Assembly: GCF_044324875.1 (NCBI RefSeq)
Contig: NZ_CP172185.1
Length of the DNA stretch: 64,000 nt
From: Escherichia coli
Lineage (GTDB): Bacteria > Pseudomonadota > Gammaproteobacteria > Enterobacterales > Enterobacteriaceae
Direction: 5' to 3' (one strand)
In this document: piece by piece, positions 1-64,000 of the stretch
How the letters are laid out: every line of letters starts with the position of its first letter
How positions within the stretch are numbered: position 1 is the stretch's first letter
Translations under genes and position numbers: made by a program
Notes under the pieces: model-generated
Told to the model about the DNA's origin: nothing
The model's input: the letters and a program-made list of their open reading frames with translations, nothing else
Database searches by the model: none

Positions 1-77
1 TCTACGGTCTGTGAAGGAGGCTGCGCGTGTACGGTAAAACTTGCCAGGGCTGCTAAAAACAGAAGTATTATTTTCAT
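1..77 (-). CDS. yqhG: 5' end (about 25 codons) of a secreted protein gene that runs off the window; probable yqhG
   Basis: Reverse complement of 1..77 reads ATG AAA ATA ATA CTT CTG ... = MKIILLFLAALASFTVHAQPPSQTV, a Sec-type signal peptide, with a GGAGAGG Shine-Dalgarno about 8 nt upstream; position downstream of dkgA matches K-12 order. Too short for the ORF track. Confidence 0.4.
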   Translation of the reverse strand, partial: MKIILLFLAALASFTVHAQPPSQTV

Positions 78-276
78 CTGTTTTTCACCTCTCCGTTGCG
101 TTTATCCCGGGTGTAGATGAGTTGTTCCTTTAAGAGCTTCCGGCTCTGCATGATGATGTCCTTATATTTGGCATTCCTGAACAAGGAAGAGTAACAATGG
201 GCAGGACGCGAGGGGAATAAATGATTTCTGAAAAGTCCGGTAGCGGAACAATACCGCCACCGGGAGAATTTGCACG

Positions 277-1104
277 TTAGCCGCCAAACTGGTCAGGATC
301 GGGACCGAGACGCTTGCCCTGATCGAGTTTTGCAATTTCGCCGAGTTCGTCTTTGTCGAGACGGAAATCCCAGACATCAAAGTTTTCGACAATGCGTGAA
401 GGTGTGACCGATTTCGGGATCACCACCAGGCCGCTATCCAGATGCCAGCGGATAACAATCTGCGCCGGGGTTTTGCCGTATTTATCTGCCAGATCGCGAA
501 TGACTTTCTGATCGAAAACGCCTTTCCCTCCTTGCGCTAATGGGCTCCAGGATTCGGTCTGGATTTTGTGTGTCGCGTTCCAGGCATGTAGCTGGCGTTG
601 TTGCATCAGCGGGTGAAGTTCGATCTGATTAATAACAGGCGTCACGCCAGTTTCATCAATCAGGCGTTGCAGGTGATGGATCTGGAAGTTGCACACGCCG
701 ATGCTTTTGATTAATCCCTCTTTTTGCAATTCGATCATGCCTTTCCATGCTTCGACATAATGGTCGATAGCGGGAACGGGCCAGTGCATTAAGTAGAGGT
801 CGATATAATCAAGCTGGAGTTTTTTCAGGCTGTCGAGCAGGGCTTCGCGGGGGCGCTTGTGGTCGTCGTTCCACAGTTTAGTGGTGATGAACAGTTCTTC
901 TCTGTTGACTGAGGCATTTTTCAGGGCTTTGCCGACACCTTCTTCGTTCTTATAGGCCGCGGCGGTATCAATCGAGCGATAACCCACGTCTAACGCTTTT
1001 TGAATGGCGGTGATTACTTCCTCATTACTTGCTTGCCAGACGCCCAGTCCCAGCTGGGGCATGACATTGCCATCCTGTAGCTTAATAACGGTTGGATTAG
1101 CCAT
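277..1104 (-). CDS. dkgA: 2,5-diketo-D-gluconate reductase A / methylglyoxal reductase (aldo-keto reductase)
   Basis: 275-aa ORF starting MANPTVIKLQDGNVMPQLGLGVW; matches E. coli DkgA in length and sequence as I recall it. Confidence 0.93.
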   Translation of the reverse strand: MANPTVIKLQDGNVMPQLGLGVWQASNEEVITAIQKALDVGYRSIDTAAAYKNEEGVGKALKNASVNREELFITTKLWNDDHKRPREALLDSLKKLQLDYIDLYLMHWPVPAIDHYVEAWKGMIELQKEGLIKSIGVCNFQIHHLQRLIDETGVTPVINQIELHPLMQQRQLHAWNATHKIQTESWSPLAQGGKGVFDQKVIRDLADKYGKTPAQIVIRWHLDSGLVVIPKSVTPSRIVENFDVWDFRLDKDELGEIAKLDQGKRLGPDPDQFGG

Positions 1105-1208
1105 ACGTTCCTCCTTTATATGAACTCACCGGAGCAGGCTCCGGTGAGGTGTTGTGAACTTAAGTCTGGACGAAATGCCCGAAAACGAAAGTTTGAGGCG
1201 TAAAAAGC

Positions 1209-2372
1209 TTAGCGGGCGGCTTCGTATATACGGCGGCTGACATCCAGCGTAATGTCATGATTTTCGCCCAGTTGGGTCATGCCGTGCTCTTCCAGTTTTT
1301 TCAGCAAAGCCGGGATGGAGCTGCCGTCCAGACCGTAGTCGGAGAGGTGGGTAGGCACGCCTAATTGCTCAAAGAAATTGCGGGTTGCGGCAATCGCGGC
1401 GTCAATACGCTCATCGTCGGAACCTTCAGTGATGTTCCAGACGCGTTCAGCATATTGCAGCAGCTTAGCGCGCTTGGTATCGCGTTTTTCATTCCACAGT
1501 GCAGGCAGGACGATAGCCAGTGTTTGCGCGTGATCCAGACCGTGCATCGCAGTCAGTTCGTGGCCCAGCATATGCGTTGCCCAGTCCTGCGGTACGCCAG
1601 CGCCAATCAAACCGTTCAGCGCCTGCGTCGCCGCCCACATAACGTTGGCGCGCACATCGTAGTTTTCTGGCTCTTTCAGGGCTTTCGGACCATCTTCGAT
1701 CAGCGTCAACAAAATGCCTTCTGCGAAACGGTCCTGAATTTTGGCATCAACCGGTTTGGTAACATACTGTTCCACGGTGTGTACAAAGGCGTCCACTACA
1801 CCGTTAGCCACCTGACGCGGCGGCAGGGTGTAGGTATAAACCGGATCGAGCACGGCAAATACGGGCTGAACATGGGCAGAATGGAACGCCTGCTTGTCGC
1901 CTGTGGTTTTACGGGAGATCACCGCACCTGCGTTGGATTCTGAACCGGTTGCTGGCAGCGTCAGCACACAGCCCATCGGGATGGCGCTTTTAATCTCTTT
2001 ACCGCCCGTTTGCAGAATGTGCCACGGATCGATATTTTCCGGATAGTTAGCCGCTGCGGCGATAAATTTGGTGCCGTCCAGTACAGAACCGCCGCCAACT
2101 GCCAGCAGGAAAGTCACTTTTTGTTCGCGAACCAGTTTCACGGCGTTCATCAGCGTTTCATAAGCCGGGTTTGGCTCAATACCGCCAAATTCCAGCACGT
2201 CCATGCCTTTCAGGGCATCCAGAACTTGATCGAGAACGCCGGTTTTTTTCACGCTGCCGCCACCGTAGGTAATCAATACGCGAGCATCGTGAGGAATTTG
2301 TTCGCGTAAACCAGCGATTGCGCCTTTACCAAACAGAATGCGGGTTGGGGTGTGCAGATTAAAGTTGTTCAT
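1209..2372 (-). CDS. yqhD: NADPH-dependent aldehyde reductase (iron-containing alcohol dehydrogenase family)
   Basis: ORF 1209..2396; known N-terminus [17 protein letters not shown] begins 8 codons into the track ORF, giving 387 aa; forms the yqhD-dkgA pair. Confidence 0.93.
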
Positions 2373-2508
2373 TACTTGCTCCCTTTGCTGGGCCAATATG
2401 AGGGCAGAGAACGATCTGCCTGATGTTTTTCATTGTGATCGCCAGCGCCCTGGCTCTCAATGCTCATTTCTGCCAATGTCTTGCCTATTTCTCCAGAGTG
2501 CTGGAGAA

Positions 2509-3465
2509 ATGCTACAAAATTGCGCACAATCAAATTGCCGCATTATTCCTAAGAAATTACGCGATATGAAACGTGAAGAGATTTGCCGCTTGCTGGCGGA
2601 TAAAGTTAATAAACTGAAAAATAAAGAAAATAGTTTGTCAGAACTGTTGCCCGATGTGCGTTTGTTGTATGGCGAGACGCCTTTCGCACGTACACCGGTG
2701 ATGTACGAGCCTGGCATCATAATTCTCTTTTCCGGACATAAAATCGGTTATATCAATGAACGCGTGTTTCGTTATGATGCCAATGAATACCTGCTGCTGA
2801 CGGTGCCGTTGCCGTTTGAGTGCGAAACCTATGCCACGTCAGAGGTGCCGCTGGCAGGGTTGCGTCTCAATGTCGATATTTTGCAGTTACAGGAACTGTT
2901 GATGGACATTGGCGAAGATGAGCATTTCCAGCCGTCGATGGCAGCCAGCGGGATTAACTCCGCCACGTTATCAGAAGAGATTTTATGCGCGGCGGAGCGG
3001 TTACTCGACGTGATGGAGCGACCACTGGATGCGCGTATTCTCGGCAAACAGATCATCCGCGAAATTCTGTACTACGTGCTGACCGGACCTTGCGGCGGCG
3101 CGTTACTGGCGCTGGTCAGTCGCCAGACTCACTTCAGCCTGATTAGCCGCGTGCTGAAACGGATTGAGAATAAATACACCGAAAACCTGAGCGTCGAGCA
3201 ACTGGCGGCAGAAGCCAACATGAGCGTATCGGCGTTCCACCATAATTTTAAGTCTGTCACCAGCACCTCGCCGTTGCAGTATTTGAAGAATTACCGTCTG
3301 CATAAGGCGCGGATGATGATCATCCACGACGGCATGAAAGCCAGTGCGGCAGCGATGCGCGTCGGTTACGAAAGCGCATCGCAATTTAGCCGTGAGTTTA
3401 AACGTTACTTTGGTGTGACGCCGGGGGAAGATGCGGCAAGAATGCGGGCGATGCAGGGGAATTAA
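2509..3465 (+). CDS. yqhC: AraC/XylS-family transcriptional activator of yqhD-dkgA
   Basis: ORF 2338..3465; protein from [24 protein letters not shown] (codon 58 of the track ORF) gives 318 aa; C-terminal AraC-type HTH region; divergent from yqhD. Confidence 0.88.
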
Positions 3466-3504
3466 ATACGTTCCCGGTACAGCAACCGGGAACGGGGAAA
3501 ATCG

Positions 3505-4164
3505 TCAGGCGTTACAGTATTTTTTTTTAATCACCACAAACAGCGTGCCTAACAAGCCAGCGGTTAACAAGGCAATTGGCAGGATCATCAGGATCGTCAT
3601 TACCTGATCTTCATGGCGTTTAACGAACGGAATCATACTTAATGCATAGCCGAAACTGGTTACCACGCTGACCCACAGCAATCCACTTAACCAGTTGAAA
3701 AACTGGAAGCGGCGGTTTGGCAGACCGGAAATTCCCGCCATGGTTGGCAGCAACGTACGGACAAATGCAAGAAAACGTCCAGCCAGCAGCGCCAGCAGAC
3801 CGTGGCGGTCAAACATGCAGGTGGCGCGCTGGTGATATTTAGCGGGAAGCTGTGCCAGCCAGCCTTTCACCGTTTTGGTATTCCCTAACCAGCGCCCCTG
3901 AATATAACTTAACCAGCAGCCCAGACTTGCTGCGGCGGTCAGAATCGCAATCGTAGGCAGAAAATCCATAACCCCCTGGGCAATCAATGCGCCAGCCAAT
4001 ATCAACAAGCTGTCGCCTGGCAAAAATGAGGCGGGCAGCAGGCCGTTTTCTAAAAACAGCGTGGCAAACATGACAAAGTAAACAACGCTAACAATATGAG
4101 GATCCGCCAGCGCGGCAAAGTCGTGTTGCCAGAGCGCAGCGATGATATCTTGAATAACAGCCAT
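3505..4164 (-). CDS. yghB: DedA-family inner membrane protein
   Basis: 219-aa [26 protein letters not shown]..., multi-pass hydrophobic; matches YghB. Confidence 0.9.
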
Positions 4165-4303
4165 GGACTTTCCTGTGGAACAGCGTTTAAGCCTTTATCT
4201 GCCTATTGTACTCCTGAATCGTCCGGGACGCCTTGATCCCGGACGCAACAATTTAAGACTTTTCACAATAAAATGTCTGCAAAATTGTCCAAAAGTGGCA
4301 ATG

Positions 4304-5491
4304 TTATACAATTCGCGCAAAACCGGCGTCCAGATCGGCAATCAGATCGTCGACATCTTCCAGACCAATATGCAGGCGAATCAAGGTCCCGCTAAAATCG
4401 ATCTCGCCTTGCGGGCGAATGGCGGCGATATGTTCTGGTTGATTTGCCAGGATCAACGATTCATAACCGCCCCACGAGTAGGCCATGCTGAATAAACTGA
4501 AGTTATCCAGATAGTTCGCCAGCTCTTCATCATTGAGTTTTTTCTTAAGCACAAAGGAAAATAGCCCGCTGCTACCTGTAAAGTCTCGTTTCCAGAATTC
4601 GTGGCCTTTACTGCCAGGCAGAGCAGGGTGGTTAACTCGCGCTACTTGCGGATGTTCTGCCAGCCATTCAGCCACTTTCAGACTGCTTTCATGATGTTGA
4701 CGCAGGCGAACACCCAAAGTGCGCAGGCCACGGCTGGTTATATAGGCGGTATCGGCATCGACCATCTGGCCCATCAGATAGGCATTCTCCCGCAGCTGCT
4801 CCCAGCAACGGGCATTGCACACGGCAGTGCCAATCATCGCATCTGAATGCCCCACCAGATATTTGGTAGCGGCCTGAATGGAAACATCGATGCCAAAATC
4901 CAGCGCCTTAAACAGCACACCGGCCGCCCAGGTGTTATCGATCATAATGATGGCATCTGGCACCACATTGCGCACGGCGGCAACAATCGCCGGAACGTCG
5001 TGGACTTCCATGGTGATGGAGCCTGGGGATTCCAGAAACACGATTTTAGTGTTTGGCTGCACATGTTTAACGATATCTGCGCCAATCAGCGGATCAAACC
5101 ACGATGTCGTTACGCCCAGTTTGCTGAGGATTTTGCTACAGAAATCCTGACTCGGTTCATAGGCAGTGTTGGTCATTAACACATGATCGCCCTGTTCGAC
5201 AAAAGCAAGAATAGAATTAGCAACCGCCGCTGCCCCGCAGGGGAACAGCACGCAGCCTGCGCCACCTTCCAGTTCACACATCGCTTGTTGTAAGGAAAAA
5301 TGGGTTAACGTTCCGCGCCGCCCATAGAACAACTCGCCATTGGCGCGATTGCGTGTCGCGTGCTTTTTGGCTTCCACACTGTCAAAGACCAGCGAAGAAG
5401 CGCGCTGAATCACGCTATTTACCGCGCCGAGAGTGTATTTTTTGCTGCGTCCTGCATTCACCAGTTGAGTATCAAGCTTTTTGTCCGCCAT
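4304..5491 (-). CDS. metC: cystathionine beta-lyase (PLP-dependent)
   Basis: ORF 4304..5626; known N-terminus [20 protein letters not shown] is codon 46 of the track ORF, giving 395 aa. Confidence 0.93.
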
Positions 5492-5509
5492 GTCGGGATT
5501 CCTGTTTTT

Positions 5510-5525
5510 ATACGTCTGGATGTCT
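5510..5525. promoter_or_regulatory. candidate MetJ operator (tandem met-box-like octamers ATACGTCT GGATGTCT) just upstream of metC
   Basis: Two adjacent 8-mers resembling the AGACGTCT met box, 19-34 bp upstream of the metC ATG; metC is a MetJ regulon member. Confidence 0.3.
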
Positions 5526-5742
5526 AAACTAGCATGAATATTCTCGGGCGCATCCTGAAGAATTGGCATAAAGCAGAAAATTTTCGCAAATGGCGTGCTG
5601 GTGACTTTTTTACTGCGTAAACGCAAGGAAAAGAAAGCAAAGGTACGGCAGTATGCAAATAGTAATGAGAACGACTATCAATTCGACGTCGTTTTGATAT
5701 TATTATGCGCAGATTTTGTGACTTGCGTCCTGGAGATACACA

Positions 5743-6477
5743 GTGGGTAATAATTTAATGCAGACGGACCTTTCCGTCTGGGGTATGTATCAGCACGCCG
5801 ATATTGTCGTTAAGTGCGTGATGATTGGGCTTATTTTGGCCTCCGTAGTCACCTGGGCAATCTTCTTCAGTAAGAGCGTAGAGTTCTTCACTCAGAAGCG
5901 TCGCCTTAAGCGCGAGCAGCAACTGCTGGCTGAAGCGCGTTCCTTAAACCAGGCCAACGATATCGCCGCTGATTTTGGTAGCAAAAGCTTAAGCCTGCAT
6001 TTGCTCAATGAAGCGCAGAATGAGCTGGAACTGTCAGAAGGCAGCGACGATAACGAAGGTATTAAAGAACGTACCAGCTTCCGTCTGGAGCGTCGGGTCG
6101 CCGCAGTAGGTCGTCAAATGGGCCGCGGTAACGGTTATCTGGCAACCATCGGCGCGATTTCGCCGTTCGTTGGTCTGTTTGGTACGGTCTGGGGCATCAT
6201 GAACAGCTTTATTGGTATCGCGCAAACGCAGACCACTAACCTGGCAGTCGTTGCGCCGGGTATTGCAGAAGCTCTGTTAGCAACGGCAATCGGCCTCGTG
6301 GCAGCGATTCCGGCGGTCGTTATCTATAACGTATTTGCACGTCAGATTGGCGGCTTTAAAGCGATGCTGGGTGATGTCGCAGCGCAGGTATTGTTGCTGC
6401 AAAGCCGTGACCTGGATCTGGAAGCCAGCGCCGCTGCGCATCCGGTTCGTGTCGCACAAAAATTACGCGCAGGATAA
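5743..6477 (+). CDS. exbB: TonB-system energising protein ExbB
   Basis: 244-aa ORF MGNNLMQTDLSVWGMYQHADIVVKCVM..., GTG start as printed; matches ExbB. Confidence 0.95.
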   Translation: MGNNLMQTDLSVWGMYQHADIVVKCVMIGLILASVVTWAIFFSKSVEFFTQKRRLKREQQLLAEARSLNQANDIAADFGSKSLSLHLLNEAQNELELSEGSDDNEGIKERTSFRLERRVAAVGRQMGRGNGYLATIGAISPFVGLFGTVWGIMNSFIGIAQTQTTNLAVVAPGIAEALLATAIGLVAAIPAVVIYNVFARQIGGFKAMLGDVAAQVLLLQSRDLDLEASAAAHPVRVAQKLRAG

Positions 6478-6483
6478 TGTCCG

Positions 6484-6909
6484 ATGGCAATGCATCTTAA
6501 CGAAAACCTCGACGATAACGGCGAAATGCATGATATCAACGTGACGCCGTTTATCGACGTGATGTTGGTTTTGCTGATTATCTTTATGGTGGCGGCACCG
6601 TTAGCGACGGTAGATGTGAAGGTGAATTTGCCTGCTTCTACCAGCACGCCGCAGCCGCGCCCGGAAAAACCGGTTTATCTGTCGGTGAAAGCAGACAACT
6701 CGATGTTTATTGGTAACGATCCGGTCACCGATGAAACAATGATTACGGCGTTGAATGCGTTAACCGAAGGCAAGAAAGACACCACCATCTTCTTCCGAGC
6801 GGACAAAACCGTCGATTACGAGACGTTGATGAAGGTAATGGATACGCTGCATCAGGCGGGTTACCTGAAAATAGGTCTGGTCGGCGAAGAAACTGCGAAA
6901 GCGAAATAA
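6484..6909 (+). CDS. exbD: TonB-system protein ExbD
   Basis: 141-aa ORF MAMHLNENLDDNGEMHDINVTPFIDVMLVLLIIFM...; 6 nt after exbB stop. Confidence 0.95.
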   Translation: MAMHLNENLDDNGEMHDINVTPFIDVMLVLLIIFMVAAPLATVDVKVNLPASTSTPQPRPEKPVYLSVKADNSMFIGNDPVTDETMITALNALTEGKKDTTIFFRADKTVDYETLMKVMDTLHQAGYLKIGLVGEETAKAK

Positions 6910-6914
6910 AAATG

Positions 6915-6949
6915 ATGCCCGGTTGCTTTTCACAACCGGGCATTTTTTT
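6915..6949. terminator. bidirectional rho-independent terminator between convergent exbD and yghA
   Basis: Inverted repeat ATGCCCGGTTG / CAACCGGGCAT with 8-nt loop, followed by TTTTTTT. Confidence 0.5.
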
Positions 6950-7832
6950 AACCTAAATGCTCGCCGCCGCAGACACCGTGCACTTCTGCGGTGACGTAGC
7001 TCGACTCCTGACTTGCCAGGTAAACATATACAGGGGCCAGTTCCGCCGGTTGCCCCGCACGCTTCATCGGCGTTTTCTGACCAAACTGCGGGATCTTATC
7101 CTGCGTCTGTCCGCCGGAAATTTGCAGTGCTGTCCAGATCGGGCCAGGTGCAACAATATTCACACGAATACCTTTCTCCGCGACCTGTTTTGCCAGGCCT
7201 CGGCTGTAGTTCAGAATCGCCGCCTTCGTAGCCGCATAGTCCAGTAAATGCGGGCTTGGCTGGTATGCCTGGATTGACGAAGTGGTGATGATACTAGCAC
7301 CTTTCGGTAGCAGGGGGAGCGCTTCCTGGGTTAGCCAGAACAGCGCGAAAACGTTAATGGTAAAGGTCTTTTGAAACTGTTCGCTGGTGAGGTCTGCAAT
7401 ATCAGGAATGGCAACCTGTTTCCCGGCGACCAGCGCCATAATATCCAGCCCGCCTAACGCCTTGTGCGCTTCGTGAACCAGCGAACGGGCGAATTTCTCA
7501 TCGCTTAAATCGCCTGGCAGCAGGACGGCTTTGCGTCCGCATTCTTCAATGATCTTTTTCACATCCTGAGCGTCTTGTTCTTCTACGGGAAGATAACTAA
7601 TCGCCACGTCAGCCCCTTCACGCGCGTAAGCAATGGCGGCAGCGCGACCGATTCCGGAATCGCCCCCTGTCACCAGTGCTTTACGATCTTTCAGGCGACC
7701 GCTACCAACATAGGTTTTCTCGCCGCAATCCGGTACCGGTGTCATCTTCGCCTGGATGCCTGGCGTCGGTTGTTTCTGTTTGGGATATTCACCAGTGTAA
7801 TACTGCGTGGTCGGGTCTTTTAAATGAGACAT
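6948..7832 (-). CDS. yghA: NAD(P)-dependent short-chain dehydrogenase/reductase
   Basis: 294-aa ORF; [10 protein letters not shown] glycine-rich cofactor loop; matches YghA. Confidence 0.9.
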
Positions 7833-7953
7833 CGTTTTTCTCCCTTCAGGTTCAACGTCCTTTAAGGGTAGACGCTCTCGATGCGTTGATAAGGGAACCA
7901 GGAAGATCCCTAAACCTCGGATTTATGCGACAAAGGTTTAACGGATATGTTGA

Positions 7954-8517
<564 letters not shown>

Positions 8518-8524
8518 TCTGATT

Positions 8525-8550
8525 CGGGCGCGGTTCTCGCGCCCGTTATT
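8525..8550. terminator. hairpin terminator between convergent yqhA and gpr
   Basis: CGGGCGCG gttct CGCGCCCG perfect 8-bp GC stem followed by TTATT. Confidence 0.4.
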
Positions 8551-8556
8551 AACAGG

Positions 8557-9597
8557 TCATTTATCGGAAGACGCCTGCCACAGATTCAGCTCGCCATCGG
8601 CGATATGCTGATCAATCTGCGCCAGCTCCTCGGCACTGAATGCCAGGTTGTTTAACGCCTGCACGTTCTCTTCCAGTTGTTCCGGACGGCTGGCACCAAT
8701 CAACACCGAGGTGACGCGTTCATCTTTCAGCAACCAGCTTAACGCCATTTGCGCCATTGATTGTCCACGCTGCTGTGCCATTTCATTCAATAACCGCAGG
8801 CTGTTGAGGTTGGCTTCGGTGAGCATTTTCGGCGTCAGACCACGAACTTTATTCCCTTCACGATGCATCCGTGAATCTTGCGGAATACCGTTGAGATATT
8901 TTCCGGTCAGCAATCCCTGAGCCAGAGGAGTAAAGGCAATGCAGCCCACGCCGTTATGTTGCAGGGTATCCAGCAGGCCGCTTTTATCCACCCAGCGGTT
9001 CAGTAAATTGTACGAAGGTTGATGAATTAACAGCGGAATTTTCCACTCGCGCAGCAACTCGACCATTTTTTGCGTCCGCTCTGGCGAGTAAGAGGAGATC
9101 CCGACATAAAGCGCCTTACCGCTTTGTACCGCATGAGCCAGCGCAGAGGCGGTTTCTTCCATCGGCGTATTTTCATCGACGCGATGAGAGTAAAAGATAT
9201 CGACATACTCAAGCCCCATACGCTTCAGGCTTTGGTCGAGGCTGGCGAGCAGGTATTTACGTGAACCGCCAGAGCCGTAAGGGCCGGGCCACATATCGTA
9301 GCCAGCCTTGGTAGAGATAATCAGTTCATCGCGATAAGCGGCAAAATCCTCCCGCAGCAGGCGACCAAAGTTCTCTTCTGCGCTTCCTGGAGGCGGCCCG
9401 TAATTGTTGGCTAAATCAAAGTGCGTAATGCCTAAATCAAACGCTTTACGCAGGATCGCACGCTGTGATTCCAGCGCGTTAACGTGACCGAAATTGTGCC
9501 ATAAACCGAGCGATAACGCGGGCAGGCGTAAACCGCTTTTTCCGCAATAACGGTACTGCATCTGCCCGTAACGCTCGGGATTCGCTAACCAGACCAT
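8557..9597 (-). CDS. gpr: L-glyceraldehyde 3-phosphate reductase (aldo-keto reductase)
   Basis: 346-aa ORF MVWLANPERYGQMQYRYCGKSGLRLPALSLGLW...; matches YghZ/Gpr. Confidence 0.9.
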   Translation of the reverse strand: MVWLANPERYGQMQYRYCGKSGLRLPALSLGLWHNFGHVNALESQRAILRKAFDLGITHFDLANNYGPPPGSAEENFGRLLREDFAAYRDELIISTKAGYDMWPGPYGSGGSRKYLLASLDQSLKRMGLEYVDIFYSHRVDENTPMEETASALAHAVQSGKALYVGISSYSPERTQKMVELLREWKIPLLIHQPSYNLLNRWVDKSGLLDTLQHNGVGCIAFTPLAQGLLTGKYLNGIPQDSRMHREGNKVRGLTPKMLTEANLNSLRLLNEMAQQRGQSMAQMALSWLLKDERVTSVLIGASRPEQLEENVQALNNLAFSAEELAQIDQHIADGELNLWQASSDK

Positions 9598-9753
9598 GAC
9601 CTCTCCTTTCCACCATTCAATTTCGAAACAATGTTTCTAGTTTAGCGATTCATCAGCGCGTATCCCGTAGTCTGGCTCACAGAGTGACGAAAAACTGGGC
9701 AAAAACACGCGCTTATGCTTTGCTTAAAAAAACACCAGTTGAGGAGTGCAACG

Positions 9754-10637
9754 ATGCCGCGTTTAACCGCCAAAGATTTCCCACAAGAGTTGCTGGATTA
9801 CTACGACTATTACGCTCACGGGAAAATCTCGAAACGTGAGTTCCTCAACCTTGCGGCGAAGTATGCGGTAGGCGGGATGACGGCATTAGCGTTGTTTGAT
9901 TTGCTCAAGCCAAATTATGCGCTGGCGACTCAGGTAGAGTTTACCGACCCGGAGATTGTTGCTGAGTACATCACGTATCCTTCACCAAATGGTCACGGCG
10001 AGGTACGGGGTTATCTGGTGAAGCCCGCAAAGATGAGCGGCAAAACGCCAGCCGTGGTGGTGGTGCATGAGAATCGTGGACTGAATCCGTATATCGAAGA
10101 TGTGGCACGGCGAGTGGCGAAGGCGGGGTATATCGCCCTGGCACCTGACGGCTTAAGTTCCGTTGGAGGTTATCCGGGTAATGATGATAAAGGTCGTGAG
10201 CTGCAACAGCAGGTTGATCCAACCAAACTGATGAATGATTTCTTTGCCGCAATTGAGTTTATGCAACGCTATCCGCTAGCGACAGGCAAAGTGGGTATTA
10301 CCGGATTTTGCTATGGCGGTGGCGTATCGAACGCGGCGGCTCGTATCCGGAACTGGCCTGCGCGGTGCCGTTTTATGGTCGACAGGCACCCACCGCCGAT
10401 GTGGCGAAGATTGAAGCGCCTTTACTACTCCACTACGCGGAACTGGACACCCGAATCAACGAGGGCTGGCCTGCTTACGAGGCGGCGTTGAAAGCCAATA
10501 ATAAGGTCTATGAGGCGTATATCTATCCGGGGGTTAATCACGGATTCCATAATGATTCCACGCCCCGTTATGACAAATCTGCCGCCGATCTTGCCTGGCA
10601 AAGGACGCTGAAATGGTTCGATAAATATCTCTCCTGA
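9754..10637 (+). pseudogene. yghX: dienelactone-hydrolase-family gene disrupted by a frameshift
   Basis: Track ORF 9715..10491 encodes the N-terminal hydrolase part up to [13 protein letters not shown] and then runs into nonsense; overlapping ORF 10308..10637 in another frame encodes the continuation [14 protein letters not shown]...KWFDKYLS. Frame switch near 10339-10346. Confidence 0.8.
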
Positions 10638-10755
10638 TAGGTTTATCTCTTACGGGATTACGTCTTAAACAAGCATGAAAAAATAGCGTGCGCAAAAGTC
10701 GTTCTTTGCCTAAAATATCGCTATATATGGCAATATATAGCGAATGAGGTGAACG

Positions 10756-11043
10756 ATGAATAACCATTTTGGTAAAGGCTTAATGGCGGGATTAAAAGCA
10801 ACGCATGCCGACAGTGCGGTTAATGTGACAAAATACTGTGCCGATTATAAACGCGGTTTTGTATTAGGCTACTCACACCGGATGTACGAAAAGACCGGAG
10901 ATCGCCAGCTTAGCGCCTGGGAAGCGGGTATTCTGACGCGCCGCTATGGACTGGATAAAGAGATGGTAATGGATTTCTTTCGTGAGAATAATTCCTGTTC
11001 TACGTTGCGCTTTTTTATGGCCGGTTATCGCCTCGAAAATTGA
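10756..11043 (+). CDS. yghW: small protein of unknown function (DUF2623-type)
   Basis: 95-aa [30 protein letters not shown]...; position upstream of hybO as in K-12. Confidence 0.75.
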
Positions 11044-11231
11044 TCAAACATACGTATTATCTTGCTTTAATTAATTACACTAATGCTTCTTCCCTTCGTT
11101 TTAGCGCCCCGCCGCAGTATCATGATATCGATAACCATAATAAATGTGTGGTAAATGGCGCATCGATCGCATTATTGATTTTGCGATTGAGGCAAAATAT
11201 ATGCCAGGTCTTCGCAACGGAATAACTATAA
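11044..11231 (+). promoter_or_regulatory. hyb operon promoter/control region
   Basis: 188-bp AT-rich non-coding interval immediately upstream of hybO; inference from position only. Confidence 0.4.
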
Positions 11232-12350
11232 ATGACTGGAGATAACACCCTCATCCATTCTCACGGCATTAACCGTCGTGATTTCATGAAGCTTTGTGCA
11301 GCATTAGCCGCCACCATGGGGTTAAGTAGCAAAGCCGCTGCAGAGATGGCCGAATCGGTTACTAACCCGCAGCGTCCGCCAGTTATCTGGATTGGCGCGC
11401 AGGAGTGCACCGGTTGTACGGAATCTCTGCTTCGTGCAACGCATCCAACGGTAGAAAACCTCGTGCTGGAGACTATCTCTCTGGAATATCACGAAGTGCT
11501 TTCCGCCGCCTTCGGTCATCAGGTCGAAGAGAACAAACATAACGCTCTCGAGAAGTACAAAGGGCAGTATGTGTTAGTGGTGGATGGTTCCATCCCATTA
11601 AAAGATAATGGTATTTATTGCATGGTTGCCGGTGAGCCGATTGTGGATCACATCCGCAAAGCGGCGGAAGGCGCAGCAGCCATTATCGCTATCGGTTCCT
11701 GCTCTGCGTGGGGCGGTGTTGCCGCGGCTGGGGTTAACCCAACTGGCGCGGTCAGTCTGCAAGAAGTTCTGCCAGGCAAAACTGTAATCAACATTCCTGG
11801 CTGCCCGCCGAACCCGCACAACTTCCTCGCGACCGTTGCGCACATCATCACTTACGGCAAACCACCGAAGCTGGATGATAAAAACCGTCCGACTTTCGCC
11901 TACGGTCGTCTGATTCACGAACACTGTGAACGTCGCCCGCACTTCGATGCTGGTCGCTTTGCGAAAGAGTTCGGCGACGAAGGCCACCGTGAAGGCTGGT
12001 GCCTGTACCACCTCGGCTGTAAAGGGCCAGAAACTTACGGCAACTGCTCAACGCTGCAATTCTGCGACGTTGGCGGCGTGTGGCCGGTGGCGATTGGTCA
12101 CCCGTGCTATGGCTGTAACGAAGAAGGTATCGGCTTCCATAAAGGCATCCATCAGCTTGCCAACGTCGAAAACCAGACTCCGCGTTCACAGAAACCGGAC
12201 GTTAACGCTAAAGAAGGCGGCAACGTCTCTGCAGGCGCTATTGGTTTGCTCGGCGGTGTGGTTGGGCTGGTTGCCGGTGTCAGCGTGATGGCGGTGCGTG
12301 AACTGGGTCGTCAGCAAAAGAAAGATAACGCTGACTCACGGGGAGAATAA
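11232..12350 (+). CDS. hybO: hydrogenase 2 small subunit (Tat-exported)
   Basis: 372-aa ORF; twin-arginine signal RRDFMK near N-terminus; Cys-rich FeS cluster motifs. Confidence 0.95.
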
Positions 12351-12352
12351 CC

Positions 12353-13339
12353 GTGAACAGACGTAATTTTATCAAAGCAGCCTCCTGCGGGGCATTGCTG
12401 ACGGGCGCGTTGCCGTCTGTCAGTCATGCGGCTGCTGAAAACCGCCCGCCAATTCCGGGATCGCTGGGGATGTTGTACGACTCGACCTTGTGCGTTGGCT
12501 GCCAGGCTTGCGTCACCAAGTGTCAGGATATCAATTTCCCTGAACGTAACCCGCAAGGGGAACAGACCTGGTCGAACAACGACAAACTGTCGCCGTATAC
12601 CAATAACATCATTCAGGTGTGGACCAGCGGCACAGGGGTCAACAAAGACCAGGAAGAGAACGGCTACGCGTACATTAAGAAACAGTGTATGCACTGCGTC
12701 GATCCGAACTGTGTCTCCGTGTGTCCGGTCTCTGCGCTGAAAAAAGATCCGAAAACCGGCATTGTCCATTACGACAAAGATGTGTGCACTGGCTGCCGTT
12801 ACTGCATGGTCGCCTGCCCATACAACGTGCCGAAGTACGACTACAACAACCCATTTGGTGCGCTGCATAAGTGTGAACTGTGCAACCAGAAAGGTGTGGA
12901 ACGTCTTGATAAAGGCGGTCTGCCTGGCTGCGTAGAAGTGTGCCCGGCGGGCGCGGTGATTTTTGGTACGCGTGAAGAGCTGATGGCTGAGGCGAAAAAA
13001 CGTCTGGCGCTGAAGCCAGGCAGCGAATACCACTATCCGCGTCAGACGCTGAAATCTGGCGACACTTACCTGCATACGGTGCCGAAATATTATCCGCATC
13101 TGTACGGCGAGAAAGAGGGCGGCGGTACTCAGGTTCTGGTACTGACGGGTGTGCCTTATGAAAATCTCGACCTGCCGAAACTGGACGATCTTTCTACCGG
13201 TGCGCGTTCCGAAAATATTCAACACACCCTGTATAAAGGCATGATGCTACCACTGGCTGTGCTGGCGGGCTTAACCGTGCTGGTTCGTCGCAACACCAAA
13301 AACGACCATCACGACGGAGGAGACGATCATGAGTCATGA
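12353..13339 (+). CDS. hybA: hydrogenase 2 ferredoxin-type 4Fe-4S subunit
   Basis: 328-aa ORF, GTG start, Tat motif RRNFIK, several CxxCxxCxxxCP motifs. Confidence 0.95.
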
Positions 13340-14507
13340 TCCACAACCGCTGGGCGGCAAAATCATCAGTAAACCGGTCATGATTTTTGGACCGTTAATC
13401 GTCATCTGTATGCTCCTGATTGTGAAGCGTCTGGTGTTCGGTCTGGGCTCTGTCTCTGACCTGAACGGCGGCTTCCCGTGGGGCGTGTGGATCGCGTTTG
13501 ACCTGCTGATTGGCACCGGCTTTGCCTGTGGCGGCTGGGCGCTGGCGTGGGCGGTATACGTCTTTAACCGTGGGCAATACCATCCGCTGGTGCGTCCGGC
13601 GCTGTTGGCGAGTCTGTTTGGTTACTCACTGGGTGGCTTGTCGATCACTATCGACGTGGGTCGCTACTGGAACCTGCCGTACTTCTACATTCCGGGTCAC
13701 TTCAACGTGAACTCGGTACTGTTCGAGACGGCGGTCTGTATGACCATCTATATCGGCGTGATGGCACTGGAGTTTGCTCCGGCACTGTTTGAACGTCTGG
13801 GCTGGAAGGTGTCGCTACAGCGTCTGAACAAGGTGATGTTCTTCATCATTGCACTTGGCGCGCTGCTGCCGACTATGCACCAGTCTTCAATGGGGTCGCT
13901 GATGATCTCGGCGGGCTACAAGGTGCATCCGTTGTGGCAGAGCTATGAAATGTTGCCGTTGTTCTCGCTGCTGACGGCGTTCATCATGGGCTTCTCGATT
14001 GTCATCTTTGAAGGTTCGCTGGTGCAGGCGGGTCTGCGTGGCAACGGTCCGGATGAAAAGAGTCTGTTCGTTAAGCTGACCAACACCATCAGTGTGTTGC
14101 TGGCGATTTTCATCGTGCTGCGCTTTGGCGAGCTTATCTATCGCGACAAGCTGTCGTTAGCGTTTGCCGGTGACTTCTATTCCGTGATGTTCTGGATTGA
14201 AGTCCTGCTGATGCTCTTCCCGCTGGTCGTTCTGCGTGTGGCGAAGCTGCGTAATGATTCCCGCATGCTGTTCCTGTCAGCACTGAGCGCGCTGTTAGGT
14301 TGTGCAACCTGGCGTCTGACCTATTCGCTGGTGGCATTCAACCCGGGCGGCGGTTACGCCTACTTCCCGACCTGGGAAGAACTGTTGATTTCTATTGGTT
14401 TTGTGGCTATTGAGATTTGCGCTTACATCGTACTCATTCGTCTACTGCCGATACTTCCTCCTTTAAAACAAAACGATCATAATCGTCATGAGGCGAGCAA
14501 AGCATGA
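13329..14507 (+). CDS. hybB: hydrogenase 2 integral membrane (cytochrome b-type) subunit
   Basis: 392-aa polytopic ORF overlapping hybA stop by 11 nt. Confidence 0.93.
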
Positions 14508-16207
14508 GCCAGAGAATTACTATTGATCCGGTAACCCGTATTGAGGGGCATTTACGCATCGATTGCGAAATCGAAAATGGCGTCGTTTCGAAAGCATGGG
14601 CTTCCGGTACCATGTGGCGCGGCATGGAAGAGATCGTGAAAAACCGCGATCCGCGCGATGCATGGATGATTGTGCAACGTATCTGTGGCGTATGTACTAC
14701 CACTCACGCGCTGTCTTCCGTTCGTGCGGCAGAAAGTGCGCTGAATATCGACGTTCCGGTTAACGCGCAATACATCCGTAACATCATTCTGGCTGCGCAC
14801 ACCACGCATGACCATATCGTTCATTTCTATCAACTTTCGGCGCTGGACTGGGTGGATATCACTTCTGCACTGCAAGCTGACCCAACCAAAGCCTCCGAAA
14901 TGCTGAAAGGCGTTTCGACCTGGCATCTGAACAGTCCGGAAGAGTTCACTAAAGTTCAGAACAAGATCAAAGATCTGGTTGCCAGCGGTCAGTTGGGAAT
15001 TTTCGCCAATGGCTACTGGGGTCACCCGGCGATGAAACTGCCGCCGGAAGTGAACCTGATTGCGGTAGCGCACTACCTGCAGGCGCTGGAGTGCCAGCGT
15101 GACGCTAACCGCGTCGTGGCGCTGCTGGGCGGTAAAACGCCGCACATTCAGAACCTGGCAGTAGGTGGGGTCGCTAACCCGATCAACCTCGACGGTCTGG
15201 GCGTGCTGAATCTTGAGCGTCTGATGTACATCAAGTCCTTCATCGACAAGCTGAGCGACTTTGTTGAGCAGGTTTATAAGGTTGATACCGCGGTTATCGC
15301 CGCGTTCTACCCGGAATGGCTGACGCGCGGTAAAGGTGCGGTGAACTACCTGAGCGTGCCGGAATTCCCGACCGACAGTAAAAACGGCAGCTTCCTGTTC
15401 CCGGGCGGCTACATTGAGAATGCGGATCTGTCCTCGTATCGTCCGATCACTTCTCATTCCGATGAATACCTGATCAAAGGCATTCAGGAAAGCGCGAAGC
15501 ACTCCTGGTATAAAGACGAAGCGCCGCAGGCACCGTGGGAAGGTACCACCATTCCGGCTTATGATGGTTGGTCTGACGACGGTAAATACTCCTGGGTGAA
15601 ATCACCGACTTTCTACGGCAAAACGGTAGAAGTGGGGCCGCTGGCTAACATGCTGGTGAAACTGGCGGCAGGTCGCGAATCTACCCAGAATAAACTGAAT
15701 GAAATCGTTGCGATTTATCAGAAACTGACTGGCAACACGCTGGAAGTGGCGCAGCTGCACTCCACGCTGGGCCGTATTATTGGTCGTACCGTTCACTGCT
15801 GCGAATTGCAGGATATCCTGCAAAATCAATACAGTGCACTGATCACCAATATCGGCAAAGGCGATCACACCACCTTCGTGAAACCGAACATTCCGGCAAC
15901 GGGTGAGTTCAAAGGTGTTGGCTTCCTCGAAGCGCCGCGCGGTATGCTCTCTCACTGGATGGTGATCAAAGACGGTATCATCAGCAACTACCAGGCAGTT
16001 GTTCCATCAACCTGGAACTCTGGCCCGCGTAACTTCAATGATGACGTCGGTCCTTACGAGCAGTCGTTGGTGGGTACACCGGTTGCTGATCCGAATAAAC
16101 CGCTGGAAGTGGTGCGTACCATTCACTCCTTCGATCCGTGCATGGCCTGTGCGGTACACGTAGTGGATGCCGACGGCAACGAAGTGGTTTCAGTGAAGGT
16201 TCTGTAA
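14504..16207 (+). CDS. hybC: hydrogenase 2 [NiFe] large subunit
   Basis: 567-aa ORF; N-terminal RICGVCTTTH and C-terminal DPCMACAVH Ni-binding motifs, with a C-terminal extension for HybD cleavage. Confidence 0.95.
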   Translation: MSQRITIDPVTRIEGHLRIDCEIENGVVSKAWASGTMWRGMEEIVKNRDPRDAWMIVQRICGVCTTTHALSSVRAAESALNIDVPVNAQYIRNIILAAHTTHDHIVHFYQLSALDWVDITSALQADPTKASEMLKGVSTWHLNSPEEFTKVQNKIKDLVASGQLGIFANGYWGHPAMKLPPEVNLIAVAHYLQALECQRDANRVVALLGGKTPHIQNLAVGGVANPINLDGLGVLNLERLMYIKSFIDKLSDFVEQVYKVDTAVIAAFYPEWLTRGKGAVNYLSVPEFPTDSKNGSFLFPGGYIENADLSSYRPITSHSDEYLIKGIQESAKHSWYKDEAPQAPWEGTTIPAYDGWSDDGKYSWVKSPTFYGKTVEVGPLANMLVKLAAGRESTQNKLNEIVAIYQKLTGNTLEVAQLHSTLGRIIGRTVHCCELQDILQNQYSALITNIGKGDHTTFVKPNIPATGEFKGVGFLEAPRGMLSHWMVIKDGIISNYQAVVPSTWNSGPRNFNDDVGPYEQSLVGTPVADPNKPLEVVRTIHSFDPCMACAVHVVDADGNEVVSVKVL

Positions 16208-16701
16208 TGCGTATTTTAGTCTTAGGGGTTGGCAATATTTTGCTGACCGATGAAGCCATCGGTGTGCGGATTGTCGAAGCGTTAGAGCAACGATATATTC
16301 TGCCGGATTATGTTGAGATCCTCGATGGCGGCACGGCGGGAATGGAGCTGCTTGGCGACATGGCAAATCGCGATCATCTGATCATTGCGGATGCCATTGT
16401 GTCGAAGAAGAGCGCGCCGGGAACGATGATGATCCTGCGGGATGAAGAAGTTCCGGCGTTGTTTACCAACAAAATCTCTCCGCATCAGCTTGGCCTGGCC
16501 GACGTATTGTCGGCCCTGCGCTTCACCGGTGAGTTTCCGAAAAAGCTGACCCTGGTCGGCGTGATCCCGGAATCGCTGGAGCCACACATCGGCTTAACGC
16601 CGACGGTTGAAGCAATGATTGAACCTGCGCTTGAGCAGGTTCTGGCTGCGCTGCGCGAATCAGGCGTGGAAGCCATCCCACGGGAGGCGACTCATGACTG
16701 A
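16207..16701 (+). CDS. hybD: hydrogenase 2 maturation endopeptidase
   Basis: Start MRILVLGVGNILLTDEAIGVR (codon 24 of track ORF 16138..16701), 164 aa; ATG overlaps hybC stop. Confidence 0.9.
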   Translation: MRILVLGVGNILLTDEAIGVRIVEALEQRYILPDYVEILDGGTAGMELLGDMANRDHLIIADAIVSKKSAPGTMMILRDEEVPALFTNKISPHQLGLADVLSALRFTGEFPKKLTLVGVIPESLEPHIGLTPTVEAMIEPALEQVLAALRESGVEAIPREATHD

Positions 16702-17182
16702 AGAGATAGCAGGTTTCCAGACCTCCCCGAAGGCGCAAGTACAGGCAGCTTTTGAAGAAATTGCCCGGCGTTCGATGCATGATCTCTCTTTTCTGCATCC
16801 TTCAATGCCGGTGTATGTTTCTGACTTTACGCTGTTCGAAGGTCAGTGGACGGGGTGTGTGATCACCCCGTGGATGCTGAGTGCAGTTATCTTCCCCGGC
16901 CCGGATCAACTCTGGCCGCTGCGCAAAGTGAGTGAAAAAATTGGTCTGCAACTGCCGTATGGCACCATGACCTTTACCGTTGGCGAACTGGACGGTGTTT
17001 CGCAATACCTCTCCTGCTCGCTGATGTCGCCGCTTTCGCACAGCATGTCGATTGAAGAGGGCCAACGCCTGACGGATGACTGCGCACGAATGATCCTTTC
17101 GCTGCCAGTCACGAATCCGGATGTACCACACGCAGGGCGTCGCGCCCTGCTGTTTGGCCGCAGGAGTGGCGAAAATGCATGA
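16694..17182 (+). CDS. hybE: hydrogenase 2-specific chaperone
   Basis: Start MTEEIAGFQTSPKAQ (codon 26 of track ORF 16619..17182), 162 aa. Confidence 0.88.
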   Translation: MTEEIAGFQTSPKAQVQAAFEEIARRSMHDLSFLHPSMPVYVSDFTLFEGQWTGCVITPWMLSAVIFPGPDQLWPLRKVSEKIGLQLPYGTMTFTVGELDGVSQYLSCSLMSPLSHSMSIEEGQRLTDDCARMILSLPVTNPDVPHAGRRALLFGRRSGENA

Positions 17183-17516
17183 GTTGTCGCTTTGCCAGAG
17201 CGCCGTTGAAATTATCCAACGGCAGGCGGAGCAGCACGATGTTAAGCGCGTCACCGCCGTGTGGCTGGAAATTGGCGCGCTCTCCTGCGTTGAGGAGAGC
17301 GCCGTCCGTTTTAGTTTTGAAATTGTCTGCCACGGAACGGTGGCGCAAGGGTGCGATTTACATATCGTCTATAAACCCGCCCAGGCCTGGTGCTGGGATT
17401 GCAGCCAGGTGGTGGAGATTCATCAGCACGATGCGCAGTGTCCGCTCTGTCATGGCGAGCGGTTGCGTGTCGATACCGGCGATTCGCTGATCGTCAAAAG
17501 TATTGAAGTTGAATAA
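17175..17516 (+). CDS. hybF: hydrogenase nickel-incorporation protein (HypA paralogue)
   Basis: Start MHELSLCQSAVEII (codon 19 of track ORF 17121..17516), 113 aa; CxxC...CxxC zinc motif. Confidence 0.9.
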   Translation: MHELSLCQSAVEIIQRQAEQHDVKRVTAVWLEIGALSCVEESAVRFSFEIVCHGTVAQGCDLHIVYKPAQAWCWDCSQVVEIHQHDAQCPLCHGERLRVDTGDSLIVKSIEVE

Positions 17517-17528
17517 CCGGAGTTAACA

Positions 17529-17777
17529 ATGTGTATTGGCGTTCCAGGCCAGGTGCTGGCTGTCGGTGAGGATATTCACCAGCTTGCGCAGGTTGAAGTA
17601 TGTGGTATCAAGCGCGACGTGAATATCGCCCTGATTTGTGAAGGTAACCCTGCCGATCTGCTGGGCCAGTGGGTGCTGGTACACGTCGGATTTGCCATGA
17701 GCATCATCGACGAAGATGAAGCCAAAGCCACATTAGACGCGCTGCGCCAAATGGATTACGACATTACCAGCGCGTGA
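17529..17777 (+). CDS. hybG: hydrogenase maturation factor (HypC paralogue)
   Basis: 82-aa ORF beginning MCIGVPGQV (the conserved MC(L/I)(G/A)(L/V)P HypC N-terminus). Confidence 0.9.
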
Positions 17778-17785
17778 TGATTAAA

Positions 17786-17815
17786 GCCGGATGCGGCGTA
17801 AATGCTTTATCCGGC
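17786..17815. repeat. REP (repetitive extragenic palindromic) element between convergent hybG and yghU
   Basis: GCCGGATGCGGCGTAAATGCTTTATCCGGC, the canonical REP pattern with imperfect dyad symmetry. Confidence 0.55.
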
Positions 17816-17846
17816 TACATAGCGATAAGCCTGCCAATGTTGCGAC

Positions 17847-18713
17847 TTACCCCTGACGCTTATCTTCCGTATTCGTCTCAAAATCACTGGCGTCATGGCG
17901 CTCATGCAACTGCTCGTTCAGCGGCCCGTTGGTGCGGTTAACAATACGCCCACGCTTCACCGCCGGACGTTCGCCCACTTCTTTCGCCCAGCGTTGTACG
18001 TGTTTATAACTTCCCGCATCCAGAAACTCTGCGGCATCATACACGCCGCCTAACACCACGTTGCCAAACCACGGCCAAATCGCCATATCCGCAATGGTGT
18101 ACTCATCGCCCGCAACAAACTTATGCTGCGCCAGTTGCTTATCCAGCACGTCGAGCAGGCGCTTGGCTTCCATGGTAAAGCGATTGATGGCGTACTCAAT
18201 TTTCACCGGCGCGTAATGGTAAAAGTGACCAAAACCACCGCCGAGAAACGGCGCAGCACCCTGTAACCAGAACAACCAGTTCATTGCTTCAGTACGCTTT
18301 GCCAGATCCTGCGGCAGGAAGTAGCCAAATTTCTCCGCCAGATAAAGCAGAATCGATCCAGACTCAAACACGCGGATCGGCGGATTATGCGTATGATCGC
18401 GCAGCGCCGGGATCTTCGAGTTTGGGTTTACTTCGACAAAACCGCTGGAGAATTGATCGCCATCGCCTATGCGTATCAGCCAGGCATCGTACTCTGCGCC
18501 AGTAACGCCCAGCTCCAGCAGCTCCTCAAGCATAATCGTTACTTTCTGACCGTTCGGCGTTCCCAGCGAATAGAGTTGCAGCGGATGTTTGCCCACCGGC
18601 AGCGTTTTTTCATGCGTCGGACCAGAAACCGGGCGATTGATATTGGCGAACGCGCCGCCAGCGGATTTATCCCACGTCCAGACTTTCGCGGGCTGATAAG
18701 TATTGTCTGTCAT
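17847..18713 (-). CDS. yghU: glutathione S-transferase-like protein (nu-class GST, disulfide-bond reductase)
   Basis: Start MTDNTYQPAKVWTWDKSAGGAF (codon 17 of track ORF), 288 aa. Confidence 0.9.
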   Translation of the reverse strand: MTDNTYQPAKVWTWDKSAGGAFANINRPVSGPTHEKTLPVGKHPLQLYSLGTPNGQKVTIMLEELLELGVTGAEYDAWLIRIGDGDQFSSGFVEVNPNSKIPALRDHTHNPPIRVFESGSILLYLAEKFGYFLPQDLAKRTEAMNWLFWLQGAAPFLGGGFGHFYHYAPVKIEYAINRFTMEAKRLLDVLDKQLAQHKFVAGDEYTIADMAIWPWFGNVVLGGVYDAAEFLDAGSYKHVQRWAKEVGERPAVKRGRIVNRTNGPLNEQLHERHDASDFETNTEDKRQG

Positions 18714-18917
18714 AGTGAGTTGCCTTCTCAGTGGTAGTGTTGAAGCAGTGTAGCAGGTCACTTGCTGTACAGAATGTGAATTTTTTAACCCTTTGCGCCA
18801 GCCGCTGCGATGAGGTGTATGATTAGTCTGACCTCTGTCCGGTTAATGTCGCTGAGCAGGTAATCAGAGCACAACAATTACGCCAACTGCTTAGGTTGTA
18901 TTGTTAAAGGTAAAGTG

Positions 18918-20777
18918 ATGAGCAAAGGAACGACCAGCCAGGATGCCCCGTTCGGGACATTATTGGGCTACGCCCCAGGTGGGGTAGCAATCTACTCTTC
19001 AGATTACAGTTCTCTCGATCCGCAGGAATACGAAGATGACGCCGTATTCCGTAGCTATATCGACGACGAATATATGGGCCACAAATGGCAATGCGTTGAA
19101 TTTGCTCGCCGTTTTCTCTTTCTGAATTACGGTGTGGTCTTTACTGACGTGGGTATGGCGTGGGAGATTTTCTCGCTGCGCTTCCTGCGTGAAGTGGTTA
19201 ATGACAACATCCTGCCATTGCAGGCATTTCCTAATGGCTCGCCGCGTGCACCGGTCGCGGGCGCGCTTCTTATCTGGGATAAAGGCGGTGAATTTAAAGA
19301 CACTGGCCATGTCGCCATCATTACCCAATTGCATGGCAACAAAGTCCGTATTGCGGAACAGAACGTGATTCATTCCCCGTTACCGCAAGGGCAACAGTGG
19401 ACACGCGAGCTGGAGATGGTGGTCGAAAACGGCTGCTATACCCTTAAAGACACGTTTGATGACACCACCATTCTGGGCTGGATGATCCAGACGGAAGATA
19501 CTGAATACAGCTTACCGCAGCCGGAAATTGCAGGCGAGCTGCTGAAAATCAGCGGAGCGCGCCTGGAAAACAAAGGTCAGTTTGACGGTAAATGGCTGGA
19601 TGAAAAAGATCCGCTACAAAACGCCTATGTGCAGGCCAACGGTCAGGTGATCAATCAGGATCCGTATCATTACTACACCATTACCGAGAGTGCCGAGCAG
19701 GAGCTGATTAAAGCCACCAACGAACTGCACCTGATGTATCTTCACGCCACCGACAAGGTGCTGAAAGATGACAACCTGCTGGCGCTGTTCGACATTCCGA
19801 AAATCCTTTGGCCACGTTTGCGTCTCTCCTGGCAGCGTCGCCGTCACCATATGATCACCGGTCGTATGGATTTCTGTATGGACGAACGTGGCCTGAAGGT
19901 CTACGAATACAACGCCGATTCCGCCTCCTGTCATACCGAAGCGGGCTTGATCCTCGAACGTTGGGCGGAGCAGGGCTATAAAGGCAACGGCTTCAATCCG
20001 GCGGAAGGGCTGATTAACGAACTGGCCGGTGCCTGGAAACACAGTCGTGCACGTCCGTTTGTCCATATCATGCAGGACAAAGATATCGAGGAAAACTATC
20101 ACGCGCAGTTTATGGAGCAGGCGCTGCACCAGGCGGGCTTTGAAACGCGTATCTTGCGCGGGCTGGATGAACTGGGCTGGGATGCTGCCGGGCAACTGAT
20201 TGATGGGGAAGGGCGACTGGTTAACTGCGTGTGGAAAACCTGGGCGTGGGAAACCGCGTTTGATCAGATTCGTGAAGTTAGCGACCGTGAGTTTGCTGCG
20301 GTGCCGATCCGTACCGGTCATCCGCAAAATGAAGTGCGTCTTATCGACGTATTGCTGCGCCCGGAAGTGCTGGTCTTTGAACCTCTGTGGACAGTGATCC
20401 CCGGCAACAAAGCGATTCTGCCGATCCTCTGGTCGCTGTTCCCGCACCATCGTTACCTGCTGGATACTGATTTCACTGTTAATGATGAACTGGTAAAAAC
20501 AGGTTACGCAGTGAAACCGATCGCCGGTCGCTGTGGCAGTAACATCGACCTCGTCAGCCATCATGAAGAGGTGCTGGACAAAACCAGCGGTAAATTTGCC
20601 GAGCAGAAAAACATCTATCAGCAACTGTGGTGTTTGCCGAAAGTGGACGGTAAATACATTCAGGTATGTACCTTCACCGTTGGCGGCAACTACGGTGGGA
20701 CGTGTTTGCGCGGTGATGAATCACTGGTCATTAAAAAAGAGAGTGATATTGAACCGTTAATTGTGGTGAAAGAGTAA
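18918..20777 (+). CDS. gss: bifunctional glutathionylspermidine synthetase/amidase
   Basis: 619 aa from MSKGTTSQDAPFGTLLGYAPGGVAIY; N-terminal CHAP-type amidase region (GHKWQCVEFARR) and C-terminal ATP-grasp synthetase region. Confidence 0.95.
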   Translation: MSKGTTSQDAPFGTLLGYAPGGVAIYSSDYSSLDPQEYEDDAVFRSYIDDEYMGHKWQCVEFARRFLFLNYGVVFTDVGMAWEIFSLRFLREVVNDNILPLQAFPNGSPRAPVAGALLIWDKGGEFKDTGHVAIITQLHGNKVRIAEQNVIHSPLPQGQQWTRELEMVVENGCYTLKDTFDDTTILGWMIQTEDTEYSLPQPEIAGELLKISGARLENKGQFDGKWLDEKDPLQNAYVQANGQVINQDPYHYYTITESAEQELIKATNELHLMYLHATDKVLKDDNLLALFDIPKILWPRLRLSWQRRRHHMITGRMDFCMDERGLKVYEYNADSASCHTEAGLILERWAEQGYKGNGFNPAEGLINELAGAWKHSRARPFVHIMQDKDIEENYHAQFMEQALHQAGFETRILRGLDELGWDAAGQLIDGEGRLVNCVWKTWAWETAFDQIREVSDREFAAVPIRTGHPQNEVRLIDVLLRPEVLVFEPLWTVIPGNKAILPILWSLFPHHRYLLDTDFTVNDELVKTGYAVKPIAGRCGSNIDLVSHHEEVLDKTSGKFAEQKNIYQQLWCLPKVDGKYIQVCTFTVGGNYGGTCLRGDESLVIKKESDIEPLIVVKE

Positions 20778-20792
20778 TACATGTTGTAGCAA

Positions 20793-20827
20793 CCCTGCAC
20801 TGATTATGAAGAATAATCAGTGCAGGG
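20793..20827. terminator. strong stem-loop downstream of gss (perfect 15-bp inverted repeat)
   Basis: CCCTGCACTGATTAT gaaga ATAATCAGTGCAGGG; no clear U-tract, so terminator function is uncertain. Confidence 0.35.
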
Positions 20828-21068
20828 ATTAATCAAAATATTCAATATTTATATATTCCAATATTTATTCATTTCATATGTGAATGTATTAACCAGTGGA
20901 ATACCTGTGTTTTGATTATTTCTAAAGGTTTTGAATGAATGCTTATTATCTGATACACAAGAAATAACACGCTTTTTATCGTTAAAAAATGATATTTCAC
21001 TTTGCCCACGCCGTTAAAGTCACTGATAATGCGTCCGTTCGTAAATTCAAAATGGCGTAATCTAATAT

Positions 21069-22568
21069 ATGCTAAATTTATTTGTTGGCCTTGATATATA
21101 CACGGGGCTTTTGTTATTACTTGCTCTGGCATTTGTGTTGTTCTACGAAGCAATCAATGGTTTTCATGATACGGCGAATGCGGTGGCAACCGTTATTTAT
21201 ACTCGTGCCATGCAACCACAACTTGCTGTGGTGATGGCGGCATTTTTTAACTTTTTTGGCGTATTGCTAGGCGGACTTAGCGTTGCCTATGCCATTGTCC
21301 ATATGTTGCCAACCGATTTGTTGCTGAATATGGGGTCAACTCACGGCCTGGCGATGGTCTTTTCCATGCTGCTGGCGGCGATTATCTGGAACCTGGGAAC
21401 GTGGTTCTTTGGTTTACCGGCCTCCAGTTCGCATACCTTGATTGGTGCGATTATCGGCATCGGTTTAACCAACGCGCTGTTAACCGGCTCATCGGTGATG
21501 GATGCGTTAAACCTGCGTGAAGTGACCAAAATTTTCTCCTCGCTGATTGTTTCCCCTATCGTCGGCCTGGTCATTGCGGGAGGTCTGATATTCCTGCTGC
21601 GCCGCTACTGGAGCGGGACGAAAAAGCGTGACCGTATTCACCGCATTCCGGAAGATCGCAAAAAGAAAAAAGGCAAACGTAAGCCACCATTCTGGACGCG
21701 TATTGCGCTGATTGTTTCCGCTGCGGGCGTGGCGTTTTCGCACGGCGCGAACGACGGGCAGAAAGGGATCGGCCTGGTGATGCTGGTACTGGTGGGGATT
21801 GCTCCTGCTGGTTTCGTCGTCAATATGAATGCGTCCGGCTATGAAATTACCCGTACCCGCGATGCCGTCACCAACTTTGAACACTATCTGCAACAGCATC
21901 CTGAACTGCCGCAGAAGTTAATTGCGATGGAACCTCCATTGCCTGCGGCATCGACTGATGGCACGCAAGTAACGGAGTTTCATTGTCATCCGGCAAATAC
22001 CTTTGATGCGATTGCGCGCGTTAAAACGATGTTGCCAGGTAATATGGAAAGCTACGAGCCGTTAAGCGTGAGTCAGCGCAGCCAGCTGCGCCGCATTATG
22101 CTGTGCATCTCTGATACCTCTGCGAAGCTGGCGAAACTGCCAGGCGTCAGTAAAGAAGATCAGAACCTGCTGAAAAAACTGCGCAGCGATATGTTAAGCA
22201 CCATTGAGTACGCTCCGGTGTGGATCATCATGGCGGTAGCACTGGCGCTCGGCATTGGTACCATGATTGGCTGGCGTCGTGTAGCGATGACCATCGGTGA
22301 GAAGATTGGTAAGCGCGGCATGACGTATGCGCAAGGGATGGCGGCGCAGATGACGGCGGCGGTATCTATCGGCCTTGCCAGTTATATTGGGATGCCTGTT
22401 TCCACAACACACGTCCTCTCGTCTGCGGTAGCAGGGACGATGGTGGTGGACGGCGGTGGGTTACAGCGTAAAACGGTAACCAGCATCCTGATGGCGTGGG
22501 TGTTTACTTTACCGGCGGCGATTTTTCTGTCTGGTGGGTTGTACTGGATAGCATTGCAGTTGATTTAA
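21069..22568 (+). CDS. pitB: low-affinity inorganic phosphate transporter (PiT family)
   Basis: 499-aa polytopic [51 protein letters not shown]... Confidence 0.9.
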
Positions 22569-22578
22569 CCTTCCTGAA

Positions 22579-22612
22579 AATGCCCGGTCCTGGCGATCGG
22601 GCATTTCCATTT
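22579..22612. terminator. hairpin between convergent pitB and yghT
   Basis: ATGCCCG ...13 nt... CGGGCAT followed by TTTCCATTTTT. Confidence 0.4.
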
Positions 22613-22616
22613 TTGG

Positions 22617-23309
22617 CTAGTGATAACCACGCGCGGTCATAAAATCCGTAATCGCTTTTTCTGCATCAACCAGCACCTTTTCCAGTGGCTGATTGGCATC
22701 GATATCAACCAGTTGTGCACCACCAAAGGTTAACTGTGGCGTTATTGCAATCTTCCTCGCCAGCGATTCCCGTTTATGGTCGGGTTTACGCGCGCAGGCA
22801 ACTTCAAGGTCAACATTGAGTTTGATGACCAGATCAGGTTTATGGCTCGCCATCCAGTGAAACGCTTTACGTTCCTGGCTTGCCAGCCATGAGACAAACC
22901 GGCCGCCTTCAACGTTAGGCGGGAACACTGTACCATCGTAAGCGCCAGGAATTTGGTCCTGAGGATAACGGTCGGTTAGAACAATTAACCCGCGACGACG
23001 ACAGGCAAGCATATGACGAAAGCGCAGTAAGCGACGGGCGACAAACGCTGTAATTACCAGCGCCGGAACAGGGCCAGGCAATTTTTTTGCTGTTTTCACC
23101 TGATTTCGTTCAATTGTTTTATGTAAGGATTTTCCCATCAACGGTAATTTTGTCACTGCACGACCGACATTTCCGGCCTGTTTTCCTAAATGAACTCTTT
23201 CGGCTGCACCATATTTTTCGACAACGGTAATGAGATGTTCACACACCGTTGACTTGCCTGAACCATCGCTACCAATAACGGCAATTAATGGAGGTGTTAT
23301 TGACTGCAT
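22617..23309 (-). CDS. yghT: P-loop NTPase/kinase-like protein of unknown substrate
   Basis: 230-aa ORF; Walker [10 protein letters not shown]; shares DRYPQ and ARKPDH motifs with the two proteins below. Confidence 0.85.
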
Positions 23310-23482
23310 GAATATATCCTTTAATTTAAATATCCATTAAAAATATTTATTTGGTTAATATGTTTTTATGAAAGCGTAATTCAGGTCAATGTCACAATTA
23401 ACCATTGTCACAATAAGGTTGAACGGATATTCTGAGCACGGACCACGTAATATTCAATACATTATTTGCTGCCGGGTTTTTC

Positions 23483-24196
23483 GTGAATCAACGTAATATG
23501 TCAATAATTAATTCCACGCCAGTGCGTGTTATTGCCATTGTAGGATGTGATGGTTCAGGTAAATCGACCCTCACGGCAAGCCTGGTAAATGAACTGGCAG
23601 CAAGAATGCCAACAGAACACATTTATCTCGGGCAATCGTCCGGGCGAATTGGCGAATGGATTTCACAGCTCCCTGTTATTGGCGCACCTTTTGGGCGTTA
23701 TCTGCGAAGTAAAGCGGCACATGTGCACGAAAAGCCCTCAACACCGCCTGGCAATATTACTGCGCTGGTTATCTATCTGCTTTCCTGCTGGCGGGCGTAT
23801 AAGTTTCGCAAAATGTTGTGTAAAAGCCAGCAAGGCTATCTGCTCATCACCGACCGCTACCCGCAGGTTGAAGTGCCGGGTTTTCGCTTTGATGGCCCGC
23901 AATTGGCAAAAACCACGGGCGGTAACGGTTGGATAAAAATGTTAAGGCAGCGCGAGCTGAAGCTGTACCAATGGATGGCGTCTTATTTGCCCGTATTGTT
24001 GATTCGTCTTGGCATTGATGAACAAACGGCGTTTGCGCGTAAACCTGACCACCAACTGGCGGCGTTACAGGAAAAAATCGCCGTTACGCCGCAACTGACA
24101 TTCAATGGCGCAAAGATCCTTGAACTGGATGGTCGGCAACCAGCCGATGAAATTATGCAAGCGTCACTACGCGCAATTCACGCCGCGCTTTCCTGA
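23483..24196 (+). CDS. yghS: P-loop NTPase/kinase-like protein (paralogue of YghT/YghR)
   Basis: 237-aa ORF (GTG start as printed; alternative ATG 15 nt downstream at MSIINSTP); Walker A GCDGSGKST. Confidence 0.85.
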   Translation: MNQRNMSIINSTPVRVIAIVGCDGSGKSTLTASLVNELAARMPTEHIYLGQSSGRIGEWISQLPVIGAPFGRYLRSKAAHVHEKPSTPPGNITALVIYLLSCWRAYKFRKMLCKSQQGYLLITDRYPQVEVPGFRFDGPQLAKTTGGNGWIKMLRQRELKLYQWMASYLPVLLIRLGIDEQTAFARKPDHQLAALQEKIAVTPQLTFNGAKILELDGRQPADEIMQASLRAIHAALS

Positions 24197-24227
24197 TCAC
24201 CAAAATGGATAGGGGATGATTTAACGA

Positions 24228-24986
24228 ATGGATGCACTACAAACACAAACTGTTAATAGTACAACCGCGCCGCAGCCCAACTACATTCCGGGGCTGATTG
24301 CGGTGGTCGGGTGTGATGGCACCGGTAAATCCACGCTGACCACCGACCTGGTGAAATCGCTGCAACAACACTGGCAAACCGAGCGCCGCTATCTGGGGCT
24401 GCTCTCCGGCGAAGACGGCGACAAAATCAAACGATTGCCGTTGGTTGGCGTCTGGCTGGAACGGCGACTGGCGGCCAAATCCTCGAAAACCCAAAGCATG
24501 AAAACCAAATCTCCAGCGCTATGGGCGGCGGTGATTATGTACTGCTTCTCGCTGCGAAGAATGGCGAATCTACGCAAGGTTCAGCGACTGGCGCAAAGTG
24601 GCGTTCTGGTGGTCAGCGATCGCTTCCCGCAGGCTGAAATTTCGGGCTTTTATTATGACGGACCGGGGATCGGCGTCGAACGTGCGACCGGGAAAATCAG
24701 CATGTTTCTGGCGCAGCGCGAACGGCGTTTATACCAAAAAATGGCGCAATACCGTCCTGAATTAATCATTCGTTTGGGGATTGATATTGATACTGCCATC
24801 TCCCGCAAGCCTGACCATGACTATGCCGAGCTGCAGGACAAAATCGGCGTCATGTCGACGATTGGCTATAACGGCACAAAAATTCTTGAGATTGATTCCA
24901 GAGCGCCCTACAGCGAAGTGCTGGAACAGGCACAGAAGGCGGTTTCTCTGGTTGCCATCGTTTCTGACCGCCGAAGTTTAACTTAA
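24228..24986 (+). CDS. yghR: P-loop NTPase/kinase-like protein (paralogue of YghS/YghT)
   Basis: 252-aa ORF; Walker A GCDGTGKST, DRFPQ, SRKPDH. Confidence 0.85.
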   Translation: MDALQTQTVNSTTAPQPNYIPGLIAVVGCDGTGKSTLTTDLVKSLQQHWQTERRYLGLLSGEDGDKIKRLPLVGVWLERRLAAKSSKTQSMKTKSPALWAAVIMYCFSLRRMANLRKVQRLAQSGVLVVSDRFPQAEISGFYYDGPGIGVERATGKISMFLAQRERRLYQKMAQYRPELIIRLGIDIDTAISRKPDHDYAELQDKIGVMSTIGYNGTKILEIDSRAPYSEVLEQAQKAVSLVAIVSDRRSLT

Positions 24987-25031
24987 GGCTGGCGGGATAC
25001 TTTTTACTATCAACGATAAGGTCAGGCTGAA

Positions 25032-26381
25032 TTGGCGGGTTTTAACATCAAACATTGGTTTGCAGATGGCGCGTTTCGCACCATTATTCGCAATAGCGCC
25101 TGGTTAGGCTCCAGTAATGTCGTGAGCGCCTTGCTGGGTCTGTTGGCGCTCTCGTGTGCCGGTAAAGGGATGACGCCCGCCATGTTTGGCGTACTGGTGA
25201 TTGTGCAATCGTACGCCAAGTCGATCAGCGATTTTATTAAGTTTCAGACATGGCAGTTGGTGGTGCAGTACGGAACACCAGCATTAACCAACAATAATCC
25301 ACAGCAATTCCGCAATGTCGTCTCATTTTCCTTCTCGCTGGATATCGTCAGCGGCGCGGTGGCGATTGTCGGCGGCATTGCCTTACTCCCTTTTCTTTCC
25401 CATTCATTAGGTCTGGATGACCAAAGCTTTTGGCTGGCAGCGCTGTATTGCACGCTCATTCCTTCAATGGCTTCCTCCACGCCGACCGGCATTCTGCGTG
25501 CGGTAGATCGCTTCGACTTAATTGCTGTACAGCAGGCGACGAAACCTTTTCTGCGCGCAGCGGGGAGCGTCGTTGCCTGGTATTTTGACTTTGGTTTTGC
25601 GGGTTTTGTTATTGCCTGGTACGCCTCGAATCTTGTTGGCGGCACCATGTACTGGTGGTTTGCCGCACGTGAATTACGCCGCAGAAATATCCATAACGCG
25701 TTCAAATTGAATCTGTTTGAGTCTGCCCGACACATCAAAGGCGCGTGGAGTTTTGTCTGGTCAACCAACATTGCCCATTCCATCTGGTCGGCGCGTAATT
25801 CGTGCAGCACAGTGTTGGTGGGGATCGTGTTAGGACCCGCTGCCGCCGGGTTATTTAAAATCGCCATGACATTCTTCGACGCCGCCGGAACGCCAGCGGG
25901 TTTACTGGGCAAAAGTTTTTACCCAGAGGTGATGCGTTTAGATCCGCGTACCACCAGACCGTGGTTGTTAGGCGTGAAGTCAGGTTTACTGGCGGGCGGA
26001 ATCGGTATTCTGGTGGCGCTCGCGGTGTTGATCGTCGGCAAGCCGCTCATTTCGCTGGTGTTTGGCGTTAAGTATCTCGAAGCGTATGACCTGATTCAGG
26101 TGATGCTGGGCGCAATTGTGATCTCGATGCTGGGCTTCCCTCAGGAGTCATTGCTATTGATGGCGGGAAAACAGCGCGCTTTTCTCGTGGCGCAAACCAT
26201 CGCCTCAATCGGCTACATCGTATTGCTGTTCATGTTCTGTCATCTGTTTGGCGTGCTGGGGGCTGCATTTGCTTACTTCGGTGGGCAATGTCTGGATGTG
26301 GTGTTCTCGCTAATTCCGACCTTAAAGGCATTTTTTCAGCGCCATTCCTTGCTTTATAACTCAGCCGGAGAGAAATCCTGA
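25032..26381 (+). CDS. yghQ: Wzx/MurJ-like (MOP superfamily) polytopic membrane protein, putative lipid-linked substrate flippase
   Basis: Track ORF is 449 aa with a TTG start; first in-frame ATG about 46 codons in (MTPAMFGVLV). Longer than the 355-aa K-12 YghQ I remember. Start uncertain. Confidence 0.75.
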   Translation: MAGFNIKHWFADGAFRTIIRNSAWLGSSNVVSALLGLLALSCAGKGMTPAMFGVLVIVQSYAKSISDFIKFQTWQLVVQYGTPALTNNNPQQFRNVVSFSFSLDIVSGAVAIVGGIALLPFLSHSLGLDDQSFWLAALYCTLIPSMASSTPTGILRAVDRFDLIAVQQATKPFLRAAGSVVAWYFDFGFAGFVIAWYASNLVGGTMYWWFAARELRRRNIHNAFKLNLFESARHIKGAWSFVWSTNIAHSIWSARNSCSTVLVGIVLGPAAAGLFKIAMTFFDAAGTPAGLLGKSFYPEVMRLDPRTTRPWLLGVKSGLLAGGIGILVALAVLIVGKPLISLVFGVKYLEAYDLIQVMLGAIVISMLGFPQESLLLMAGKQRAFLVAQTIASIGYIVLLFMFCHLFGVLGAAFAYFGGQCLDVVFSLIPTLKAFFQRHSLLYNSAGEKS

Positions 26382-27217
26382 TGATGAGAAAATATTTCCC
26401 GCTTGAGGCGAGCGAGCGTCTATTTGTTGCGATTGAAGAAGATGATGTTGTTGATGCACAGGTCAGTTTGCCGCCGACTATCGCACTAAGTTGTACCACC
26501 GAAATCATCCATGATAATTACGCGTTATGCCTGCAATTCTGGCTCAATGGCGTCAATCGCCAGGAGTTACTGCGTTTAATATGCAAACAGGCCAAAGGCG
26601 ATGAGCTGACTGCTGATGAGCGCAAACAATTTAAATACATGCGAGCGCGCTACAAGCACCTGCGTTTTGCGCAACGGCTGTATTTAAAAAAGCATCAGGC
26701 CGGATTTTTATTCGGCAAAACGACCGTTTTTTTGGGGCGTTTTCAGGACGGCTTTCGTAACGGTAAGAAAAATATTGTGTCGTATTACGGCAACCTGTTA
26801 CGGGTTTATTTAAGCTCTCCGGTCTGGTCGTTGGTGAACTATTCATTACGCCATAGCCAGTTAGAAAGCGTAAGCGGTTTTATTGCCTATCGGCAAAAGC
26901 AAATGCATACCCTGAAAGAGATAATTGCCAAACCGCGACTAACTGGCAGGGAATTTCATGATGTGCGAAAAATCATCAGCCAGCAGGTTTCTTATTACGA
27001 CACCTTAAGATCGCTTGATCCTGAAAATAAAGAGGCGTTACTGATTTCCCGTTTTCTCGCCGCCATTAATGGTCTGATGGGGGATAAGCACGACGACATG
27101 GTGGCGGATGATATGGAAAACCGCCAGTCGTATGATGCACCGGTGGCGCTGGATAGCGATATTCGCCAGCGTTTAGAACTGCTGATTTCGCGTTTCCCAC
27201 TCTATCCGGAGCAATAA
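26381..27217 (+). CDS. hypothetical soluble protein, 278 aa, basic and predicted helical
   Basis: ATG overlaps yghQ stop (ATGA) with GGAGAGAAA Shine-Dalgarno; no family recognised. Confidence 0.6.
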   Translation: MMRKYFPLEASERLFVAIEEDDVVDAQVSLPPTIALSCTTEIIHDNYALCLQFWLNGVNRQELLRLICKQAKGDELTADERKQFKYMRARYKHLRFAQRLYLKKHQAGFLFGKTTVFLGRFQDGFRNGKKNIVSYYGNLLRVYLSSPVWSLVNYSLRHSQLESVSGFIAYRQKQMHTLKEIIAKPRLTGREFHDVRKIISQQVSYYDTLRSLDPENKEALLISRFLAAINGLMGDKHDDMVADDMENRQSYDAPVALDSDIRQRLELLISRFPLYPEQ

Positions 27218-27777
27218 TGCCATCTCGTTGGATTTTCGCTCTGATCATCGCACTCTTAGCGCCAGGCGCGGTGGCACACAATTTCGTCACTGGCAAAACG
27301 GTTACCCCTGTTTATATCCAGGAAGGCGGTGAGTTGCTTCTGAAAAGCGACGACGAAATTCACTACCAAAAGTGGAACAGCACACAGCTGGCGGGAAAAG
27401 TTCGCATTATTCAGTATATCGCCGGGCGTAAGTCGGCGAAGAAAAAGAACTCACTGTTAATTAAAGCGGTTGAAGCGGCAAACTTTCCGCAGGATCGTTT
27501 TCAGCCCACCACCATTGTGAACACCGATGATGCCATTTTTGGTACTGGCTATTTTGTCGTTGGCAAAATCGAAAAAAATAAACGCCGCTATCCGTGGGCG
27601 CAATTCGTTATTGACGGCAATGGACAGGGACGCGTTGCCTGGCGGTTGCCGGAGCAGAGTTCAACCATTCTGGTGCTGAATAAAGACGGGCAAATTCAGT
27701 GGGCAAAGGACGGCAGCCTGACGCCGGAAGAGGTAGATCATGTCATTGCGCTGGCGCAGAAACTGATCAATGAATAA
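27217..27777 (+). CDS. secreted/periplasmic protein, YtfJ-like, 186 aa
   Basis: N-terminal signal peptide MPSRWIFALIIALLAPGAVA; start overlaps previous stop (TAATG); resemblance to YtfJ is from memory. Confidence 0.55.
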   Translation: MPSRWIFALIIALLAPGAVAHNFVTGKTVTPVYIQEGGELLLKSDDEIHYQKWNSTQLAGKVRIIQYIAGRKSAKKKNSLLIKAVEAANFPQDRFQPTTIVNTDDAIFGTGYFVVGKIEKNKRRYPWAQFVIDGNGQGRVAWRLPEQSSTILVLNKDGQIQWAKDGSLTPEEVDHVIALAQKLINE

Positions 27778-27807
27778 AAAATTCAAAGGATTGAGGGCGT
27801 TAGCGAG

Positions 27808-28878
27808 ATGAAGCTGGTTGAACACTACATCATGCGTGGTACGCGCCGTCTGGTGTTGATTATCGTCGGTTTTCTGATCTTTATTTTCGCCAGCTACTCC
27901 GCACAGCGTTATCTGACCGAAGCGGCAAATGGGACATTAGCTCTTGATGTTGTGCTGGATATCGTTTTCTACAAAGTGCTGATTGCACTGGAGATGTTGT
28001 TACCTGTTGGACTGTATGTGTCAGTTGGCGTGACGCTAGGGCAGATGTATACCGATTCGGAAATTACCGCTATCTCTGCGGCGGGGGGCAGTCCGGGACG
28101 CTTGTACAAAGCCGTTCTTTATCTGGCGATACCGCTAAGTATTTTTGTCACCCTTCTGTCGATGTATGGTCGTCCGTGGGCTTATGCGCAGATTTATCAA
28201 CTGGAGCAACAGTCACAGTCGGAGCTGGATGTTCGCCAGTTGCGGGCAAAGAAATTTAACACTAACGATAACGGACGAATGATCCTTTCCCAGACGGTTG
28301 ATCAGGATAATAATCGCCTGACTGACGCGCTGATTTATACTTCTACTGCCAATCGAACCCGCATTTTCCGCGCCCGTTCGGTTGATGTGGTTGACCCATC
28401 TCCCGAGAAACCGACCGTTATGTTGCACAACGGGACAGCCTATCTTCTCGATCATCAGGGGCGTGACGACAACGAACAGATCTACCGTCATCTGCAATTA
28501 CATCTGAATCCGCTGGATCAAAGCCCTAACGTCAAACGCAAAGCGAAATCGGTCACGGAGCTGGCGCGCTCCGTCTTTCCAGCCGATCATGCCGAACTGC
28601 AATGGCGACAAAGCCGTGGCCTGACAGCATTGTTGATGGCGCTGCTGGCCATTTCATTAAGTCGGGTAAAACCGCGGCAAGGGCGATTTTCAACATTATT
28701 GCCACTGACGTTGCTGTTTATTGCCATTTTTTATGGCGGCGACGTCTGCCGTACGCTGGTGGCTAACGGCGCGATTCCCCTCATTCCTGGTTTGTGGTTA
28801 GTACCCGGACTCATGCTAATGGGCCTGCTGATGCTGGTCGCACGCGACTTCTCTTTGCTGCAGAAATTTTCCCGATGA
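27808..28878 (+). CDS. YjgP/YjgQ-family permease (LptF-like paralogue)
   Basis: 356-aa ORF with N-terminal TM cluster, long periplasmic middle region and C-terminal TM helices, the LptF/LptG architecture. Confidence 0.7.
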   Translation: MKLVEHYIMRGTRRLVLIIVGFLIFIFASYSAQRYLTEAANGTLALDVVLDIVFYKVLIALEMLLPVGLYVSVGVTLGQMYTDSEITAISAAGGSPGRLYKAVLYLAIPLSIFVTLLSMYGRPWAYAQIYQLEQQSQSELDVRQLRAKKFNTNDNGRMILSQTVDQDNNRLTDALIYTSTANRTRIFRARSVDVVDPSPEKPTVMLHNGTAYLLDHQGRDDNEQIYRHLQLHLNPLDQSPNVKRKAKSVTELARSVFPADHAELQWRQSRGLTALLMALLAISLSRVKPRQGRFSTLLPLTLLFIAIFYGGDVCRTLVANGAIPLIPGLWLVPGLMLMGLLMLVARDFSLLQKFSR

Positions 28879-29954
28879 ATGTTTTCAGTCGCTATTTAAT
28901 CCGTCATCTCTTTCTCGGTTTTGCCGCCGCCGCAGGGCTATTGCTGCCGCTTTTTACCACCTTCAACCTGATTAACGAACTGGATGATGTCAGCCCGGGT
29001 GGTTATCGCTGGACTCAGGCGGTGCTGGTGGTGCTGATGACCTTACCGCGCACACTGGTCGAACTTTCGCCGTTTATCGCATTATTGGGAGGGATTGTTG
29101 GCCTGGGGCAGTTATCGAAAAACAGTGAGCTTACCGCCATTCGCAGCACGGGGTTTTCTATCTTCCGTATTGCACTAGTGGCGCTGGTTGCCGGGATATT
29201 TTGGACTGTTTCGTTAGGCGCGATAGATGAGTGGGTGGCGTCGCCATTGCAGCAACAGGCGCTGCAAATCAAATCGACTGCCACCGCGTTGGGGGAGGAC
29301 GATGACATTACCGGCAATATGCTTTGGGCCAGGCGCGGTAATGAATTTGTGACGGTGAAATCGCTGAACGAGCAGGGCCAGCCTGTGGGCGTGGAGATAT
29401 TTCATTATCGCGACGATCTCTCGCTCGAATCCTACATTTTTGCACGCAGTGCCTCCATTGAAGACGACAAAACGTGGATCCTGCATGGTGTGAATCATAA
29501 AAAATGGTTGAATGGCAAAGAAACGCTGGAAACATCAGATAATCTTGCCTGGCAATCGGCCTTCACCAGTATGAATCTTGAAGAGTTATCGATGCCGGGA
29601 AATACTTTTTCTGTCCGTCAACTTAATCATTACATCCATTATTTGCAGGAAACTGGGCAACCCAGCAGCGAATACCGCCTTGCACTGTGGGAAAAACTGG
29701 GACAACCCATCCTGACCCTGGCGATGATTTTGCTGGCTGTGCCGTTTACCTTTAGTGCCCCGCGTTCGCCTGGGATGGGTAGCCGTCTCGCTGTAGGCGT
29801 CATCGTGGGCTTACTTACCTGGATCAGCTATCAAATCATGGTCAATCTGGGATTGCTATTTGCGTTGAACGCACCTGTTACCGCGCTCGGTTTACCGGTA
29901 GCGTTTGTGCTGGTGGCGTTGAGCCTGGTGTATTGGTATGACAGACAACATTAA
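28875..29954 (+). CDS. YjgP/YjgQ-family permease (LptG-like paralogue)
   Basis: Track ORF 28794..29954 is over-extended; start MNVFSRYLIRHLFLGF overlaps the upstream stop (ATGA), giving 359 aa with LptG-like topology. Confidence 0.7.
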   Translation: MNVFSRYLIRHLFLGFAAAAGLLLPLFTTFNLINELDDVSPGGYRWTQAVLVVLMTLPRTLVELSPFIALLGGIVGLGQLSKNSELTAIRSTGFSIFRIALVALVAGIFWTVSLGAIDEWVASPLQQQALQIKSTATALGEDDDITGNMLWARRGNEFVTVKSLNEQGQPVGVEIFHYRDDLSLESYIFARSASIEDDKTWILHGVNHKKWLNGKETLETSDNLAWQSAFTSMNLEELSMPGNTFSVRQLNHYIHYLQETGQPSSEYRLALWEKLGQPILTLAMILLAVPFTFSAPRSPGMGSRLAVGVIVGLLTWISYQIMVNLGLLFALNAPVTALGLPVAFVLVALSLVYWYDRQH

Positions 29955-29988
29955 ACCCGCCGTGGCGCAACACCACAGCGGGCTCACA

Positions 29989-31161
29989 TTACTGCTTCAG
30001 AGTAGCGAACGCTTGAATGATGGCATCAATTTGCTCACGACTGTGGGCAGCGTTTACGCTACAGCGCAGCAGCGTGATGCCTGCAGGCGCGGCAGGTGGC
30101 AGGATAAGATTCACATAAACGCCCAGCGAAATAAGCTCGCGCCAGATGCGTAAACCTTCCTCTTTCGAACCGATTATTACTGGCACTACCGGGCTAATAT
30201 GTGAACTTAACTCATAACCCAGTTTTTGCAGACCGTCATACAGATGGTTGGCATTATCCATCAGCTTTTGCCGCAACTCTGGTTGTGTAGCAATGGTTCT
30301 TAACGACGAGCGCACGGTCGCAATGCAGGACGGAGAAGGAGAGGCGGTAAAAATATACGGGCGGCTGCCGTAGCGCAGCACTTCCATCGCTTCCGAACCG
30401 ACAGCAAAACCGCCAATCGAGGCCAGACTTTTACTGAAAGTACCAACGATAATATCCACATCATCTTCAACGCCAACGGCTTCAGCCAGTCCGCGCCCCG
30501 TTGCGCCTAACACGCCAAACGAATGCGCTTCATCGACAATCAAATAACCACCGAGACGACGTTTGATATCAACAATTTCCGCCAGCGGCGCAACGTCACC
30601 GAGCATACTGTAGATGCCTTCAACGATGATAATCGCCTCTTTTGCCCGTTCACCGAGGCGAACCATGCGCCGTTCCAGATCTTTAGCATCGTTATGGCGG
30701 AAACGAATAATTTCCGCGCCACCGAGAGAACAGGCGTCATAAATACTGGCGTGGCTGTCGGCATCCAGTAACACCACGGCGTTATGGTCGGCAAGTGCGC
30801 TGATGACGCCTAAATTAGCGGTATAACCGGTTGAAAAAACGATAGCGGTAGGGCGATTAAAAAACTCGGCGATCTCTTTCTCTAACGCCAGATGCGGCGC
30901 ATAACTGCCGTTTGCCATACGAGAACCGGTGGTGCCGGTGCCTTGGGCCGCTAACGCTGCCTGACCTTCGGCGATGGCATCATGATTGAAGGTTAATCCG
31001 AGATAATTATTGGTCCCGGCCAGAATCACTTTTTTATTGCCGATCCGGCCTTCGGTGGCGGAATACACTTCATCAATACAGGTACCAAACGGCGTTAACC
31101 CGTTGTCACTAAATTGCAGTCGCTCGCCAGCAAGACGCGCATATTTATCGTATAGCCCCAT
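29989..31161 (-). CDS. PLP-dependent alpha-oxoamine synthase, serine-palmitoyltransferase-like
   Basis: 390 aa; motifs DEAHSFG and VGTFSKSLASIGGF (PLP lysine about residue 244, codon near 30430..30432). Confidence 0.8.
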   Translation of the reverse strand: MGLYDKYARLAGERLQFSDNGLTPFGTCIDEVYSATEGRIGNKKVILAGTNNYLGLTFNHDAIAEGQAALAAQGTGTTGSRMANGSYAPHLALEKEIAEFFNRPTAIVFSTGYTANLGVISALADHNAVVLLDADSHASIYDACSLGGAEIIRFRHNDAKDLERRMVRLGERAKEAIIIVEGIYSMLGDVAPLAEIVDIKRRLGGYLIVDEAHSFGVLGATGRGLAEAVGVEDDVDIIVGTFSKSLASIGGFAVGSEAMEVLRYGSRPYIFTASPSPSCIATVRSSLRTIATQPELRQKLMDNANHLYDGLQKLGYELSSHISPVVPVIIGSKEEGLRIWRELISLGVYVNLILPPAAPAGITLLRCSVNAAHSREQIDAIIQAFATLKQ

Positions 31162-31409
31162 TATTTATTCTCCAGCCATGGAAGTAGTGTTTCCATTAAT
31201 TGCGCAGGGGTTTTGACATCCAGCAGAATATTAATAGGAATGGAAATATCGAATCTGTCTTCCAGCATCATTAAGAGATCCATCACTTTGATCGACTCCA
31301 GGCCAAGATCGTTGACGAGATCGCTGTCGGGCTTAATTTCCACACCGTTTTCGACCAAATCCTGTAAACAGGAAAGGATGTAATCCATTACTATTTCACG
31401 ATTTACCAT
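31161..31409 (-). CDS. acyl carrier protein (dedicated, 82 aa)
   Basis: Small acidic protein with DLGLESIKVMDL (candidate phosphopantetheine serine); stop overlaps the downstream synthase start. Confidence 0.7.
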   Translation of the reverse strand: MVNREIVMDYILSCLQDLVENGVEIKPDSDLVNDLGLESIKVMDLLMMLEDRFDISIPINILLDVKTPAQLMETLLPWLENK

Positions 31410-31440
31410 AGAAACGTTAACACACCTTTAAACAAGACAA

Positions 31441-32355
31441 TCAAAATAGCCCGTTGCGTAATGCGTGTTCCAGGCTAATCCCGGGAAACCAATTAATATC
31501 TTCAGAAATACGGTTATTACTTGCTGACCAGTCGGCGTGGGTTAATTCACGGATTTTCGAGCGGGTCAGCATAGGTTCTTTACCTGCCAGGCGACTCAAC
31601 GTGGTACTGATATCCGCAAGGCAGGTGAGTACCGACAGAGGAATACCAACCATTCGAACGGAACCACAACGGGCGTCGGCGGCAAGCTGTCTTACGCGTT
31701 GCCAGTCATAGCCGCCGGCGACGCCATCGCATAATTCATAGGTTTGCGTCTGTACAGTTTCGGCGCTTAACCACTGCCCCACGGCTTGCGCGAAATCGGT
31801 GACGTGCAGGAAAGAGAGCTGTGTATCTGGCGCACCAAGTCGTGGCAGTAGGCCGCGCAGCATCCAGTCAAACAGCGGTTTTAACTCTTTATCGCCGGGA
31901 CCATACACGGCTGTCGGGCGAAAAATGCCCAGCGTAATTTCGTCAGCCATTGCGGTCAGTCGTTGTTCGGCGACGTGTTTGGAATTTGCGTACCAGGAGA
32001 GTTCGGGATGGCGCGCCGCCAGCGAAGAGATAAACAGAAAACGTTGGCAAAAGCCGCTCTCTTTTGCCGCTTGCATCAGGCGCAGGCTGCCGTCAACGTT
32101 ACAGCGGGTAAAAATCTCTTCTTTGTGTCCGCGCACTTGTCCGGCGCAATGGACCACCGCGCTGGCTCCGGCAACCAGTTCGCTAAGCGAATGTGTATCT
32201 TCCAGCGAACCGCGCACCCAGATGAGATTATCATTGACGTGAGCGCGGGCAGTACGCGTCAATGCGCGAACGTGAAAGCCGCGGGCGAGCAGGTTATCGA
32301 TAATATATTTACCGATAAACCCGGTAGCGCCCGTCACCGCGACAGTTTGATTCAT
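31441..32355 (-). CDS. NAD(P)-dependent epimerase/dehydratase-family (extended SDR) oxidoreductase, putative keto-reductase
   Basis: 304 aa; Rossmann VTGATGFIGKYI, catalytic YANSK; start overlaps upstream ligase stop by 4 nt. Confidence 0.75.
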   Translation of the reverse strand: MNQTVAVTGATGFIGKYIIDNLLARGFHVRALTRTARAHVNDNLIWVRGSLEDTHSLSELVAGASAVVHCAGQVRGHKEEIFTRCNVDGSLRLMQAAKESGFCQRFLFISSLAARHPELSWYANSKHVAEQRLTAMADEITLGIFRPTAVYGPGDKELKPLFDWMLRGLLPRLGAPDTQLSFLHVTDFAQAVGQWLSAETVQTQTYELCDGVAGGYDWQRVRQLAADARCGSVRMVGIPLSVLTCLADISTTLSRLAGKEPMLTRSKIRELTHADWSASNNRISEDINWFPGISLEHALRNGLF

Positions 32356-34073
32356 GCCAGGGATTCCTGCACATGAAGGCTTGCAGCATAAGCCTTCTGA
32401 TAGCGTTTTTTCGCTTCCGCACGGGCAGGCTTGCCGGAGGACGTTCGGGGAATACTGTGGGGCGGCAACAGATCGATAGCCGCGGTCACGCCAAATTCGC
32501 TTTGGATCCGTGCTGCCAGCGCGTGGATAAGCTGCCCGCGACGTTCTTCATCGCTGATCCGACACTGGATCTGCAAAATGATTTTTTCCTGGGCGGTAAC
32601 AAAAGCAATCGCATCGCCAGAATGAATTTCCGGTTCCTGTTCCGCAATATATTCAATATCTTGCGGCCAGATATTGCGGCCACGAATAATAATCAGATCT
32701 TTAATGCGTCCGGTGACATACAGATAACCGTCCAGCAGATAACCGAGGTCGCCGGTGTCTAACCAGCCCGTCGCGGCAATCTCGTCTTGTGAAATCTGGT
32801 CGCCAAAGTAACCGCTCATCAGGCTAGGGCCGGAGATGCAAATATGGCCTACCACACGTTCCGCGACAGGTATACCTGCTTCATTGCGGATTTCAATGCC
32901 ATGTTCCGGCAACGCTTTACCGCAGTTGACGAAAGTCGATACGGCGCGTGTTTCAGCATCCGGCGCGACGGCTTTGCCCTGATATTCGAGGATGTCGCGA
33001 TCCACTTCGTTAACCACAACCCCGGAAGCTTCATCAGAGAAGCTGACAGCCAGCGCATTTTCTGCCAGTCCGTAGCACGGCATGAACGTTTTATCGTCAA
33101 AGTTAACCTGACGAAAACATTCAGCGAATTGATGGAGTTGTTCTGCGGAGATCGGTTCTGCGCCAATACCAGCGACGCGCCAGCAGGAAAGATCCAGTTC
33201 AGCGAGATCTTTTTCATTCACGCGGCGCTGGCACAATTCATAGCCAAACGGCGGCGCAACGGAAACGGTGCCGCGATTTTTACTGATCAATTTAAGCCAT
33301 TGCAGAGGACGCATGGCAAAATCCTGAGTGCGCAAATAATCTACTGAGAGCTGCGTGGCGACGGGGGTCAGGAGAAAGCCGACCAGTCCCATATCATGGT
33401 AGAAAGGCAGCCAGGAGACGCAGCGGTCGCCAGGGCGTAATTTAATGCCATCGTGGCTTATAGCACGTAGATTAGCCATCACTTCGCGATGGGTGATAAT
33501 GACGCCACGGGGAAAACGGGTGCTGCCGGAGGTGTACTGGAGGTAGGCGATATCGTTCGGAACTGGACGCTGGAGTGCAACATCGGCTTCCGGTAATGCC
33601 TTAAACCAGGCGTGGCTTAAAACATGTAATTCGGGTTTGTTATGCGTCGCGGCATTGACCAGCGGTAACCACTCATCACCAGTGATAATGGCTGCGGGCT
33701 GGCAACTTGCCAGTAAACCCTGCAGTTTGGCGCTCCAGGAATCCCGCTGACCGACGCCCATTGGAATCGCCAACGGGACGGCGACTAAGCCGGCATACTG
33801 GCAGGAAAAAAAAGCCTCTACGAACCCGCTACTGGTTTCGGCAATCAGCGCCACGCGATCGCCTTTTTTCAGGTTCAGCGATAACAACCGCTTCGCACCA
33901 GCTTCGGCACGCGCTTTTAACGTCTGATATTCCAGTTGATCTTCAAGTTGGCAACGTCTGTCATAAAAATTCATTCCGGCGCTACTCAGAGCGGCGTAGT
34001 CCAAAGCATCAACCAGCGTTGGAAAATCGGCATAGCGCATAGGTAGGGAATGCGTAAAGATTTTATTAGACAT
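32352..34073 (-). CDS. fatty acyl-AMP ligase / acyl-ACP synthetase-type adenylating enzyme
   Basis: Track ORF 32352..34100 (582 aa); AMP-binding motif YTSGSTRFPRGV. Start uncertain (candidates at 34100, 34073, 34040); 34073 ATG chosen. Confidence 0.75.
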   Translation of the reverse strand: MSNKIFTHSLPMRYADFPTLVDALDYAALSSAGMNFYDRRCQLEDQLEYQTLKARAEAGAKRLLSLNLKKGDRVALIAETSSGFVEAFFSCQYAGLVAVPLAIPMGVGQRDSWSAKLQGLLASCQPAAIITGDEWLPLVNAATHNKPELHVLSHAWFKALPEADVALQRPVPNDIAYLQYTSGSTRFPRGVIITHREVMANLRAISHDGIKLRPGDRCVSWLPFYHDMGLVGFLLTPVATQLSVDYLRTQDFAMRPLQWLKLISKNRGTVSVAPPFGYELCQRRVNEKDLAELDLSCWRVAGIGAEPISAEQLHQFAECFRQVNFDDKTFMPCYGLAENALAVSFSDEASGVVVNEVDRDILEYQGKAVAPDAETRAVSTFVNCGKALPEHGIEIRNEAGIPVAERVVGHICISGPSLMSGYFGDQISQDEIAATGWLDTGDLGYLLDGYLYVTGRIKDLIIIRGRNIWPQDIEYIAEQEPEIHSGDAIAFVTAQEKIILQIQCRISDEERRGQLIHALAARIQSEFGVTAAIDLLPPHSIPRTSSGKPARAEAKKRYQKAYAASLHVQESLA

Positions 34074-34444
34074 ATACACCACGAAAAAATTGGATATCAA
34101 AAATAAAATGACAATAATGCGGTGGATTATATAGGCATAAAAGATAAATGAGATAGTATTTTCATCAGTGTGAAAATGAACATTGATTTAAATAATGAGT
34201 TTGAGTTTTTTTGTTTTTATTGTGAATGATATTTAATTTATGAATGTATTAAGAAGAAGCCTTGTCCGGTCGCCTTAAATCGACAAAAGGCATTGTGGCG
34301 CTTCTGTGTAGTCTCTGACCTTATCGTAATCATTAATAAATACTATTTATTCGTCGTTTGTATTCATTGGGTTGATTATTAAGGTGCCGTTCGTTGCTGT
34401 TGCAACCTGTTTGTCACCGTTAATTATTTGTTACCCACAGAACT
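34074..34444. promoter_or_regulatory. AT-rich divergent control region between the ligase operon and yghO
   Basis: About 370 bp non-coding and strongly AT-rich, between divergently oriented starts. Confidence 0.45.
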
Positions 34445-35587
34445 ATGGAATGCGATCTGCTGATGATTAAAATTGAAAAAGTAATTAATAAAAATGACCT
34501 TAAGGCATTTATCGCTTTTCCGTCATCACTTTATCCCGACGATCCAAACTGGATACCCCCTTTATTCATTGAACGCAACGAGCATTTGTCTGCGAAAAAT
34601 CCGGGGACGGACCATATCATCTGGCAGGCGTGGGTGGCAAAAAAAGCAGGGCAGATAGTTGGGCGTATTACCGCGCAAATCGATACCTTGCACCGCGAGC
34701 GTTACGGCAAAGATACCGGTCATTTCGGCATGATTGACGCCATTGATGATCCGCAGGTTTTTGCCGCGTTGTTTGGCGCAGCGGAAGCGTGGTTGAAGTC
34801 ACAAGGTGCAAGTAAGATCAGCGGTCCTTTCAGCCTGAATATCAATCAGGAAAGCGGATTACTGATTGAAGGTTTCGATACACCACCCTGTGCGATGATG
34901 CCACACGGCAAACCGTGGTATGCCGCGCATATTGAACAATTGGGTTATCACAAAGGCATTGATTTACTGGCGTGGTGGATGCAGCGAACCGATCTCACTT
35001 TCTCTCCGGCCCTAAAAAAACTGATGGATCAGGTGCGCAAAAAAGTGACCATTCGCTGCATCAATCGCCAGCGGTTTGCCGAAGAGATGCAGATCCTGCG
35101 TGAGATTTTCAACTCTGGCTGGCAGCATAACTGGGGATTTGTGCCGTTTACCGAACATGAGTTCGCGACTATGGGCGATCAGCTTAAGTACCTGGTGCCG
35201 GACGATATGATCTACATCGCCGAGATTGATTCTGCACCCTGTGCGTTTATTGTCGGCTTACCGAACATCAACGAGGCGATTGCCGATCTGAACGGATCGC
35301 TCTTTCCCTTCGGCTGGGCAAAATTGCTGTGGCGTTTAAAAGTCAGCGGTGTGCGAACTGCGCGAGTACCGCTGATGGGCGTGCGGGACGAGTATCAGTT
35401 TAGCCGCATCGGCCCGGTGATTGCGCTGTTATTGATTGAAGCCTTACGCGATCCGTTTGCCCGCCGGAAGATCGATGCGCTGGAAATGTCATGGATCCTC
35501 GAAACCAATATAGGCATGAATAACATGCTGGAACGCATTGGGGCGGAGCCGTACAAGCGTTACCGATTGTATGAAAAGCAGATTTAA
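34445..35587 (+). CDS. yghO: YghO-family protein, predicted acyl-CoA N-acyltransferase-like fold (intact here)
   Basis: 380-aa ORF MECDLLMIKIEKVINKNDLKAFIAFPSS... adjacent to glcC as yghO is in K-12; fold assignment is from memory. Confidence 0.65.
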   Translation: MECDLLMIKIEKVINKNDLKAFIAFPSSLYPDDPNWIPPLFIERNEHLSAKNPGTDHIIWQAWVAKKAGQIVGRITAQIDTLHRERYGKDTGHFGMIDAIDDPQVFAALFGAAEAWLKSQGASKISGPFSLNINQESGLLIEGFDTPPCAMMPHGKPWYAAHIEQLGYHKGIDLLAWWMQRTDLTFSPALKKLMDQVRKKVTIRCINRQRFAEEMQILREIFNSGWQHNWGFVPFTEHEFATMGDQLKYLVPDDMIYIAEIDSAPCAFIVGLPNINEAIADLNGSLFPFGWAKLLWRLKVSGVRTARVPLMGVRDEYQFSRIGPVIALLLIEALRDPFARRKIDALEMSWILETNIGMNNMLERIGAEPYKRYRLYEKQI

Positions 35588-35607
35588 TACCAGATCCTGT
35601 TAAGCGC

Positions 35608-35656
35608 AGGGGCGATCCCTCGCCCCTCGGGGAAAGGGTTAGGGTGAGGGTGAAAA
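35608..35656. repeat. GC-rich palindromic intergenic element between convergent yghO and glcC
   Basis: AGGGGCGA tccc TCGCCCCT perfect dyad followed by GGGGAAAGGGTTAGGGTGAGGGTG. Confidence 0.4.
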
Positions 35657-35662
35657 CTCGGC

Positions 35663-36433
35663 TCACATTCCCACCTTGTTCATCTCCAGCGGCACCGCCG
35701 AGCGAATCAAATGGTGGCCTTCCAGCTCGATATCGTGGAGATTCTTTTTCACGGTCCGCACATGATCGCGTGCTGCGCGCTGGGCGACGTGCGGCAGCCG
35801 CTGCAACACCGCGTTGTAGATCCGCGCATGCTGGCGATCGATCTGCTTTTTTTGCTGTGGTCGATGGTAGAGATTATTTACGCTGGCAAACACTGAATTA
35901 AACATCAGATCGGTCAATGATTGCAGCGTAAACACCAACACCTGATTGTGAGAAGCCTGACAAATGGCGAGATGGAAAGCGTGATCCAACTGCGCATGTT
36001 CGATCAGCGAAATCTCTTTGTTGTTCTCACTGGCGGCGAGCATTTTTTCATAACAGCGGGTTATCACAACAAAATCAGCCTGGGTTCCCAGCGTTGCCGC
36101 AAGCCTTGCCGATTCACCCTCCAGCAATGCGCGAACGTCGAGCAGATCGTACAGCGTTCGCGGCTGCGTGCTGAACAGATGAATTAGCGGGCTGGTGTCC
36201 TGCACCCGATTAAGCCGTGCGACACGAGAATCGCGACCCTGCGCCGTTTCAATAATCCCGCGCCCGCGCAGCACGGTCAGCCCTTCACGCAGTGCGGAGC
36301 GTGAGAAGCCGAGCTTTTCACACAGTCGACGTTCCGAGGGAAGCGGCTGACCGACCTTCAGTACGCCGTCGATAATTAACCGTTCGATACTCTCTGCAAC
36401 CACTTCGCAAATAGGGCGACGTTCATCTTTCAT
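35663..36433 (-). CDS. glcC: GntR/FadR-family transcriptional activator of the glycolate operon
   Basis: Start MKDERRPICEVVAESIERLIIDGVLKVGQPLPSERRL (codon 21 of track ORF). Confidence 0.9.
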   Translation of the reverse strand: MKDERRPICEVVAESIERLIIDGVLKVGQPLPSERRLCEKLGFSRSALREGLTVLRGRGIIETAQGRDSRVARLNRVQDTSPLIHLFSTQPRTLYDLLDVRALLEGESARLAATLGTQADFVVITRCYEKMLAASENNKEISLIEHAQLDHAFHLAICQASHNQVLVFTLQSLTDLMFNSVFASVNNLYHRPQQKKQIDRQHARIYNAVLQRLPHVAQRAARDHVRTVKKNLHDIELEGHHLIRSAVPLEMNKVGM

Positions 36434-36683
36434 TCCCGGACCTCGTGCACAGGTAGGACCAATTTTTCTGTTCTTGACTCGCAAAACACGCACATCACGT
36501 AAGTGATTATGTTACATCAATTTAACATTAAGTTAACCAAGACAAGGTCACAGAGCTGGAAAAAAAATGGTCTGACCGGTAGCTAAAGAGATAGACGAAA
36601 ACGAAAAGCCCGCTTAATAACTGTTCACAGAAGCAGCGCGCAAAAATCAGCTGCCACACAACACAACAAAGCGAAGCCTACTC
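36434..36683. promoter_or_regulatory. glcC / glcDEFGBA divergent promoter region
   Basis: 250-bp non-coding interval between divergent glcC and glcD; inference from position. Confidence 0.45.
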
Positions 36684-38183
36684 ATGAGCATCTTGTACGA
36701 AGAGCGTCTTGATGGCGCTTTACCCGATGTCGACTGCACATCGGTACTGATGGCACTGCGTGAGCATGTCCCTGGACTTGAGATCCTGCATACCGATGAG
36801 GAGATCATTCCTTACGAGTGTGACGGGTTGAGCGCGTATCGCACGCGTCCATTACTGGTTGTTTTGCCAAAGCAGATGGAACAGGTGACGGCGATTCTGG
36901 CTGTCTGCCACCGCCTGCGTATACCGGTGGTGACCCGTGGTGCAGGCACCGGGCTTTCTGGTGGCGCGCTGCCGCTGGAAAAAGGTGTGTTGTTGGTGAT
37001 GGCGCGCTTTAAAGAGATCCTCGACATTAATCCCATTGGTCGCCGCGCGCGCGTGCAGCCGGGCGTGCGTAACCTGGCGATCTCCCAGGCCGTTGCGCCG
37101 CATAATCTCTATTACGCGCCGGATCCTTCCTCACAAATCGCCTGTTCAATTGGCGGCAATGTGGCGGAAAATGCCGGTGGCGTACACTGCCTGAAATATG
37201 GTCTGACCGTACATAACCTGCTGAAAATTGAAGTGCAAACGCTGGACGGCGAGGCGCTGACGCTGGGATCGGATGCGCTGGATTCGCCTGGTTTTGACCT
37301 GCTGGCGCTGTTCACCGGATCGGAAGGTATGCTCGGCGTGACCACCGAAGTAACGGTGAAGCTGTTGCCGAAGCCGCCCGTGGCGCGGGTTCTGTTAGCC
37401 AGCTTTGACTCGGTAGAAAAAGCCGGACTTGCAGTTGGTGACATCATCGCCAATGGCATTATCCCCGGCGGGCTGGAGATGATGGATAACCTGTCGATCC
37501 GCGCGGCGGAAGATTTTATTCATGCCGGTTATCCCGTCGACGCCGAAGCGATTTTGTTATGCGAGCTGGACGGCGTGGAGTCTGACGTACAGGAAGACTG
37601 CGAGCGGGTTAACGACATCTTGTTGAAAGCGGGCGCGACTGACGTCCGTCTGGCACAGGACGAAGCAGAGCGCGTACGTTTCTGGGCCGGTCGCAAAAAT
37701 GCGTTCCCTGCGGTAGGACGAATCTCCCCGGATTACTACTGCATGGATGGCACCATCCCGCGCCGTGCCCTGCCTGGCGTACTGGAAGGCATTGCCCGTT
37801 TATCGCAGCAATATGATTTACGTGTTGCTAACGTCTTTCATGCCGGAGACGGCAACATGCACCCGTTAATCCTTTTCGATGCCAACGAACCCGGTGAATT
37901 TGCCCGCGCGGAAGAGCTGGGCGGGAAGATCCTCGAACTCTGCGTTGAAGTTGGCGGCAGCATCAGTGGGGAACATGGCATCGGGCGAGAAAAAATCAAT
38001 CAAATGTGCGCCCAGTTCAACAGCGATGAAATCACGACCTTCCATGCGGTCAAGGCGGCGTTTGATCCCGATGGTTTGCTGAACCCAGGAAAAAACATTC
38101 CCACGCTACACCGCTGTGCTGAATTTGGTGCCATGCATGTGCATCACGGTCATTTACCTTTCCCTGAACTGGAGCGTTTCTGA
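36684..38183 (+). CDS. glcD: glycolate oxidase FAD-binding subunit
   Basis: 499-aa ORF MSILYEERLDGALPDVD... Confidence 0.95.
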   Translation: MSILYEERLDGALPDVDCTSVLMALREHVPGLEILHTDEEIIPYECDGLSAYRTRPLLVVLPKQMEQVTAILAVCHRLRIPVVTRGAGTGLSGGALPLEKGVLLVMARFKEILDINPIGRRARVQPGVRNLAISQAVAPHNLYYAPDPSSQIACSIGGNVAENAGGVHCLKYGLTVHNLLKIEVQTLDGEALTLGSDALDSPGFDLLALFTGSEGMLGVTTEVTVKLLPKPPVARVLLASFDSVEKAGLAVGDIIANGIIPGGLEMMDNLSIRAAEDFIHAGYPVDAEAILLCELDGVESDVQEDCERVNDILLKAGATDVRLAQDEAERVRFWAGRKNAFPAVGRISPDYYCMDGTIPRRALPGVLEGIARLSQQYDLRVANVFHAGDGNMHPLILFDANEPGEFARAEELGGKILELCVEVGGSISGEHGIGREKINQMCAQFNSDEITTFHAVKAAFDPDGLLNPGKNIPTLHRCAEFGAMHVHHGHLPFPELERF

Positions 38184-39235
38184 TGCTACGCGAGTGTGAT
38201 TACAGCCAGGCGCTGCTGGAGCAGGTGAATCAGGCGATTAGCGATAAAACGCCGCTGGTGATTCAGGGCAGCAATAGCAAAGCCTTTTTAGGTCGTCCTG
38301 TCACCGGGCAAACGCTGGATGTGCGTTGTCATCGCGGCATTGTTAATTACGACCCGACCGAGCTGGTGATAACCGCTCGTGCCGGAACGCCGCTGGTGGC
38401 GATTGAAGCGGCGCTGGAGAGCGCCGGGCAAATGCTCCCCTGCGAGCCGCCACATTATGGTGAAGAAGCCACCTGGGGCGGGATGGTCTCCTGCGGGCTG
38501 GCGGGGCCGCGTCGCCCGTGGAGCGGTTCGGTCCGCGATTTTGTCCTCGGCACGCGCATCATTACCGGCACTGGAAAACATCTGCGTTTTGGTGGCGAAG
38601 TGATGAAAAACGTTGCCGGATACGATCTCTCACGGTTAATGGCCGGAAGCTACGGTTGTCTGGGGGTGCTCACTGAAATCTCGATGAAAGTGTTACCGCG
38701 ACCACGCGCCACCCTGAGTCTGCGTCGGGAAATCAGCCTGCAAGAAGCCATGAATGAAATCGCCCAGTGGCAACTCCAGCCATTACCCATTAGTGGCTTA
38801 TGTTACTTCGACAATGCGTTGTGGATCCGCCTTGAGGGCGGCGAAGGATCGGTAAAAGCAGCGCGTGAACTGCTGGGGGGCGAAGAGGTTGCGGGTCAGT
38901 TCTGGCAGCAATTGCGTGAACAACAACTGCCGTTCTTCTCGTTACCAGGTACCTTATGGCGCATTTCCTTACCCAGCGATGCGCCGATGATAGATTTACC
39001 CGGCGAGCAACTGATCGACTGGGGCGGGGCGCTACGCTGGCTGAAATCGACAGCCGATGACAATCAAATCCATCGCATCGCCCGCAACGCTGGCGGTCAT
39101 GCGACCCGCTTTAGTGCCGGAGATGGTGGCTTTGCCCCGCTACCGGCTCCTTTATTCCGCTATCACCAGCAGCTTAAACAGCAGCTCGACCCTTGCGGCG
39201 TGTTTAACCCCGGTCGCATGTACGCGGAACTTTGA
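38183..39235 (+). CDS. glcE: glycolate oxidase FAD-binding subunit GlcE
   Basis: 350-aa ORF; start overlaps glcD stop. Confidence 0.93.
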   Translation: MLRECDYSQALLEQVNQAISDKTPLVIQGSNSKAFLGRPVTGQTLDVRCHRGIVNYDPTELVITARAGTPLVAIEAALESAGQMLPCEPPHYGEEATWGGMVSCGLAGPRRPWSGSVRDFVLGTRIITGTGKHLRFGGEVMKNVAGYDLSRLMAGSYGCLGVLTEISMKVLPRPRATLSLRREISLQEAMNEIAQWQLQPLPISGLCYFDNALWIRLEGGEGSVKAARELLGGEEVAGQFWQQLREQQLPFFSLPGTLWRISLPSDAPMIDLPGEQLIDWGGALRWLKSTADDNQIHRIARNAGGHATRFSAGDGGFAPLPAPLFRYHQQLKQQLDPCGVFNPGRMYAEL

Positions 39236-39245
39236 GGAGCAGGCT

Positions 39246-40469
39246 ATGCAAACCCGATTAACCGAAGAGATGCGGCAGAACGCGCGCGCGCTGGAAGCCG
39301 ACAGCATCCTGCGCGCCTGTGTTCACTGCGGATTTTGTACCGCAACCTGCCCAACCTATCAGCTTCTGGGCGATGAACTGGACGGGCCGCGCGGGCGCAT
39401 CTATCTGATTAAACAGGTGCTGGAAGGCAACGAAGTCACGCTTAAAACACAGGAGCATCTCGATCGCTGTCTCACTTGCCGCAATTGTGAAACCACCTGT
39501 CCTTCTGGTGTGCGCTATCACAATTTGCTCGATATCGGGCGTGATATTGTCGAGCAGAAAGTGAAACGCCCACTGCCGGAGCGAATGCTGCGCGATGGAT
39601 TGCGCCAGGTAGTGCCGCGTCCGGCGGTGTTTCGTGCGCTGACGCAGGTAGGGCTGGTGCTGCGACCGTTTTTACCGGAGCAGGTCAGAGCAAAATTGCC
39701 TGCCGAAACGGTGAAAGCTAAACCGCGTCCGCCGCTGCGCCATAAGCGTCGGGTTTTAATGCTGGAAGGCTGCGCCCAGCCTACGCTTTCGCCCAACACC
39801 AACGCGGCAACTGCGCGAGTGCTGGATCGTCTGGGGATCAGCGTCATGCCAGCTAACGAAGCAGGCTGTTGTGGCGCGGTGGACTATCATCTTAATGCGC
39901 AAGAGAAAGGGCTGGCGCGGGCGCGCAATAATATTGATGCCTGGTGGCCCGCGATTGAAGCAGGTGCCGAGGCAATTTTGCAAACCGCCAGCGGTTGTGG
40001 CGCGTTCGTCAAAGAGTATGGGCAGATGCTGAAAAACGATGCGTTGTATGCCGATAAAGCGCGTCAGGTCAGTGAGCTGGCGGTCGATTTAGTCGAACTT
40101 CTGCGCGAGGAACCGCTGGAAAAACTGGCAATTCGAGGCGATAAAAAACTGGCCTTCCACTGCCCGTGTACCCTACAACATGCGCAAAAGCTGAACGGCG
40201 AAGTGGAAAAAGTGTTACTTCGTCTTGGATTTACCTTAACGGACGTTCCCGACAGCCATCTGTGCTGCGGTTCAGCGGGAACATATGCGTTAACGCATCC
40301 CGATCTGGCACGCCAGCTGCGGGATAACAAAATGAATGCGCTGGAAAGCGGCAAACCGGAAATGATCGTCACCGCCAACATTGGTTGCCAGACGCATCTG
40401 GCGAGCGCCGGTCGTACCTCTGTGCGTCACTGGATTGAAATTGTAGAACAAGCCCTTGAAAAGGAATAA
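39246..40469 (+). CDS. glcF: glycolate oxidase iron-sulfur subunit
   Basis: Start MQTRLTEEMRQNARALEADSILRACVHCGFCTATCP (codon 64 of track ORF 39057..40469), 407 aa; two CxxCxxCxxxCP motifs. Confidence 0.93.
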   Translation: MQTRLTEEMRQNARALEADSILRACVHCGFCTATCPTYQLLGDELDGPRGRIYLIKQVLEGNEVTLKTQEHLDRCLTCRNCETTCPSGVRYHNLLDIGRDIVEQKVKRPLPERMLRDGLRQVVPRPAVFRALTQVGLVLRPFLPEQVRAKLPAETVKAKPRPPLRHKRRVLMLEGCAQPTLSPNTNAATARVLDRLGISVMPANEAGCCGAVDYHLNAQEKGLARARNNIDAWWPAIEAGAEAILQTASGCGAFVKEYGQMLKNDALYADKARQVSELAVDLVELLREEPLEKLAIRGDKKLAFHCPCTLQHAQKLNGEVEKVLLRLGFTLTDVPDSHLCCGSAGTYALTHPDLARQLRDNKMNALESGKPEMIVTANIGCQTHLASAGRTSVRHWIEIVEQALEKE

Positions 40470-40473
40470 CAAA

Positions 40474-40878
40474 ATGAAAACTAAAGTCATTCTTAGCCAG
40501 CAAATGGCGAGTGCAATTATTGCCGCAGGTCAGGAAGAGGCGCAGAAAAATAACTGGTCTGTTTCCATTGCTGTTGCCGATGACGGCGGTCATCTGCTGG
40601 CGTTAAGTCGCATGGACGATTGCGCGCCGATTGCGGCTTACATCGCCCAGGAGAAAGCGCGTACCGCCGCGCTGGGGCGTCGTGAAACTAAGGGCTATGA
40701 AGAGATGGTGAACAACGGACGTACCGCGTTCGTGACTGCGCCGTTACTGACGTCGCTGGAAGGTGGCGTACCGGTTGTTGTGGATGGGCAAATTATTGGT
40801 GCCGTGGGCGTTTCTGGTTTAACCGGAGCACAGGATGCGCAGGTCGCGAAAGCGGCAGCAGCGGTGTTGGCGAAATAA
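40474..40878 (+). CDS. glcG: GlcG (heme-binding DUF336-family protein)
   Basis: Start MKTKVILSQQMASAIIAAG (codon 7 of track ORF), 134 aa. Confidence 0.88.
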   Translation: MKTKVILSQQMASAIIAAGQEEAQKNNWSVSIAVADDGGHLLALSRMDDCAPIAAYIAQEKARTAALGRRETKGYEEMVNNGRTAFVTAPLLTSLEGGVPVVVDGQIIGAVGVSGLTGAQDAQVAKAAAAVLAK

Positions 40879-40899
40879 GCGAAAACGAGGAGATAAACA

Positions 40900-43071
40900 A
40901 TGAGTCAAACCATAACCCAGGGCCGTTTACGCATTAACGCCAATTTTAAACGTTTTGTGGATGAAGAAGTTTTACCGGGAACAGGGTTGGACACTGCGGC
41001 GTTCTGGCGCAATTTTGATGAGATCGTTCACGATCTGGCACCAGAAAATCGTCAGTTGCTGGCAGAACGCGATCGCATTCAGGCGGCGCTTGATGAGTGG
41101 CATCGCAGCAATCCGGGGCCGGTTAAAGATAAAGAGGCCTATAAATCTTTCCTGCGTGAACTGGGCTACCTGGTGCCACAACCGGAGCGCGTGACGGTGG
41201 AAACCACGGGCATTGACAGCGAAATCACCAGCCAGGCGGGGCCACAGCTGGTGGTTCCGGCAATGAACGCCCGCTACGCGCTGAACGCGGCGAACGCTCG
41301 CTGGGGCTCACTGTACGATGCGTTATACGGCAGCGACATCATCCCGCAGGAAGGGGCGATGGTCAGCGGCTACGATCCGCAGCGCGGTGAGCAGGTTATC
41401 GCCTGGGTTCGGCGTTTCCTCGATGAATCACTACCGCTGGAAAACGGCAGCTATCAGGATGTGGTGGCGTTTAAGGTGGTTGATAAACAATTACGCATCC
41501 AGTTGAAAAATGGTAAAGAAACCACGTTACGCACCCCGGCGCAGTTTGTCGGTTACCGTGGCAATGCCGCTGCGCCGTCCTGCATTTTGCTGAAAAATAA
41601 CGGCCTGCATATTGAGCTGCAAATTGATGCCAACGGACGGATTGGCAAAGACGATCCGGCGCACATCAACGATGTTATCGTCGAAGCTGCCATCAGTACC
41701 ATTCTCGACTGCGAAGATTCGGTCGCGGCGGTTGATGCGGAAGATAAAATCCTGCTGTACCGCAATCTGCTGGGTCTGATGCAGGGAACTCTGCAAGAGA
41801 AAATGGAAAAAAACGGTCGGCAAATCGTGCGTAAACTGAATGACGATCGTCATTACACCGCCGCCGATGGCTCTGAAATTTCTCTGCACGGACGCTCGCT
41901 GCTGTTTATCCGCAACGTGGGTCATTTGATGACCATTCCTGTGATTTGGGACAGCGAAGGCAATGAAATCCCGGAAGGCATTCTTGATGGCGTCATGACT
42001 GGCGCGATTGCCCTCTATGATTTAAAAGTGCAGAAAAACTCGCGCACTGGCAGCGTCTATATTGTGAAACCGAAAATGCACGGTCCGCAGGAAGTGGCGT
42101 TCGCCAACAAACTGTTTACCCGCATTGAGACAATGCTCGGTATGGCACCGAATACCCTGAAAATGGGCATTATGGATGAAGAACGTCGGACCTCGCTGAA
42201 CTTGCGTAGCTGTATCGCTCAGGCGCGCAACCGCGTGGCGTTCATCAATACCGGTTTCCTCGACCGTACCGGCGATGAAATGCATTCGGTGATGGAAGCT
42301 GGCCCGATGCTGCGTAAAAACCAGATGAAATCGACGCCGTGGATCAAAGCCTACGAGCGTAATAACGTGCTTTCCGGTCTGTTCTGTGGGCTGCGCGGTA
42401 AAGCGCAAATTGGTAAAGGCATGTGGGCAATGCCGGACCTGATGGCAGACATGTACAGCCAGAAGGGCGACCAACTGCGTGCCGGGGCAAACACAGCCTG
42501 GGTTCCGTCACCAACCGCTGCTACGCTCCATGCGCTGCACTACCACCAAACCAACGTACAGAGCGTGCAGGCCAACATTGCCCAGAGCGAGTTCAATGCT
42601 GAATTTGAACCGTTGCTGGACGATCTGCTGACTATTCCGGTGGCTGAAAACGCTAACTGGTCGGTGGAAGAGATCCAACAAGAGCTGGATAACAACGTGC
42701 AGGGGATTCTGGGGTACGTGGTGCGTTGGGTGGAGCAGGGGATTGGTTGTTCAAAAGTGCCGGATATTCACAACGTGGCGCTGATGGAAGACCGCGCAAC
42801 GCTGCGTATCTCCAGCCAGCATATCGCCAACTGGTTATGTCACGGTATTCTGACCAAAGAACAGGTGCAGGCGTCGCTGGAGAATATGGCGAAAGTGGTT
42901 GATCAGCAAAACGCTGGCGATCCGGCTTATCGTCCGATGGCGGGGAATTTCGCTAACTCGTGTGCTTTTAAAGCTGCCAGCGATTTAATCTTCCTCGGCG
43001 TGAAACAGCCAAACGGCTATACCGAACCGTTATTACACGCCTGGCGTTTACGCGAAAAAGAAAGTCATTAA
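40900..43071 (+). CDS. glcB: malate synthase G
   Basis: 723-aa [34 protein letters not shown]... Confidence 0.95.
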
Positions 43072-43084
43072 TAGCGTCAAAAAA

Positions 43085-43110
43085 GCCCCGGCAAGTTTTA
43101 TTGTCGGGGC
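43085..43110. terminator. hairpin immediately after glcB (possible attenuator/processing site)
   Basis: GCCCCGGCAA gtttta TTGTCGGGGC, 10-bp stem with one mismatch; no strong U-tract. Confidence 0.35.
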
Positions 43111-43425
43111 TATGATAGTAACTGCGGTAGTACATTTATCCCGGAAATAACCGGAGCGATTATCAGGGTTTAACAATATTAAATACCCGTAGCGCATTAC
43201 TAGCGGGCCTAAAACAACAATATGGACATCTTAACGATATTCTGCGCCTGCGTGTGCGGAACAGAAACACTTACCCGATATACTTGTTATGCCAGAGGTA
43301 GCAATTGCGTTAGCAGCGTACTGTTGCTGTAAAGTATAACGCCTATATTTTACAGTTCAGTCCTCTTTTGCTTATTACAACCTTAAGTATATCAAGCATA
43401 TAAAGATAATAAGAGACTGAACAAT

Positions 43426-45108
43426 ATGGTTACCTGGACCCAAATGTATATGCCGATGGGAGGACTGGGGCTATCCGCTCTGGTCGCCCTGATCCCGATA
43501 ATATTCTTCTTCGTTGCACTCGCGGTATTACGTCTGAAAGGACATGTCGCCGGAGCAATAACCCTTATATTATCTATCCTGATTGCAATATTCGCCTTTA
43601 AAATGCCGATTGATATGGCATTTGCTGCTGCGGGCTATGGCTTTATTTATGGATTATGGCCTATTGCGTGGATTATTGTTGCGGCGGTGTTCCTCTATAA
43701 ATTAACCGTTGCCAGCGGTCAGTTCGATATTATCCGCAGCTCGGTTATCTCCATCACTGACGATCAGCGTTTGCAGGTGTTACTGATTGGTTTCTCCTTT
43801 GGCGCGCTGCTGGAAGGGGCGGCTGGCTTTGGTGCGCCGGTGGCGATTACCGGTGCGCTGCTGGTGGGCCTGGGCTTCAAACCGTTATACGCGGCGGGGC
43901 TGTGTCTGATTGCCAATACTGCGCCGGTGGCGTTTGGTGCGTTGGGCGTGCCGATTCTGGTCGCCGGTCAGGTAACGGGAATCGATCCGTTCCACATTGG
44001 CGCAATGGCGGGACGTCAGTTACCGTTCCTGTCGGTTCTTGTGCCGTTCTGGCTGGTAGCAATGATGGACGGCTGGAAAGGGGTGAAAGAGACGTGGCCA
44101 GCGGCGCTGGTTGCTGGGGGAAGCTTCGCTGTCACGCAGTTCTTTACCTCTAACTATATTGGTCCGGAACTGCCGGATATTACTTCGGCGCTGGTGAGTA
44201 TCGTCTCACTCGCTTTATTCCTTAAAGTCTGGCGGCCGAAAAATACCGAAACGGCAATCAGCATGGGACAATCCGCAGGTGCGATGGTGGTGAATAAACC
44301 ATCTTCTGGCGGTCCCGTGCCTTCAGAATATAGTCTGGGGCAAATCATTCGTGCGTGGTCACCGTTTTTAATCTTAACGGTGCTGGTCACCATCTGGACG
44401 ATGAAGCCATTTAAAGCGTTATTTGCTCCGGGCGGCGCGTTTTATTCGCTGGTGATTAATTTCCAGATCCCTCATTTGCATCAACAAGTGTTGAAAGCGG
44501 CACCCATTGTCGCCCAGCCAACGCCAATGGATGCGGTATTTAAATTCGACCCTCTCTCTGCTGGCGGCACCGCTATTTTTATTGCAGCGATTATCTCTAT
44601 CTTCATCCTCGGCGTGGGGATCAAGAAAGGTATTGGCGTCTTTGCCGAAACGCTAATTAGCCTGAAGTGGCCGATACTGTCGATTGGCATGGTGCTGGCG
44701 TTCGCCTTCGTCACCAACTATTCCGGTATGTCCACCACGCTGGCGCTGGTACTGGCAGGTACAGGCGTGATGTTCCCGTTCTTTTCGCCATTCCTCGGCT
44801 GGCTGGGGGTATTCCTTACCGGCTCGGACACTTCCTCTAACGCCCTGTTTGGTTCACTGCAATCGACCACGGCGCAGCAAATCAACGTCTCCGACACCCT
44901 GCTGGTGGCAGCAAATACCAGCGGCGGCGTAACTGGCAAGATGATCTCCCCGCAATCTATCGCCGTGGCCTGCGCCGCGACGGGCATGGTGGGCCGAGAA
45001 TCTGAACTGTTCCGCTACACCGTGAAGCACAGTCTGATTTTTGCCAGCGTTATCGGCATTATCACGCTGTTGCAGGCGTATGTGTTTACCGGGATGTTAG
45101 TTTCGTAA
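43426..45108 (+). CDS. glcA: glycolate/lactate permease (LctP family)
   Basis: 560-aa polytopic [25 protein letters not shown]... Confidence 0.9.
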
Positions 45109-45117
45109 GTCAATAAT

Positions 45118-45144
45118 GCCGGATGATCGTTAATATCATCCGGC
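45118..45144. terminator. hairpin after glcA (end of glc operon)
   Basis: GCCGGATGAT cgttaat ATCATCCGGC, perfect 10-bp stem. Confidence 0.45.
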
Positions 45145-45593
45145 TACATTTACATTATTCTGTCTTATTAATTGAAAATTATTTCCCTCTTTATTATCCA
45201 TGCAGCAATAATGTTTTGCGTTCAGATAACCTGCTAAATAATTAAGAACGTGAGAATATCTATTTTTTTTATCACGCAAAACAAGTTTGTACTAATTATG
45301 TTCGCTTGATGAGCAAACACCGTGCTATCTGTTGCTTTTGCAATCGCAATCGTTAAAACTATCAACAACTTGGGATAGTTACATTGTGAATAATTGTTAC
45401 TTTTTTGTTTGTTGAATCTTTTTATAAATACCCCGTCTGACATCGAATAGGGGATATTCTTATAAATTTCACCTGTTTCGTTATCAATAATGCAGTTTTT
45501 TAAGAATGGAGGAAGTTATTAGAGAAGATAAAGCATAAAACTATTTCTCCCAGTTACGAATTTTTTAACATTGTTTTGTCACTTGCGTTATTA

Positions 45594-48500
45594 ATGAATA
45601 AGAAATTTAAATATAAGAAATCGCTTTTAGCGGCTATTTTGAGCGCAACCCTGTTAGCCGGTTGTGATGGCGGTGGTTCCGGATCTTCCTCCGATACGCC
45701 GCCTGTAGATTCTGGAACAGGGTCTTTGCCGGAAGTGAAACCTGATCCAACACCAAACCCGGAGCCGACGCCTGAGCCAACGCCGGACCCAGAACCTACG
45801 CCGGAACCGATACCTGATCCTGAGCCAACACCAGAACCGGAGCCAGAACCTGTTCCTACGAAAACGGGTTATCTGACCCTGGGCGGAAGCCAGCGGGTAA
45901 CTGGTGCTACCTGTAATGGTGAATCCAGCGATGGCTTTACATTTACACCTGGTGAGGACGTTACTTGCGTGGCGGGTAACACGACAATTGCCACCTTCAA
46001 CACTCAGTCAGAAGCTGCGCGTAGCCTGCGTGCGGTTGAAAAAGTGTCGTTTAGTCTTGAGGACGCGCAAGAACTGGCGGCTTCCGACAATAAGAAAAGC
46101 AATGCGGTTTCGCTGGTAACGTCCAGTAACAGCTGTCCGGCGGATACAGAACAGGTTTGCCTGACGTTCTCCTCTGTGATCGAGAGTAAACGTTTCGACT
46201 CGCTGTATAAGCAAATCGATCTGGCACCGGAAGAGTTCAAAAAGCTGGTCAATGAAGAGGTGGAAAACAATGCCGCGACCGATAAAGCGCCATCCACTCA
46301 TACTTCACCGGTCGTGCCTGTCACCACGCCGGGAACAAAACCGGATCTGAACGCCTCCTTCGTGTCGGCTAACGCGGAACAGTTTTATCAGTATCAACCT
46401 ACGGAAATCATTCTCTCCGAAGGCCGACTGGTAGATAGCCAGGGATATGGTGTTGCTGGCGTCAACTACTACACCAATTCAGGCCGTGGCGTGACAGGGG
46501 AAAATGGTGAATTTTCCTTTAGCTGGGGCGAAACCATCTCCTTTGGTATCGATACCTTTGAACTGGGTTCAGTGCGCGGCAATAAGTCGACCATTGCGCT
46601 GACTGAACTGGGTGATGAAGTTCGCGGGGCGAATATTGATCAGCTTATTCATCGCTATTCGACGACCGGGCAAAATAATACCCGTGTTGTTCCGGACGAT
46701 GTACGCAAGGTCTTTGCCGAATATCCCAACGTGATCAACGAGATTATCAATCTCTCGTTATCCAACGGTGCGACGCTGGATGAAGGTGAGCAAGTTGTTA
46801 ATCTGCCAAACGAATTTATTGAGCAGTTTAAGACGGGTCAAGCCAAAGAGATCGATACCGCGATTTGTGCGAAAACCGACGGTTGTAACGAGGCTCGCTG
46901 GTTCTCGCTGACGACGCGCAATGTTAATGACGGCCAGATTCAGGGCGTTATTAACAAGCTGTGGGGTGTGGATACAAGTTACAAATCTGTCAGCAAGTTC
47001 CATGTATTCCATGACTCTACCAACTTCTATGGCAGCACCGGTAATGCGCGCGGTCAGGCGGTGGTGAATATCTCCAACGCGGCATTCCCGATTCTGATGG
47101 CGCGTAATGATAAAAACTACTGGCTGGCCTTCGGCGAAAAACGCGCCTGGGATAAAAATGAGCTGGCGTACATTACGGAAGCGCCTTCCATTGTGCGCCC
47201 GGAAAACGTGACTCGCGAAACTGCCACCTTCAACCTGCCGTTTATCTCGCTGGGGCAAGTCGGCAAAGGTAAGCTGATGGTTATCGGTAACCCGCACTAC
47301 AACAGCATTCTGCGCTGTCCGAACGGTTACAGCTGGGAAGGCGGTGTTGATAAAAACGGTCAGTGTACGCGTAACAGTGATTCTAATGATATGAAGCACT
47401 TTATGCAGAACGTGTTGCGCTATCTGTCCAACGATAAATGGACGCCGGACGCGAAAGCCAGCATGACCGTAGGCACCAACCTGGATACTGTCTATTTCAA
47501 ACGTCATGGTCAGGTTACAGGAAACAGTGCTGAGTTCGGCTTCCATCCGGATTTTGCGGGTATCTCCGTTGAGCATTTAAGTAGCTATGGCGATCTCGAT
47601 CCGCAGAAAATGCCGCTGCTGATCCTTAACGGCTTTGAGTATGTGACTCAGGTGGGGGGCGATCCCTATGCAGTGCCTCTGCGTGCAGATACCAGCAAAC
47701 CGAAGCTGACCCAGCAGGATGTGACCGATTTGATCGCCTATATGAACAAAGGTGGCTCGGTGCTGATCATGGAAAACGTGATGAGCAATCTTAAGGAAGA
47801 GAGCGCGTCTGGCTTTGTGCGTCTGCTGGATGCCGCAGGCCTGTCAATGGCACTGAACAAGTCGGTGGTGAATAACGATCCGCAGGGTTATCCAGACCGC
47901 GTGCGCCAGCGTCGAGCGACTGGCATTTGGGTTTATGAACGTTATCCGGTTGTGGAGGGTGAGCTGCCGTACACCATTGATTCCAAAACAGGAAAAGTTA
48001 CCTGGAAATATCAGATTGATAACAAGCCTGATAAGAAACCGAAACTGGAAGTAGCCAGCTGGCAAGAAGAGGTTGATGGTAAACAGGTAACTCAATTCGC
48101 CTTTATCGATGAAGCCGACCACAAAACGACTGAATCTCTGGATGCTGCGAAGAAGAAAATTCTGGAAAAATTCAAGGGATTAGAGGAGTGTAAGTACTCG
48201 ACATATCACTACGAAATCAACTGCCTGGAATACCGTCCTGGCACGAACGTTCCGGTTACTGGTGGCATGTATGTTCCGCGCTATACGCAACTGAATCTCA
48301 GCGCCGACACTGCAAAAGCGATGGTGCAGGCGGCGGATTTAGGCACCAACATTCAGCGTCTGTATCAGCATGAGCTCTACTTCCGGACCAATGGTCGCAA
48401 AGGTGAGCGTCTGAGCAGCGTCGATCTGGAACGTCTGTACCAGAACATGTCGGTCTGGCTGTGGAATGAAATTGAATACAGCTATGACAGCAGCAAGGAA

Positions 48501-50156
48501 GACGAGCTGGGCTTTAAAACGTTCACCGAGTTCCTGAACTGCTACGCCAACGATGCCTATACTGGCGGCACGCAGTGTTCTGATGAGCTGAAAAAATCGC
48601 TGGTCGATAACAACATGATCTACGGCGAGAAGAGCGTTAATAAAGCGGGCATGATGAACCCCAGCTATCCGCTCAACTATATGGAAAAACCGCTGACGCG
48701 CCTGATGCTGGGTCGTTCCTGGTGGGATCTGAACATCAAAGTTGATGTCGAGAAGTATCCGGGAGCGGTATCGGCAGAAGGTGAGAAGGTTACTGAAACC
48801 ATCAGCCTGTACTCGAATCCGACCAAATGGTTTGCGGGTAACATGCAGTCTACTGGCCTATGGGCTCCGGCTCAGAAAGAGGTCACCATTGAGTCTTCTG
48901 CATCAGTTCCTGTGACTGTCACCGTGGCGCTGGCCGACGATCTGACCGGACGCGAGAAGCATGAAGTCGCGCTGAACCGTCCGCCAAAAGTGACGAAAAC
49001 CTATGATCTGAAAGCCAATGATAAGGTGACCTTCAAGGTGCCTTACGGTGGTCTGATTTATATCAAGGGCAACAGCCCAAAGAATGAGTCAGCCGAATTC
49101 ACCTTTACTGGTGTGGTAAAAGCGCCGTTCTATAAAGACGGCGAATGGAAAAACGCTCTGAACTCCCCTGCGCCGCTGGGCGAGCTGGAATCAGACGCTT
49201 TCGTTTATACCACGCCGAAGAAGAACCTTGAGGCCAGCAATTTCACTGGTGGTGTAGCAGAATTCGCTAAAGATCTGGATACCTTTGCCAGCTCGATGAA
49301 TGACTTCTACGGTCGTAATGATGAAGACGGTAAGCACCGGATGTTTACCTATAAAAACTTGACGGGGCACAAGCATCGTTTCACCAACGATGTGCAGATC
49401 TCCATCGGTGATGCGCACTCTGGTTATCCGGTAATGAACAGCAGCTTCTCGACGAACAGCACCACGCTGCCGACGACGCCGCTGAACGACTGGCTGATCT
49501 GGCACGAAGTTGGTCACAACGCCGCCGAAACGCCGCTGACTGTTCCTGGCGCAACTGAAGTAGCGAACAACGTGCTGGCGCTGTACATGCAGGATCGCTA
49601 TCTCGGCAAGATGAACCGTGTCGCTGACGACATTACCGTCGCGCCGGAATATCTGGAGGAGAGCAACGGTCAGGCATGGGCGCGCGGCGGTGCGGGTGAC
49701 CGTCTGCTGATGTACGCACAGCTGAAAGAGTGGGCAGAGAAAAACTTTGATATCAAGACGTGGTATCCAGATGGCAATCTGCCAGCGTTCTACAGCGAGC
49801 GTGAAGGGATGAAAGGCTGGAACCTGTTCCAGTTGATGCATCGTAAAGCACGCGGCGATGAGGTTGGCAAAACCAAGTTTGGCGAAAGAAATTACTGTGC
49901 CGAATCCAACGGTAACGCTGCCGACACGCTGATGCTGTGTGCATCCTGGGTCGCCCAGACGGATCTTTCGGAGTTCTTTAAGAAATGGAATCCAGGTGCG
50001 AATGCTTACCAGCTGCCGGGGGCGAGCGAGATGAGCTTCGAGGGCGGTGTGAGCCAGTCGGCGTACAACACGCTGGCGTCACTCAAGCTGCCGAAACCGG
50101 AACAGGGACCGGAAACCATTAACAAGGTTACCGAGCATAAGATGTCTGTCGAGTAA
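45594..50156 (+). CDS. sslE: SslE/YghJ secreted lipoprotein, M60-like zinc metalloprotease (mucinase), substrate of T2SS-beta
   Basis: About 1520 aa from MNKKFKYKKSLLAAILSATLLAGC (lipobox LLAGC); Pro/Glu/Thr-rich linker; HEVGH zinc-binding motif at about 49503..49517. Confidence 0.9.
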   Translation: MNKKFKYKKSLLAAILSATLLAGCDGGGSGSSSDTPPVDSGTGSLPEVKPDPTPNPEPTPEPTPDPEPTPEPIPDPEPTPEPEPEPVPTKTGYLTLGGSQRVTGATCNGESSDGFTFTPGEDVTCVAGNTTIATFNTQSEAARSLRAVEKVSFSLEDAQELAASDNKKSNAVSLVTSSNSCPADTEQVCLTFSSVIESKRFDSLYKQIDLAPEEFKKLVNEEVENNAATDKAPSTHTSPVVPVTTPGTKPDLNASFVSANAEQFYQYQPTEIILSEGRLVDSQGYGVAGVNYYTNSGRGVTGENGEFSFSWGETISFGIDTFELGSVRGNKSTIALTELGDEVRGANIDQLIHRYSTTGQNNTRVVPDDVRKVFAEYPNVINEIINLSLSNGATLDEGEQVVNLPNEFIEQFKTGQAKEIDTAICAKTDGCNEARWFSLTTRNVNDGQIQGVINKLWGVDTSYKSVSKFHVFHDSTNFYGSTGNARGQAVVNISNAAFPILMARNDKNYWLAFGEKRAWDKNELAYITEAPSIVRPENVTRETATFNLPFISLGQVGKGKLMVIGNPHYNSILRCPNGYSWEGGVDKNGQCTRNSDSNDMKHFMQNVLRYLSNDKWTPDAKASMTVGTNLDTVYFKRHGQVTGNSAEFGFHPDFAGISVEHLSSYGDLDPQKMPLLILNGFEYVTQVGGDPYAVPLRADTSKPKLTQQDVTDLIAYMNKGGSVLIMENVMSNLKEESASGFVRLLDAAGLSMALNKSVVNNDPQGYPDRVRQRRATGIWVYERYPVVEGELPYTIDSKTGKVTWKYQIDNKPDKKPKLEVASWQEEVDGKQVTQFAFIDEADHKTTESLDAAKKKILEKFKGLEECKYSTYHYEINCLEYRPGTNVPVTGGMYVPRYTQLNLSADTAKAMVQAADLGTNIQRLYQHELYFRTNGRKGERLSSVDLERLYQNMSVWLWNEIEYSYDSSKEDELGFKTFTEFLNCYANDAYTGGTQCSDELKKSLVDNNMIYGEKSVNKAGMMNPSYPLNYMEKPLTRLMLGRSWWDLNIKVDVEKYPGAVSAEGEKVTETISLYSNPTKWFAGNMQSTGLWAPAQKEVTIESSASVPVTVTVALADDLTGREKHEVALNRPPKVTKTYDLKANDKVTFKVPYGGLIYIKGNSPKNESAEFTFTGVVKAPFYKDGEWKNALNSPAPLGELESDAFVYTTPKKNLEASNFTGGVAEFAKDLDTFASSMNDFYGRNDEDGKHRMFTYKNLTGHKHRFTNDVQISIGDAHSGYPVMNSSFSTNSTTLPTTPLNDWLIWHEVGHNAAETPLTVPGATEVANNVLALYMQDRYLGKMNRVADDITVAPEYLEESNGQAWARGGAGDRLLMYAQLKEWAEKNFDIKTWYPDGNLPAFYSEREGMKGWNLFQLMHRKARGDEVGKTKFGERNYCAESNGNAADTLMLCASWVAQTDLSEFFKKWNPGANAYQLPGASEMSFEGGVSQSAYNTLASLKLPKPEQGPETINKVTEHKMSVE

Positions 50157-50164
50157 TCCTGTAT

Positions 50165-50194
50165 GCCGGATAAGGCGTTCACACCGCATCCGGC
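50165..50194. repeat. REP element (with a second degenerate copy at about 50250..50283) between sslE and pppA
   Basis: GCCGGATAAGGCGTTCACACCGCATCCGGC is the canonical REP sequence; downstream TGCAGGCCCGCATCCGGCAAG is a partial second unit. Confidence 0.6.
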
Positions 50195-50303
50195 ATGAAA
50201 TAAGGCGCACCGGGTTGCGCCAGCTTATCGGGCCTGGAGGAAAGCCGTATGGCATACACTTGCAGGCCCGCATCCGGCAAGTTACAACAAACAACCTTTA
50301 ACC

Positions 50304-51113
50304 ATGCTTTTTGATGTTTTTCAGCAATACCCCGCGGCGATGCCCGTCCTGGCTACCGTCGGAGGATTGATTATCGGCAGTTTTTTGAATGTGGTGATTT
50401 GGCGTTACCCCATCATGCTGCGCCAACAAATGGCGGAGTTTCACGGTGAAATGCCGAGTACGCAGTCAAAAATAAGCCTGGCGCTGCCACGCTCGCACTG
50501 TCCGCATTGCCAGCAGACTATCCGCGTTCGTGACAATATTCCGCTGCTCTCCTGGCTGATGCTCAAAGGGCGCTGCCGCGACTGTCAGGCGAAAATCAGC
50601 AAGCGTTATCCGCTGGTGGAGTTATTGACGGCACTCGCTTTTTTGCTGGCGAGTCTGGTGTGGCCAGAAAGTGGATGGGGGCTGGCGGTGATGATATTAT
50701 CCGCCTGGCTGATTGCCGCGAGCATCATTGACCTCGATAACCAATGGCTGCCCGATGTTTTTACTCAGGGCGTATTGTGGACCGGGCTGATTGCGGCATG
50801 GGCGCAGCAGAGTCCGTTAACGCTACAAGACGCAGTTACCGGCGTACTGGTGGGATTTATCACTTTTTACTCCCTGCGCTGGATAGCCGGAATAGTTCTG
50901 CGTAAAGAAGCATTAGGCATGGGCGATGTATTACTCTTCGCCGCTTTAGGTGGCTGGGTGGGGGCGTTATCACTGCCCAATGTTGCTTTAATCGCCTCAT
51001 GCTGCGGCCTGATATATGCCGTTATTACAAAAAGAGGATCAACCCCGCTGCCTTTTGGACCGTGTTTAAGTCTGGGCGGTATAGCAACACTTTATCTACA
51101 GGCATTGTTTTAA
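50304..51113 (+). CDS. pppA: prepilin peptidase (GspO-type) of the T2SS-beta
   Basis: 269-aa ORF; Cys-rich CPHC...CRDC zinc-binding motif typical of type IV prepilin peptidases. Confidence 0.9.
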
Positions 51114-51178
51114 TGATAACCACGTCATTATCGAAGTGACATTTTTACTCTTATTAATAACCTTAGAGATTATTTACC

Positions 51179-51589
51179 ATGTCGATAAAACAAATGCCAG
51201 GGAGGGTATTAATATCGCTATTGTTGAGCGTTACAGGATTATTAAGTGGCTGTGCCAGCCATAATGAAAATGCCAGTTTACTGGCGAAAAAACAGGCGCA
51301 AAATATCAGCCAAAACCTGCCGATTAAATCTGCGGGATATACCTTAGTGCTGGCGCAAAGTAGCGGCACGACGGTAAAAATGACCATTATCAGCGAAGCG
51401 GGTGCTCAGACCACGCAGACGCCTGATGCCTTTTTAACCAGCTATCAACGACAAATGTGCGCTGACCCGACGGTGAAATTAATGATTACCGAGGGAATTA
51501 ATTACAGCATAACGATTAATGATACACGTACAGGTAACCAGTATCAGCAGAAACTGGATCGTACCACCTGTGGAATAGTCAAAGCATAA
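51179..51589 (+). CDS. yghG: small outer-membrane lipoprotein, T2SS-beta pilotin-like
   Basis: 136-aa ORF with lipoprotein signal and lipobox LLSGC. Confidence 0.85.
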   Translation: MSIKQMPGRVLISLLLSVTGLLSGCASHNENASLLAKKQAQNISQNLPIKSAGYTLVLAQSSGTTVKMTIISEAGAQTTQTPDAFLTSYQRQMCADPTVKLMITEGINYSITINDTRTGNQYQQKLDRTTCGIVKA

Positions 51590-51606
51590 CGTCGGGTAGA
51601 TATAAA

Positions 51607-52566
51607 TTGGCGCGGGTTGTTTTTCGTGACGCACGAATTTATCTCATTCAATGGCTGACAAAAATTCGTCACACTCTTAACCAGAGACAATCTCTTAATA
51701 CAGACAAAGAGCATCTGCGAAAAATTGTACGCGCGATGTTCTGGCTGATGCTGCTTATTATTTCTGCAAAAGTGGCGCATTCACTCTGGCGCTATTTCTC
51801 CTTTTCTGCGGAATATACGGCGGTTTCCCCATCGGCGAATAAACCGCCCCGTGCAGATGCAAAAACGTTCGATAAAAATGACGTGCAATTAATCAGCCAG
51901 CAAAACTGGTTTGGCAAATATCAGCCTGTCGCCGTGCCGGTAAAACAACCTGAACCTGCGCCTGTGGCAGAAACACGTCTTAATGTGGTGCTGCGCGGGA
52001 TCGCCTTTGGTACCAGACCTGGCGCGGTTATTGAAGAAGGCGGCAAACAGCAGGTCTATTTGCAGGGGGAACGGCTTGGTTCTCACAACGCGGTGATTGA
52101 GGAAATCAACCGCGACCATGTGATGCTGCGCTATCAGGGAAAAATAGAGCGCCTGAGCCTGGCTGAAGAGGAGCGTTCCACCGTAGCCGTGACCAACAAA
52201 AAAGCTGTCAGTGACAAAGCAAAGCAAGCTGTTGCTGAGCCTGCTGCCAGTGCGCCAGTTGAGATCCCGACTGCTGTGCGTCAGGCACTGGCGAAAGATT
52301 CGCAGAAAATTTTTAACTATATCCAGCTTACGCCTGTGCGTAAGGAGGGGATTGTCGGTTATGCAGTGAAGCCGGGGGCAGATCGTTCTCTGTTCGATGC
52401 CAGCGGTTTCAAGGAAGGCGATATCGCCATTGCGCTAAATCAGCAGGATTTCACTGATCCACGAGCAATGATTGCTCTGATGCGGCAGTTACCTTCAATG
52501 GATTCCATTCAACTTACGGTTTTACGCAAGGGTGCGCGCCACGACATTTCCATCGCGCTGCGCTAA
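51607..52566 (+). CDS. gspC: GspC-like T2SS inner-membrane component (PDZ-containing), intact here
   Basis: 319-aa ORF (TTG as printed; start uncertain) with one N-terminal TM segment and Pro-rich periplasmic linker; corresponds to yghF. Confidence 0.75.
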   Translation: MARVVFRDARIYLIQWLTKIRHTLNQRQSLNTDKEHLRKIVRAMFWLMLLIISAKVAHSLWRYFSFSAEYTAVSPSANKPPRADAKTFDKNDVQLISQQNWFGKYQPVAVPVKQPEPAPVAETRLNVVLRGIAFGTRPGAVIEEGGKQQVYLQGERLGSHNAVIEEINRDHVMLRYQGKIERLSLAEEERSTVAVTNKKAVSDKAKQAVAEPAASAPVEIPTAVRQALAKDSQKIFNYIQLTPVRKEGIVGYAVKPGADRSLFDASGFKEGDIAIALNQQDFTDPRAMIALMRQLPSMDSIQLTVLRKGARHDISIALR

Positions 52567-52595
52567 CCGCATTTAATCCAGGAGAATCATTCATC

Positions 52596-64000: not shown

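Follow-up and report, generated by a model that had tools for sequence, protein, structure and literature searches.

Classical back-to-back divergent sigma-70 promoters are among the described systems closest to the direct repeat between yghT and yghS of Escherichia coli. The likeness lies in two -35-like hexamers on opposite strands (TTGTCA and GTGACA), which have 5' ends 10 nt apart and each of which stands 17 nt from a -10 element, either in E. coli or in its relatives. The locus differs from the classical pairs in that only the yghS-side promoter is intact in E. coli, the starts being predicted here, and in that the two boxes share 11 of 12 nt, which is more than membership of the class requires. 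A second relative is the bidirectional promoter that arises from symmetry of the DNA sequence, as reportedly described by Warman et al. in 2021. At this locus the -10 element TATTCT of the yghS-side promoter, P1, overlaps a minus-strand CAGAAT with an offset of 1 nt, and the symmetric -35 boxes TTGTCA and TTGAAT flank this block at 17 nt. The difference is that the shared element is the -10 block and not the repeat. In addition, the likeness is read here from sequence, and in genomes beyond the E. coli clade a plus-strand promoter is the better fit to these blocks.

Two further systems involve proteins that bind over a -35 region. Class II activators and repressors, such as CRP or FNR at -41.5, occupy dyads in that position, and a dyad of 15-17 bp is present near -39/-40 at this locus in five genera. 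However, its half-sites fit no regulator consensus that was tested, and the dyad is in part a consequence of quasi-palindromic -35 cores. The pho box, too, is a direct repeat over the -35 position, in which each unit has TGTCA(C/T) as its core and then A/T. It differs from the present repeat in its phasing (11 nt versus 16 nt here), and at this locus the distance to the -10 element is normal and K-12 ChIP-seq has no peak. The repeat is best read, from its sequence and conservation, as a new, predicted instance of a familiar arrangement, that is, as ordinary promoter anatomy.

Locus and genes

The window is the whole 64,000-nt stretch of E. coli chromosomal DNA that was analyzed. The phosphate transporter gene pitB (21069-22568, plus strand) is followed by yghT (22617-23309, minus strand), which encodes a P-loop, Tmk-like protein. 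Beyond the yghT/yghS spacer are yghS (23483-24196), yghR (24228-24986) and yghQ (25032-26381), all on the plus strand. The gene yghS has a GTG start according to PGAP, the context of this start is conserved, and it is the first gene of a series that runs through yghR and yghQ to lptF/G-like genes. A chicken isolate is 100% identical over the 401 bases queried (23200-23600). After yghQ this isolate has a hypothetical gene, a YtfJ-family gene and lptF- and lptG-like genes; on the opposite strand are spt and the genes for an acyl carrier protein, an epimerase/dehydratase and a fatty acyl-AMP ligase, followed by yghO on the plus strand. This is the sphingolipid (dihydroceramide) locus of E. coli B/BL21, in which yghO encodes the N-acyltransferase (PMC9386255). 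That study covers the biosynthetic half of the locus and not the roles of yghT, yghS and yghR. In the window, the repeat is at the edge of a B-type sphingolipid locus (23483-35587) containing spt, acpR, epi, aasR, yghO (aca), yghQ, a YtfJ-like gene and the lptF/G-like genes. K-12 is without the middle of the locus as a result of an IS5-bounded deletion that truncates yghQ. Since K-12 retains the yghT-yghS spacer and the repeat in MG1655 is identical, the K-12 literature is applicable to it.

Several features of the genes themselves were observed. YghT, YghS and YghR are P-loop paralogues with 34-36% identity. They score 25-31 bits against dTMP kinase models that have cut-offs of 83-193 bits, and RefSeq, which names these genes "dTMP kinase", has likely over-annotated a P-loop kinase-like family. 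The annotated start of yghO is the ATG at 34445, giving 380 aa. Homologues have 374 aa and begin with MI(K/Q/S/H)I, which corresponds to the ATG at 34463; judged from these sequences, the annotated start is probably 18 nt too early. In Hafnia paralvei (4838-6337 of its locus), a pitB-type phosphate transporter gene adjoins yghT as in E. coli, and the YghT protein is 79% identical to its E. coli counterpart. In Serratia, yghT abuts spt, epi and aasR instead. The difference in neighbors between Hafnia and Serratia hints at horizontal transfer of a pitB-yghT-yghS segment.

The repeat and its chance level

The sequence AATGTCACAATTAACCATTGTCACAATAA is a direct match to positions 23388-23416. It contains two exact plus-strand copies of TGTCACAAT, copy 1 at 23390-23398 and copy 2 at 23406-23414, which are 16 nt apart from start to start and are the sole two matches on both strands of the 64-kb window. 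Copy 1 extends to CAaTGTCACAAT / CAATGTCACAAT at 23387-23398 and copy 2 to CAtTGTCACAAT / CATTGTCACAAT at 23403-23414. After this extension the identity is 11 of 12 positions (CAaTGTCACAAT versus CAtTGTCACAAT). Each copy is nearly palindromic, with the form ATTGT-C-ACAAT. The spacer between the yghT ATG (23309, minus strand) and the yghS GTG (23483, plus strand) is 173 bp long with a G+C content of 30.1%, against 51.8% for the whole window. The earlier note, which had reported the repeat, its coordinates, its 16-nt spacing and its AT-rich setting in a divergent promoter region, was accurate on each of these points.

The expected number of matches to TGTCACAAT per window is 0.70, and two or more matches occurred in 9 of 100 shuffles. 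Close 9-mer repeats (non-trivial, within 30 nt) are found at 11 loci in the window versus about 6 in shuffles of local composition. The repeat is real, yet by itself it is unsurprising, and chance suffices to produce it. Since its statistical significance is weak, any case for a function must rest on conservation. A chance-type close 9-mer repeat is present in the gss-pitB spacer, where CAATATTTA occurs twice, 16 nt apart, at 20843-20867. The yghT/yghS spacer also has a second direct repeat with 16-nt spacing, ATATCC(T/A)TTAA at 23314-23324 and 23330-23340.

Conservation within Escherichia

The 36 nt that bear the repeat are identical in 4515 of 4684 E. coli genomes (96.4%), versus 3979 of 4691 (84.8%) for an adjacent 36-nt control; with a single control and related genomes, this comparison is only suggestive. 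The repeat is nearly fixed in Escherichia. The sampled E. coli variants are just outside the copies, and in E. whittamii copy 1 is TGCCACAAT. One E. coli genome (PCP06171) has an IS1 element that abuts copy 1 at the equivalent of about position 23386 in place of the yghT side; the insertion leaves the two copies and the promoter blocks of yghS intact.

Conservation across genera

A scan of one genome per species gave 79 loci with relatives of YghT, about 45 of which have a divergent yghS-yghR upstream. The comparison took in about 40 orthologous spacers of other Enterobacterales. Only the TGTCAC-type cores are conserved across these spacers, and the full 9-mers are not. Alignment of the orthologous spacers confines the identity of 9-12 nt to Escherichia. 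Outside this genus the 3' AAT of copy 2 becomes AAC, GGC or GAC, and the TGT of copy 1 becomes ACG, GCC or CTG.

Other parts of the two copies are strongly retained. Within the E. coli clade, all 5 genera have the sequence ATTGTCAC (23404-23411) unchanged, and it ranks with the longest stretches of full conservation in the spacer. The ACAAT(TA) of copy 1 is nearly invariant in Citrobacter amalonaticus, Hafnia paralvei, three Pseudocitrobacter and Shimwellia, and the E. coli clade also keeps AATTARYCAT between the two boxes. The core of copy 1 is degenerate in Hafnia, C. amalonaticus and Pseudocitrobacter; it aligns with GTCAC in Shimwellia and with (A/T)GTCGC in Sodalis-like lineages. In Sodalis sp. 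dw_96 and in two Enterobacterales MAGs, copy 1 corresponds to GTCGC or GTTGC. The distance between the two cores in Sodalis sp. dw_96 is 16 nt, as it is in E. coli, and both MAG sequences align with a gap of 1 nt between the cores. The proposal that the left half of copy 1 is specific to Escherichia was dropped, as GTCGC is conserved there in the Sodalis-like lineages.

Among C. amalonaticus, Hafnia, Pseudocitrobacter and Shimwellia, the half of the spacer nearer yghT can hardly be aligned, and the surviving blocks are on the yghS side. The region upstream of yghO, which serves as a baseline for divergence of an unconstrained spacer, is unalignable among the same genera. Because this is so in the same genomes, the blocks that the yghT/yghS spacer retains reflect selection and not recent common ancestry. 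The cores are conserved across genera while the rest of the spacer has diverged, and therefore the element is under constraint. These alignments indicate that the repeat genuinely belongs to the divergent promoter region and is constrained there. The earlier note had proposed alignments across E. coli and Shigella as a check; in the genomes compared here, the cores are kept across genera and the repeat is near-fixed in E. coli, but the full 9-mers are an Escherichia feature.

Predicted promoters on the yghS side

A consensus scan of 23200-23600 gives exactly one promoter-like site, TTGTCA-17-TATTCT on the plus strand. The predicted P1 -35 box, TTGTCA (23405-23410), is inside copy 2 and was identified by the consensus scan, a position weight matrix (PWM) and its position across genera. 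The predicted -10 box, TATTCT (23428-23433), begins after a gap of 17 nt and was identified by the consensus scan and the PWM. The two hexamers match the sigma-70 consensus at 5 of 6 and 4 of 6 positions, respectively, the latter including T1, A2 and T6. With approximate sigma-70 matrices, P1 is the top match in 23290-23500 (11.0 bits, about the 95th percentile of composition-matched shuffles). Transcription from P1 would start near 23440, or about 3,134,000 in NC_000913.3, where K-12 coordinates equal 3,157,440 minus those of the window.

The P1 pair is at -78/-55 from the yghS start codon in Escherichia, Pseudocitrobacter and Hafnia, and is shifted by 1-5 nt in C. amalonaticus, Shimwellia and Sodalis. 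It was found in 11 genomes of 6 genera, and in Sodalis, while the surrounding spacer diverged. The variants of the -10 box (TATCCT, TATCTT and TATGTT) keep T1, A2 and T6. Retention of the pair at a near-constant distance from the yghS start suggests that copy 2 contains the P1 -35 box.

A second plus-strand promoter, P2 (TTGAAC-16-TACAAT, 10.9 bits), is present in at least 9 lineages with its -10 box at -32 to -34 from the start codon. The -35 box of P2 overlaps the -10 box of P1. In E. coli the P2 homologue, as read from alignments, is decayed to CTGAGC-15-TTCAAT (23432-23458, plus strand). Since the P1 -10 block can also be read as the P2 -35 box or as a minus-strand -10 box, conservation does not single out P1.

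In published work, yghS is bound by H-NS and its expression rises 3.1-fold on overproduction of SlyA (PMC5797941). The association with H-NS and the response to SlyA fit a promoter that is silenced yet intact. Elsewhere in the spacer, TTATTTGGTTAA (23347-23358) fits the relaxed SlyA site TTAN6TAA, in the upstream region of this SlyA-responsive gene (PMC5797941).

Predicted promoters on the yghT side

In 14 lineages the yghT strand carries an extended -10 promoter of the form [G/A]CGACN-17-TG[G/A/T]TA[T/C]ATT. The end of its -10 box is constantly 29-31 nt from the yghT ATG in these lineages. Its -35 box reads (A/T)GTCGC on the plus strand of the window and is, in the alignment, the column-for-column homologue of the copy 1 core. 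The reverse complement of that core in E. coli is GTGACA (23390-23395, minus strand), which is -35-like and matches TTGACA at 5 of 6 positions. The yghT-strand -10 box that would follow copy 1 is decayed in E. coli, where the best pair, GTGACA-16-TTTCAT, scores only 3.7 bits. Because the -10 partner is decayed, copy 1 of E. coli may be weak or a mere relic. Hafnia and C. amalonaticus have a minus-strand promoter of 10 bits whose -35 box is the reverse complement of copy 2, also GTGACA, which suggests that the core is usable as a -35 box in both directions.

An alternative minus-strand promoter is predicted at 23429-23457, with TTGAAT (23457 to 23452) separated by 17 nt from CAGAAT (23434 to 23429) and a PWM score of 9.1-9.6 bits. 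It is kept in Pseudocitrobacter and Hafnia, and its -10 box overlaps that of P1 by symmetry. If this promoter is used, both copies of the repeat are inside a yghT leader of about 113 nt. This raises the question of whether the repeat acts at the level of RNA: in the E. coli clade, TTGAAT-17-CAGAAT would drive yghT from a start near 23422, and the two copies of AUUGUGACA in the 113-nt leader would form a structure or a protein-binding site. The strength and retention of the minus-strand promoter argue for such a leader, as does the decay in E. coli of the proximal yghT promoter of other lineages. The leader also has two GGA motifs 16 nt apart, one of which is the ribosome-binding site. However, the folding of the leader is at the level of shuffled sequence (z = 0.13; 107 of 200 shuffles were as stable), and in genomes beyond the E. 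coli clade the plus-strand P2 is by far the better reading of these blocks. For a structured RNA, the folding z-scores were 0.13 and 1.49, and a search of Rfam gave no matching family. A role of the repeat in RNA is accordingly considered very improbable.

The GGA motifs are a feature of the second repeat. On the yghT mRNA strand, ATATCC(T/A)TTAA yields AAUGGAUAU and AAAGGAUAU, the second of which is the ribosome-binding site. As a sequence layout, a leader with two GGA motifs is typical of CsrA targets.

Proposed back-to-back -35 boxes

The two copies would be the -35 regions of compact back-to-back divergent sigma-70 promoters and not a dedicated regulator site, a reading that the promoter matches and alignments make somewhat better than an even call. 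TTGTCA of copy 2 together with TATTCT would form P1 and direct transcription of yghS-yghR-yghQ and of the lptF/G-like genes beyond them. Copy 1, taken as GTGACA from 23395 to 23390, would have the yghT promoter's -35 box as its ancestor. The ancestral layout would have been a compact pair of divergent promoters placed back to back. The 5' ends of the oppositely oriented boxes are 10 nt apart in both E. coli and Sodalis sp. dw_96. From the sequence matches, the spacings and the cross-genus conservation, we infer both the use of the boxes by RNA polymerase and the positions of the transcription starts. The top-strand TTGTCA and the bottom-strand GTGACA/GCGACA look like a direct repeat because TGTCAC is nearly its own reverse complement.

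The divergent -35 boxes account for the position of the repeat, its spacing, the conserved cores and the unconserved outer parts of the 9-mers. However, the -35 reading covers only 6-7 nt, whereas 11 of 12 nt are identical in E. coli. The flanking match of 5 of 6 positions has a chance of about 1% in DNA of 70% A+T, by our own post hoc estimate. The flanking identity in Escherichia and the conserved AATTARYCAT are left unexplained by the divergent -35 boxes.

A possible operator

The sequence that the -35 boxes leave unexplained gives room for an operator. A DNA-binding protein might overlap the boxes, either on two ATTGT-C-ACAAT palindromes or as a dimer on one dyad; such an operator is possible but rather unlikely. 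In the dyad form, (G/C)ACAAT-N5-ATTGTC lies between the -35 boxes at about -39/-40 from both starts, and the protein would repress by occlusion or act as a class II activator. In the window the dyad ACAAT-N5-ATTGT (23394-23408) has a single match, to which copy 1 contributes its 3' half and copy 2 its 5' half. Its center at 23401 is at about -39 from the predicted P1 start. The dyad is perfect and longer in C. amalonaticus (GACAAT-N5-ATTGTC), and it is present with at most 1-2 mismatches in 6 non-Escherichia genomes, versus 0.02-0.8 expected.

This retention of the dyad in six genomes speaks for an operator, together with an identity of 11 of 12 nt that exceeds the need of two -35 boxes and with conservation beyond the hexamers, at TCRTTGTCACRRC and at AATTA between the boxes. 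The segment with the repeat is also about four-fold less polymorphic than the control in about 4,700 E. coli genomes, as measured with a single control and related genomes. A look-alike, TGTCACCGTTAATTATTTGTTAC, is found in the same locus 29-51 nt before the yghO start. However, this look-alike was noted post hoc, the window has 2 such matches versus 0.9 expected, and C. amalonaticus and Pseudocitrobacter lack it upstream of yghO. Copies of the motif elsewhere in the window do not exceed chance. The full copies are unconserved across genera, and copy 1 already differs in E. whittamii.

A search for a regulator gene in or beside the locus of E. coli, Hafnia and Serratia found none; a MocR-type gene beyond pitB is present in Hafnia only. 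In open-access full text, the sole transcription factor peak placed in the spacer is a weak FlhDC SELEX peak, and its assigned box is inside yghT. The literature searched holds no record of a specific factor on the repeat motif, and a search with the motif string returned unrelated matches only. The interpretation of the repeat in the earlier note, a tandem operator for a regulator of the kinase and flippase genes, is not borne out, given that the full copies are unconserved, the conserved parts are explained by -35 boxes, and neither a regulator gene nor a factor in the literature was found. In Escherichia and its nearest relatives, a dimeric factor on the dyad or on the two palindromes could jointly switch yghT and the yghS-yghR-yghQ-lptF/G-like operon; judged by the same evidence, this is unlikely.

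The region upstream of yghO has its own layout. In the sequence TGTCACCGTTAATTATTTGTTAC (34412-34434), TTAA lies between two TGTYAC cores that are spaced by 17 nt, and a usable -10 partner is absent.

Known regulators

That the copies are half-sites of a known global regulator, PhoB or CRP, is exceedingly improbable. The attraction of PhoB is that TGTCAC followed by A/T resembles a pho-box unit and that the phosphate transporter gene pitB adjoins the spacer. The consensus of the pho-box unit is CTGTCATA(A/T)A(A/T), and the copies read xTGTCACAAT(T/A) against this unit. However, the phasing of the copies is 16 nt, while PhoB dimers need 11 nt. The -35 hexamer TTGTCA is 17 nt from the -10 box, versus 10-11 nt in pho promoters, and the gap from TTGTCAC to the -10 box is 16 nt, whereas a pho box, with two 7-nt units in direct repeat, ends about 10 nt before that box. 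The best match in the spacer to a full 18-bp pho box has 6 mismatches and is off the repeat. The K-12 PhoB ChIP-seq table has no ygh site, and pitB was judged not to be a PhoB target (PMC10294691). The phasing of 16 nt, a -35/-10 geometry that is normal and the lack of a ygh site in that table (PMC10294691) led to the rejection of a PhoB pho box.

CRP is suggested by the TCACA in each copy, and a CRP site mapped at another genomic position has ATGTCACAATT as its right half (PMC12871828). Against the CRP site TGTGA-N6-TCACA, one half-site is perfect and its partner matches at 2 of 5 positions; the best site has 3 mismatches in 10, and this candidate was also rejected. A Fur box matches at only 11 of 19 positions. 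The best spacer matches to a DnaA box and to the SlyA consensus are elsewhere, near 23347-23358, and a convincing match to the H-NS high-affinity motif is absent from the repeat. Resemblances to sites of sigma-E, ArcA, CusR and MlrA, to a LacI half-site and to RepE iterons each fail, presumably, on the spacing or on the partner half-site.

Implications

The repeat is an example of how a quasi-palindromic core makes two opposite -35 boxes mimic a tandem operator. A specific factor, should one bind, would offer the first lead on the timing of expression of this E. coli locus; the present evidence requires none. If that factor is dimeric, as considered above, the genes switched together would be the half of the E. 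coli sphingolipid locus that serves modification and export. Read as divergent -35 boxes, the repeat provides a concrete, predicted promoter map for yghT and the yghS operon. These are uncharacterised, H-NS-silenced genes, and the practical value of the map is modest; the sphingolipid locus to which it applies is carried by E. coli B and most non-K-12 strains.

Follow-up and report, generated by a model that had tools for sequence, protein, structure and literature searches.

The window analysed here is a stretch of 64,000 nucleotides from Escherichia coli (contig NZ_CP172185.1, assembly GCF_044324875.1), in which yghQ (25032-26381, + strand, 449 aa) and yghO (34445-35587, + strand, 380 aa) are both full-length and enclose eight intact open reading frames (ORFs), those on the + strand encoding 278, 186, 356 and 359 aa and those on the - strand 390, 82, 304 and about 573-582 aa. 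The ORF list contains no transposase ORF or IS between yghQ and yghO, and it agrees, with identical coordinates, with the original prediction of a long yghQ and a full-length yghO flanking about 8 kb of IS-free coding DNA.

The four - strand genes resemble enzymes of ceramide synthesis. The gene spt (29989-31161) encodes a serine palmitoyltransferase (NCBIfam NF047599, 600 bits against a cut-off of 500) with the motifs DADSHAS, DEAHSFG and GTFSKS, and its product is 99.5% identical to Spt of BL21, which forms 3-oxo-sphinganine and prefers acyl-AcpR as substrate (Padilla-Gomez et al. 2022, PMC9386255). It is preceded by acpR (31161-31409), which encodes a dedicated acyl carrier protein with matches to ACP families and the phosphopantetheine-site motif LGLES; AcpR is 100% identical to the BL21 protein, shown to bear 4'-phosphopantetheine (PMC9386255). 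Next comes a cerR-like gene (31441-32355) for an extended SDR of the NAD-dependent epimerase/dehydratase family, a predicted 3-oxo reductase carrying the motifs GATGFIG and YANSK. The fourth gene, aasR (32352-34100), encodes an acyl-ACP synthetase of the fatty acyl-AMP ligase (FAAL) type (NCBIfam NF006624, 873 bits against a cut-off of 600), 97.9% identical to BL21 AasR; its start codon is uncertain, with PGAP annotations of 562-573 aa. In the BL21 system, AasR together with AcpR_Ec and SPT_Ec yields 3-oxo-sphinganine (PMC9386255). Between the aasR operon and the divergent yghO lies an AT-rich intergenic region (34101-34444, GC 0.41-0.44), wholly deleted in MG1655-type K-12; in the window, a scan for consensus promoters showed no enrichment over shuffled sequences.

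Homology, gene context and a structure model identify YghO as a probable orthologue of the bacterial ceramide synthase bCerS (CerS), a tandem-GNAT N-acyltransferase, and the gene has been named an N-acyltransferase gene before (PMC9386255). Residues 18-380 are 45% identical to a protein of Caulobacter sp. BP25 whose gene immediately follows lptG2, in the position of bcerS (CCNA_01212), and the model (pLDDT 89) has a tandem GNAT fold. Distant YghO homologues adjoin spt, acp, SDR or LptFG genes: within 10 kb of the homologues at 80 loci from alpha-, beta-, gamma- and deltaproteobacteria and Gemmatimonadetes, we found spt at 38, acp at 36, an SDR at 37, a FAAL at 36, lptF at 38 and lptG at 46.

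Other genes of the locus are predicted to serve export. The products of lptF2 (27808-28878, + strand; NCBIfam TIGR04407, 318 bits against 230) and lptG2 (28875-29954, + strand; TIGR04408, 304 bits against 240) are predicted partner subunits of a sphingolipid export permease. Like canonical LptB2FG, they exceed the LptF and LptG cut-offs and show three TM segments, a periplasmic domain and three more TM segments, the 3+3 pattern with a central soluble domain being seen in LptF2; unlike it, they are second copies inside a lipid-synthesis locus, and their presumed cargo is a sphingolipid rather than lipopolysaccharide. Sphingolipid transport has been attributed to Caulobacter LptF2/LptG2 in a preprint. 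YghQ, a protein with multiple TM-like segments, has a weak NCBIfam match to MOP flippases (33 bits), and its Serratia orthologue matches Pfam Polysacc_synt and Polysacc_synt_3; homologues with 26-29% identity adjoin spt in four non-enterobacterial loci, and YghQ is thus a candidate inner-membrane flippase of the MOP/Wzx type for the sphingolipid.

Further + strand genes encode a hypothetical protein of 278 aa with a CHAD-like all-helical fold (26381-27217) and a periplasmic protein of the YtfJ family whose N-terminus has a signal-like hydrophobic segment (27217-27777; TIGR01626, 213 bits against a cut-off of 151). CHAD is a helical, polyphosphate-binding domain known from Ricinus (6qv5) and E. 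coli YgiF, but Pfam CHAD does not match the 278-aa sequence, which lacks the CYTH partner domain and whose context is lipid synthesis rather than polyphosphate metabolism; the protein was found in Enterobacterales only, plus Luteibacter loci. Upstream lie three P-loop paralogues kept in K-12: yghT (22617-23309, - strand), yghS (23483-24196, + strand) and yghR (24228-24986, + strand). The thymidylate-kinase-like YghT has a Walker motif and a DRYP motif, with weak NCBIfam dTMP-kinase matches far below cut-off, and the inverted repeat I1 exists because yghT and the divergently oriented yghS are paralogous. The spt cluster has yghT nearby in Serratia, Erwinia, Rosenbergiella and Mangrovibacter, and a betaproteobacterial MAG carries a YghR homologue (55-56% identical) adjoining its spt operon; a sequence search gave no PDB relative of YghR.

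The closest well-described system is the sphingolipid locus of Caulobacter crescentus (CCNA_01212-01226, also CC_1152-CC_1168), which contains aasR/acps, cerR, acpR, spt, bcerS, lptF2 and lptG2 in the order aasR-cerR-acp-spt ... lptF2-lptG2-bcerS. Both organisms share the five ceramide genes and the operon order aasR-cerR-acp-spt; in both, bcerS and the lptF2/lptG2 paralogues are neighbours of this operon, and the locus contains no LptB. Besides the 45% of YghO, identities to the BP25 proteins are 55% for Spt, 43% for AcpR, 32% for the SDR (to the protein at the cerR position) and 23% for LptG2, whose BP25 homologue is directly upstream of that of YghO. E. coli has no homologues of LptC2 or of cpgABC, the Caulobacter genes for the ceramide-phosphoglycerate head-group (their ceramide kinase is of the LCB5/DAGK type), and has instead YghT/S/R, the MOP flippase YghQ and the CHAD-fold and YtfJ-like proteins, none of which gave a tblastn match in the Caulobacter locus examined. 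Native sphingolipid production has been shown for Caulobacter, whereas the E. coli locus is read from its genes and from over-expression.

Taken together, we think it highly probable that the interval is the core of a locus for making and exporting a sphingolipid (dihydroceramide) in E. coli, and that the state of this locus in K-12 is derived. In the mechanism that we propose, AasR would adenylate a long-chain fatty acid and load it onto its dedicated carrier AcpR, and Spt would join acyl-AcpR and serine into 3-oxo-sphinganine, steps that over-expression of the near-identical BL21(DE3) proteins has demonstrated (PMC9386255). Judging from orthology to the Caulobacter genes, the long-chain base would then be N-acylated by YghO and its 3-oxo group reduced by the CerR-like SDR. 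By analogy with the Caulobacter preprint, LptF2/LptG2 may pull the lipid out of the inner membrane so that it can be moved to the outer one, with the housekeeping ATPase LptB as the probable source of energy; the locus itself encodes no ABC ATPase. YghQ, the CHAD-fold protein, the YtfJ-like protein and YghT/S/R would form an Enterobacterales-specific accessory set that may flip and/or decorate the lipid. The roles of LptF2/LptG2, CerR, YghO and all accessory proteins are predictions from homology and gene context.

The locus is ancestral and not a strain-specific island, because 4,063 of 5,426 complete E. coli genomes (75%) carry its core at a coverage of at least 80% and because it also occurs in E. 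albertii, which carries the 278-aa gene, and in other Enterobacterales, where the same gene set is rearranged and its order varies between genera. It is nevertheless dispensable and has been lost repeatedly: 1,159 of the 5,426 genomes lack it. The two K-12 junctions were matched in 346 and 353 genomes, all laboratory strains among the matches listed, and an O157:H7-type pitB'-IS3 junction occurs in 296. Further E. coli have deletions of their own, made by IS26 or IS1, and lineages other than K-12 have lost the locus separately through IS1, IS26 and IS3/IS66 events. These recurrent, independent, IS-mediated losses suggest that the locus could be a silent, decaying relic with no present function in E. 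coli, lost from K-12 without consequence. No 3-oxo-sphinganine-like spot appeared for BL21(DE3) carrying empty vectors (PMC9386255), and therefore in rich medium the native locus seems to be silent or expressed very weakly; the AT-rich regulatory region is compatible with silencing. Against this, the window, BL21 and the best-matching isolate each carry the 13 ORFs intact. Within E. coli, at dS up to 0.7, dN/dS for all 13 genes is 0.00-0.16, and comparison with Pseudocitrobacter and Hafnia also gives low values, unlike neutral decay. Every gene is thus under purifying selection, and we judge a relic unlikely.

Less likely still is that the product is not a sphingolipid but a different N-acyl amino lipid, a signal of the CqsA type, or a biotin-related or other alpha-oxoamine intermediate. 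Spt is a member of the alpha-oxoamine synthase family that also matches models for BioF, Kbl and CqsA-type enzymes, and the annotation given to it by Lyons et al. 2011 (PMC3045373) was that of an oxononanoate synthase in a possible biotin-related cluster. No native product has been seen, we found no report of a sphingolipid in wild-type E. coli in the literature searched, and reviews still list just three major membrane lipids for this organism. However, those other models score below their cut-offs, and the serine palmitoyltransferase model is the only one above its own. Further, the product of BL21 Spt, AcpR and AasR co-migrates with 3-oxo-sphinganine (PMC9386255), and the ceramide genes proven genetically in Caulobacter are a matching set of five with the same operon order. 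A sphingolipid locus accordingly remains our reading.

As the original prediction had proposed, K-12 lacks the core of the locus. In BLASTN, the K-12 locus (MC4100) is collinear with the window over 21000-26100 and resumes at 34485-35593, so that an 8,384-bp segment (26101-34484) is missing from MG1655-type K-12 and a single IS5 stands in its place (IS5LO, 3130146-3131340 in RefSeq, 1,195 bp). This IS5 is flanked by TTAG on the left (TCAG in the window) and TTAA on the right. K-12 YghQ ends at residue 355 of 449, at a TAG stop created by the junction, and K-12 YghO, annotated with 390 aa, begins with 24 IS5-encoded residues in place of the native 14. Since the flanks differ instead of forming a target duplication, and since the ORFs on either side are both truncated, the loss of all eight genes in the MG1655/W3110/BW25113/MC4100 lineage is an IS5-associated deletion and not a simple insertion. 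An IS5 does separate yghO from yghQ in K-12, as predicted, but yghO is no annotated pseudogene: neither gene carries that flag in the current MG1655 RefSeq record, though both are truncated or chimeric, and PGAP flags yghQ of MC4100 as partial. K-12 is therefore a natural null for the eight core genes, while it keeps yghT, yghS, yghR, 79% of yghQ and a chimeric yghO. Nor are laboratory strains uniform, since BL21(DE3) has a complete, intact locus and K-12 NCM3722 keeps about 7 kb of it. Because K-12 lacks the genes and the locus is ancestral, the two outcomes that the prediction had named as speaking against it (genes present in K-12, or absent from most isolates) were not found: MG1655-type K-12 is null and 75% of genomes are positive.

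NCM3722 carries two IS5 copies that point the same way. The first has a left junction identical to that of MG1655 and a right junction at 27457, beside which the 5' part of the YtfJ-family gene is deleted; the second lies in acpR, at the TTAA of 31196-31199, and has duplicated this target. These junctions agree with Lyons et al. 2011 (PMC3045373), who described 7 kb, missing from MG1655, as "inserted in NCM3722", with restoration of yghO and an extra IS5 in a phosphopantetheine-protein gene; the K-12 polymorphism at the IS5 beside yghO is the same, and the sphingolipid locus was not recognised there. The K-12 state is derived, and parsimony between these two extant strains orders the steps. 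In an NCM3722-like ancestor, IS5 would have entered at yghQ codon 355 with deletion of the adjacent 1,356 bp; a second IS5 would then have inserted into acpR; finally, in the MG1655 lineage, another 7 kb would have gone, between the first IS5 and the TTAA at yghO codon 14. That the 8 kb is instead a horizontally acquired island, and that K-12 preserves the empty site of the ancestor, into which an unrelated IS5 has moved, would fit the genomes without the locus, the variable gene order and the description of IS5 as simply inserted inside yghO (PMC11677980), but it is already contradicted by the truncation in K-12 of flanking ORFs that are full-length and conserved elsewhere, by the unequal IS5 flanks and by the NCM3722 intermediate with its shared left junction, as well as by the core gene in E. 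albertii and by the different IS bounding each empty site of other strains, and we give it almost no credence.

The original prediction held the system to be uncharacterised, a view made outdated by publications of 2011 (PMC3045373) and 2022 (PMC9386255) and by a 2026 preprint in which a UTI89 "sphingolipid operon" is drawn (Uchendu et al., bioRxiv 10.64898/2026.04.12.717747). Padilla-Gomez et al. (PMC9386255) cloned and assayed BL21(DE3) Spt, AcpR and AasR and named yghO and the SDR as the remaining two genes; their ECD_02850-ECD_02854 are the same locus, with 96-100% protein identity. That study frames it as an "E. coli B" feature (BL21, ETEC B7A) and does not mention K-12, IS5, the transport and accessory genes or prevalence. 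Most of the story of the locus is thus already published, and what our analysis adds are its prevalence in E. coli, the stepwise IS5 route with NCM3722 as an intermediate, the recurrent, independent IS-mediated losses, and the CHAD fold.

Between yghQ (25032-26381, + strand, a 449-aa ORF) and yghO (34445-35587, + strand, 380 aa) lie eight ORFs, four on each strand, and no transposase ORF was found in this interval in the ORF list of the window. The + strand carries the genes for a 278-aa protein (26381-27217), for a 186-aa protein of the YtfJ family (27217-27777; NCBIfam TIGR01626, 213 bits against a cut-off of 151) and for paralogues of LptF (27808-28878) and LptG (28875-29954). On the - strand are spt (29989-31161), acp (31161-31409), an SDR gene (31441-32355) and the fatty acyl-AMP ligase gene aasR (32352-34100). 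The original prediction of about 8 kb of coding sequence, with no IS, between a full-length yghQ and a full-length yghO is thus confirmed. In a megablast search of 5,426 complete E. coli genomes, window 22000-38000 was matched at 97-99% identity, and in the best match (L001) the RefSeq order is pitB, yghT, yghS, yghR, 'lipopolysaccharide biosynthesis protein' (yghQ), hypothetical, YtfJ family, lptF, lptG, spt, acyl carrier protein, NAD-dependent epimerase/dehydratase, fatty acyl-AMP ligase, yghO and glcC.

In K-12 strains MC4100 and MG1655 the arrangement is instead yghQ'-IS5-'yghO. The BLASTN alignment of K-12 with the window is collinear over 21000-26100 and 34485-35593 and breaks at 26100/34485, so that window 26101-34484 (8,384 bp) is missing in K-12. 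The MG1655 element (IS5LO) is 1,195 bp long with both terminal repeats present, and in the host sequence it is flanked by TTAG (left) and TTAA (right), both of which agree with the IS5 target preference. Since the flanks are not identical and there is no duplication, the event is an IS5-associated deletion and not a plain insertion; an intact IS5, non-identical YTAR flanks, missing host sequence and truncated neighbouring ORFs all characterize an adjacent deletion. K-12 YghQ stops at residue 355 of 449, at a stop codon that arises at the IS5 junction, the MG1655 YghO annotation (390 aa) begins within IS5, with its first 24 residues in place of the native 14, and the native yghO promoter region (34101-34444) is gone from MG1655-type K-12. 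With the junctions mapped by alignment and the eight genes absent, K-12 is, as had been proposed, a natural null created by IS5-associated deletion of an ancestral locus. This holds for the MG1655 lineage but not as a blanket claim for laboratory strains, since NCM3722 represents an intermediate state and the laboratory strain BL21(DE3) has the locus intact. For the MG1655 pair b2981/b2983 (L093), RefSeq describes the 390-aa yghO product as a 'putative DNA-binding transcriptional regulator' and presents yghQ as intact, coding for a 355-aa transporter. Because of this annotation as intact genes, Keio/ASKA-based studies (PMC8170033, PMC6199490) used the truncated yghQ and the IS5-chimeric yghO and treated them as native genes; the chlorhexidine study regarded yghQ as an intact flippase.

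Lyons et al. (2011, PMC3045373) had described some 7 kb of sequence that K-12 NCM3722 has and MG1655 lacks. The NCM3722 chromosome (L095), aligned to the window, has exactly the same left junction as MG1655, at window 26100, and lacks only 26101-27456, a stretch that holds the 3' end of yghQ, the 278-aa gene and a 5' portion of the ytfJ-like gene; to its right, this first IS5 is flanked by the TTAA at 27457. A second IS5 in the same orientation sits in the acp gene at 31196-31199 with a clean TTAA/TTAA target duplication, whereas the flanks of the MG1655 IS5 differ (TTAG/TTAA). The simplest route to MG1655 would comprise three steps, in an order that we infer. An IS5 at yghQ would have been accompanied by a 1.36-kb adjacent deletion, a second IS5 would then have inserted into acpR, and in the MG1655/W3110 lineage a further adjacent deletion would have started at the first IS5, on its right side, and reached the TTAA at 34485, removing 27457-34484 with the second IS5 included.

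The core (26101-34484) was covered to at least 80% in 4,063 of the 5,426 genomes (74.9%), which is hardly the distribution of a strain-specific insertion, and 1,159 gave no match to it. The left K-12 junction (yghQ'-IS5) was found in 346 genomes and the right one (IS5-'yghO) in 353, all of them, among the matches listed, laboratory strains (MG1655, C600, J53, ER1709 and others). A different, larger replacement, in which a truncated pitB is followed by IS3/IS66 copies, marks O157:H7, and its junction (pitB'-IS3) was present in 296 genomes. In O157:H7 FWSEC0004 (L005, 9300-18300) stacked copies of IS3, IS66 and IS1203 take the place of everything in the region beyond mid-pitB, together with a frameshifted pseudogene of a TcdA/TcdB-type glycosyltransferase. 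Further structural classes, taken from a sample of strains, were an IS26 after yghQ codon ~296 with loss as far as tRNA-Phe (strain 961), an IS1 joining gss to yghO (FORC_082) and an IS1 within yghS (F829). The whole locus is present in BL21(DE3) with all ORFs intact, the 278-aa protein has an orthologue in E. albertii (88% identical), and the gene set also occurs, rearranged, in Serratia, Pseudocitrobacter, Hafnia, Erwinia, Rosenbergiella and Mangrovibacter. Nei-Gojobori dN/dS against BL21 was 0.00-0.16 for all 13 genes, and 0.02-0.16 against a more divergent E. coli for the 11 genes lying fully within that locus, where dS reached 0.7. From its presence in most E. coli and in relatives, the low dN/dS and the varied IS scars, we conclude that the locus is ancestral, is maintained by selection where present and has been lost repeatedly through IS activity.

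The original prediction also held that this locus is uncharacterised, a premise that is outdated, since exactly these genes were studied from BL21(DE3) (Padilla-Gomez et al. 2022, PMC9386255) and the E. coli UTI89 'sphingolipid operon' was drawn in Figure 2B of a 2026 preprint (Uchendu, Isom and Klein, April 2026, bioRxiv 10.64898/2026.04.12.717747). The 2022 study found that AcpR_Ec (ECD_02853) carries 4'-phosphopantetheine, that AasR_Ec (ECD_02851), AcpR_Ec and SPT_Ec (ECD_02854) together yield 3-oxo-sphinganine, and that SPT_Ec prefers acyl-AcpR over acyl-CoA. It named ECD_02852 as the reductase gene and 'yghO ECD_02850' as the N-acyltransferase gene, referred to 'E. coli B' and never mentioned K-12. 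The proteins of the window are 96-100% identical to those of BL21 (Spt 99.5% to the assayed protein, ACP 100% and AasR 97.9%). Spt matched NCBIfam NF047599 (serine palmitoyltransferase; 600 bits against a cut-off of 500) and AasR NF006624 (fatty acyl-AMP ligase; 873 against 600). Spt contains DADSHAS, DEAHSFG and GTFSKS, with the PLP-lysine and His/Asp motifs present, and belongs to the AcpR-using subgroup of serine palmitoyltransferases of the proteobacterial ('Rhodobacteria') dihydroceramide cluster. The acp gene, whose product carries the motif LGLES, abuts spt, and the ligase gene lies in the same operon, so that a dedicated ACP directly upstream of spt is paired with AasR. The SDR has the GATGFIG and YANSK motifs of an extended SDR, shares 32% identity with the protein that Caulobacter sp. 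BP25 encodes at the cerR position and is a predicted CerR-type reductase. A supposed difference, that it lacks a signal peptide which Caulobacter CerR has, was rejected because both proteins begin directly at the Rossmann motif.

YghO and the 278-aa protein matched no model in Pfam-A or NCBIfam, even when 18 homologues were scanned singly. The YghO family comprises 6,480 representatives at 50% clustering, and distant relatives adjoin LptF/LptG genes (L007), ACP and Spt genes (L008) or SDR and Spt genes (L009). We surveyed 80 loci on one-genome-per-species contigs, counting homologues at most 10 kb from a yghO homologue, and found spt in 38, acp in 36, the SDR in 37, the FAAL in 36, lptF in 38 and lptG in 46. 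In Caulobacter sp. BP25 the order is FAAL-SDR-ACP-Spt ... LptF2-LptG2-YghO homologue, the last being 45% identical to YghO over residues 18-380, and the published Caulobacter order is acps 01223, cerR 01222, acp 01221, spt 01220 ... lptF2 01214, lptG2 01213 and bcerS 01212. This identity, together with the agreement of the two orders, identifies YghO as the bCerS orthologue, a predicted bCerS/CerS N-acyltransferase. Its predicted structure is a tandem GNAT (pLDDT 89.4), and the best matches of the model are amine N-acetyltransferases such as 5kf1, 2wpw and MshD.

Three members of the YghO/bCerS family, P0121 (784 aa), P0132 (630 aa) and P0190 (940 aa), carry extra N- or C-terminal regions of 250-560 residues, and what is fused there may offer clues to substrates or partners. 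A different head-group module may be marked by the arrangement in several beta- and gammaproteobacterial loci (L007, 1321-2124; Nitrosomonas, L024-L030), where an NTP_transf_3 (nucleotidyltransferase) gene and then paralogues of lptF/lptG come after the yghO homologue, and the spt operon is more than 10 kb distant. In Serratia liquefaciens (L003/L004, 11354-11716) the next gene downstream of the yghO orthologue is of the DAGK_prokar type (a DgkA-type lipid kinase), and a MatE transporter gene follows it; the kinase gene could be linked to the lipid pathway or its position could be coincidental.

The two permeases match NCBIfam TIGR04407 (LptF; 318 bits against a cut-off of 230) and TIGR04408 (LptG; 304 against 240), and each has three TM segments, a soluble domain and three more TM segments. 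No ABC ATPase ORF was found within window 22.6-35.6 kb, and the pair is thus of the Caulobacter LptF2/LptG2 type, a second LptF/LptG pair in the locus with no ATPase gene; the linkage of yghO with lptFG is widespread in the 80-locus survey. Before the 2026 preprint the field held that no sphingolipid flippase or transporter was known. That work reported that Caulobacter tolerates deletion of lptF2/lptG2 only if it lacks spt or cpgB and that LptF2/LptG2 form a complex that binds LptB; both the LptB complex and the spt-dependent synthetic lethality were demonstrated for Caulobacter only.

The Caulobacter head-group genes, including the LCB5-type ceramide kinase, have no counterpart in the E. coli locus. 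YghT, YghS and YghR are paralogues of one another, P-loop proteins whose Walker A and DRY motifs resemble those of thymidylate kinases. We considered them as homologues of the Caulobacter ceramide kinase CpgB and rejected this, CpgB being of the LCB5/DAG-kinase type with a GGDG motif and not a P-loop protein. YghQ gave a weak NCBIfam MOP match (33 bits against a cut-off of 273) and has many hydrophobic segments, and Pfam Polysacc_synt and Polysacc_synt_3 are recorded for its Serratia orthologue; it is a putative MOP-type membrane protein. Despite rearrangement among enterobacterial genera, yghT/S/R and yghQ remain beside the spt operon. YghS/R-like and YghQ-like genes adjoin it in a betaproteobacterial MAG (L036), and in three further non-enterobacterial loci a YghQ-like gene adjoins spt or lies near the yghO homologue. 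From this gene context, we infer that YghT/S/R and YghQ handle flipping and/or head-group chemistry. A PDB sequence search returned no relative of YghR, the YtfJ-like protein or the 278-aa protein. The last has a two-lobed helical CHAD fold, and since Pfam CHAD matched neither it nor any of 18 homologues, we call it a CHAD-fold protein and not a CHAD family member.

In the non-coding parts of the region, Rfam gave nothing at the gathering threshold within window 20.5-37 kb, and a consensus promoter scan of the aasR-yghO intergenic region was uninformative, because it returned fewer sites than shuffled sequence. The 13-mer CTGACCTTATCGT has exactly two copies in the 64-kb window, one at 25013-25025 (-), 7 bp upstream of the yghQ start, and one at 34315-34327 (+), in the aasR-yghO intergenic region. 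It is exact in other E. coli strains, its conservation is absent in other genera, and it could be a shared operator or chance; as it was picked post hoc, we make no claim that it is an operator. Between yghO and glcC (35594-35677), where K-12 has only ~9 bp, the window carries an 84-bp G-rich element (…GCCCCTCGGGGAAAGGGTTAGGGTGAGGGTG…), which we take to resemble the small intergenic repeats of the Box C/REP type in E. coli. A 38-nt imperfect inverted repeat spanning the yghT-yghS divergent region (23248-23285 / 23531-23568) has a simple origin: the two genes are paralogues transcribed divergently, and its arms encode their Walker A motifs.

Earlier publications already cover both what the locus is and that MG1655 lacks it, and the value of our analysis therefore lies in consolidation and quantification, not discovery. 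New are the prevalence figures, the junctions resolved to the base together with the stepwise IS5 path, the record of losses that arose independently through IS elements, the analysis of selection and the CHAD fold of the unannotated 278-aa protein. MG1655 without the core, NCM3722 with acpR::IS5 and lacking the 278-aa gene and part of the ytfJ-like gene, and the intact BL21(DE3) form a ready experimental series. BL21(DE3) is the usual host for heterologous sphingolipid enzymes, and background from its own locus is therefore a practical concern, invoked by PMC9386255 itself; in that study empty-vector BL21 gave no product on TLC, and we found no report of a sphingolipid from wild-type E. coli in the literature searched.

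A complete ceramide pathway, equipped with an LptFG-type exporter of its own and under purifying selection, is present in about three quarters of the sequenced E. coli, and because the core is missing from K-12, work on K-12 is blind to this system. We put forward as a tentative and rather doubtful possibility that BL21(DE3) and the majority of natural E. coli are able to produce a sphingolipid of the outer membrane under non-laboratory conditions, with a head group or trafficking unlike that of Caulobacter ceramide phosphoglycerate and provided by an Enterobacterales-specific set. The thymidylate-kinase-like P-loop proteins YghT/S/R and the YtfJ-like periplasmic protein would then share the head-group or trafficking work, the CHAD-fold protein may bind phosphate or polyphosphate, and the MOP flippase YghQ would supply the inner-membrane flippase that has been missing for sphingolipids. 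Gram-negative envelope biology takes E. coli K-12 as its reference organism, and K-12 is taught as sphingolipid-free. If this possibility were true, the textbook three-lipid envelope of E. coli would be an artefact of the stepwise IS5 erosion of the locus in K-12.

Follow-up and report, generated by a model that had tools for sequence, protein, structure and literature searches.

Why does Escherichia coli carry, within the 64-kb stretch of DNA analyzed here (the window), a second pair of LptF/LptG-like permease genes next to genes of lipid synthesis, and which lipid would such a pair handle? The original prediction, made from the sequence, had read the pair as an exporter of a lipid other than lipopolysaccharide (LPS). 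We consider it probable (roughly 75%) that lptF2 and lptG2 supply both membrane components of a further extractor of the LptB2FG type (type VI ABC), which would serve the ceramide-based lipid of the adjacent spt-acpR-cerR-aasR genes and yghO.

The genes lptF2 (27808..28878, plus strand; 356 aa) and lptG2 (28875..29954, plus strand; 359 aa) both start with ATG and encode paralogues of the LptF-family and LptG-family permeases, respectively. The stop codon of lptF2 and the start codon of lptG2 share 4 nt as ATGA (junction: ...CCCGATGAATG...). A GTG at position 28794 of the open reading frame list is a longer possible start of lptG2, but merely an upstream extension; the ATG at 28875 was chosen because RefSeq annotation and LptG alignment agree on it. 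In profile searches, LptF2 scored 318 bits against TIGR04407 (LptF; cut-off 230) and LptG2 304.5 bits against TIGR04408 (LptG; cut-off 240), both thresholds being curated equivalog cut-offs of NCBI. Cross-matches between the two profiles reached just 64 and 86 bits, so that the LptF-type and the LptG-type protein can be told apart. Both proteins align end to end with solved (PDB) chains, LptF2 with LptF (E = 8e-32) and LptG2 with LptG (E = 7e-42). By these sequence criteria, LptF2 and LptG2 are genuine LptF/LptG-family permeases (PF03739; TIGR04407/TIGR04408), and the open reading frames, the ATGA junction, and the equivalog-level scores confirm the predicted arrangement of two adjacent YjgP/YjgQ-type permeases with a 4-nt overlap. 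The pair is also distinct from the essential lptFG, as had been claimed: global identity to the K-12 proteins is 30% for LptF2 and LptF and 28% for LptG2 and LptG, and the canonical K-12 genes lie at the pepA locus, unlike lptF2/lptG2. Two E. coli records each contained two LptG-like places, at least one of them 100% identical to K-12 LptG, and both also contained yghO; most likely, therefore, the canonical and the second copy reside in one genome.

Hydropathy profiles of both proteins reveal the layout of K-12 LptF and LptG, in which a periplasmic domain is set between three N-terminal hydrophobic segments and a hydrophobic block at the C-terminus. An AlphaFold2 model of LptF2 (pLDDT 86) has LptF chains as its best PDB matches (9dok_F, TM-score 0.78) and places helices at residues 3-138 and 240-355 and strands at residues 150-232. 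Six transmembrane helices (3+3) and a periplasmic beta-jellyroll are predicted for LptF2 by this model and for LptG2 by alignment to solved LptG. The pair has a dN/dS of 0.05-0.09 (0.07 for lptF2 and 0.05 for lptG2 against E. whittamii), and purifying selection is strong across all genes of the locus (dN/dS 0.03-0.14). Equivalog scores, K-12-like hydropathy, the LptF-like model, and low dN/dS together argue against an unrelated permease fold and against non-functional remnants.

Among 5426 complete E. coli genomes, 4066 (~75%) carry the segment as a single chromosomal copy with 95-99% identity, and it occurs also in E. whittamii. Its G+C content of ~50% is the same as that of the flanks, and K-12 is without the locus, with IS5 now at that site. 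These observations lead us to reject a mobile or foreign island in E. coli, and the "island" label of the original prediction has to be dropped: the locus is an ancestral chromosomal E. coli locus that was lost in K-12. In other genera the module is found on plasmids, and a Klebsiella plasmid carries the whole 13-gene set together. Because the pair is missing from K-12 and ~25% of complete genomes, it is not essential. This loss at no obvious cost would fit a cryptic relic that is rarely or never expressed in E. coli and whose permease pair would do nothing for the physiology of most strains; so would shortened variants (e.g., 238-aa forms in Shigella) and the literature searched, in which no native sphingolipid of wild-type E. 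coli came to light. We consider such a relic unlikely, since every gene of the locus shows the low dN/dS given above, full-length 356-aa LptF2 accounts for 5440 member sequences in one 90%-identity cluster, and synteny of the locus is maintained across Enterobacterales.

The adjoining lipid-synthesis genes of the original prediction proved real and constitute the bacterial ceramide pathway. Beginning 35 nt past lptG2 and convergent with it, spt (29989..31161, minus strand) encodes a serine palmitoyltransferase (NF047599, 600 bits; cut-off 500). Between the two convergent genes lies a G+C-rich hairpin of 16 bp (29952..29986), a likely bidirectional terminator and, in a scan based on consensus only, the strongest terminator-like site within 22.4-36 kb. 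Three further genes on the minus strand encode the specialised acyl carrier protein AcpR (31161..31409; RefSeq annotation), the NAD-dependent epimerase/dehydratase-family reductase CerR (31441..32355; weak SDR/epimerase-family HMM matches, all under cut-off), and the fatty acyl-AMP ligase/acyl-AcpR synthetase AasR (32352..34076, RefSeq start; NF006624, 873 bits). On the plus strand, yghO (34445..35587) encodes a candidate bacterial ceramide synthase (bCerS, an N-acyltransferase) that matched no Pfam or NCBIfam family. In E. coli BL21, the spt orthologue ECD_02854 makes 3-oxo-sphinganine, ECD_02853 (AcpR) bears 4'-phosphopantetheine and serves Spt, and ECD_02851 (AasR) acylates AcpR, Spt, AcpR, and AasR jointly yielding 3-oxo-sphinganine; in the same study, cerR and yghO are the named homologues of Caulobacter CC_1164 and CC_1154, respectively (PMC9386255).

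On the other side, the pair closes a same-strand run opened by yghS and yghR (23483..24986, plus strand), which encode P-loop, dTMP-kinase-like proteins (weak TIGR00041 matches). The run continues with a full-length yghQ (25032..26381, plus strand) for a MOP/Wzx-like candidate flippase (weak MOP flippase match; IS5 truncates the gene in K-12), a gene of the same operon for a 278-aa protein without family match, Pfam included (26381..27217, plus strand; dN/dS 0.03-0.08), and a YtfJ-family gene directly upstream of lptF2 (27217..27777, plus strand; TIGR01626, 213 bits). A third P-loop paralogue, yghT (22617..23309, minus strand; RefSeq annotation, weak dTMP-kinase-like match), is divergent. The 278-aa gene is conserved, and the YtfJ-family gene co-conserved with the pair, in Enterobacterales only. 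No solved structural relative of the YtfJ-family protein was found; its N-terminus, judged by eye, resembles a signal peptide. As lptF2 and lptG2 end the run from yghS to lptG2 in E. coli, with gaps of ≤45 nt or overlaps, and as yghQ is akin to Wzx/MOP flippases of glycan-lipid pathways, the pair might instead export a non-sphingolipid product of the yghS, yghR, yghQ, 278-aa, and ytfJ-like genes, its proximity to spt being incidental. We regard this as very unlikely: outside Enterobacterales those genes are absent, and the pair is still found with yghO, spt, and other ceramide genes; moreover, the Klebsiella plasmid shows the complete 13-gene set moving as one.

The linkage to ceramide genes was followed across bacteria by a genome scan for relatives with a 10-sequence alignment. 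The set of related loci comprised 80 loci from several phyla, 50 of them with full 10-kb flanks. An LptG2 homologue adjoined LptF2 in all 80 loci, and pepA was found in none of them. At least one ceramide gene was located within 10 kb of the pair in 50/50 full-flank loci; spt was present in 44 of these 50 and all five ceramide genes in 38. A pepA-type aminopeptidase gene lay near canonical lptFG in K-12 and in 5/5 added loci, and when these five were probed, neither spt nor yghO was detected. The order yghO, lptF2, lptG2 on one strand recurs in Pseudomonas, Azotobacter, Geobacter, Nitrospirales, and Nitrosomonas. The co-occurrence check that had been proposed for the pair thus came out in favor of a linkage to ceramide genes and never placed it at pepA.

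Residues that contact lipid A in canonical LptFG give a mixed picture. Several phosphate-contacting residues, LptF R33 and K317 and LptG K62 and R136, are kept in the pair. K34, K40, K41, and R133 of the resident E. coli LptG correspond to N, D, D, and L in LptG2, a pattern seen across 81 pairs, and the K34 change is seen also in Sphingomonas and Roseomonas. In the Shigella structure, these four LptG residues lie in contact with the phosphates of lipid A and with the core; the Shigella protein does not tolerate K34E, which is lethal (PMC6744409). We considered the four changes as a signature of sphingolipid specificity and ruled this out, as canonical LptG proteins of P. aeruginosa, Legionella, Ralstonia, and Neisseria are also without these lysines; therefore, the changes distinguish LptG2 only from the LptG that resides in E. 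coli. A second LPS exporter, redundant or for modified LPS or a lipid A variant, is highly improbable: scores above both equivalog cut-offs, the retained phosphate contacts, and an acidic TM1 end that LptG2 shares with authentic LptG proteins in P. aeruginosa and Legionella speak for it, and against it stand the ceramide genes beside the pair in every full-flank locus, the N/D/D/L replacements at positions that include one with a lethal substitution, and the absence of LPS biosynthesis genes from adjacent positions.

An extractor of a ceramide-based lipid would have to be powered by an ATPase encoded elsewhere. With a validated LptB probe, no ABC nucleotide-binding domain was found in the whole window, which bears out the prediction that no cognate ATPase is encoded nearby. 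YghR, YghS, and YghT were considered as local ATPase partners, as they are P-loop proteins of about the size of LptB, yet their matches are weak and dTMP-kinase-like, and the LptB probe missed them. ABC matches near the Pseudomonas loci were likewise rejected as LptB; they belong to a 575-aa fused MsbA-like exporter, a candidate flippase, encoded downstream of spt. In all 81/81 pairs of the E. coli-type clade, Glu occupies the conserved position of the coupling helix (LptF E84, LptG E88), and the coupling helices are among the best-conserved 21-residue windows relative to the canonical counterparts (12/21 identical versus 28-30% overall). From these sequences, the coupling helix with its Glu is predicted to be the LptB-docking site of LptF2 and LptG2. 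The proposed need for LptB or another partner also agrees, by analogy, with the Caulobacter model of a single LptB powering LptF2G2.

A role in phosphosphingolipid transport was proposed in 2024 (PMC11324152). In a 2026 preprint, Caulobacter LptF2/LptG2 are deletable only if the anionic sphingolipid is not made, the two proteins co-purify together and with LptB, and a figure draws the locus of E. coli UTI89 with homologous genes colored alike (10.64898/2026.04.12.717747). The idea of sphingolipid export is hence already known in kind: it has been put forward in print for Caulobacter, and the preprint depicts the E. coli genes. The suggestion that the E. coli pair exports a different lipid accords, by analogy, with this sphingolipid-specific Caulobacter LptF2G2 and with the ceramide-gene linkage. 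In the E. coli system, the ceramide would be built at the inner membrane and its head group then altered, with YghR, YghS, and YghT as candidates for this step, and YghQ (MOP-type) is a candidate flippase that could move the lipid to the periplasmic leaflet. There, the membrane cavity of an LptF2-LptG2 heterodimer would capture it. A single LptB dimer, which we infer to sit on the coupling helices, would hydrolyze ATP and thereby squeeze the lipid into the periplasmic beta-jellyroll domains, from where it would travel towards the outer membrane, probably via the common LptC/LptA/LptDE bridge.

To place the pair relative to canonical LptF/LptG, a neighbor-joining tree was calculated (Kimura distance, 56 sequences, 200 bootstraps) that included a single alphaproteobacterial canonical pair. 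Sphingomonas and Roseomonas proteins from plasmid or chromid records served as alphaproteobacterial stand-ins for Caulobacter LptF2/G2, the Roseomonas locus being syntenic with that of Caulobacter. E. coli-type LptF2 grouped with beta-/gammaproteobacterial canonical LptF (94% bootstrap). The sphingolipid-locus proteins of Sphingomonas and Roseomonas grouped with alphaproteobacterial canonical LptF at 80%, and at just 41% for LptG. A clade joining E. coli-type and alphaproteobacterial sphingolipid-locus pairs appeared in 0% of the 200 bootstraps. Identity between the two types is low (~23-26%), and for CC_1156 versus the E. coli-type protein from Azotobacter, the published value is 24% (E = 1e-6). 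The phylogeny check that had been called for thus places the E. coli-type pair as sister to canonical beta/gamma LptFG and apart from the alphaproteobacterial sphingolipid-locus pairs, and the tree leans against orthology of the E. coli pair with CCNA_01214/CCNA_01213. This sister position suggests parallel recruitment, and as the Caulobacter-type pair appears to have closer relatives than the E. coli-type pair, the Caulobacter experiments apply by analogy, not by orthology. A tentative scenario, to which we give somewhat less than even odds, is that duplicates of LptFG were enlisted for sphingolipid export on two or more occasions, one in alphaproteobacteria and one near the base of beta/gamma LptFG. 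The second type would have reached Geobacter, Nitrospirales, and Enterobacterales together with the ceramide cluster, in part on conjugative plasmids; the distinct 13-gene module that it joined in Enterobacterales (with kinase-like YghRST, the YghQ flippase, the YtfJ-like protein, and the 278-aa protein) would then, in most natural E. coli, make and export a sphingolipid other than ceramide phosphoglycerate.

For envelope biogenesis, E. coli serves as the reference organism. K-12 lost the locus, and therefore it is most natural E. coli that hold a complete, selected gene set for sphingolipid synthesis and apparent LptFG-type extraction, a locus that the textbook lipid composition of E. coli leaves out. 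If the proposed function is true, two lipid cargoes depend on one and the same LptB ATPase and perhaps on a single LptC/A/DE bridge, which bears on outer-membrane homeostasis and could affect the behavior of Lpt-targeting antibiotics, e.g., zosurabalpin-type LptB2FG inhibitors. Host interactions are concerned as well, given the immunological activity of bacterial sphingolipids. Working in E. coli would also make it far easier than in Caulobacter to dissect how extractors of the LptFG type select their cargo.

Compared with known systems, LptF2/LptG2 share family, fold, and periplasmic beta-jellyroll with E. coli LptF/LptG (YjgP/YjgQ), the permeases of the LptB2FGC lipopolysaccharide extractor; in both cases the F gene directly precedes the G gene and their translation is coupled, the coupling Glu is kept, and no ATPase is fused. 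Unlike lptFG, the second pair is dispensable, lies in a sphingolipid locus, and has diverged in overall identity and in the four LptG residues described above. The pairs of Pseudomonas, Azotobacter, and Nitrosomonas (e.g., Avin_44330/44340 and Neut_1102/1103) fall into one clade with the E. coli pair, to which they are 52-61% (Pseudomonas and Azotobacter) and 31-33% (Nitrosomonas) identical, and all are linked to yghO/bCerS. In these genera yghO and an NTP-transferase gene precede the pair, CpgA/B/C-like genes come after it, and the MsbA-like fused ABC protein is encoded downstream of spt, whereas the pair of Enterobacterales has shifted across the spt operon and now stands behind yghS, yghR, yghQ, and the 278-aa and ytfJ-like genes. 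No CpgABC head-group or MsbA-like flippase homologues are visible in the enterobacterial locus, both being known in Pseudomonas/Caulobacter-type loci; the candidate head-group and flippase neighbors are YghRST and YghQ in E. coli versus CpgABC and the MsbA-like ABC protein elsewhere. In Caulobacter crescentus, which unlike E. coli has an LptC2, LptF2/LptG2 (CCNA_01214/CCNA_01213; CC_1156/CC_1155) likewise form a second pair within a ceramide locus beside bCerS, and the two loci have in common that neither encodes a dedicated LptB and that their pairs are proposed to export a sphingolipid.

To characterize the second LptF/LptG-like pair, we analyzed its two genes, their relatives and their neighbourhood, and consider it probable (roughly three in four) that lptF2G2 encodes an LptB-powered extractor of the LptF2G2 type for the ceramide lipid that the neighbouring genes make. 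The genes lptF2 (27808..28878, plus strand, 356 aa) and lptG2 (28875..29954, plus strand, 359 aa) both start with ATG, at 28875 for lptG2, and share ATGA as stop and start on the same strand. LptF2 scored 318 bits against TIGR04407 (cut-off 230) and LptG2 304.5 bits against TIGR04408 (cut-off 240); cross-matches of lptF2 to the LptG profile and of lptG2 to the LptF profile were far lower. Coordinates, junction and profile scores confirm the adjacent permeases with a 4-nt overlap that the original prediction described. Both proteins aligned end to end with solved chains of LptF (E = 8e-32) and LptG (E = 7e-42), respectively, and have a central periplasmic domain flanked on both sides by hydrophobic segments, like K-12 LptF/LptG. 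The AlphaFold2 model of LptF2 (pLDDT 86, pTM 0.77) matched LptF chains best (TM 0.78 to 9dok_F). The pair is 99.8% identical to that of E. coli strain CB6837. An unrelated fold or non-functional remnants had been named as an alternative; remnant status was rejected because the genes are full-length, the model is LptF-like, dN/dS versus E. whittamii is low (0.07 for lptF2, 0.05 for lptG2) and the full-length LptF2 form has thousands of near-identical database sequences. Some database entries join LptF2 to a YtfJ domain (PF09695), PitB (PF01384) or an AMP-binding domain (PF00501). These proteins (P0003-P0006, P0011-P0013, P0014-P0020) are mostly single sequences from assemblies and seem to stem from frameshifts, deletions or merged gene calls rather than from real domain fusions, the PitB fusions suggesting strains with the yghT-to-ytfJ-like segment deleted.

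The pair is distinct from the essential lptFG, as predicted. Canonical lptF and lptG of K-12 sit at the pepA locus, and global identity is 30% between LptF2 and LptF and 28% between LptG2 and LptG. Two E. coli records contained yghO and two LptG-like places each, at least one being a 100% match to K-12 LptG; canonical and second copies thus appear to coexist in single genomes. Using LPS-contacting residues from the Shigella structure (PMC6744409), we found LptF R33 and K317 and LptG K62 and R136 still basic in the pair, while LptG K34, K40, K41 and R133 are N, D, D and L in LptG2. We rejected these changes as a substrate signature, as the same lysines are missing from canonical LptG in Pseudomonas, Legionella, Ralstonia and Neisseria; they show only that LptG2 departs from E. 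coli's own LptG, including at K34, where K34E is lethal in Shigella LptG (PMC6744409).

In agreement with the proposed lack of a cognate ATPase nearby, a probe for ABC nucleotide-binding domains (an LptB sequence, validated by 539 bits on NF008144) found none across the 64-kb window. The coupling-helix Glu was invariant in 81/81 pairs, and the coupling-helix windows (12/21 identical between paralogue and canonical counterpart, versus 28-30% overall) were among the most conserved stretches. The other such stretch was LptF 275-306 around the PRQGR motif, which we infer to be a cytoplasmic loop. Conservation of both fits a shared cytoplasmic partner.

According to the RefSeq annotation of a matching genome, the gene order is pitB, yghT (minus strand), then yghS, yghR, yghQ, a 278-aa gene, a ytfJ-family gene, lptF and lptG (plus strand), followed by spt, acp, an NAD-epimerase-family gene and a fatty acyl-AMP ligase gene (minus strand), yghO (plus strand) and glcC. 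Spt matched the serine palmitoyltransferase equivalog NF047599 (600 bits versus 500) and the ligase (aasR) a fatty acyl-AMP ligase (FAAL) family (873 bits). Padilla-Gomez et al. (2022, PMC9386255) found that Spt, AcpR and AasR of E. coli BL21 jointly produce 3-oxo-sphinganine, and named ECD_02852 and yghO as homologues of Caulobacter CerR and the Caulobacter N-acyltransferase CC_1154 (bCerS), respectively. The neighbouring lipid-synthesis genes of the original prediction thus encode the bacterial ceramide pathway. Profile searches further gave TIGR01626 for the YtfJ-like protein (213 bits), a weak MOP-flippase match for YghQ, weak P-loop, dTMP-kinase-like matches for YghR, YghS and YghT, and no family for YghO and the 278-aa protein. 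YghT, YghS and YghR (22617-24986) are three paralogous P-loop proteins of 230-252 aa that accompany the locus in Enterobacterales, as well as in some Pseudomonas at 36-43% identity. They are candidates for head-group kinases; the locus lacks the CpgABC-type genes seen at other sphingolipid loci. The genes for the 278-aa and YtfJ-family proteins (26381-27777) immediately precede lptF2, joined by overlaps or short gaps. Purifying selection acts on both, and their co-conservation with the pair is confined to Enterobacterales. The N-terminus of the YtfJ-family protein resembles a signal peptide. Since LptC2 is absent here, this protein might serve the exporter as a periplasmic accessory.

The locus is ancestral and was lost by K-12. 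Its description as an island was not borne out, since its G+C resembles that of the flanks, the yghQ-to-ligase segment occurs once, on the chromosome, at 95-99% identity in 4066/5426 complete E. coli genomes, and synteny of the whole locus extends to E. whittamii and other Enterobacterales. In K-12 MG1655, IS5 (insH9; 8147-9341 of locus L003) exactly replaces a 7.7-kb segment from the yghQ 3' end to the acyl-AMP ligase gene. Compared with window region 25032-34100, K-12 lacks spt, acpR, cerR, aasR, lptF2, lptG2 and the genes for the YtfJ-like and 278-aa proteins; its 'yghQ' is thus truncated, and yghO is left an orphan. Separately, the last 2 kb (62001-64000), beyond sslE by synteny with genome locus L001, have a G+C of 0.40, versus 0.47-0.58 elsewhere. 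A 301-kb conjugative IncFIB plasmid of Klebsiella michiganensis (NZ_CP106839.1; L091 2554-17716) carries all 13 genes of the enterobacterial module (yghT to lptG2, spt to the acyl-AMP ligase gene, plus yghO), adjoined by GT2 glycosyltransferase and diacylglycerol kinase genes, and large Rahnella and Pseudomonas plasmids (matches H31, H33-H35) carry yghO together with an LptG2-like gene. Horizontal movement is therefore possible, even though in E. coli the locus is an ancestral part of the chromosome.

Scanning a genome collection with aligned LptF2-type proteins yielded 80 loci from Enterobacterales, Pseudomonas, Azotobacter, Nitrococcus, Geobacter, Nitrospirales, Nitrosomonas and Methylothermaceae. 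An LptG2 homologue adjoins LptF2 in all 80, and pepA was found in none. This co-occurrence check placed at least one ceramide gene near the pair in 50/50 loci with full 10-kb flanks (spt in 44, all five in 38); the ten loci without a ceramide gene all had shortened flanks. Beyond Enterobacterales, the genes typically run spt-acp-cerR-FAAL (minus), then yghO, lptF2 and lptG2 (plus). In Nitrosomonas, yghO is the only ceramide gene adjoining the pair, in agreement with the published split of that locus.

By BLAST, the E. coli type scored 84-163 bits against canonical gammaproteobacterial LptF/LptG and 24-76 bits against proteins of the alphaproteobacterial Sphingomonas and Roseomonas sphingolipid loci, which places it nearer to the canonical proteins. 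The comparison was extended by the canonical pairs of P. aeruginosa, Legionella, Neisseria, Ralstonia and the alphaproteobacterium Pseudorhodobacter; all five loci have a pepA-type aminopeptidase gene nearby (PepA probe in four, annotation in P. aeruginosa), and neither spt nor yghO was found near any of them. The neighbour-joining tree (200 bootstraps), a simple method applied with one alphaproteobacterial canonical pair and with Sphingomonas and Roseomonas standing for the alphaproteobacterial sphingolipid loci, supported the E. coli-type clade (90% for LptF, 88% for LptG), the canonical beta- and gammaproteobacterial clade (92%, 28%), the union of these two (94%, 74%) and that of alphaproteobacterial sphingolipid-locus and canonical proteins (80%, 41%). 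Grouping of the E. coli type with the alphaproteobacterial sphingolipid-locus pair received 0% for both. The tree favours separate recruitment of LptFG duplicates to sphingolipid loci, twice. Published identities of CC_1156 (24% to Avin_44330, E = 1e-6; 30-33% to alphaproteobacterial counterparts) agree with this deep split.

In Caulobacter, CC_1168, CC_1156 and CC_1155 were named LptC2, LptF2 and LptG2 and proposed to move phosphosphingolipids to the outer membrane (PMC11324152, 2024). There, deleting lptC2, lptF2 and lptG2 required an spt or cpgB mutant background, LptF2 co-purified with LptG2 and both with the single LptB, and homologues were reported in Sphingomonas and E. coli UTI89, the UTI89 locus being drawn in figure 2B (Uchendu, Isom and Klein, bioRxiv 10.64898/2026.04.12.717747). 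The original prediction, export of a different lipid, is thus essentially the published model; its observation was confirmed and its interpretation is supported. The finding is already known, as a hypothesis from 2024 and, in the 2026 preprint, through Caulobacter experiments and the drawing of the E. coli locus. In P. putida, CDP-alcohol-transferase-like and lipid-kinase-like genes resembling CpgA and CpgB follow the pair, and in Pseudomonas/Azotobacter loci spt has a gene for a 575-aa fused MsbA/HepA-like ABC exporter immediately downstream (P. putida L038 1644-3371; equivalents in L025-L043). This exporter matches the 'potential flippase' CC_1166 of Caulobacter. In Enterobacterales, CpgA/CpgB-like and MsbA-like genes are absent or replaced, with YghR, YghS, YghT, YghQ, 278-aa and YtfJ-like proteins instead; the enterobacterial head group and flippase are therefore probably not those of the ceramide-phosphoglycerate system. 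One pathway step appears to be served by two different flippase families, MsbA-like proteins versus the MOP-type YghQ of Enterobacterales.

Follow-up and report, generated by a model that had tools for sequence, protein, structure and literature searches.

The four genes packed onto the minus strand between positions 29989 and 34073 of the window, by which we mean the whole 64,000-nucleotide stretch of Escherichia coli chromosome analysed (contig NZ_CP172185.1), raise the question of what a fatty acid ligase, a short-chain dehydrogenase/reductase (SDR), an acyl carrier protein (ACP) plus a PLP-dependent synthase produce together. We put the probability at roughly 90% that they constitute aasR-epi(cerR)-acpR-spt, the operon with which sphingolipid synthesis begins in E. 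coli, and that they act in the pathway set out below.

The locus is flanked by pitB/yghTSRQ and by yghO-glcC. The open reading frame listing and the reverse-strand sequence show four intact minus-strand frames with real overlaps, as an initial annotation made from the sequence had described: the ligase stop and the SDR start have an ATGA in common (32352-32355), the ACP stop and the synthase start share a single base within TAATG (31161), and 31 nt separate the SDR and ACP genes. The motifs quoted in that annotation were likewise all found, namely YTSGSTRFPRGV in the ligase, GATGFIG and YANSK in the SDR, and DEAHSFG and GTFSKSLASIGGF in the synthase. The ligase frame runs from 34073 to 32352 and encodes 573 residues from an ATG, and the mechanical frame reaches a TTG at 34100. 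Since the ATG and the adjoining upstream sequence (…TGGTGTATATGTC…) are kept across enterobacterial genera, the start originally placed at 34073 is supported. Each of the four frames has family matches, which are strong except that those of the ACP stay below the model cut-offs, their dN/dS values against orthologues (0.02-0.15) denote strong purifying selection, and their order recurs elsewhere; they are therefore true genes and not chance reading frames. A minus-strand hairpin with a 16-bp stem lies 3′ of the spt stop (29952-29986), where it extends into the 3′ end of lptG2, a convergently transcribed gene. It has a folding energy of -33 kcal/mol (z = -6.6; none of 200 shuffles folded equally well) and a weak T-run, and is a probable bidirectional terminator. 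The stop/start overlaps, together with this one strong hairpin after spt, indicate a single co-translated transcript. At the other end, 371 bp of AT-rich DNA (34074-34444, 32% GC) separate aasR from the divergent yghO and presumably carry promoters and regulatory sites. Some 50 nt upstream of the ATG of aasR is a TATAAT-like block that other genera share in part; a consensus promoter scan of this region gave matches at chance level only.

The same locus lies between yghQ and glcC in E. coli BL21(DE3), where it comprises ECD_02850-ECD_02854 (yghO/aca, aasR, epi, acpR and spt; PMC9386255). Gene order and overlaps are the same, and protein identity ranges from 96.4 to 100% (YghO with ECD_02850, 99.7%; ligase with ECD_02851, 97.9%; SDR with ECD_02852, 96.4%; AcpR with ECD_02853, 100%; Spt with ECD_02854, 99.5%), so that the differences are allelic only; the RefSeq ligase start in BL21 is placed 11 codons downstream. 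The nearest relative of the lineage represented by the window (99.8%) is a green-monkey isolate. The set of 5426 complete genomes of E. coli includes 4067 that carry the operon, and in these RefSeq annotates ‘spt: serine palmitoyltransferase’. The same four-gene order occurs in about 30 other species, and the core arrangement, with yghO divergent from aasR-epi-acpR-spt, has been kept in some 30 species, a genome of the Caulobacteraceae among them.

A locus this widespread may still be inactive. The genes, whether horizontally acquired or ancestral, could be intact and yet effectively cryptic, unexpressed, adding no lipid of their own to the cell and heading for loss as in K-12, where an IS5-associated deletion of 8.4 kb has removed the operon. 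About 25% of complete E. coli genomes are without it, our literature search found no account of a sphingolipid among the lipids extracted from native E. coli, and the 32%-GC control region is DNA of a type that is often silenced, which suggests that silencing may occur here. Locus-bearing BL21(DE3) with an empty vector showed no visible 3-oxo-sphinganine on thin-layer chromatography (TLC; PMC9386255), which may mean that laboratory conditions leave the operon silent. However, all 13 linked genes have dN/dS values of 0.02-0.19 in all informative comparisons, cross-genus ones included, and the gene set has been kept through at least three rearrangements across Enterobacterales. BL21(DE3) fed 3-oxo-sphinganine, moreover, yielded sphinganine- and ceramide-like TLC spots, which the authors credit to chromosomal ECD_02852 and ECD_02850 (PMC9386255). 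We therefore regard a cryptic locus as unlikely, and favour a functional sphingolipid-initiation operon under selection.

The identity of the product depends on the synthase, Spt (29989-31161, minus strand; 390 residues, PLP-lysine Lys244). It passed the NCBIfam serine palmitoyltransferase (SPT) model NF047599 with 600.1 bits (cut-off 500), and failed those for BioF (TIGR00858; 334 bits, cut-off 426), Kbl (298, cut-off 460), 5-aminolevulinate synthase (ALAS; 220, cut-off 339) and CqsA-type enzymes (221, cut-off 428). The window protein fits the β-proteobacterial SPT model, the α model giving 430 bits against a cut-off of 670. Its top PDB matches are all bacterial SPTs, with 2JG2 giving an E-value of 8e-112. 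Like the enzymes of Sphingomonas paucimobilis and S. wittichii (2JG2, 2X8U), it is a bacterial SPT of the soluble homodimer type, and it shares 47% identity over 382 residues with S. paucimobilis SPT (SpSPT), keeping TFSKS and the His/Asp/His/Lys/Arg set. Residues His137, Asp210, His213, Lys244 and Arg366 align with His159, Asp231, His234, Lys265 and Arg390 of SpSPT, of which we take the first four to be the catalytic and PLP-lysine positions and the last to be the carboxylate-binding arginine. BioF and Kbl belong to the same fold-type I PLP family, have the same overall length and align at the invariant Lys, His and Asp, but they differ from Spt in acyl donor and genomic context. The statement in the initial annotation that TFSKS around the PLP-lysine is an SPT pattern held up, SpSPT having the same sequence, BioF TFGKG and Kbl TLGKA. 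The comparison with SPT, BioF and Kbl favours SPT, both in the retained catalytic positions and in the models passed and failed, and supports the assignment of the synthase as a serine palmitoyltransferase rather than a BioF or a Kbl.

Could this enzyme nevertheless use another amino acid, such as glycine, alanine or cysteate, or make a CqsA-like signalling α-hydroxyketone, so that the product is either an autoinducer or an amino-ketone lipid of a non-sphingoid kind? The α-oxoamine synthase family is functionally plastic, and the PDB relatives of Spt include a cysteate-C-fatty acyltransferase (28eh, E 7e-60) and CqsA (2wk8, E 7e-35). Also, SpSPT Arg378, which we assume contacts the serine carboxylate, is replaced by Leu354. 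Against this stand the scores obtained with the curated models, the linkage of ceramide synthase and reductase homologues to spt, and the published behaviour of the 99.5%-identical BL21 enzyme. The latter incorporates L-[14C]serine into a 3-oxo-sphinganine-like product, favouring acyl-AcpR (in vitro, that of Caulobacter) over palmitoyl-CoA as the donor. It forms 3-oxo-sphinganine from L-serine and a C16 acyl thioester in cell extracts and in vivo, and AasR, AcpR and SPT of E. coli together yield 3-oxo-sphinganine in vivo (PMC9386255). A departure from serine is thus very improbable. A spare BioF or Kbl paralogue serving biotin synthesis or threonine catabolism with pimeloyl or acetyl donors is hardly credible, for the general family resemblance on which it draws stays under both curated cut-offs, Spt is 29% and 32% identical to the BioF and Kbl of E. 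coli itself, whose PLP-lysine sits in another sequence context, it shares its operon with a dedicated ACP and a long-chain ligase crystallised with C12/C14 adenylates, and the published activity with a C16 donor already refutes it (PMC9386255).

The reading of Spt as a serine palmitoyltransferase is matched by its acyl supply. The ligase, AasR or EcFAAL (32352-34073, minus strand), scores 873 bits against NCBIfam NF006624 (cut-off 600) and matches the crystallised EcFAAL (PDB code 3PBK) at about 99% identity along its full 573 residues, so that the two are essentially the same protein, separated by a handful of substitutions. With the subfamily model passed, and with this identity to a structurally defined fatty acyl-AMP ligase (FAAL) that carries the FAAL-specific insertion, the ligase belongs to the FAALs. 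Lauroyl- and myristoyl-adenylate were present when EcFAAL was crystallised, and the enzyme acylates holo-EcACP and rejects CoA (PMC8460268). The proposal that the ligase is a FAAL loading an ACP rather than CoA is borne out in this way, with one correction: the feature specific to FAALs is not an N-terminal region as such but a segment inserted into the N-terminal domain. The word ‘sphingolipid’ does not occur in the two FAAL papers PMC8460268 and PMC11837247.

The dedicated carrier is AcpR (31161-31409, minus strand; 82 residues), a specialised ACP for which every NCBIfam ACP model remained below its cut-off, the best giving 35.6 bits against 71. Ser39, in the motif DLGLESI, is the predicted 4′-phosphopantetheine site, and the identical ECD_02853 incorporates β-alanine, that is, it carries 4′-phosphopantetheine (PMC9386255). 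The gene abuts spt and the FAAL gene lies two genes upstream, which is the tripartite AasR/AcpR/Spt arrangement of the Rhodobacteria type. The succession of acp and spt with a nearby FAAL gene holds in all examined loci of Enterobacterales, Pseudomonas and Caulobacteraceae. The assays that had been proposed at the outset, amino acid condensation by the synthase and loading of the ACP by the ligase, are largely in print, and both acyl loading and serine condensation have been shown experimentally for proteins 98-100% identical to those of the window.

What happens to the amino ketone is indicated by the two remaining enzymes. The epi/cerR homologue (31441-32355, minus strand; 304 residues) is an extended SDR of the NAD-dependent epimerase/dehydratase family (PF01370, E 5e-23) and a putative 3-oxo reductase. 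Its GxxGxxG and YxxxK motifs, orthology and synteny place it in the CerR/Epi (CC_1164) family, with 34% identity to the syntenic gene of one Caulobacteraceae locus (L041). The homologous Caulobacter reductase has been argued to act on oxo-ceramide, after N-acylation, and not on the free base (PMC11087976). CerR of Caulobacter is localised to the periplasm, whereas the E. coli SDR, which opens directly with the Rossmann motif, lacks an evident signal peptide; this makes the site and order of reduction uncertain. YghO (34445-35587, plus strand), a putative N-acyltransferase, is homologous to the bacterial ceramide synthase (bCerS/Aca, CC_1154). It has no Pfam or NCBIfam match; its AF2 model (pLDDT 82.7), however, matches tandem-GNAT acyltransferases (Foldseek E ~1e-14). 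This fold, its orthology (42% identity to the L041 homologue) and its linkage to spt place YghO in the CC_1154 family, and in related loci yghO is always divergent from aasR. Since this divergent neighbour is a ceramide synthase homologue, the pathway probably ends in a ceramide, with the base N-acylated and not free. The initial annotation was right about the long-chain amino ketone, published as 3-oxo-sphinganine, but it missed yghO and named a sphingoid-base-like product.

In Caulobacter crescentus the same five functions are encoded by CC_1165-CC_1162 and CC_1154 (ccna_01220-01223 and bcerS, ccna_01212), with an identical aasR-epi-acpR-spt order. Published identities between the two species are 42% for AasR, 34% for Epi (ECD_02852 with CC_1164, E 7e-38, Table S2), 41% for AcpR, 53% for Spt and 44% for Aca (ECD_02850 with CC_1154, E 1e-107) (PMC9386255), and our comparison with L041 reproduces them. 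The Caulobacter counterpart of yghO lies about eight genes away, whereas in E. coli yghO is directly divergent from aasR.

The operon is accompanied by a conserved accessory block. LptF2 (27808-28878, plus strand; TIGR04407, 318 bits), a putative sphingolipid exporter permease, and LptG2 (28875-29954, plus strand; TIGR04408, 304 bits) are paralogues of LptF and LptG. Their genes overlap by an ATGA, and both Enterobacterales and Pseudomonas show them linked to spt. Also on the plus strand are a YtfJ-family gene (27217-27777; 186 residues, TIGR01626, 213 bits) that co-travels with spt in Enterobacterales, a gene for a hypothetical protein of 278 residues whose predicted fold is all-helical and CHAD-like (26381-27217), and yghQ (25032-26381), which encodes a MOP-flippase-like membrane protein of 449 residues with a weak NF007773 match. 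YghT (22617-23309, minus strand), YghS (23483-24196, plus strand) and YghR (24228-24986, plus strand) are P-loop proteins with Pfam AAA/thymidylate-kinase matches and sub-threshold, weakly dTMP-kinase-like scores; linkage of their genes to spt is seen in Enterobacterales and also in Pseudomonas, where identity is lower. The Caulobacter locus likewise contains LptF2/LptG2 paralogues and a flippase-like gene, the potential flippase CC_1166 (PMC11324152), and the LptF2/LptG2 homologues are required there when anionic sphingolipid is produced (preprint 10.64898/2026.04.12.717747). Homologues of the E. coli accessory proteins were not detected in the single locus L041, except for YghQ (33% identity), whose gene adjoins the ligase gene. 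An LptC2 was not seen at the E. coli locus. Caulobacter CpgB is a DAG-kinase-type enzyme, unlike YghR, YghS and YghT; E. coli instead has these three proteins and the CHAD-like and YtfJ-like proteins.

In the proposed pathway, the FAAL would adenylate a long-chain fatty acid and transfer it to the 4′-phosphopantetheine arm of AcpR and not to CoA, and PLP-dependent Spt would condense acyl-AcpR with L-serine to 3-oxo-sphinganine with loss of CO2. Judging from Caulobacter orthology and conserved linkage, YghO, with its tandem-GNAT fold, may then N-acylate the base, the SDR may reduce the 3-oxo group to give dihydroceramide, in either order relative to YghO, and export of the lipid towards the outer membrane is probably the task of LptF2/LptG2. 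The function assigned initially was right but not novel: the operon is already known, and it is found in most E. coli other than K-12.

The window is a stretch of E. coli chromosome that matches gene for gene the RefSeq order pitB-yghT-yghS-yghR-yghQ ... yghO-glcC-glcDEFGB. Its minus strand carries a fatty acyl-AMP ligase (FAAL) gene (aasR, 34073..32352, 573 aa), an SDR gene (epi/cerR, 32355..31441, 304 aa), an ACP gene (acpR, 31409..31161, 82 aa) and a PLP synthase gene (spt, 31161..29989, 390 aa). The ORF listing and the reverse-strand sequence place all four reading frames exactly where the initial annotation had drawn them, with both overlaps: ATGA at 32352-32355 combines the ligase stop with the SDR start, and TAATG at 31161 combines the ACP stop with the synthase start, while 31 nt separate the SDR and ACP genes. 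Every motif quoted in that annotation is present in the operon proteins. The ligase ATG at 34073 and its adjoining upstream bases are kept across genera, and the start proposed initially is therefore better than the mechanically assigned TTG at 34100. A scan for consensus promoters and terminators gave counts at the level of shuffled sequence, with a hairpin 3' of the spt stop (29952-29986; 16-bp stem; -33 kcal/mol; z = -6.6) as the sole standout, and an Rfam scan of window 22000-37000 returned no structured-RNA family at its gathering score. The divergent intergenic region between aasR and yghO comprises 371 bp with a GC content of 32%.

The synthase had been suggested to resemble serine palmitoyltransferase (SPT), a view that is borne out by its score of 600 bits on the curated NCBI model NF047599 (cut-off 500). 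It remains below the cut-offs of the models for bioF, Kbl, ALAS and CqsA-type enzymes, and every one of its closest relatives with a solved structure is a bacterial SPT (2JG2, E 8e-112). Alignment with the S. paucimobilis SPT (47% identity) indicates that the positions of His159, Asp231, His234, Lys265 and Arg390 are kept, and that Arg378 is replaced by Leu354. A CqsA-type autoinducer synthase or a cysteate acyltransferase is ruled out by the model scores and by published serine labelling. The model cut-offs likewise rule out a BioF or Kbl paralogue, as does direct alignment with the E. coli proteins (29% identity to BioF and 32% to Kbl). The lysine context, put forward in the initial annotation as a discriminator, does hold for these two enzymes, reading TFSKS in Spt versus TFGKG in BioF and TLGKA in Kbl.

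For the ligase, the FAAL model NF006624 gives 873 bits (cut-off 600), and the protein is about 99% identical over its full length to EcFAAL (PDB code 3PBK), an enzyme reported to load holo-EcACP and to reject CoA (Patil et al. 2021, PMC8460268), in agreement with the ACP-loading function first assigned to it. The SDR is of the extended, epimerase/dehydratase type (PF01370, E 5e-23). The ACP is divergent, with every ACP model scoring under its cut-off, and the expected serine (Ser39) lies within the motif DLGLESI.

This system is already known from RefSeq annotation, a crystal structure of the ligase, and reconstitution of ligase, ACP and synthase. Of the 5426 complete genomes of E. coli, 4067 have the four-gene block at a coverage of at least 80%, and RefSeq labels it 'fatty acyl-AMP ligase | NAD-dependent epimerase/dehydratase | acyl carrier protein | spt: serine palmitoyltransferase'. 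It corresponds to ECD_02851-02854 of BL21(DE3), with yghO as ECD_02850; identities to the BL21 proteins are 97.9% (ligase), 96.4% (SDR), 100% (ACP), 99.5% (Spt) and 99.7% (YghO). The BL21 carrier protein AcpR_Ec bears 4'-phosphopantetheine, and co-expression of AasR_Ec, AcpR_Ec and SPT_Ec yielded 3-oxo-sphinganine (Padilla-Gomez et al. 2022, PMC9386255). In the same study, AasR_Ec was active on its own ACP and inactive on that of Caulobacter, and SPT_Ec, assayed with L-[14C]serine, favoured acyl-AcpR over palmitoyl-CoA, the AcpR used in vitro being the Caulobacter protein. A 2026 preprint draws 'sphingolipid operons' of E. coli UTI89 alongside those of Caulobacter (10.64898/2026.04.12.717747). 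The experiments proposed in the initial annotation had thus largely been published, and the outcomes it named as contrary, a synthase restricted to pimeloyl or acetyl donors or an ACP that the ligase does not use, did not occur.

A predicted ceramide-synthase gene and putative exporter genes belong to the same sphingolipid system. The first of these, yghO (34445-35587, +), lies directly upstream of the operon across the intergenic region, on the opposite strand. YghO has no match in Pfam or NCBIfam and shares 44% identity (E 1e-107) with CC_1154, the bacterial ceramide synthase of Caulobacter (PMC9386255). An AlphaFold model built with 26 orthologues (pLDDT 82.7) matches tandem-GNAT N-acyltransferases; for YghO, as for a 278-aa protein of the accessory genes, only structure prediction combined with a fold search gave informative results. 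Together, the likeness to CC_1154 and the modelled fold suggest that the pathway most likely yields an N-acylated (dihydro)ceramide and not a free sphingoid base. The initial interpretation of the pathway is supported, with the correction that the sphingoid-base-like product first envisaged is probably not its end point. Reduction followed by acylation and acylation followed by reduction have both been proposed in bacteria, and localisation in Caulobacter favours the second order (PMC11087976). Sequence alone cannot decide between the two, since no signal peptide is evident in the SDR of E. coli; the activities given here for this SDR and for YghO are predicted ones. The putative exporter genes lptF2 (27808-28878, +) and lptG2 (28875-29954, +), which encode a further copy each of LptF and LptG, the permeases of LPS export, overlap each other in an ATGA and converge with spt from its downstream side. 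Their Caulobacter counterparts have been implicated in sphingolipid export together with the housekeeping LptB (10.64898/2026.04.12.717747).

We scanned for Spt in one genome per species, which returned 56 loci, and assessed gene content with a tblastn matrix. A rigid core of yghO divergent from aasR-SDR-acpR-spt was found in Escherichia, Citrobacter, Pseudocitrobacter, Hafnia, Sodalis, Serratia, Tatumella, Mangrovibacter, Pluralibacter, Rosenbergiella, Pantoea, several Pseudomonas, Stutzerimonas and one Caulobacteraceae genome (identities in the latter: Spt 53%, ACP 39%, SDR 34%, FAAL 43%, YghO 42%). In Enterobacterales, eight more genes remain close to the core (no more than about 20 kb away), in three or more different arrangements, namely yghT, yghS, yghR, yghQ, the gene for the 278-aa hypothetical protein, that for a YtfJ-family protein, lptF2 and lptG2. 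That they have been kept despite being rearranged speaks for a functional unit, and dN/dS values of 0.02-0.19 for all 13 genes in the informative comparisons indicate that the locus is maintained by selection. Serratia sp. M24T3 has, besides a complete locus (L018, contig026), an extra acpR-spt pair (L028, contig03; identities of 69% and 79%) that has no other locus genes nearby. A 273-bp contig of the Alkalicoccobacillus porphyridii assembly (L064) encodes the last 35 Spt residues at 100% amino acid identity to the window protein and is probably E. coli contamination.

Within E. coli, an identity of at least 99% over 29989-34073 is reached in only 157 of the 4165 matching genomes, most falling between 95 and 99%, so that either the window comes from a sparsely sampled lineage or the locus is unusually diverged; the strain with the closest operon match, at 99.8%, was isolated from green-monkey stool in The Gambia. 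K-12 MG1655 (NC_000913 3130146-3131340) lacks the 8.4 kb equivalent to window 26101-34484, and the junction is occupied by an IS5 (insH9), which is why its yghQ is truncated and its yghO, without the native start, is annotated with a different one. In the window, the ends of yghO and glcC flank a GC-rich palindrome about 84 bp long (35594-35677; …GGGGCGATCCCTCGCCCCTCGGGGAAAGGGTTAGGGTGAGGGTG…), which has no counterpart at the same K-12 site and resembles a boxC-type intergenic repeat. The GC content of window 62001-64000 is 0.40, compared with 0.52 overall.

Three of the accessory genes, yghT (-), yghS (+) and yghR (+) (22617-24986), encode paralogous P-loop proteins whose similarity to dTMP kinases is weak and sub-threshold; their linkage to sphingolipid genes is seen in Enterobacterales and also, with identities of 37-71%, in Pseudomonas. 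This fold rules out homology with CpgB, the ceramide kinase of Caulobacter, an enzyme of the LCB5/DAG-kinase type. A search of the PDB with the YghR sequence gave nothing useful, a PADLOC scan of the neighbours for defence systems gave only trivial P-loop hits, and we found nothing relevant in the literature on the function of yghQRST. YghQ (25032-26381, +) is MOP-flippase-like, and a 33%-identical homologue adjoins the ligase gene in the Caulobacteraceae locus. The YtfJ-family protein (27217-27777, +) accompanies the locus in Enterobacterales. The 278-aa protein (26381-27217, +) has no match in Pfam or NCBIfam and is predicted to fold like CHAD, a polyphosphate-binding fold. Its orthologue in Escherichia sp. 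E1V33 has an in-frame stop (L009:13945-14778), which may reflect a pseudogene or a sequencing error.

It is conceivable, with a probability of roughly 30%, that the majority of wild E. coli, together with many further Enterobacterales, conditionally make an outer-membrane sphingolipid whose head group is unlike the ceramide phosphoglycerate of Caulobacter. The accessory block (YghT/S/R, the CHAD-like protein, the YtfJ-like periplasmic protein, YghQ and LptF2G2) would then build and handle this lipid, and from the kinase-like and CHAD-like folds we would guess at a phosphate-containing head group. The literature we found reports no native E. coli sphingolipid, nor its head group, regulation or role in gut or infection. 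BL21, which carries the locus, gave no 3-oxo-sphinganine on TLC without over-expression (PMC9386255). The operon may need an inducing condition.

The four-gene finding adds nothing to existing annotation and papers; the uncharacterised accessory block and the native lipid constitute a separate lead of moderate interest. Among sequenced E. coli, three in four have a complete predicted ceramide pathway that is maintained by selection, with dedicated Lpt-type exporters. As remnants of this locus, five 'y-genes' of K-12 (yghO, yghQ, yghR, yghS and yghT) gain a plausible functional context, and if an outer-membrane lipid is indeed made, these orphan genes would be relics of its pathway.

Follow-up and report, generated by a model that had tools for sequence, protein, structure and literature searches.

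The 371 bp that separate the divergent start codons of aasR (minus strand) and yghO (plus strand), annotated at positions 34074-34444 of the 64-kb E. coli stretch analysed here (hereafter the window), are very probably the operative control region of both flanking transcription units. These units belong to one ceramide (sphingolipid) pathway, and the spacer is the place where the use of this apparently cryptic, widespread E. coli pathway is decided. The mechanism proposed for this shared 5' control region is occlusion of both promoters by H-NS together with StpA, a reading that is given about an even chance. An AT-rich, probably nucleoid-protein-bound promoter spacer is a commonplace kind of element; the interest lies in the switch of a cryptic pathway and its lineage-specific rewiring in relatives, not in the AT-rich spacer itself. 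About three out of four complete E. coli genomes contain an intact locus for ceramide synthesis and transport, yet the species is regarded as sphingolipid-free.

The whole divergent spacer (34074..34444, no strand assigned) has a GC content of 31.8%, compared with 51.8% for the window, in which 0.7% of all 371-bp windows are of equally low GC. Its poorest 150-bp stretch has 22% GC. The full AT-rich tract (33950..34560, no strand assigned) reaches approximately 100 bp beyond the spacer into both coding regions. In a profile of 200-bp windows, the GC fraction is 0.435 at 33900-34099, 0.285 at 34100-34299 and 0.37 at 34400-34599, and about 0.5 farther out. Homopolymers in the spacer are short, namely A6 at 34084, A5 at 34099, T7 at 34206 and T5 at 34214. 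The description of an AT-rich, homopolymer-containing region of about 370 bp, made earlier from the letters of the window, is thus borne out. Phase variation by homopolymer tracts, for which a tract of about 9 nt or more with a length differing between strains was the criterion, was rejected: the longest run is T7, and strains differ by substitutions (TTTTGTTG) and small indels, not by tract length. Over the 2.6 kb compared, the window is 100% identical to E. coli strain ChlosBP-23-1.

Within its neighborhood, the spacer is no outlier in composition. Its GC content ranks fifth lowest among 13 local promoter spacers, and it is one of five at 29-32% GC. The gss-pitB (30.2%), yghT-yghS (30.6%) and glcA-sslE (30.9%) spacers are similarly AT-rich. 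Since low GC is common to four neighboring spacers, composition is not distinctive for H-NS silencing. The same four spacers count in favor of the main rival, activator limitation, in which the two promoters would be of low intrinsic strength and depend on a regulator that recognizes the conserved block next to aasR (see below), H-NS has no major part, and the AT-richness is the usual composition of E. coli promoter spacers. Such an arrangement is possible, though judged rather unlikely; it is also compatible with H-NS binding and not exclusive of it.

The aasR and yghO genes lie head to head, with no other gene in between. The only open reading frames of at least 20 aa that are fully contained in the spacer encode 29 and 31 aa, and a 32-aa frame overlaps the yghO start. 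On the minus strand, the ceramide operon aasR-epi-acpR-spt (29989..34073, Pfam and NCBIfam assignments) runs leftward. The first gene, aasR (32352-34073), encodes a fatty acyl-AMP ligase (FAAL-type acyl-ACP synthetase) that scores 873 bits against NF006624 (cut-off 600) and also has an AMP-binding match. It is followed by epi (31441-32355), an SDR/epimerase-family reductase with an Epimerase/SDR match, by acpR (31161-31409), a small acyl carrier protein with a PP-binding match, and by spt (29989-31161), a serine palmitoyltransferase that matches the NCBIfam equivalog NF047599 with 600.1 bits (cut-off 500). A study of the BL21(DE3) orthologs, ECD_02851-02854, treats them as AasR, epi, AcpR and SPT in a ceramide pathway of the Caulobacter type (PMC9386255). 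On the plus strand, yghO (34445..35587) encodes a putative N-acyltransferase. YghO yields zero sequence matches in Pfam, NCBIfam and the PDB, and its role as aca of the same pathway therefore rests on the literature, in which yghO (ECD_02850) is listed as this gene (PMC9386255, Fig. 9 legend). As the lipid operon and yghO act in one pathway, the spacer is the divergent control region of that pathway. This agrees with the sequence-only reading, which had assigned the spacer to a lipid operon and yghO; it is the sole non-coding DNA between the two head-to-head transcription units, and the assignment gains further support from the same arrangement in about 40 enterobacterial species and from a 97-bp conserved block with an invariant TATAAT.

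The closest known counterpart is the sphingolipid locus of Caulobacter crescentus (ccna_01212-01226 / CC_1154-CC_1165). Both loci contain spt, a dedicated acpR, aasR, an epi reductase and aca, and a cluster of the five ceramide genes was seen in C. crescentus and E. coli but in none of the other genomes that PMC9386255 compares. Furthermore, paralogs of lptF and lptG adjoin spt in the window, and lptF/lptG paralogs are likewise found nearby in Caulobacter, where sphingolipid transport needs lptF/lptG homologs; the UTI89 locus is drawn in the same study (bioRxiv 10.64898/2026.04.12.717747). The two systems differ in that Caulobacter makes the lipids in ordinary culture, where they are important for the outer membrane, whereas E. 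coli is not known to make them, and no report of ceramide production in E. coli was found in the literature searched. The promoter DNA of the Caulobacter locus shares nothing with the E. coli spacer. In the same literature, no regulation is described for either locus.

The spacer is present at a coverage of at least 80% in 4136 of 5426 complete E. coli genomes (about 76%). At least 99% identity is seen in 1172 genomes, 95-99% in 2458 and 90-95% in 502 (e.g. ST131 strain JJ1887). In K-12-type strains, an IS5 element is located at the 5' end of yghO and all DNA from window position 34484 leftward into yghQ is missing; the K-12 locus was lost by an IS5-linked deletion. As K-12 lacks the spacer DNA, ChIP or transcriptome data from K-12 cannot address the H-NS question here. 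An independent, IS1-linked deletion in strain FORC_082 extends from the gss-pitB spacer to approximately 34405. Both deletion endpoints lie within the AT-rich tract, which fits the preference of IS5-family elements for H-NS-bound DNA, in which E. coli insertions of this family are concentrated (PMC11335895; PMC11677980). Two strains are of particular use for work on the locus. BL21(DE3) carries the whole locus intact, with a spacer 99.5% identical to that of the window, and has an apparently silent phenotype. In ETEC H10407, where the locus is intact as well, the spacer occupies NC_017633.1:3513959-3514329 (99.2% identical), and H-NS and CRP ChIP-seq reads from cells of this strain in M9 fructose at 37 °C are public (E-MTAB-2917). 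K-12 data, in contrast, are useless for this purpose. The handles that the present analysis adds are the limits of the spacer, 97 conserved bases and a likely promoter.

The available read-outs from BL21(DE3) are indirect lipid and protein data from one medium at 30 °C; they are consistent with a silent operon and, like the IS endpoints, count toward the H-NS reading. Empty-vector cells and extracts contained no 3-oxo-sphinganine, labeling with beta-alanine revealed housekeeping ACP only and no AcpR band, and cells with plasmid-borne SPT alone formed no product (PMC9386255). The last result indicates that chromosomal aasR and acpR do not supply the substrate in BL21(DE3). The same data speak against low constitutive expression, in which the AT-richness would be incidental and the pathway on, with a product that is minor or overlooked. 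A perfect -10 hexamer upstream of aasR is in its favor, and so are the genes themselves, which in about 76% of complete genomes are intact and subject to purifying selection, an argument for regular use. Given that BL21(DE3) shows neither detectable 3-oxo-sphinganine nor AcpR and that its chromosomal genes fail to support plasmid-borne SPT, constitutive expression is nevertheless considered improbable.

To describe conservation within Escherichia, seven sequences were aligned (E. coli, BL21, JJ1887, E. whittamii and three cryptic-clade genomes), and third codon positions, of which 252 of 400 are invariant (63%), served as the yardstick. The spacer is a mosaic and not uniformly conserved. In the aasR-proximal block A (34074..34170, minus strand), 92 of 97 columns are invariant (95%; Fisher p = 1.8e-11 vs third codon positions), which equals the conservation of first and second codon positions. 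The hypervariable centre (34196..34320, no strand assigned) is 45% invariant and thereby below third codon positions (p = 4e-4); it includes the T7 and T5 runs (34206-34218) and a GC-normal island (34255-34320). The yghO-proximal third (34346-34444) is 58% invariant and does not differ from third codon positions.

Block A is under strong purifying selection, which probably reflects sequence-specific protein binding. Its extreme conservation argues that at least one sequence-specific factor acts at the spacer besides any H-NS. Conservation at the level of first and second codon positions is also a point for activator limitation, as it is expected for sequence-specific sites and not for generic AT-rich DNA. 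Against a missing activator as the sole explanation stands that no recognizable operator or candidate regulator was found in Escherichia, where the best match to a PhoP box (9/12) is at chance level. A CRP half-site at 34169-34184 was rejected as well. It has 7 of 10 core matches, JJ1887 and two cryptic clades, i.e. three of the seven aligned sequences, have TGCGA in place of its TGTGA, and none of the 111 published high-confidence CRP ChIP-seq peaks in H10407 is near the spacer (PMC4287617), so that this site lends no support to activator limitation. An 'ETEC-specific' CRP peak at 3442697 is located in the pheV island and not at the spacer.

Block A is taken to be the core promoter and 5' leader of the aasR operon, together with about 50 bp of upstream DNA. 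The candidate -10 element is a perfect TATAAT (34126..34131, minus strand) that is invariant in all Escherichia sequences. A weak -35-like ATCTCA (34149..34154, minus strand; 3 of 6 positions) lies 17 bp from it. The TATAAT candidate has a position weight matrix (PWM) score of 7.5 and does not exceed the mean shuffle maximum of 9.85; the promoter assignment accordingly rests on conservation. From this invariant hexamer with its poor -35, leftward transcription of aasR-epi-acpR-spt would start near 34119, and the predicted leader of about 46 nt would be unstructured and AU-rich, with GGUG as the ribosome-binding site. The latter is part of a GUGGUG upstream of the aasR ATG (34077..34082, minus strand), read as a Shine-Dalgarno-like GGUG or possibly as alternative GTG starts; Citrobacter and Pseudocitrobacter have ATG GTG TAT ATG in the region of the aasR start. 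In the pipeline annotations of JJ1887 and BL21, aasR starts at an ATG at 34040 instead. A sequence of the form CTTTTATGnCnATATAAY from block A is recognizable in Pseudocitrobacter at a similar distance from the aasR start. A 12-codon upstream open reading frame in block A (34127-34165, minus strand) was discarded, as it is not preceded by a ribosome-binding site. In the otherwise variable centre, the direct repeat TGAAT(G/A)-N12-TGAAT(G/A) (34223..34246, plus strand) is kept in all Escherichia sequences according to the alignment and is a possible protein-binding site.

On the yghO side, the promoter is poorly defined and is probably located at approximately 34315-34344, with a putative start near 34351 and a leader of about 94 nt. 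The best candidate is CTGACC-18-AATACT (34315..34351, plus strand), the top plus-strand PWM match with a score of 7.4, which is not significant. It overlaps the palindrome AATAAATA/TATTTATT (34335-34351), and in Citrobacter amalonaticus a conserved motif is found at the corresponding place, 104 nt ahead of the ATG. A consensus scan of the spacer for sigma-70 sites returned a single weak plus-strand site. The sigma-70 PWM scan in both directions gave best candidates of 7.4-9.2, none of which exceeded the shuffle maximum (9.85 +/- 1.44). On the minus strand, the top score went to TTCACA-17-CAAACT (34226/34203), which was discarded for a -10 that lacks conservation within Escherichia; a sigma-54 site, GGTGCC-N-TTGCT at 34381-34403, read by eye, was discarded for its wrong spacing. 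Since no promoter candidate stands above the shuffles, silence could simply reflect a missing activator, and this result is among the evidence for activator limitation. A perfect TATAAT, however, normally gives some basal activity unless it is repressed. In the reading that gives H-NS the main part, both promoters would be weak by consensus and embedded in a tract of about 600 bp with 22-37% GC, which H-NS, with StpA, would coat under standard culture conditions, and the locus would stay silent until some signal or factor that targets the conserved block lifts the repression.

A different kind of control would be exerted by an attenuator or riboswitch-like element in the yghO leader, in which a hairpin followed by a U-run terminates transcription unless a signal is present. 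A weak hairpin followed by the U-rich tail TATTTGTTA (34378..34433, plus strand) is indeed found about 20 nt before the yghO ATG, and the 61-nt segment containing it folds at -12.6 kcal/mol. Much more stable terminator-like hairpins precede the yghO ATG by 15-23 nt in Erwinia persicina (-22 kcal/mol), Shimwellia, Pluralibacter and two metagenome-assembled genomes, and the hairpins of two Erwinia genomes differ by one compensatory G-C/C-G swap. In about a dozen long-spacer loci of relatives, moreover, the distance between a conserved 15-nt motif, GCATTWAGTGGTAAA, and the yghO ATG is kept at about 290-316 nt. The E. coli hairpin, however, is absent from two cryptic-clade sequences and from Serratia. 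Rfam gave no match at E <= 1 over 33500-35000 and none at gathering thresholds in seven related loci. The folding stability of the E. coli aasR and yghO leaders does not stand out from that of shuffled sequences (z = 0.00 and -1.62, the latter for the 126-nt yghO leader), and RNAalifold found 0 consensus pairs in 17 leaders from relatives. With no Rfam family, no excess stability and no consensus pairs, a riboswitch or attenuator leader in E. coli was rejected, and an element of this type is regarded as quite improbable. A small AGCA/UGCU hairpin seen by eye was likewise dismissed, as its register shifts between genera.

Occupancy of the AT-rich tract of about 600 bp by H-NS and/or StpA is judged somewhat probable, and the view that silence in culture is chiefly due to it falls slightly short of an even chance. 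H-NS binding follows low GC in ETEC H10407 (PMC4287617), and the low GC required of an H-NS target is a property of this tract. The high-affinity nucleation motif tCGATAAATT (Lang et al. 2007; PMC2094087) has one match with two mismatches in the spacer (34235-34244), and the 76 matches in the window are close to the 61.8 expected. A periodogram of AA/TT at 9.5-11.5 bp (observed 0.67 vs null 0.74) gives no A-tract helical phasing in the spacer. This lack of a motif or curvature signal counts for activator limitation. The glcA-sslE spacer, however, has no tCGATAAATT match either and is equally negative for AA/TT phasing. Since this documented target fails both tests, nucleation motif and A-tract phasing do not discriminate.

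The sslE (yghJ)-gsp promoter region (window 45109-45593) is the nearest analogy for H-NS silencing, which is a plausible but generic reading of the aasR-yghO spacer. The two regions share the neighborhood, a similar GC content (30.9% vs 31.8%), many short A/T runs and a comparable length (485 vs 371 bp), and sslE also has an accessory envelope function that varies between strains. At sslE, H-NS and StpA bind and repress the promoter and prevent the open complex from forming, with the strongest effect at 22 °C (PMC5012682). H-NS binding and derepression have thus been shown experimentally for sslE, whereas aasR-yghO is likened to it by composition. In addition, the sslE spacer is unidirectional, while the aasR-yghO spacer serves two divergent units and has the 97-bp ultra-conserved block. 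The bgl and proU loci offer a second comparison, with AT-rich regulatory DNA, weak promoters, silence in laboratory culture and the attraction of IS5/IS1 insertions. They differ by defined high-affinity sites (tCGATAAATT; PMC2094087), compared with one 2-mismatch match here, and by silencer elements both upstream and downstream, and the insertion elements at aasR-yghO caused deletions and not activation. As the coding genes are GC-normal, this is not the classical xenogeneic silencing of an AT-rich island. None of the literature searched connects yghO or spt of E. coli with H-NS, PhoP or another regulator.

The arrangement of the locus is conserved well beyond Escherichia. A scan for YghO with one genome per species returned 44 loci, and about 40 Enterobacterales species, as well as two Pseudomonas, share the order spt<-acpR<-epi<-aasR / yghO->. 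The orthologous spacers are 270-1095 bp long, and their GC content is 6.5-27 points below that of the flanking coding sequence in 42 of 42 loci from other species. The 15-nt motif GCATTWAGTGGTAAA occurs once per locus in 23 non-Escherichia loci, only in the spacer and always in the yghO sense. In most long-spacer genera, it precedes the yghO ATG by about 260-360 nt (491 nt in one), and in four short-spacer genera by 104-180 nt. It reads like an extended -10 element (TGgTAAAA). A perfect PhoP box, TGTTTA-N5-TGTTTA, is found in the aasR sense in the loci of 11 relatives, namely Serratia (two clades), Tatumella, Pantoea and Klebsiella indica; its half-sites are invariant, and the N5 between them varies. 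The distance from the box to GCATTWAGTGGTAAA is fixed at 70-72 nt. Specific operators of this kind in the spacers of other genera, i.e. the perfect PhoP box and the 15-nt motif, are a further argument for activator limitation. Escherichia spacers contain neither of the two. The central GC-normal island (AAAAGGCATTGTGG) resembles the relatives' motif, yet it is not conserved in the cryptic clades and was rejected as its counterpart.

PhoPQ controls outer-membrane lipid remodelling. Its established role in this process, together with the positionally fixed box in 11 relatives, is what speaks for direct control of the E. coli spacer by PhoP/PhoQ, as the sequence suggests for Serratia, Pantoea, Tatumella and Klebsiella indica. 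In the E. coli spacer, however, the best match of 9/12 is also the commonest score of 2000 shuffles, and the sole match of at least 11/12 in the 64-kb window, at 63575, is unrelated to the locus. A PhoP box in the E. coli spacer was hence rejected as a chance match, and direct PhoP control in E. coli is highly unlikely. The relatives' spacers resemble PhoP-activated lipid-remodelling promoters of enteric bacteria in their perfect box of the (T/G)GTTTA-N5-(T/G)GTTTA type. They differ in that the box is some 70 nt away from the -10-like motif and reads in the aasR sense, whereas the canonical box sits at minus 35; Escherichia spacers differ by having no box. In the literature searched, no paper or experiment ties PhoP to bacterial spt genes.

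A broader and more speculative view, considered doubtful, is that this family of spacers acts as an envelope-stress switch for enterobacterial ceramide synthesis. PhoP would run the switch in Serratia, Pantoea, Tatumella and Klebsiella indica via the positionally fixed box beside the -10-like motif, and in Escherichia it would have been rewired to a factor that reads the 97-bp block. If so, most E. coli strains would form sphingolipids solely in response to a particular host or stress signal, one that is absent from laboratory culture. The PhoP box of the relatives suggests a testable link between the sensing of cations or antimicrobial peptides and bacterial sphingolipids.

The aasR-yghO spacers of other genera share a 15-nt motif, GCATTWAGTGGTAAA. 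It is present in one copy per locus in 23 non-Escherichia genomes (coordinates of the individual loci: L012:5866-5880, L008:7885-7899, L019:4433-4447, L038:7678-7692, and 19 more loci). Within these loci, the motif is confined to the spacer and is oriented in the yghO sense in every case. In the majority of the long-spacer genera it is located approximately 260-360 nt upstream of the yghO ATG, with about 12 loci falling at ~290-316 nt and one at 491 nt; in four short-spacer genera the distance is 104-180 nt. Two conserved blocks, AAGTGAA and TAAACAG, are found upstream of the motif, which itself looks like an extended -10 element by sequence. None of the Escherichia spacers compared contains it.

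A perfect PhoP box, TGTTTA-N5-TGTTTA, is encoded on the minus strand of the spacers of Serratia (L012, L014-L017, L037, L043), Tatumella (L019, L046), Klebsiella indica (L021) and Pantoea (L038), for example at spacer position 334-350 of the Serratia locus L012. Both half-sites are invariant while the 5-nt spacers differ among loci, and the distance between the box and the GCATTWAGTGGTAAA motif is fixed at 70-72 nt. Because of the perfect box, its invariant half-sites and the fixed motif distance, the sequences suggest that the ceramide locus is under PhoPQ control in Serratia, Tatumella, Pantoea and Klebsiella indica. The TGTTTA-N5-TGTTTA box was not found in the E. coli spacer, and a literature search found no link between PhoPQ and the ceramide locus.

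In several of the relatives' spacers, terminator-like hairpins followed by T-runs are located 15-23 nt upstream of the yghO start. They are strong (to -22 kcal/mol), with arms of the form CAATAAAC.../...GTTTATTG, and occur within the final 90 nt before yghO in L031:7582-7634 (spacer positions 593-645), L027, L007, L010, L011 and L040. One compensatory swap in this hairpin was observed between two Erwinia persicina genomes, and no consensus structure was obtained across genera. Such hairpins could function in attenuation or mark where a leader RNA ends.

In the window, the start codon of aasR is ambiguous (34040-34100, minus strand). It is annotated as the ATG at 34073 in this genome and as the ATG at 34040 in JJ1887, BL21 and H10407. 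The sequence GTG GTG TAT ATG (34082-34071, minus strand) is replaced by ATG GTG TAT ATG in Citrobacter and Pseudocitrobacter. Many other genera show ATGGCTnnTTTGTMT-ATG, which suggests an aasR start five codons farther upstream. Within the ultra-conserved block lies a 12-codon upstream ORF (MKILSHLSFMPI; 34127-34165, minus strand), which is open in all Escherichia sequences with one Pro/His change. The ORF lacks a ribosome-binding site, its stop codon is overlapped by the candidate -10 element, and it is probably not translated.

All Escherichia spacers have in common a direct repeat, TGAAT(G/A), with 18-bp spacing (34223-34228 and 34241-34246) that borders the hypervariable centre; no known operator was recognised as a match. 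In BL21(DE3) (L049), the 5 bp ACAGA are duplicated just before the yghO ATG (equivalent to 34437-34441), and the conserved block differs at a single base (ATATCC vs ATATCA). These differences could affect yghO translation in this strain, which was used for the published biochemistry. The AT-rich tract also holds the endpoints of two independent insertion-sequence-linked deletions. In K-12, the IS5-linked deletion (L002:4952-6001, junction at 34485) removed yghQ' through yghO codons 1-13 and left a hybrid yghO. In FORC_082, the IS1-linked deletion (L050:3249-4001, junction at ~34405) took out all of the DNA between the gss-pitB spacer and the end of the aasR-yghO spacer nearest yghO.

Comparable GC contents of 29-31% are found in further AT-rich tracts of the window. 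Three of them are the gss-pitB spacer (20781-21071), the divergent yghT-yghS spacer (23313-23485) and the glcA-sslE spacer (45109-45593), the last of which is a documented H-NS/StpA target. Another follows yghD (gspM) and leads into a pseudogene and a gene for polysaccharide export (62050-62800). An 'ETEC-specific' CRP ChIP-seq peak at 3442697 was ruled out as a CRP site of the aasR-yghO spacer, as it is located in the pheV island of ETEC H10407, ~70 kb from the ceramide locus. The same island (L051:2329-15797) harbors an aryl-polyene-type lipid gene cluster.

YghO is conserved across Enterobacterales and in one full-length Pseudomonas locus, with identities of 70-98%; a second Pseudomonas locus is partial (63% identity). 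YghO (34445-35587) had no match in Pfam-A, NCBIfam or PDB sequences even at permissive thresholds. The family providing the putative N-acyltransferase of the pathway is without a curated model in the libraries searched. An extra yghO-like gene (74% identity) with no adjoining spt operon is located on a second contig of Shimwellia pseudoproteus (L030). A 430-bp contig assigned to 'Macrococcus' sp. (L045) encodes part of a protein that shares 99% identity with E. coli YghO and looks like assembly contamination.

Follow-up and report, generated by a model that had tools for sequence, protein, structure and literature searches.

An intact yghO gene of Escherichia coli is predicted to encode a tandem-GNAT ceramide synthase within a sphingolipid island that is disrupted in K-12

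The gene yghO was analyzed in a window of 64,000 nucleotides, which is the whole stretch of DNA taken from the E. coli contig NZ_CP172185.1 (assembly GCF_044324875.1). It occupies positions 34445..35587 of the plus strand and consists of an intact open reading frame with an ATG start, which encodes a protein of 380 amino acids, exactly as a sequence-only reading of this DNA had stated. Using positions 34100-35700 as a query, a sequence with 100% identity was found in E. coli ChlosBP-23-1, for which RefSeq gives the name 'protein YghO'; as outlined below, the product is predicted to be a bacterial ceramide synthase. Homologs from other genera are almost all 374 amino acids long, and the same length is obtained for the E. 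coli protein when it is read from the ATG at position 34463 (M7). An alignment of the 5' regions of six genera revealed that this ATG is invariant in Escherichia, Pseudocitrobacter, Hafnia, Pluralibacter, Serratia and Erwinia; the upstream ATG at position 34445 is restricted to Escherichia, and an AAGG motif is located 5' of the ATG at 34463 in most of the six genera. In view of this invariance of the M7 codon, the conserved YghO protein starts with the residues MIKIEK.

YghO belongs to a large protein family. Representatives of 6,480 clusters formed at 50% identity match the protein at E<=1e-3, and 1,122 of them still do so at E<=1e-30. The matches align end to end, and nearly all of them have a length of 370-390 amino acids. 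The number of matching cluster representatives, their uniform length and the end-to-end alignment show that yghO is a real gene. In an alignment of 82 diverse family members, 50 columns are conserved at >=85%, and YghO keeps the consensus residue in all 50, among them R301, G306, E341, W344, N349, K365 and Y367.

A spacer of 371 bp (34074..34444) separates yghO from a gene on the minus strand, whose start is placed at position 34073 by RefSeq and at position 34100 if the longest open reading frame is considered. Windows within this spacer have a GC content of 33-37% compared to about 50-55% in the flanking genes. Thus, the divergent pairing of yghO with the ligase operon across an AT-rich region, which had been noticed before, is readily seen. 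It had further been proposed that both units share a divergent promoter region. The AT-rich spacer and the gene orientation agree with this proposal, but a simple sigma-70 consensus scan for promoter-like sites in 34074-34444 performed no better than on shuffled sequence, so that the spacer is presumed from its position only to be the promoter region of yghO and the ligase operon. A terminator scan of the same spacer also gave results no better than those for shuffled sequence.

The divergent operon consists of four genes on the minus strand, and the same island has been studied in E. coli BL21(DE3) by Padilla-Gómez et al. 2022 (PMC9386255). The first gene (32352..34073) encodes a fatty acyl-AMP ligase homologous to AasR, which scores 873 bits against NF006624 (cut-off 600); AasR of BL21 (ECD_02851) was shown to acylate its cognate acyl carrier protein AcpR (PMC9386255). 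It is followed by a gene for a short-chain dehydrogenase/reductase (SDR) of the NAD-dependent epimerase/dehydratase family (31441..32355), which was recognized by its open reading frame and family matches, is a homolog of CerR (CC_1164), the ceramide reductase of Caulobacter, and is listed as 'epi' (ECD_02852) in the BL21 study (PMC9386255). The third gene (31161..31409), an open reading frame with matches to acyl carrier protein (ACP) families, codes for a dedicated ACP homologous to AcpR, and ECD_02853 (AcpR) of BL21 was shown to carry 4'-phosphopantetheine (PMC9386255). The last gene (29989..31161), named 'spt' by RefSeq, encodes a serine palmitoyltransferase (Spt), which reaches 598 bits against NF047599 with a curated NCBI cut-off of 500. 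The Spt of E. coli B makes 3-oxo-sphinganine and prefers acyl-AcpR (PMC9386255).

Further genes of the island are located on the far side of spt. Second copies of lptF (27808-28878) and lptG (about 28875-29954), both on the plus strand, were identified with scores of 318 bits against TIGR04407 and 305 bits against TIGR04408, respectively, and are candidate exporters of the island lipid. Next to them lie an open reading frame for a YtfJ-family protein (27217-27777), a hypothetical open reading frame of 278 amino acids (26381-27217) and yghQ (25032-26381), whose product has a weak match to MOP flippases. These are followed by yghR (24228-24986), yghS (23483-24196) and, on the minus strand, yghT (22617-23309); the three products have weak matches to P-loop kinases resembling dTMP kinase. 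In Serratia and in about 10 of 80 genomes of other species, the genes between 22617 and 27777 are conserved together with the cluster. Possible roles for this group are head-group addition and flipping, with membership in the system suggested by position only. In Caulobacter, the lipid kinase CpgB contains the ATP-binding motif GGDG, which also occurs in eukaryotic ceramide kinases; YghR, YghS and YghT show only weak P-loop, dTMP-kinase-like matches and were rejected as counterparts of CpgB.

The distribution of yghO within the species was determined with a query of 1.6 kb, which comprises the 5' end of the ligase gene, the spacer and yghO. A match to at least 80% of this query exists in 4,136 of the 5,426 complete genomes of E. 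coli. An intact island for predicted ceramide synthesis, with its own LptF/G paralogs and a putative head-group/flippase module, is present in about three quarters of the complete E. coli genomes, and it is also found in many other Enterobacterales. In strain 21AH057, yghO was lost through an IS1-associated rearrangement, and the operon was kept.

In E. coli K-12, the predicted ceramide system is destroyed by an IS5-associated deletion, which includes the 5' end of yghO. Homology to K-12 starts at position 34485 of the window, and the terminal repeat of IS5 lies immediately upstream, abutting codon 14. The missing sequence starts within yghQ and extends to codon 13 of yghO. As a consequence, neither the native promoter of yghO nor its first 13 codons are present in K-12, the lipid operon is missing entirely, and the N-terminal domain of the remaining yghO product is devoid of its first beta strand. 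The sequence-only reading had referred to yghO of K-12 as annotated as a pseudogene. Its disruption by IS5 is in line with this statement; however, two K-12 records list a plain CDS that carries no pseudogene flag. In NC_000913.3, the CDS has a length of 390 amino acids and is annotated as 'putative DNA-binding transcriptional regulator YghO', and a PGAP record contains a CDS of 378 amino acids named 'protein YghO'; both start inside IS5.

In a family search with YghO, there were zero Pfam matches even at E<=10 and zero NCBIfam matches, and a sequence search of the PDB returned chance-level matches only. The GNAT assignment therefore rests on the predicted structure and on weak profile matches. 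An AlphaFold2 model, for which the alignment of 82 sequences was used as input, has a mean pLDDT of 96.5 and a pTM of 0.93. It predicts two consecutive alpha/beta GNAT domains of the soluble type and contains no transmembrane segments. The best Foldseek matches of the model in the PDB are tandem-GNAT N-acyltransferases with E values of 1e-15 to 1e-11, TM scores of 0.55-0.63 and identities of 10-13%. The top structures are 2wpw/2wpx, 5kf1, 7q3a and MshD (2c27/1ozp), and a Foldseek probability of 1.00 was obtained for many GNAT structures, with both YghO domains being covered. An acyl-CoA N-acyltransferase fold had been proposed for YghO, together with a structure prediction against the GNAT and FemAB folds as a means to check it. 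The prediction bears this out: an acyltransferase fold was detected, GNAT structures ranked first, and VipF, Eis and FemX ranked below the tandem GNATs, with FemX aligning to the model at an E value of about 5e-9 and TM scores of 0.44-0.46. Membership in the FemAB/FemX group was rejected, as the structural match lies below those of the acyl-CoA-dependent tandem GNATs and the FemAB Pfam signature is absent in YghO; only one of the 82 family members reaches FemAB_like, with an E value of 0.087.

The family as a whole contains a faint GNAT signal. PF00583 is reached by 6 of the 82 members at E<=1e-3 and by 27 at E<=0.1, with YghO itself remaining unmatched. The last ~70 positions of the family profile (about 305-374) align with GNAT motif A/B of the structure 3tt2 (E 0.0047), and the profile also aligns with the GNAT structure 2ge3 (E 0.037). 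These profile alignments place the putative thioester-binding positions in the C-terminal domain, which would thus hold both the acyl-thioester binding site and the catalytic positions. Thioester binding would involve a loop around R308-G317, followed by E341, W344 and N349.

The closest link to a characterized pathway is provided by Caulobacter. A search seeded with a Caulobacterales homolog recovered relatives from Phenylobacterium and from metagenomes, CC_1154 not being among them. A homolog from Phenylobacterium (Caulobacteraceae), which was used as a proxy for the Caulobacter protein CC_1154, is 45% identical to YghO over 374 amino acids (E 9e-106). For CC_1154 itself, an identity of 44% to ECD_02850 at 98% coverage (E 1e-107) has been published (Table S2 in Padilla-Gómez et al. 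2022, PMC9386255). In the same study, yghO of E. coli BL21 (ECD_02850) is listed as the ortholog of CC_1154, the acyl-CoA N-acyltransferase 'aca', and it was suggested that it makes dihydroceramide (PMC9386255). As this E. coli gene was assigned in print in 2022, the assignment of yghO as the CC_1154 ortholog is already known as a published prediction. In BL21 producing AcpR, AasR and Spt, compounds were observed that co-migrate with sphinganine and ceramide, and the authors credited the intrinsic ECD_02852 and ECD_02850 with their formation (PMC9386255). In Caulobacter, the ortholog of YghO (CC_1154) is needed for ceramide formation. A search of the literature returned no biochemical or mutant study of E. 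coli YghO and no report of native sphingolipid production by this species. The bacterial ceramide synthase (bCerS) counts as a convergent solution in the literature, for instance in the title of a paper by Stankeviciute et al. 2022. The likeness between YghO and bacterial ceramide synthases had been described as an analogy in the sequence-only reading. The relationship stands, but the term is too weak, since an identity of 44-45% makes the proteins truly homologous.

The genomic neighborhood of yghO points in the same direction. One genome per species was scanned with a 17-member alignment, which resulted in 80 loci with homologs of 41-95% identity. Spt is encoded within 10 kb of the YghO homolog in 42 of these 80 genomes, all four operon genes are present within this distance in 33, and the ligase gene is directly divergent from the homolog in 28. 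LptF/G-like genes are found within 10 kb in 53 genomes. At least one cluster gene lies within this distance in 73 of the 80 genomes, and five of the seven exceptions are contigs under 10 kb. In Serratia liquefaciens, the layout with yghO divergent from the ligase, SDR, ACP and Spt genes is the same; other genes are located on the yghO side, where a diacylglycerol kinase gene is found in place of glcC. In Nitrosomonas, the YghO homolog adjoins lptF/G paralogs, and spt is located elsewhere; the published gene numbers Neut_1100 and Neut_0458-0461 agree with such a split locus (PMC9386255). Since spt is not adjacent in Nitrosomonas and some other genomes, yghO and spt are frequently neighbors, though not in every genome. 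The linkage to spt, ACP, ligase and SDR genes recurs in Enterobacterales, Pseudomonas and beta-, alpha- and deltaproteobacteria with varied flanks. Fused proteins were found as well. In P0190 (940 amino acids), a fatty acyl-AMP ligase and a YghO-family domain are part of one chain, and A0A9E6RH89 from AlphaFold DB (752 amino acids) is 42% identical to YghO and annotated as an LptF/LptG-family permease; with about twice the length of YghO and a permease annotation, the latter looks like a fusion of YghO with LptF/G.

Based on orthology, fold, conserved residues, synteny and these fusions, we infer that YghO is probably a long-chain-base N-acyltransferase and the E. coli ortholog of bCerS, also referred to as CerS or Aca (CC_1154). 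The earlier proposal that YghO N-acylates the amino-lipid made by the neighboring operon is likewise favored by the score of Spt, the homology to CC_1154 and the recurrent pairing with the operon. In the proposed pathway, the ligase would activate a free fatty acid and load it onto the dedicated ACP, and Spt would condense the resulting acyl-ACP with serine to 3-oxo-sphinganine; both reactions have been demonstrated in biochemical work with the proteins of E. coli B (PMC9386255). YghO would then acylate the free amine of the long-chain base with a second fatty acyl group, for which acyl-CoA is the probable donor, and the SDR would reduce the 3-keto group, thereby yielding dihydroceramide. Homology, fold and conserved gene order suggest the latter two steps for E. 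coli. It is more speculative that YghQ and the LptF/G paralogs might flip and export the product.

Even for Caulobacter, two groups disagree on whether N-acylation comes before or after reduction, and this open dispute leaves room for a variant of the pathway, in which YghO does N-acylate a long-chain base, but uses the dedicated acyl-ACP as donor or acts after the reduction, as in the eukaryotic order. We regard this variant as rather unlikely, though it is the most serious competitor. P0190, a natural protein that combines a YghO-family domain and a fatty acyl-AMP ligase, would be compatible with an acyl-ACP donor, and rhodobacterial Spt enzymes prefer acyl-AcpR over acyl-CoA (PMC9386255). 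However, the fusion indicates a common pathway rather than the donor that is used, the best structural relatives of YghO are acyl-CoA-dependent, and positions of a CoA-binding motif are detectable. Regarding the order of steps, localization data from Caulobacter favor acylation before reduction.

In a second reading, YghO is a GNAT that lies next to the operon by chance and has an unrelated amine as its acceptor; a lysine residue of a protein, an amino sugar or an antibiotic could serve as such. The substrates of the top matches among solved structures are indeed amino sugars, mycothiol precursors or proteins, and yghO of K-12 was one clone in a candidate screen for lysine acetyltransferases (PMC6199490). 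The K-12 clone in this screen, however, lacks the native N-terminal strand. An incidental position is also difficult to reconcile with the linkage to spt, ACP, ligase and SDR genes that recurs across proteobacterial groups with differing flanks, with the fusions to a fatty acyl-AMP ligase and apparently to an LptF/G permease, and with the requirement of the Caulobacter ortholog for ceramide formation. This reading is therefore considered improbable. The idea that YghO binds DNA and regulates transcription of the divergent operon, as given in NC_000913.3 and several UniProt entries, draws on annotation strings only ('putative DNA-binding transcriptional regulator', 'DNA-binding protein') and on a divergent gene layout that is typical of regulators, and it is highly improbable, as no helix-turn-helix or other DNA-binding family was found in Pfam and NCBIfam and the two predicted GNAT domains would account for the whole chain. 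The database labels 'transcriptional regulator' and 'dATP pyrophosphohydrolase', which are attached to YghO or its homologs, find no support in fold or domain content.

If YghO acts as a long-chain-base N-acyltransferase, the consequences reach beyond a single gene. In teaching, E. coli, which serves as the reference organism in the study of envelope lipids, is presented as free of sphingolipids. This picture derives from K-12, the strain in which the island was removed by the IS5-associated deletion, and most natural E. coli isolates keep an apparently complete ceramide pathway. It is tempting to speculate that wild E. coli makes a sphingolipid that has not been described so far and exports it to the outer membrane under conditions that are not reproduced in the laboratory, with YghO performing the committed N-acylation and possibly being fed by a dedicated acyl-ACP; we consider this scenario conceivable, but would not expect it to hold in full. 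A demonstration that YghO works as proposed would settle the lipid identity of the island and provide a tractable host in which to address which of the disputed steps of the bacterial pathway comes first. It would also open the question of whether the LptF/G paralogs form a dedicated export route for sphingolipids. To the published prediction, the present analysis adds the model with two GNAT domains, the start codon conserved across genera, the precise position of the IS5 junction in K-12, the synteny counts for 80 species and the fusions with a ligase and, apparently, an Lpt permease.

YghO and Caulobacter bCerS (CC_1154) belong to the same length class, share about 44-45% identity over the full length and have the same family-conserved residues. 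The partners in E. coli are also those of Caulobacter, namely Spt, a dedicated ACP, a ligase of the acyl-ACP synthetase type and an SDR, and in both organisms second copies of LptF/G are encoded nearby; the Caulobacter sphingolipid cluster contains second copies of LptC, LptF and LptG (LptF2/G2) together with a candidate flippase (PMC11324152). In contrast to Caulobacter, the five ceramide genes of E. coli form one tight divergent unit. Furthermore, the flanking head-group candidates of E. coli are YghQ and the P-loop proteins YghR, YghS and YghT rather than a CpgABC set, and due to this difference, the final lipid may not be the same in the two organisms.

Two GNAT domains per chain are also found in MshD (1ozp/2c27), the glucosamine N-acetyltransferase of Clostridium acetobutylicum (5kf1), a tandem GNAT of the clavulanate pathway (2wpw) and MAB_4324 (7q3a). 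These proteins acetylate soluble amines. YghO exceeds them in length by 50-70 residues, and its two expected substrates are long-chain lipids. FemX and other FemAB-type transferases, which depend on aminoacyl-tRNA, likewise have a double GNAT-like fold, but YghO is structurally closer to the acyl-CoA-dependent tandem GNATs. The eukaryotic ceramide synthases of the Lag1/CerS type are membrane proteins with a TLC domain, and the reaction proposed for YghO, the acyl-CoA-dependent N-acylation of a sphingoid base, is the same. The fold of YghO, however, is unrelated to that of Lag1/CerS: it is predicted to be a soluble alpha/beta GNAT and matches no membrane protein family.

The island includes a second copy each of lptF and lptG (27808-29954; also L021-L027 and L061, about 11900-14200). 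LptF/G-like genes lie within 10 kb of a homologue of YghO, the predicted bacterial ceramide synthase, in 53 of the 80 species genomes surveyed; this also applies to Nitrosomonas, although spt is located elsewhere there. Furthermore, AlphaFold DB contains a protein of 752 amino acids with 42% identity to YghO, A0A9E6RH89. Its annotation is that of an LptF/LptG-family permease, and it appears to be a fusion of a YghO-like protein with such a permease. The proximity of these genes and the apparent fusion suggest that the lipid predicted for the island has an Lpt-like export route of its own.

Two further proteins came from the search of cluster-representative homologues. P0190 (940 amino acids) is a natural fusion, in which a YghO-family domain (residues 3-374) is followed by a fatty acyl-AMP ligase (residues 386-933). 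In P0121 (784 amino acids), two separate stretches match the YghO query, a pattern suggestive of a tandem pair of YghO-like units. Database labels for the family vary and include "dATP pyrophosphohydrolase", "DNA-binding protein", "DNA-binding transcriptional regulator" and "N-acetyltransferase"; a dedicated model is absent from both Pfam and NCBIfam despite thousands of members. For the ligase encoded next to yghO, the longest ORF starts with TTG at 34100 (582 amino acids), whereas the RefSeq start is placed at 34073 (573 amino acids).

The surroundings of yghO (34445-35587, plus strand) differ between genomes. Serratia liquefaciens carries a gene for a prokaryotic diacylglycerol kinase (L003/L004, 11354-11716) directly downstream of its yghO homologue and in the same orientation, in the position held by glcC in E. 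coli. E. coli 21AH057 has lost yghO and the glc genes through an IS1 insertion with rearrangement (L086, 9001-9750), and the divergent ligase-SDR-ACP-spt operon and the lptF/G paralogues are kept; this strain is a natural yghO-minus, operon-plus genotype. In the window, yghO and glcC are convergent, and the 75-bp spacer between their stop codons (region 35594-35662) contains a G-rich element at 35636-35654. Its sequence, GGGTTAGGGTGAGGGTGAA, is present only once in the window. Since the match to the window stops at about 35585-35593 in most E. coli genomes, this element is strain-variable and probably represents a small repeat insertion.

The genes yghT, yghS, yghR and yghQ, together with those for a 278-aa protein and a YtfJ-family protein (22617-27777), travel with the ceramide genes in Serratia and in about 10 of the 80 genomes. 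yghQ encodes a MOP flippase, and no family was found for the 278-aa protein. yghT, yghS and yghR encode P-loop proteins that are paralogues of one another and give weak dTMP-kinase-like matches. These three proteins were considered as counterparts of CpgB, the ceramide kinase and head-group enzyme of Caulobacter; however, the E. coli proteins are not homologous to this enzyme, and the E. coli lipid may therefore carry a head group different from that of Caulobacter.
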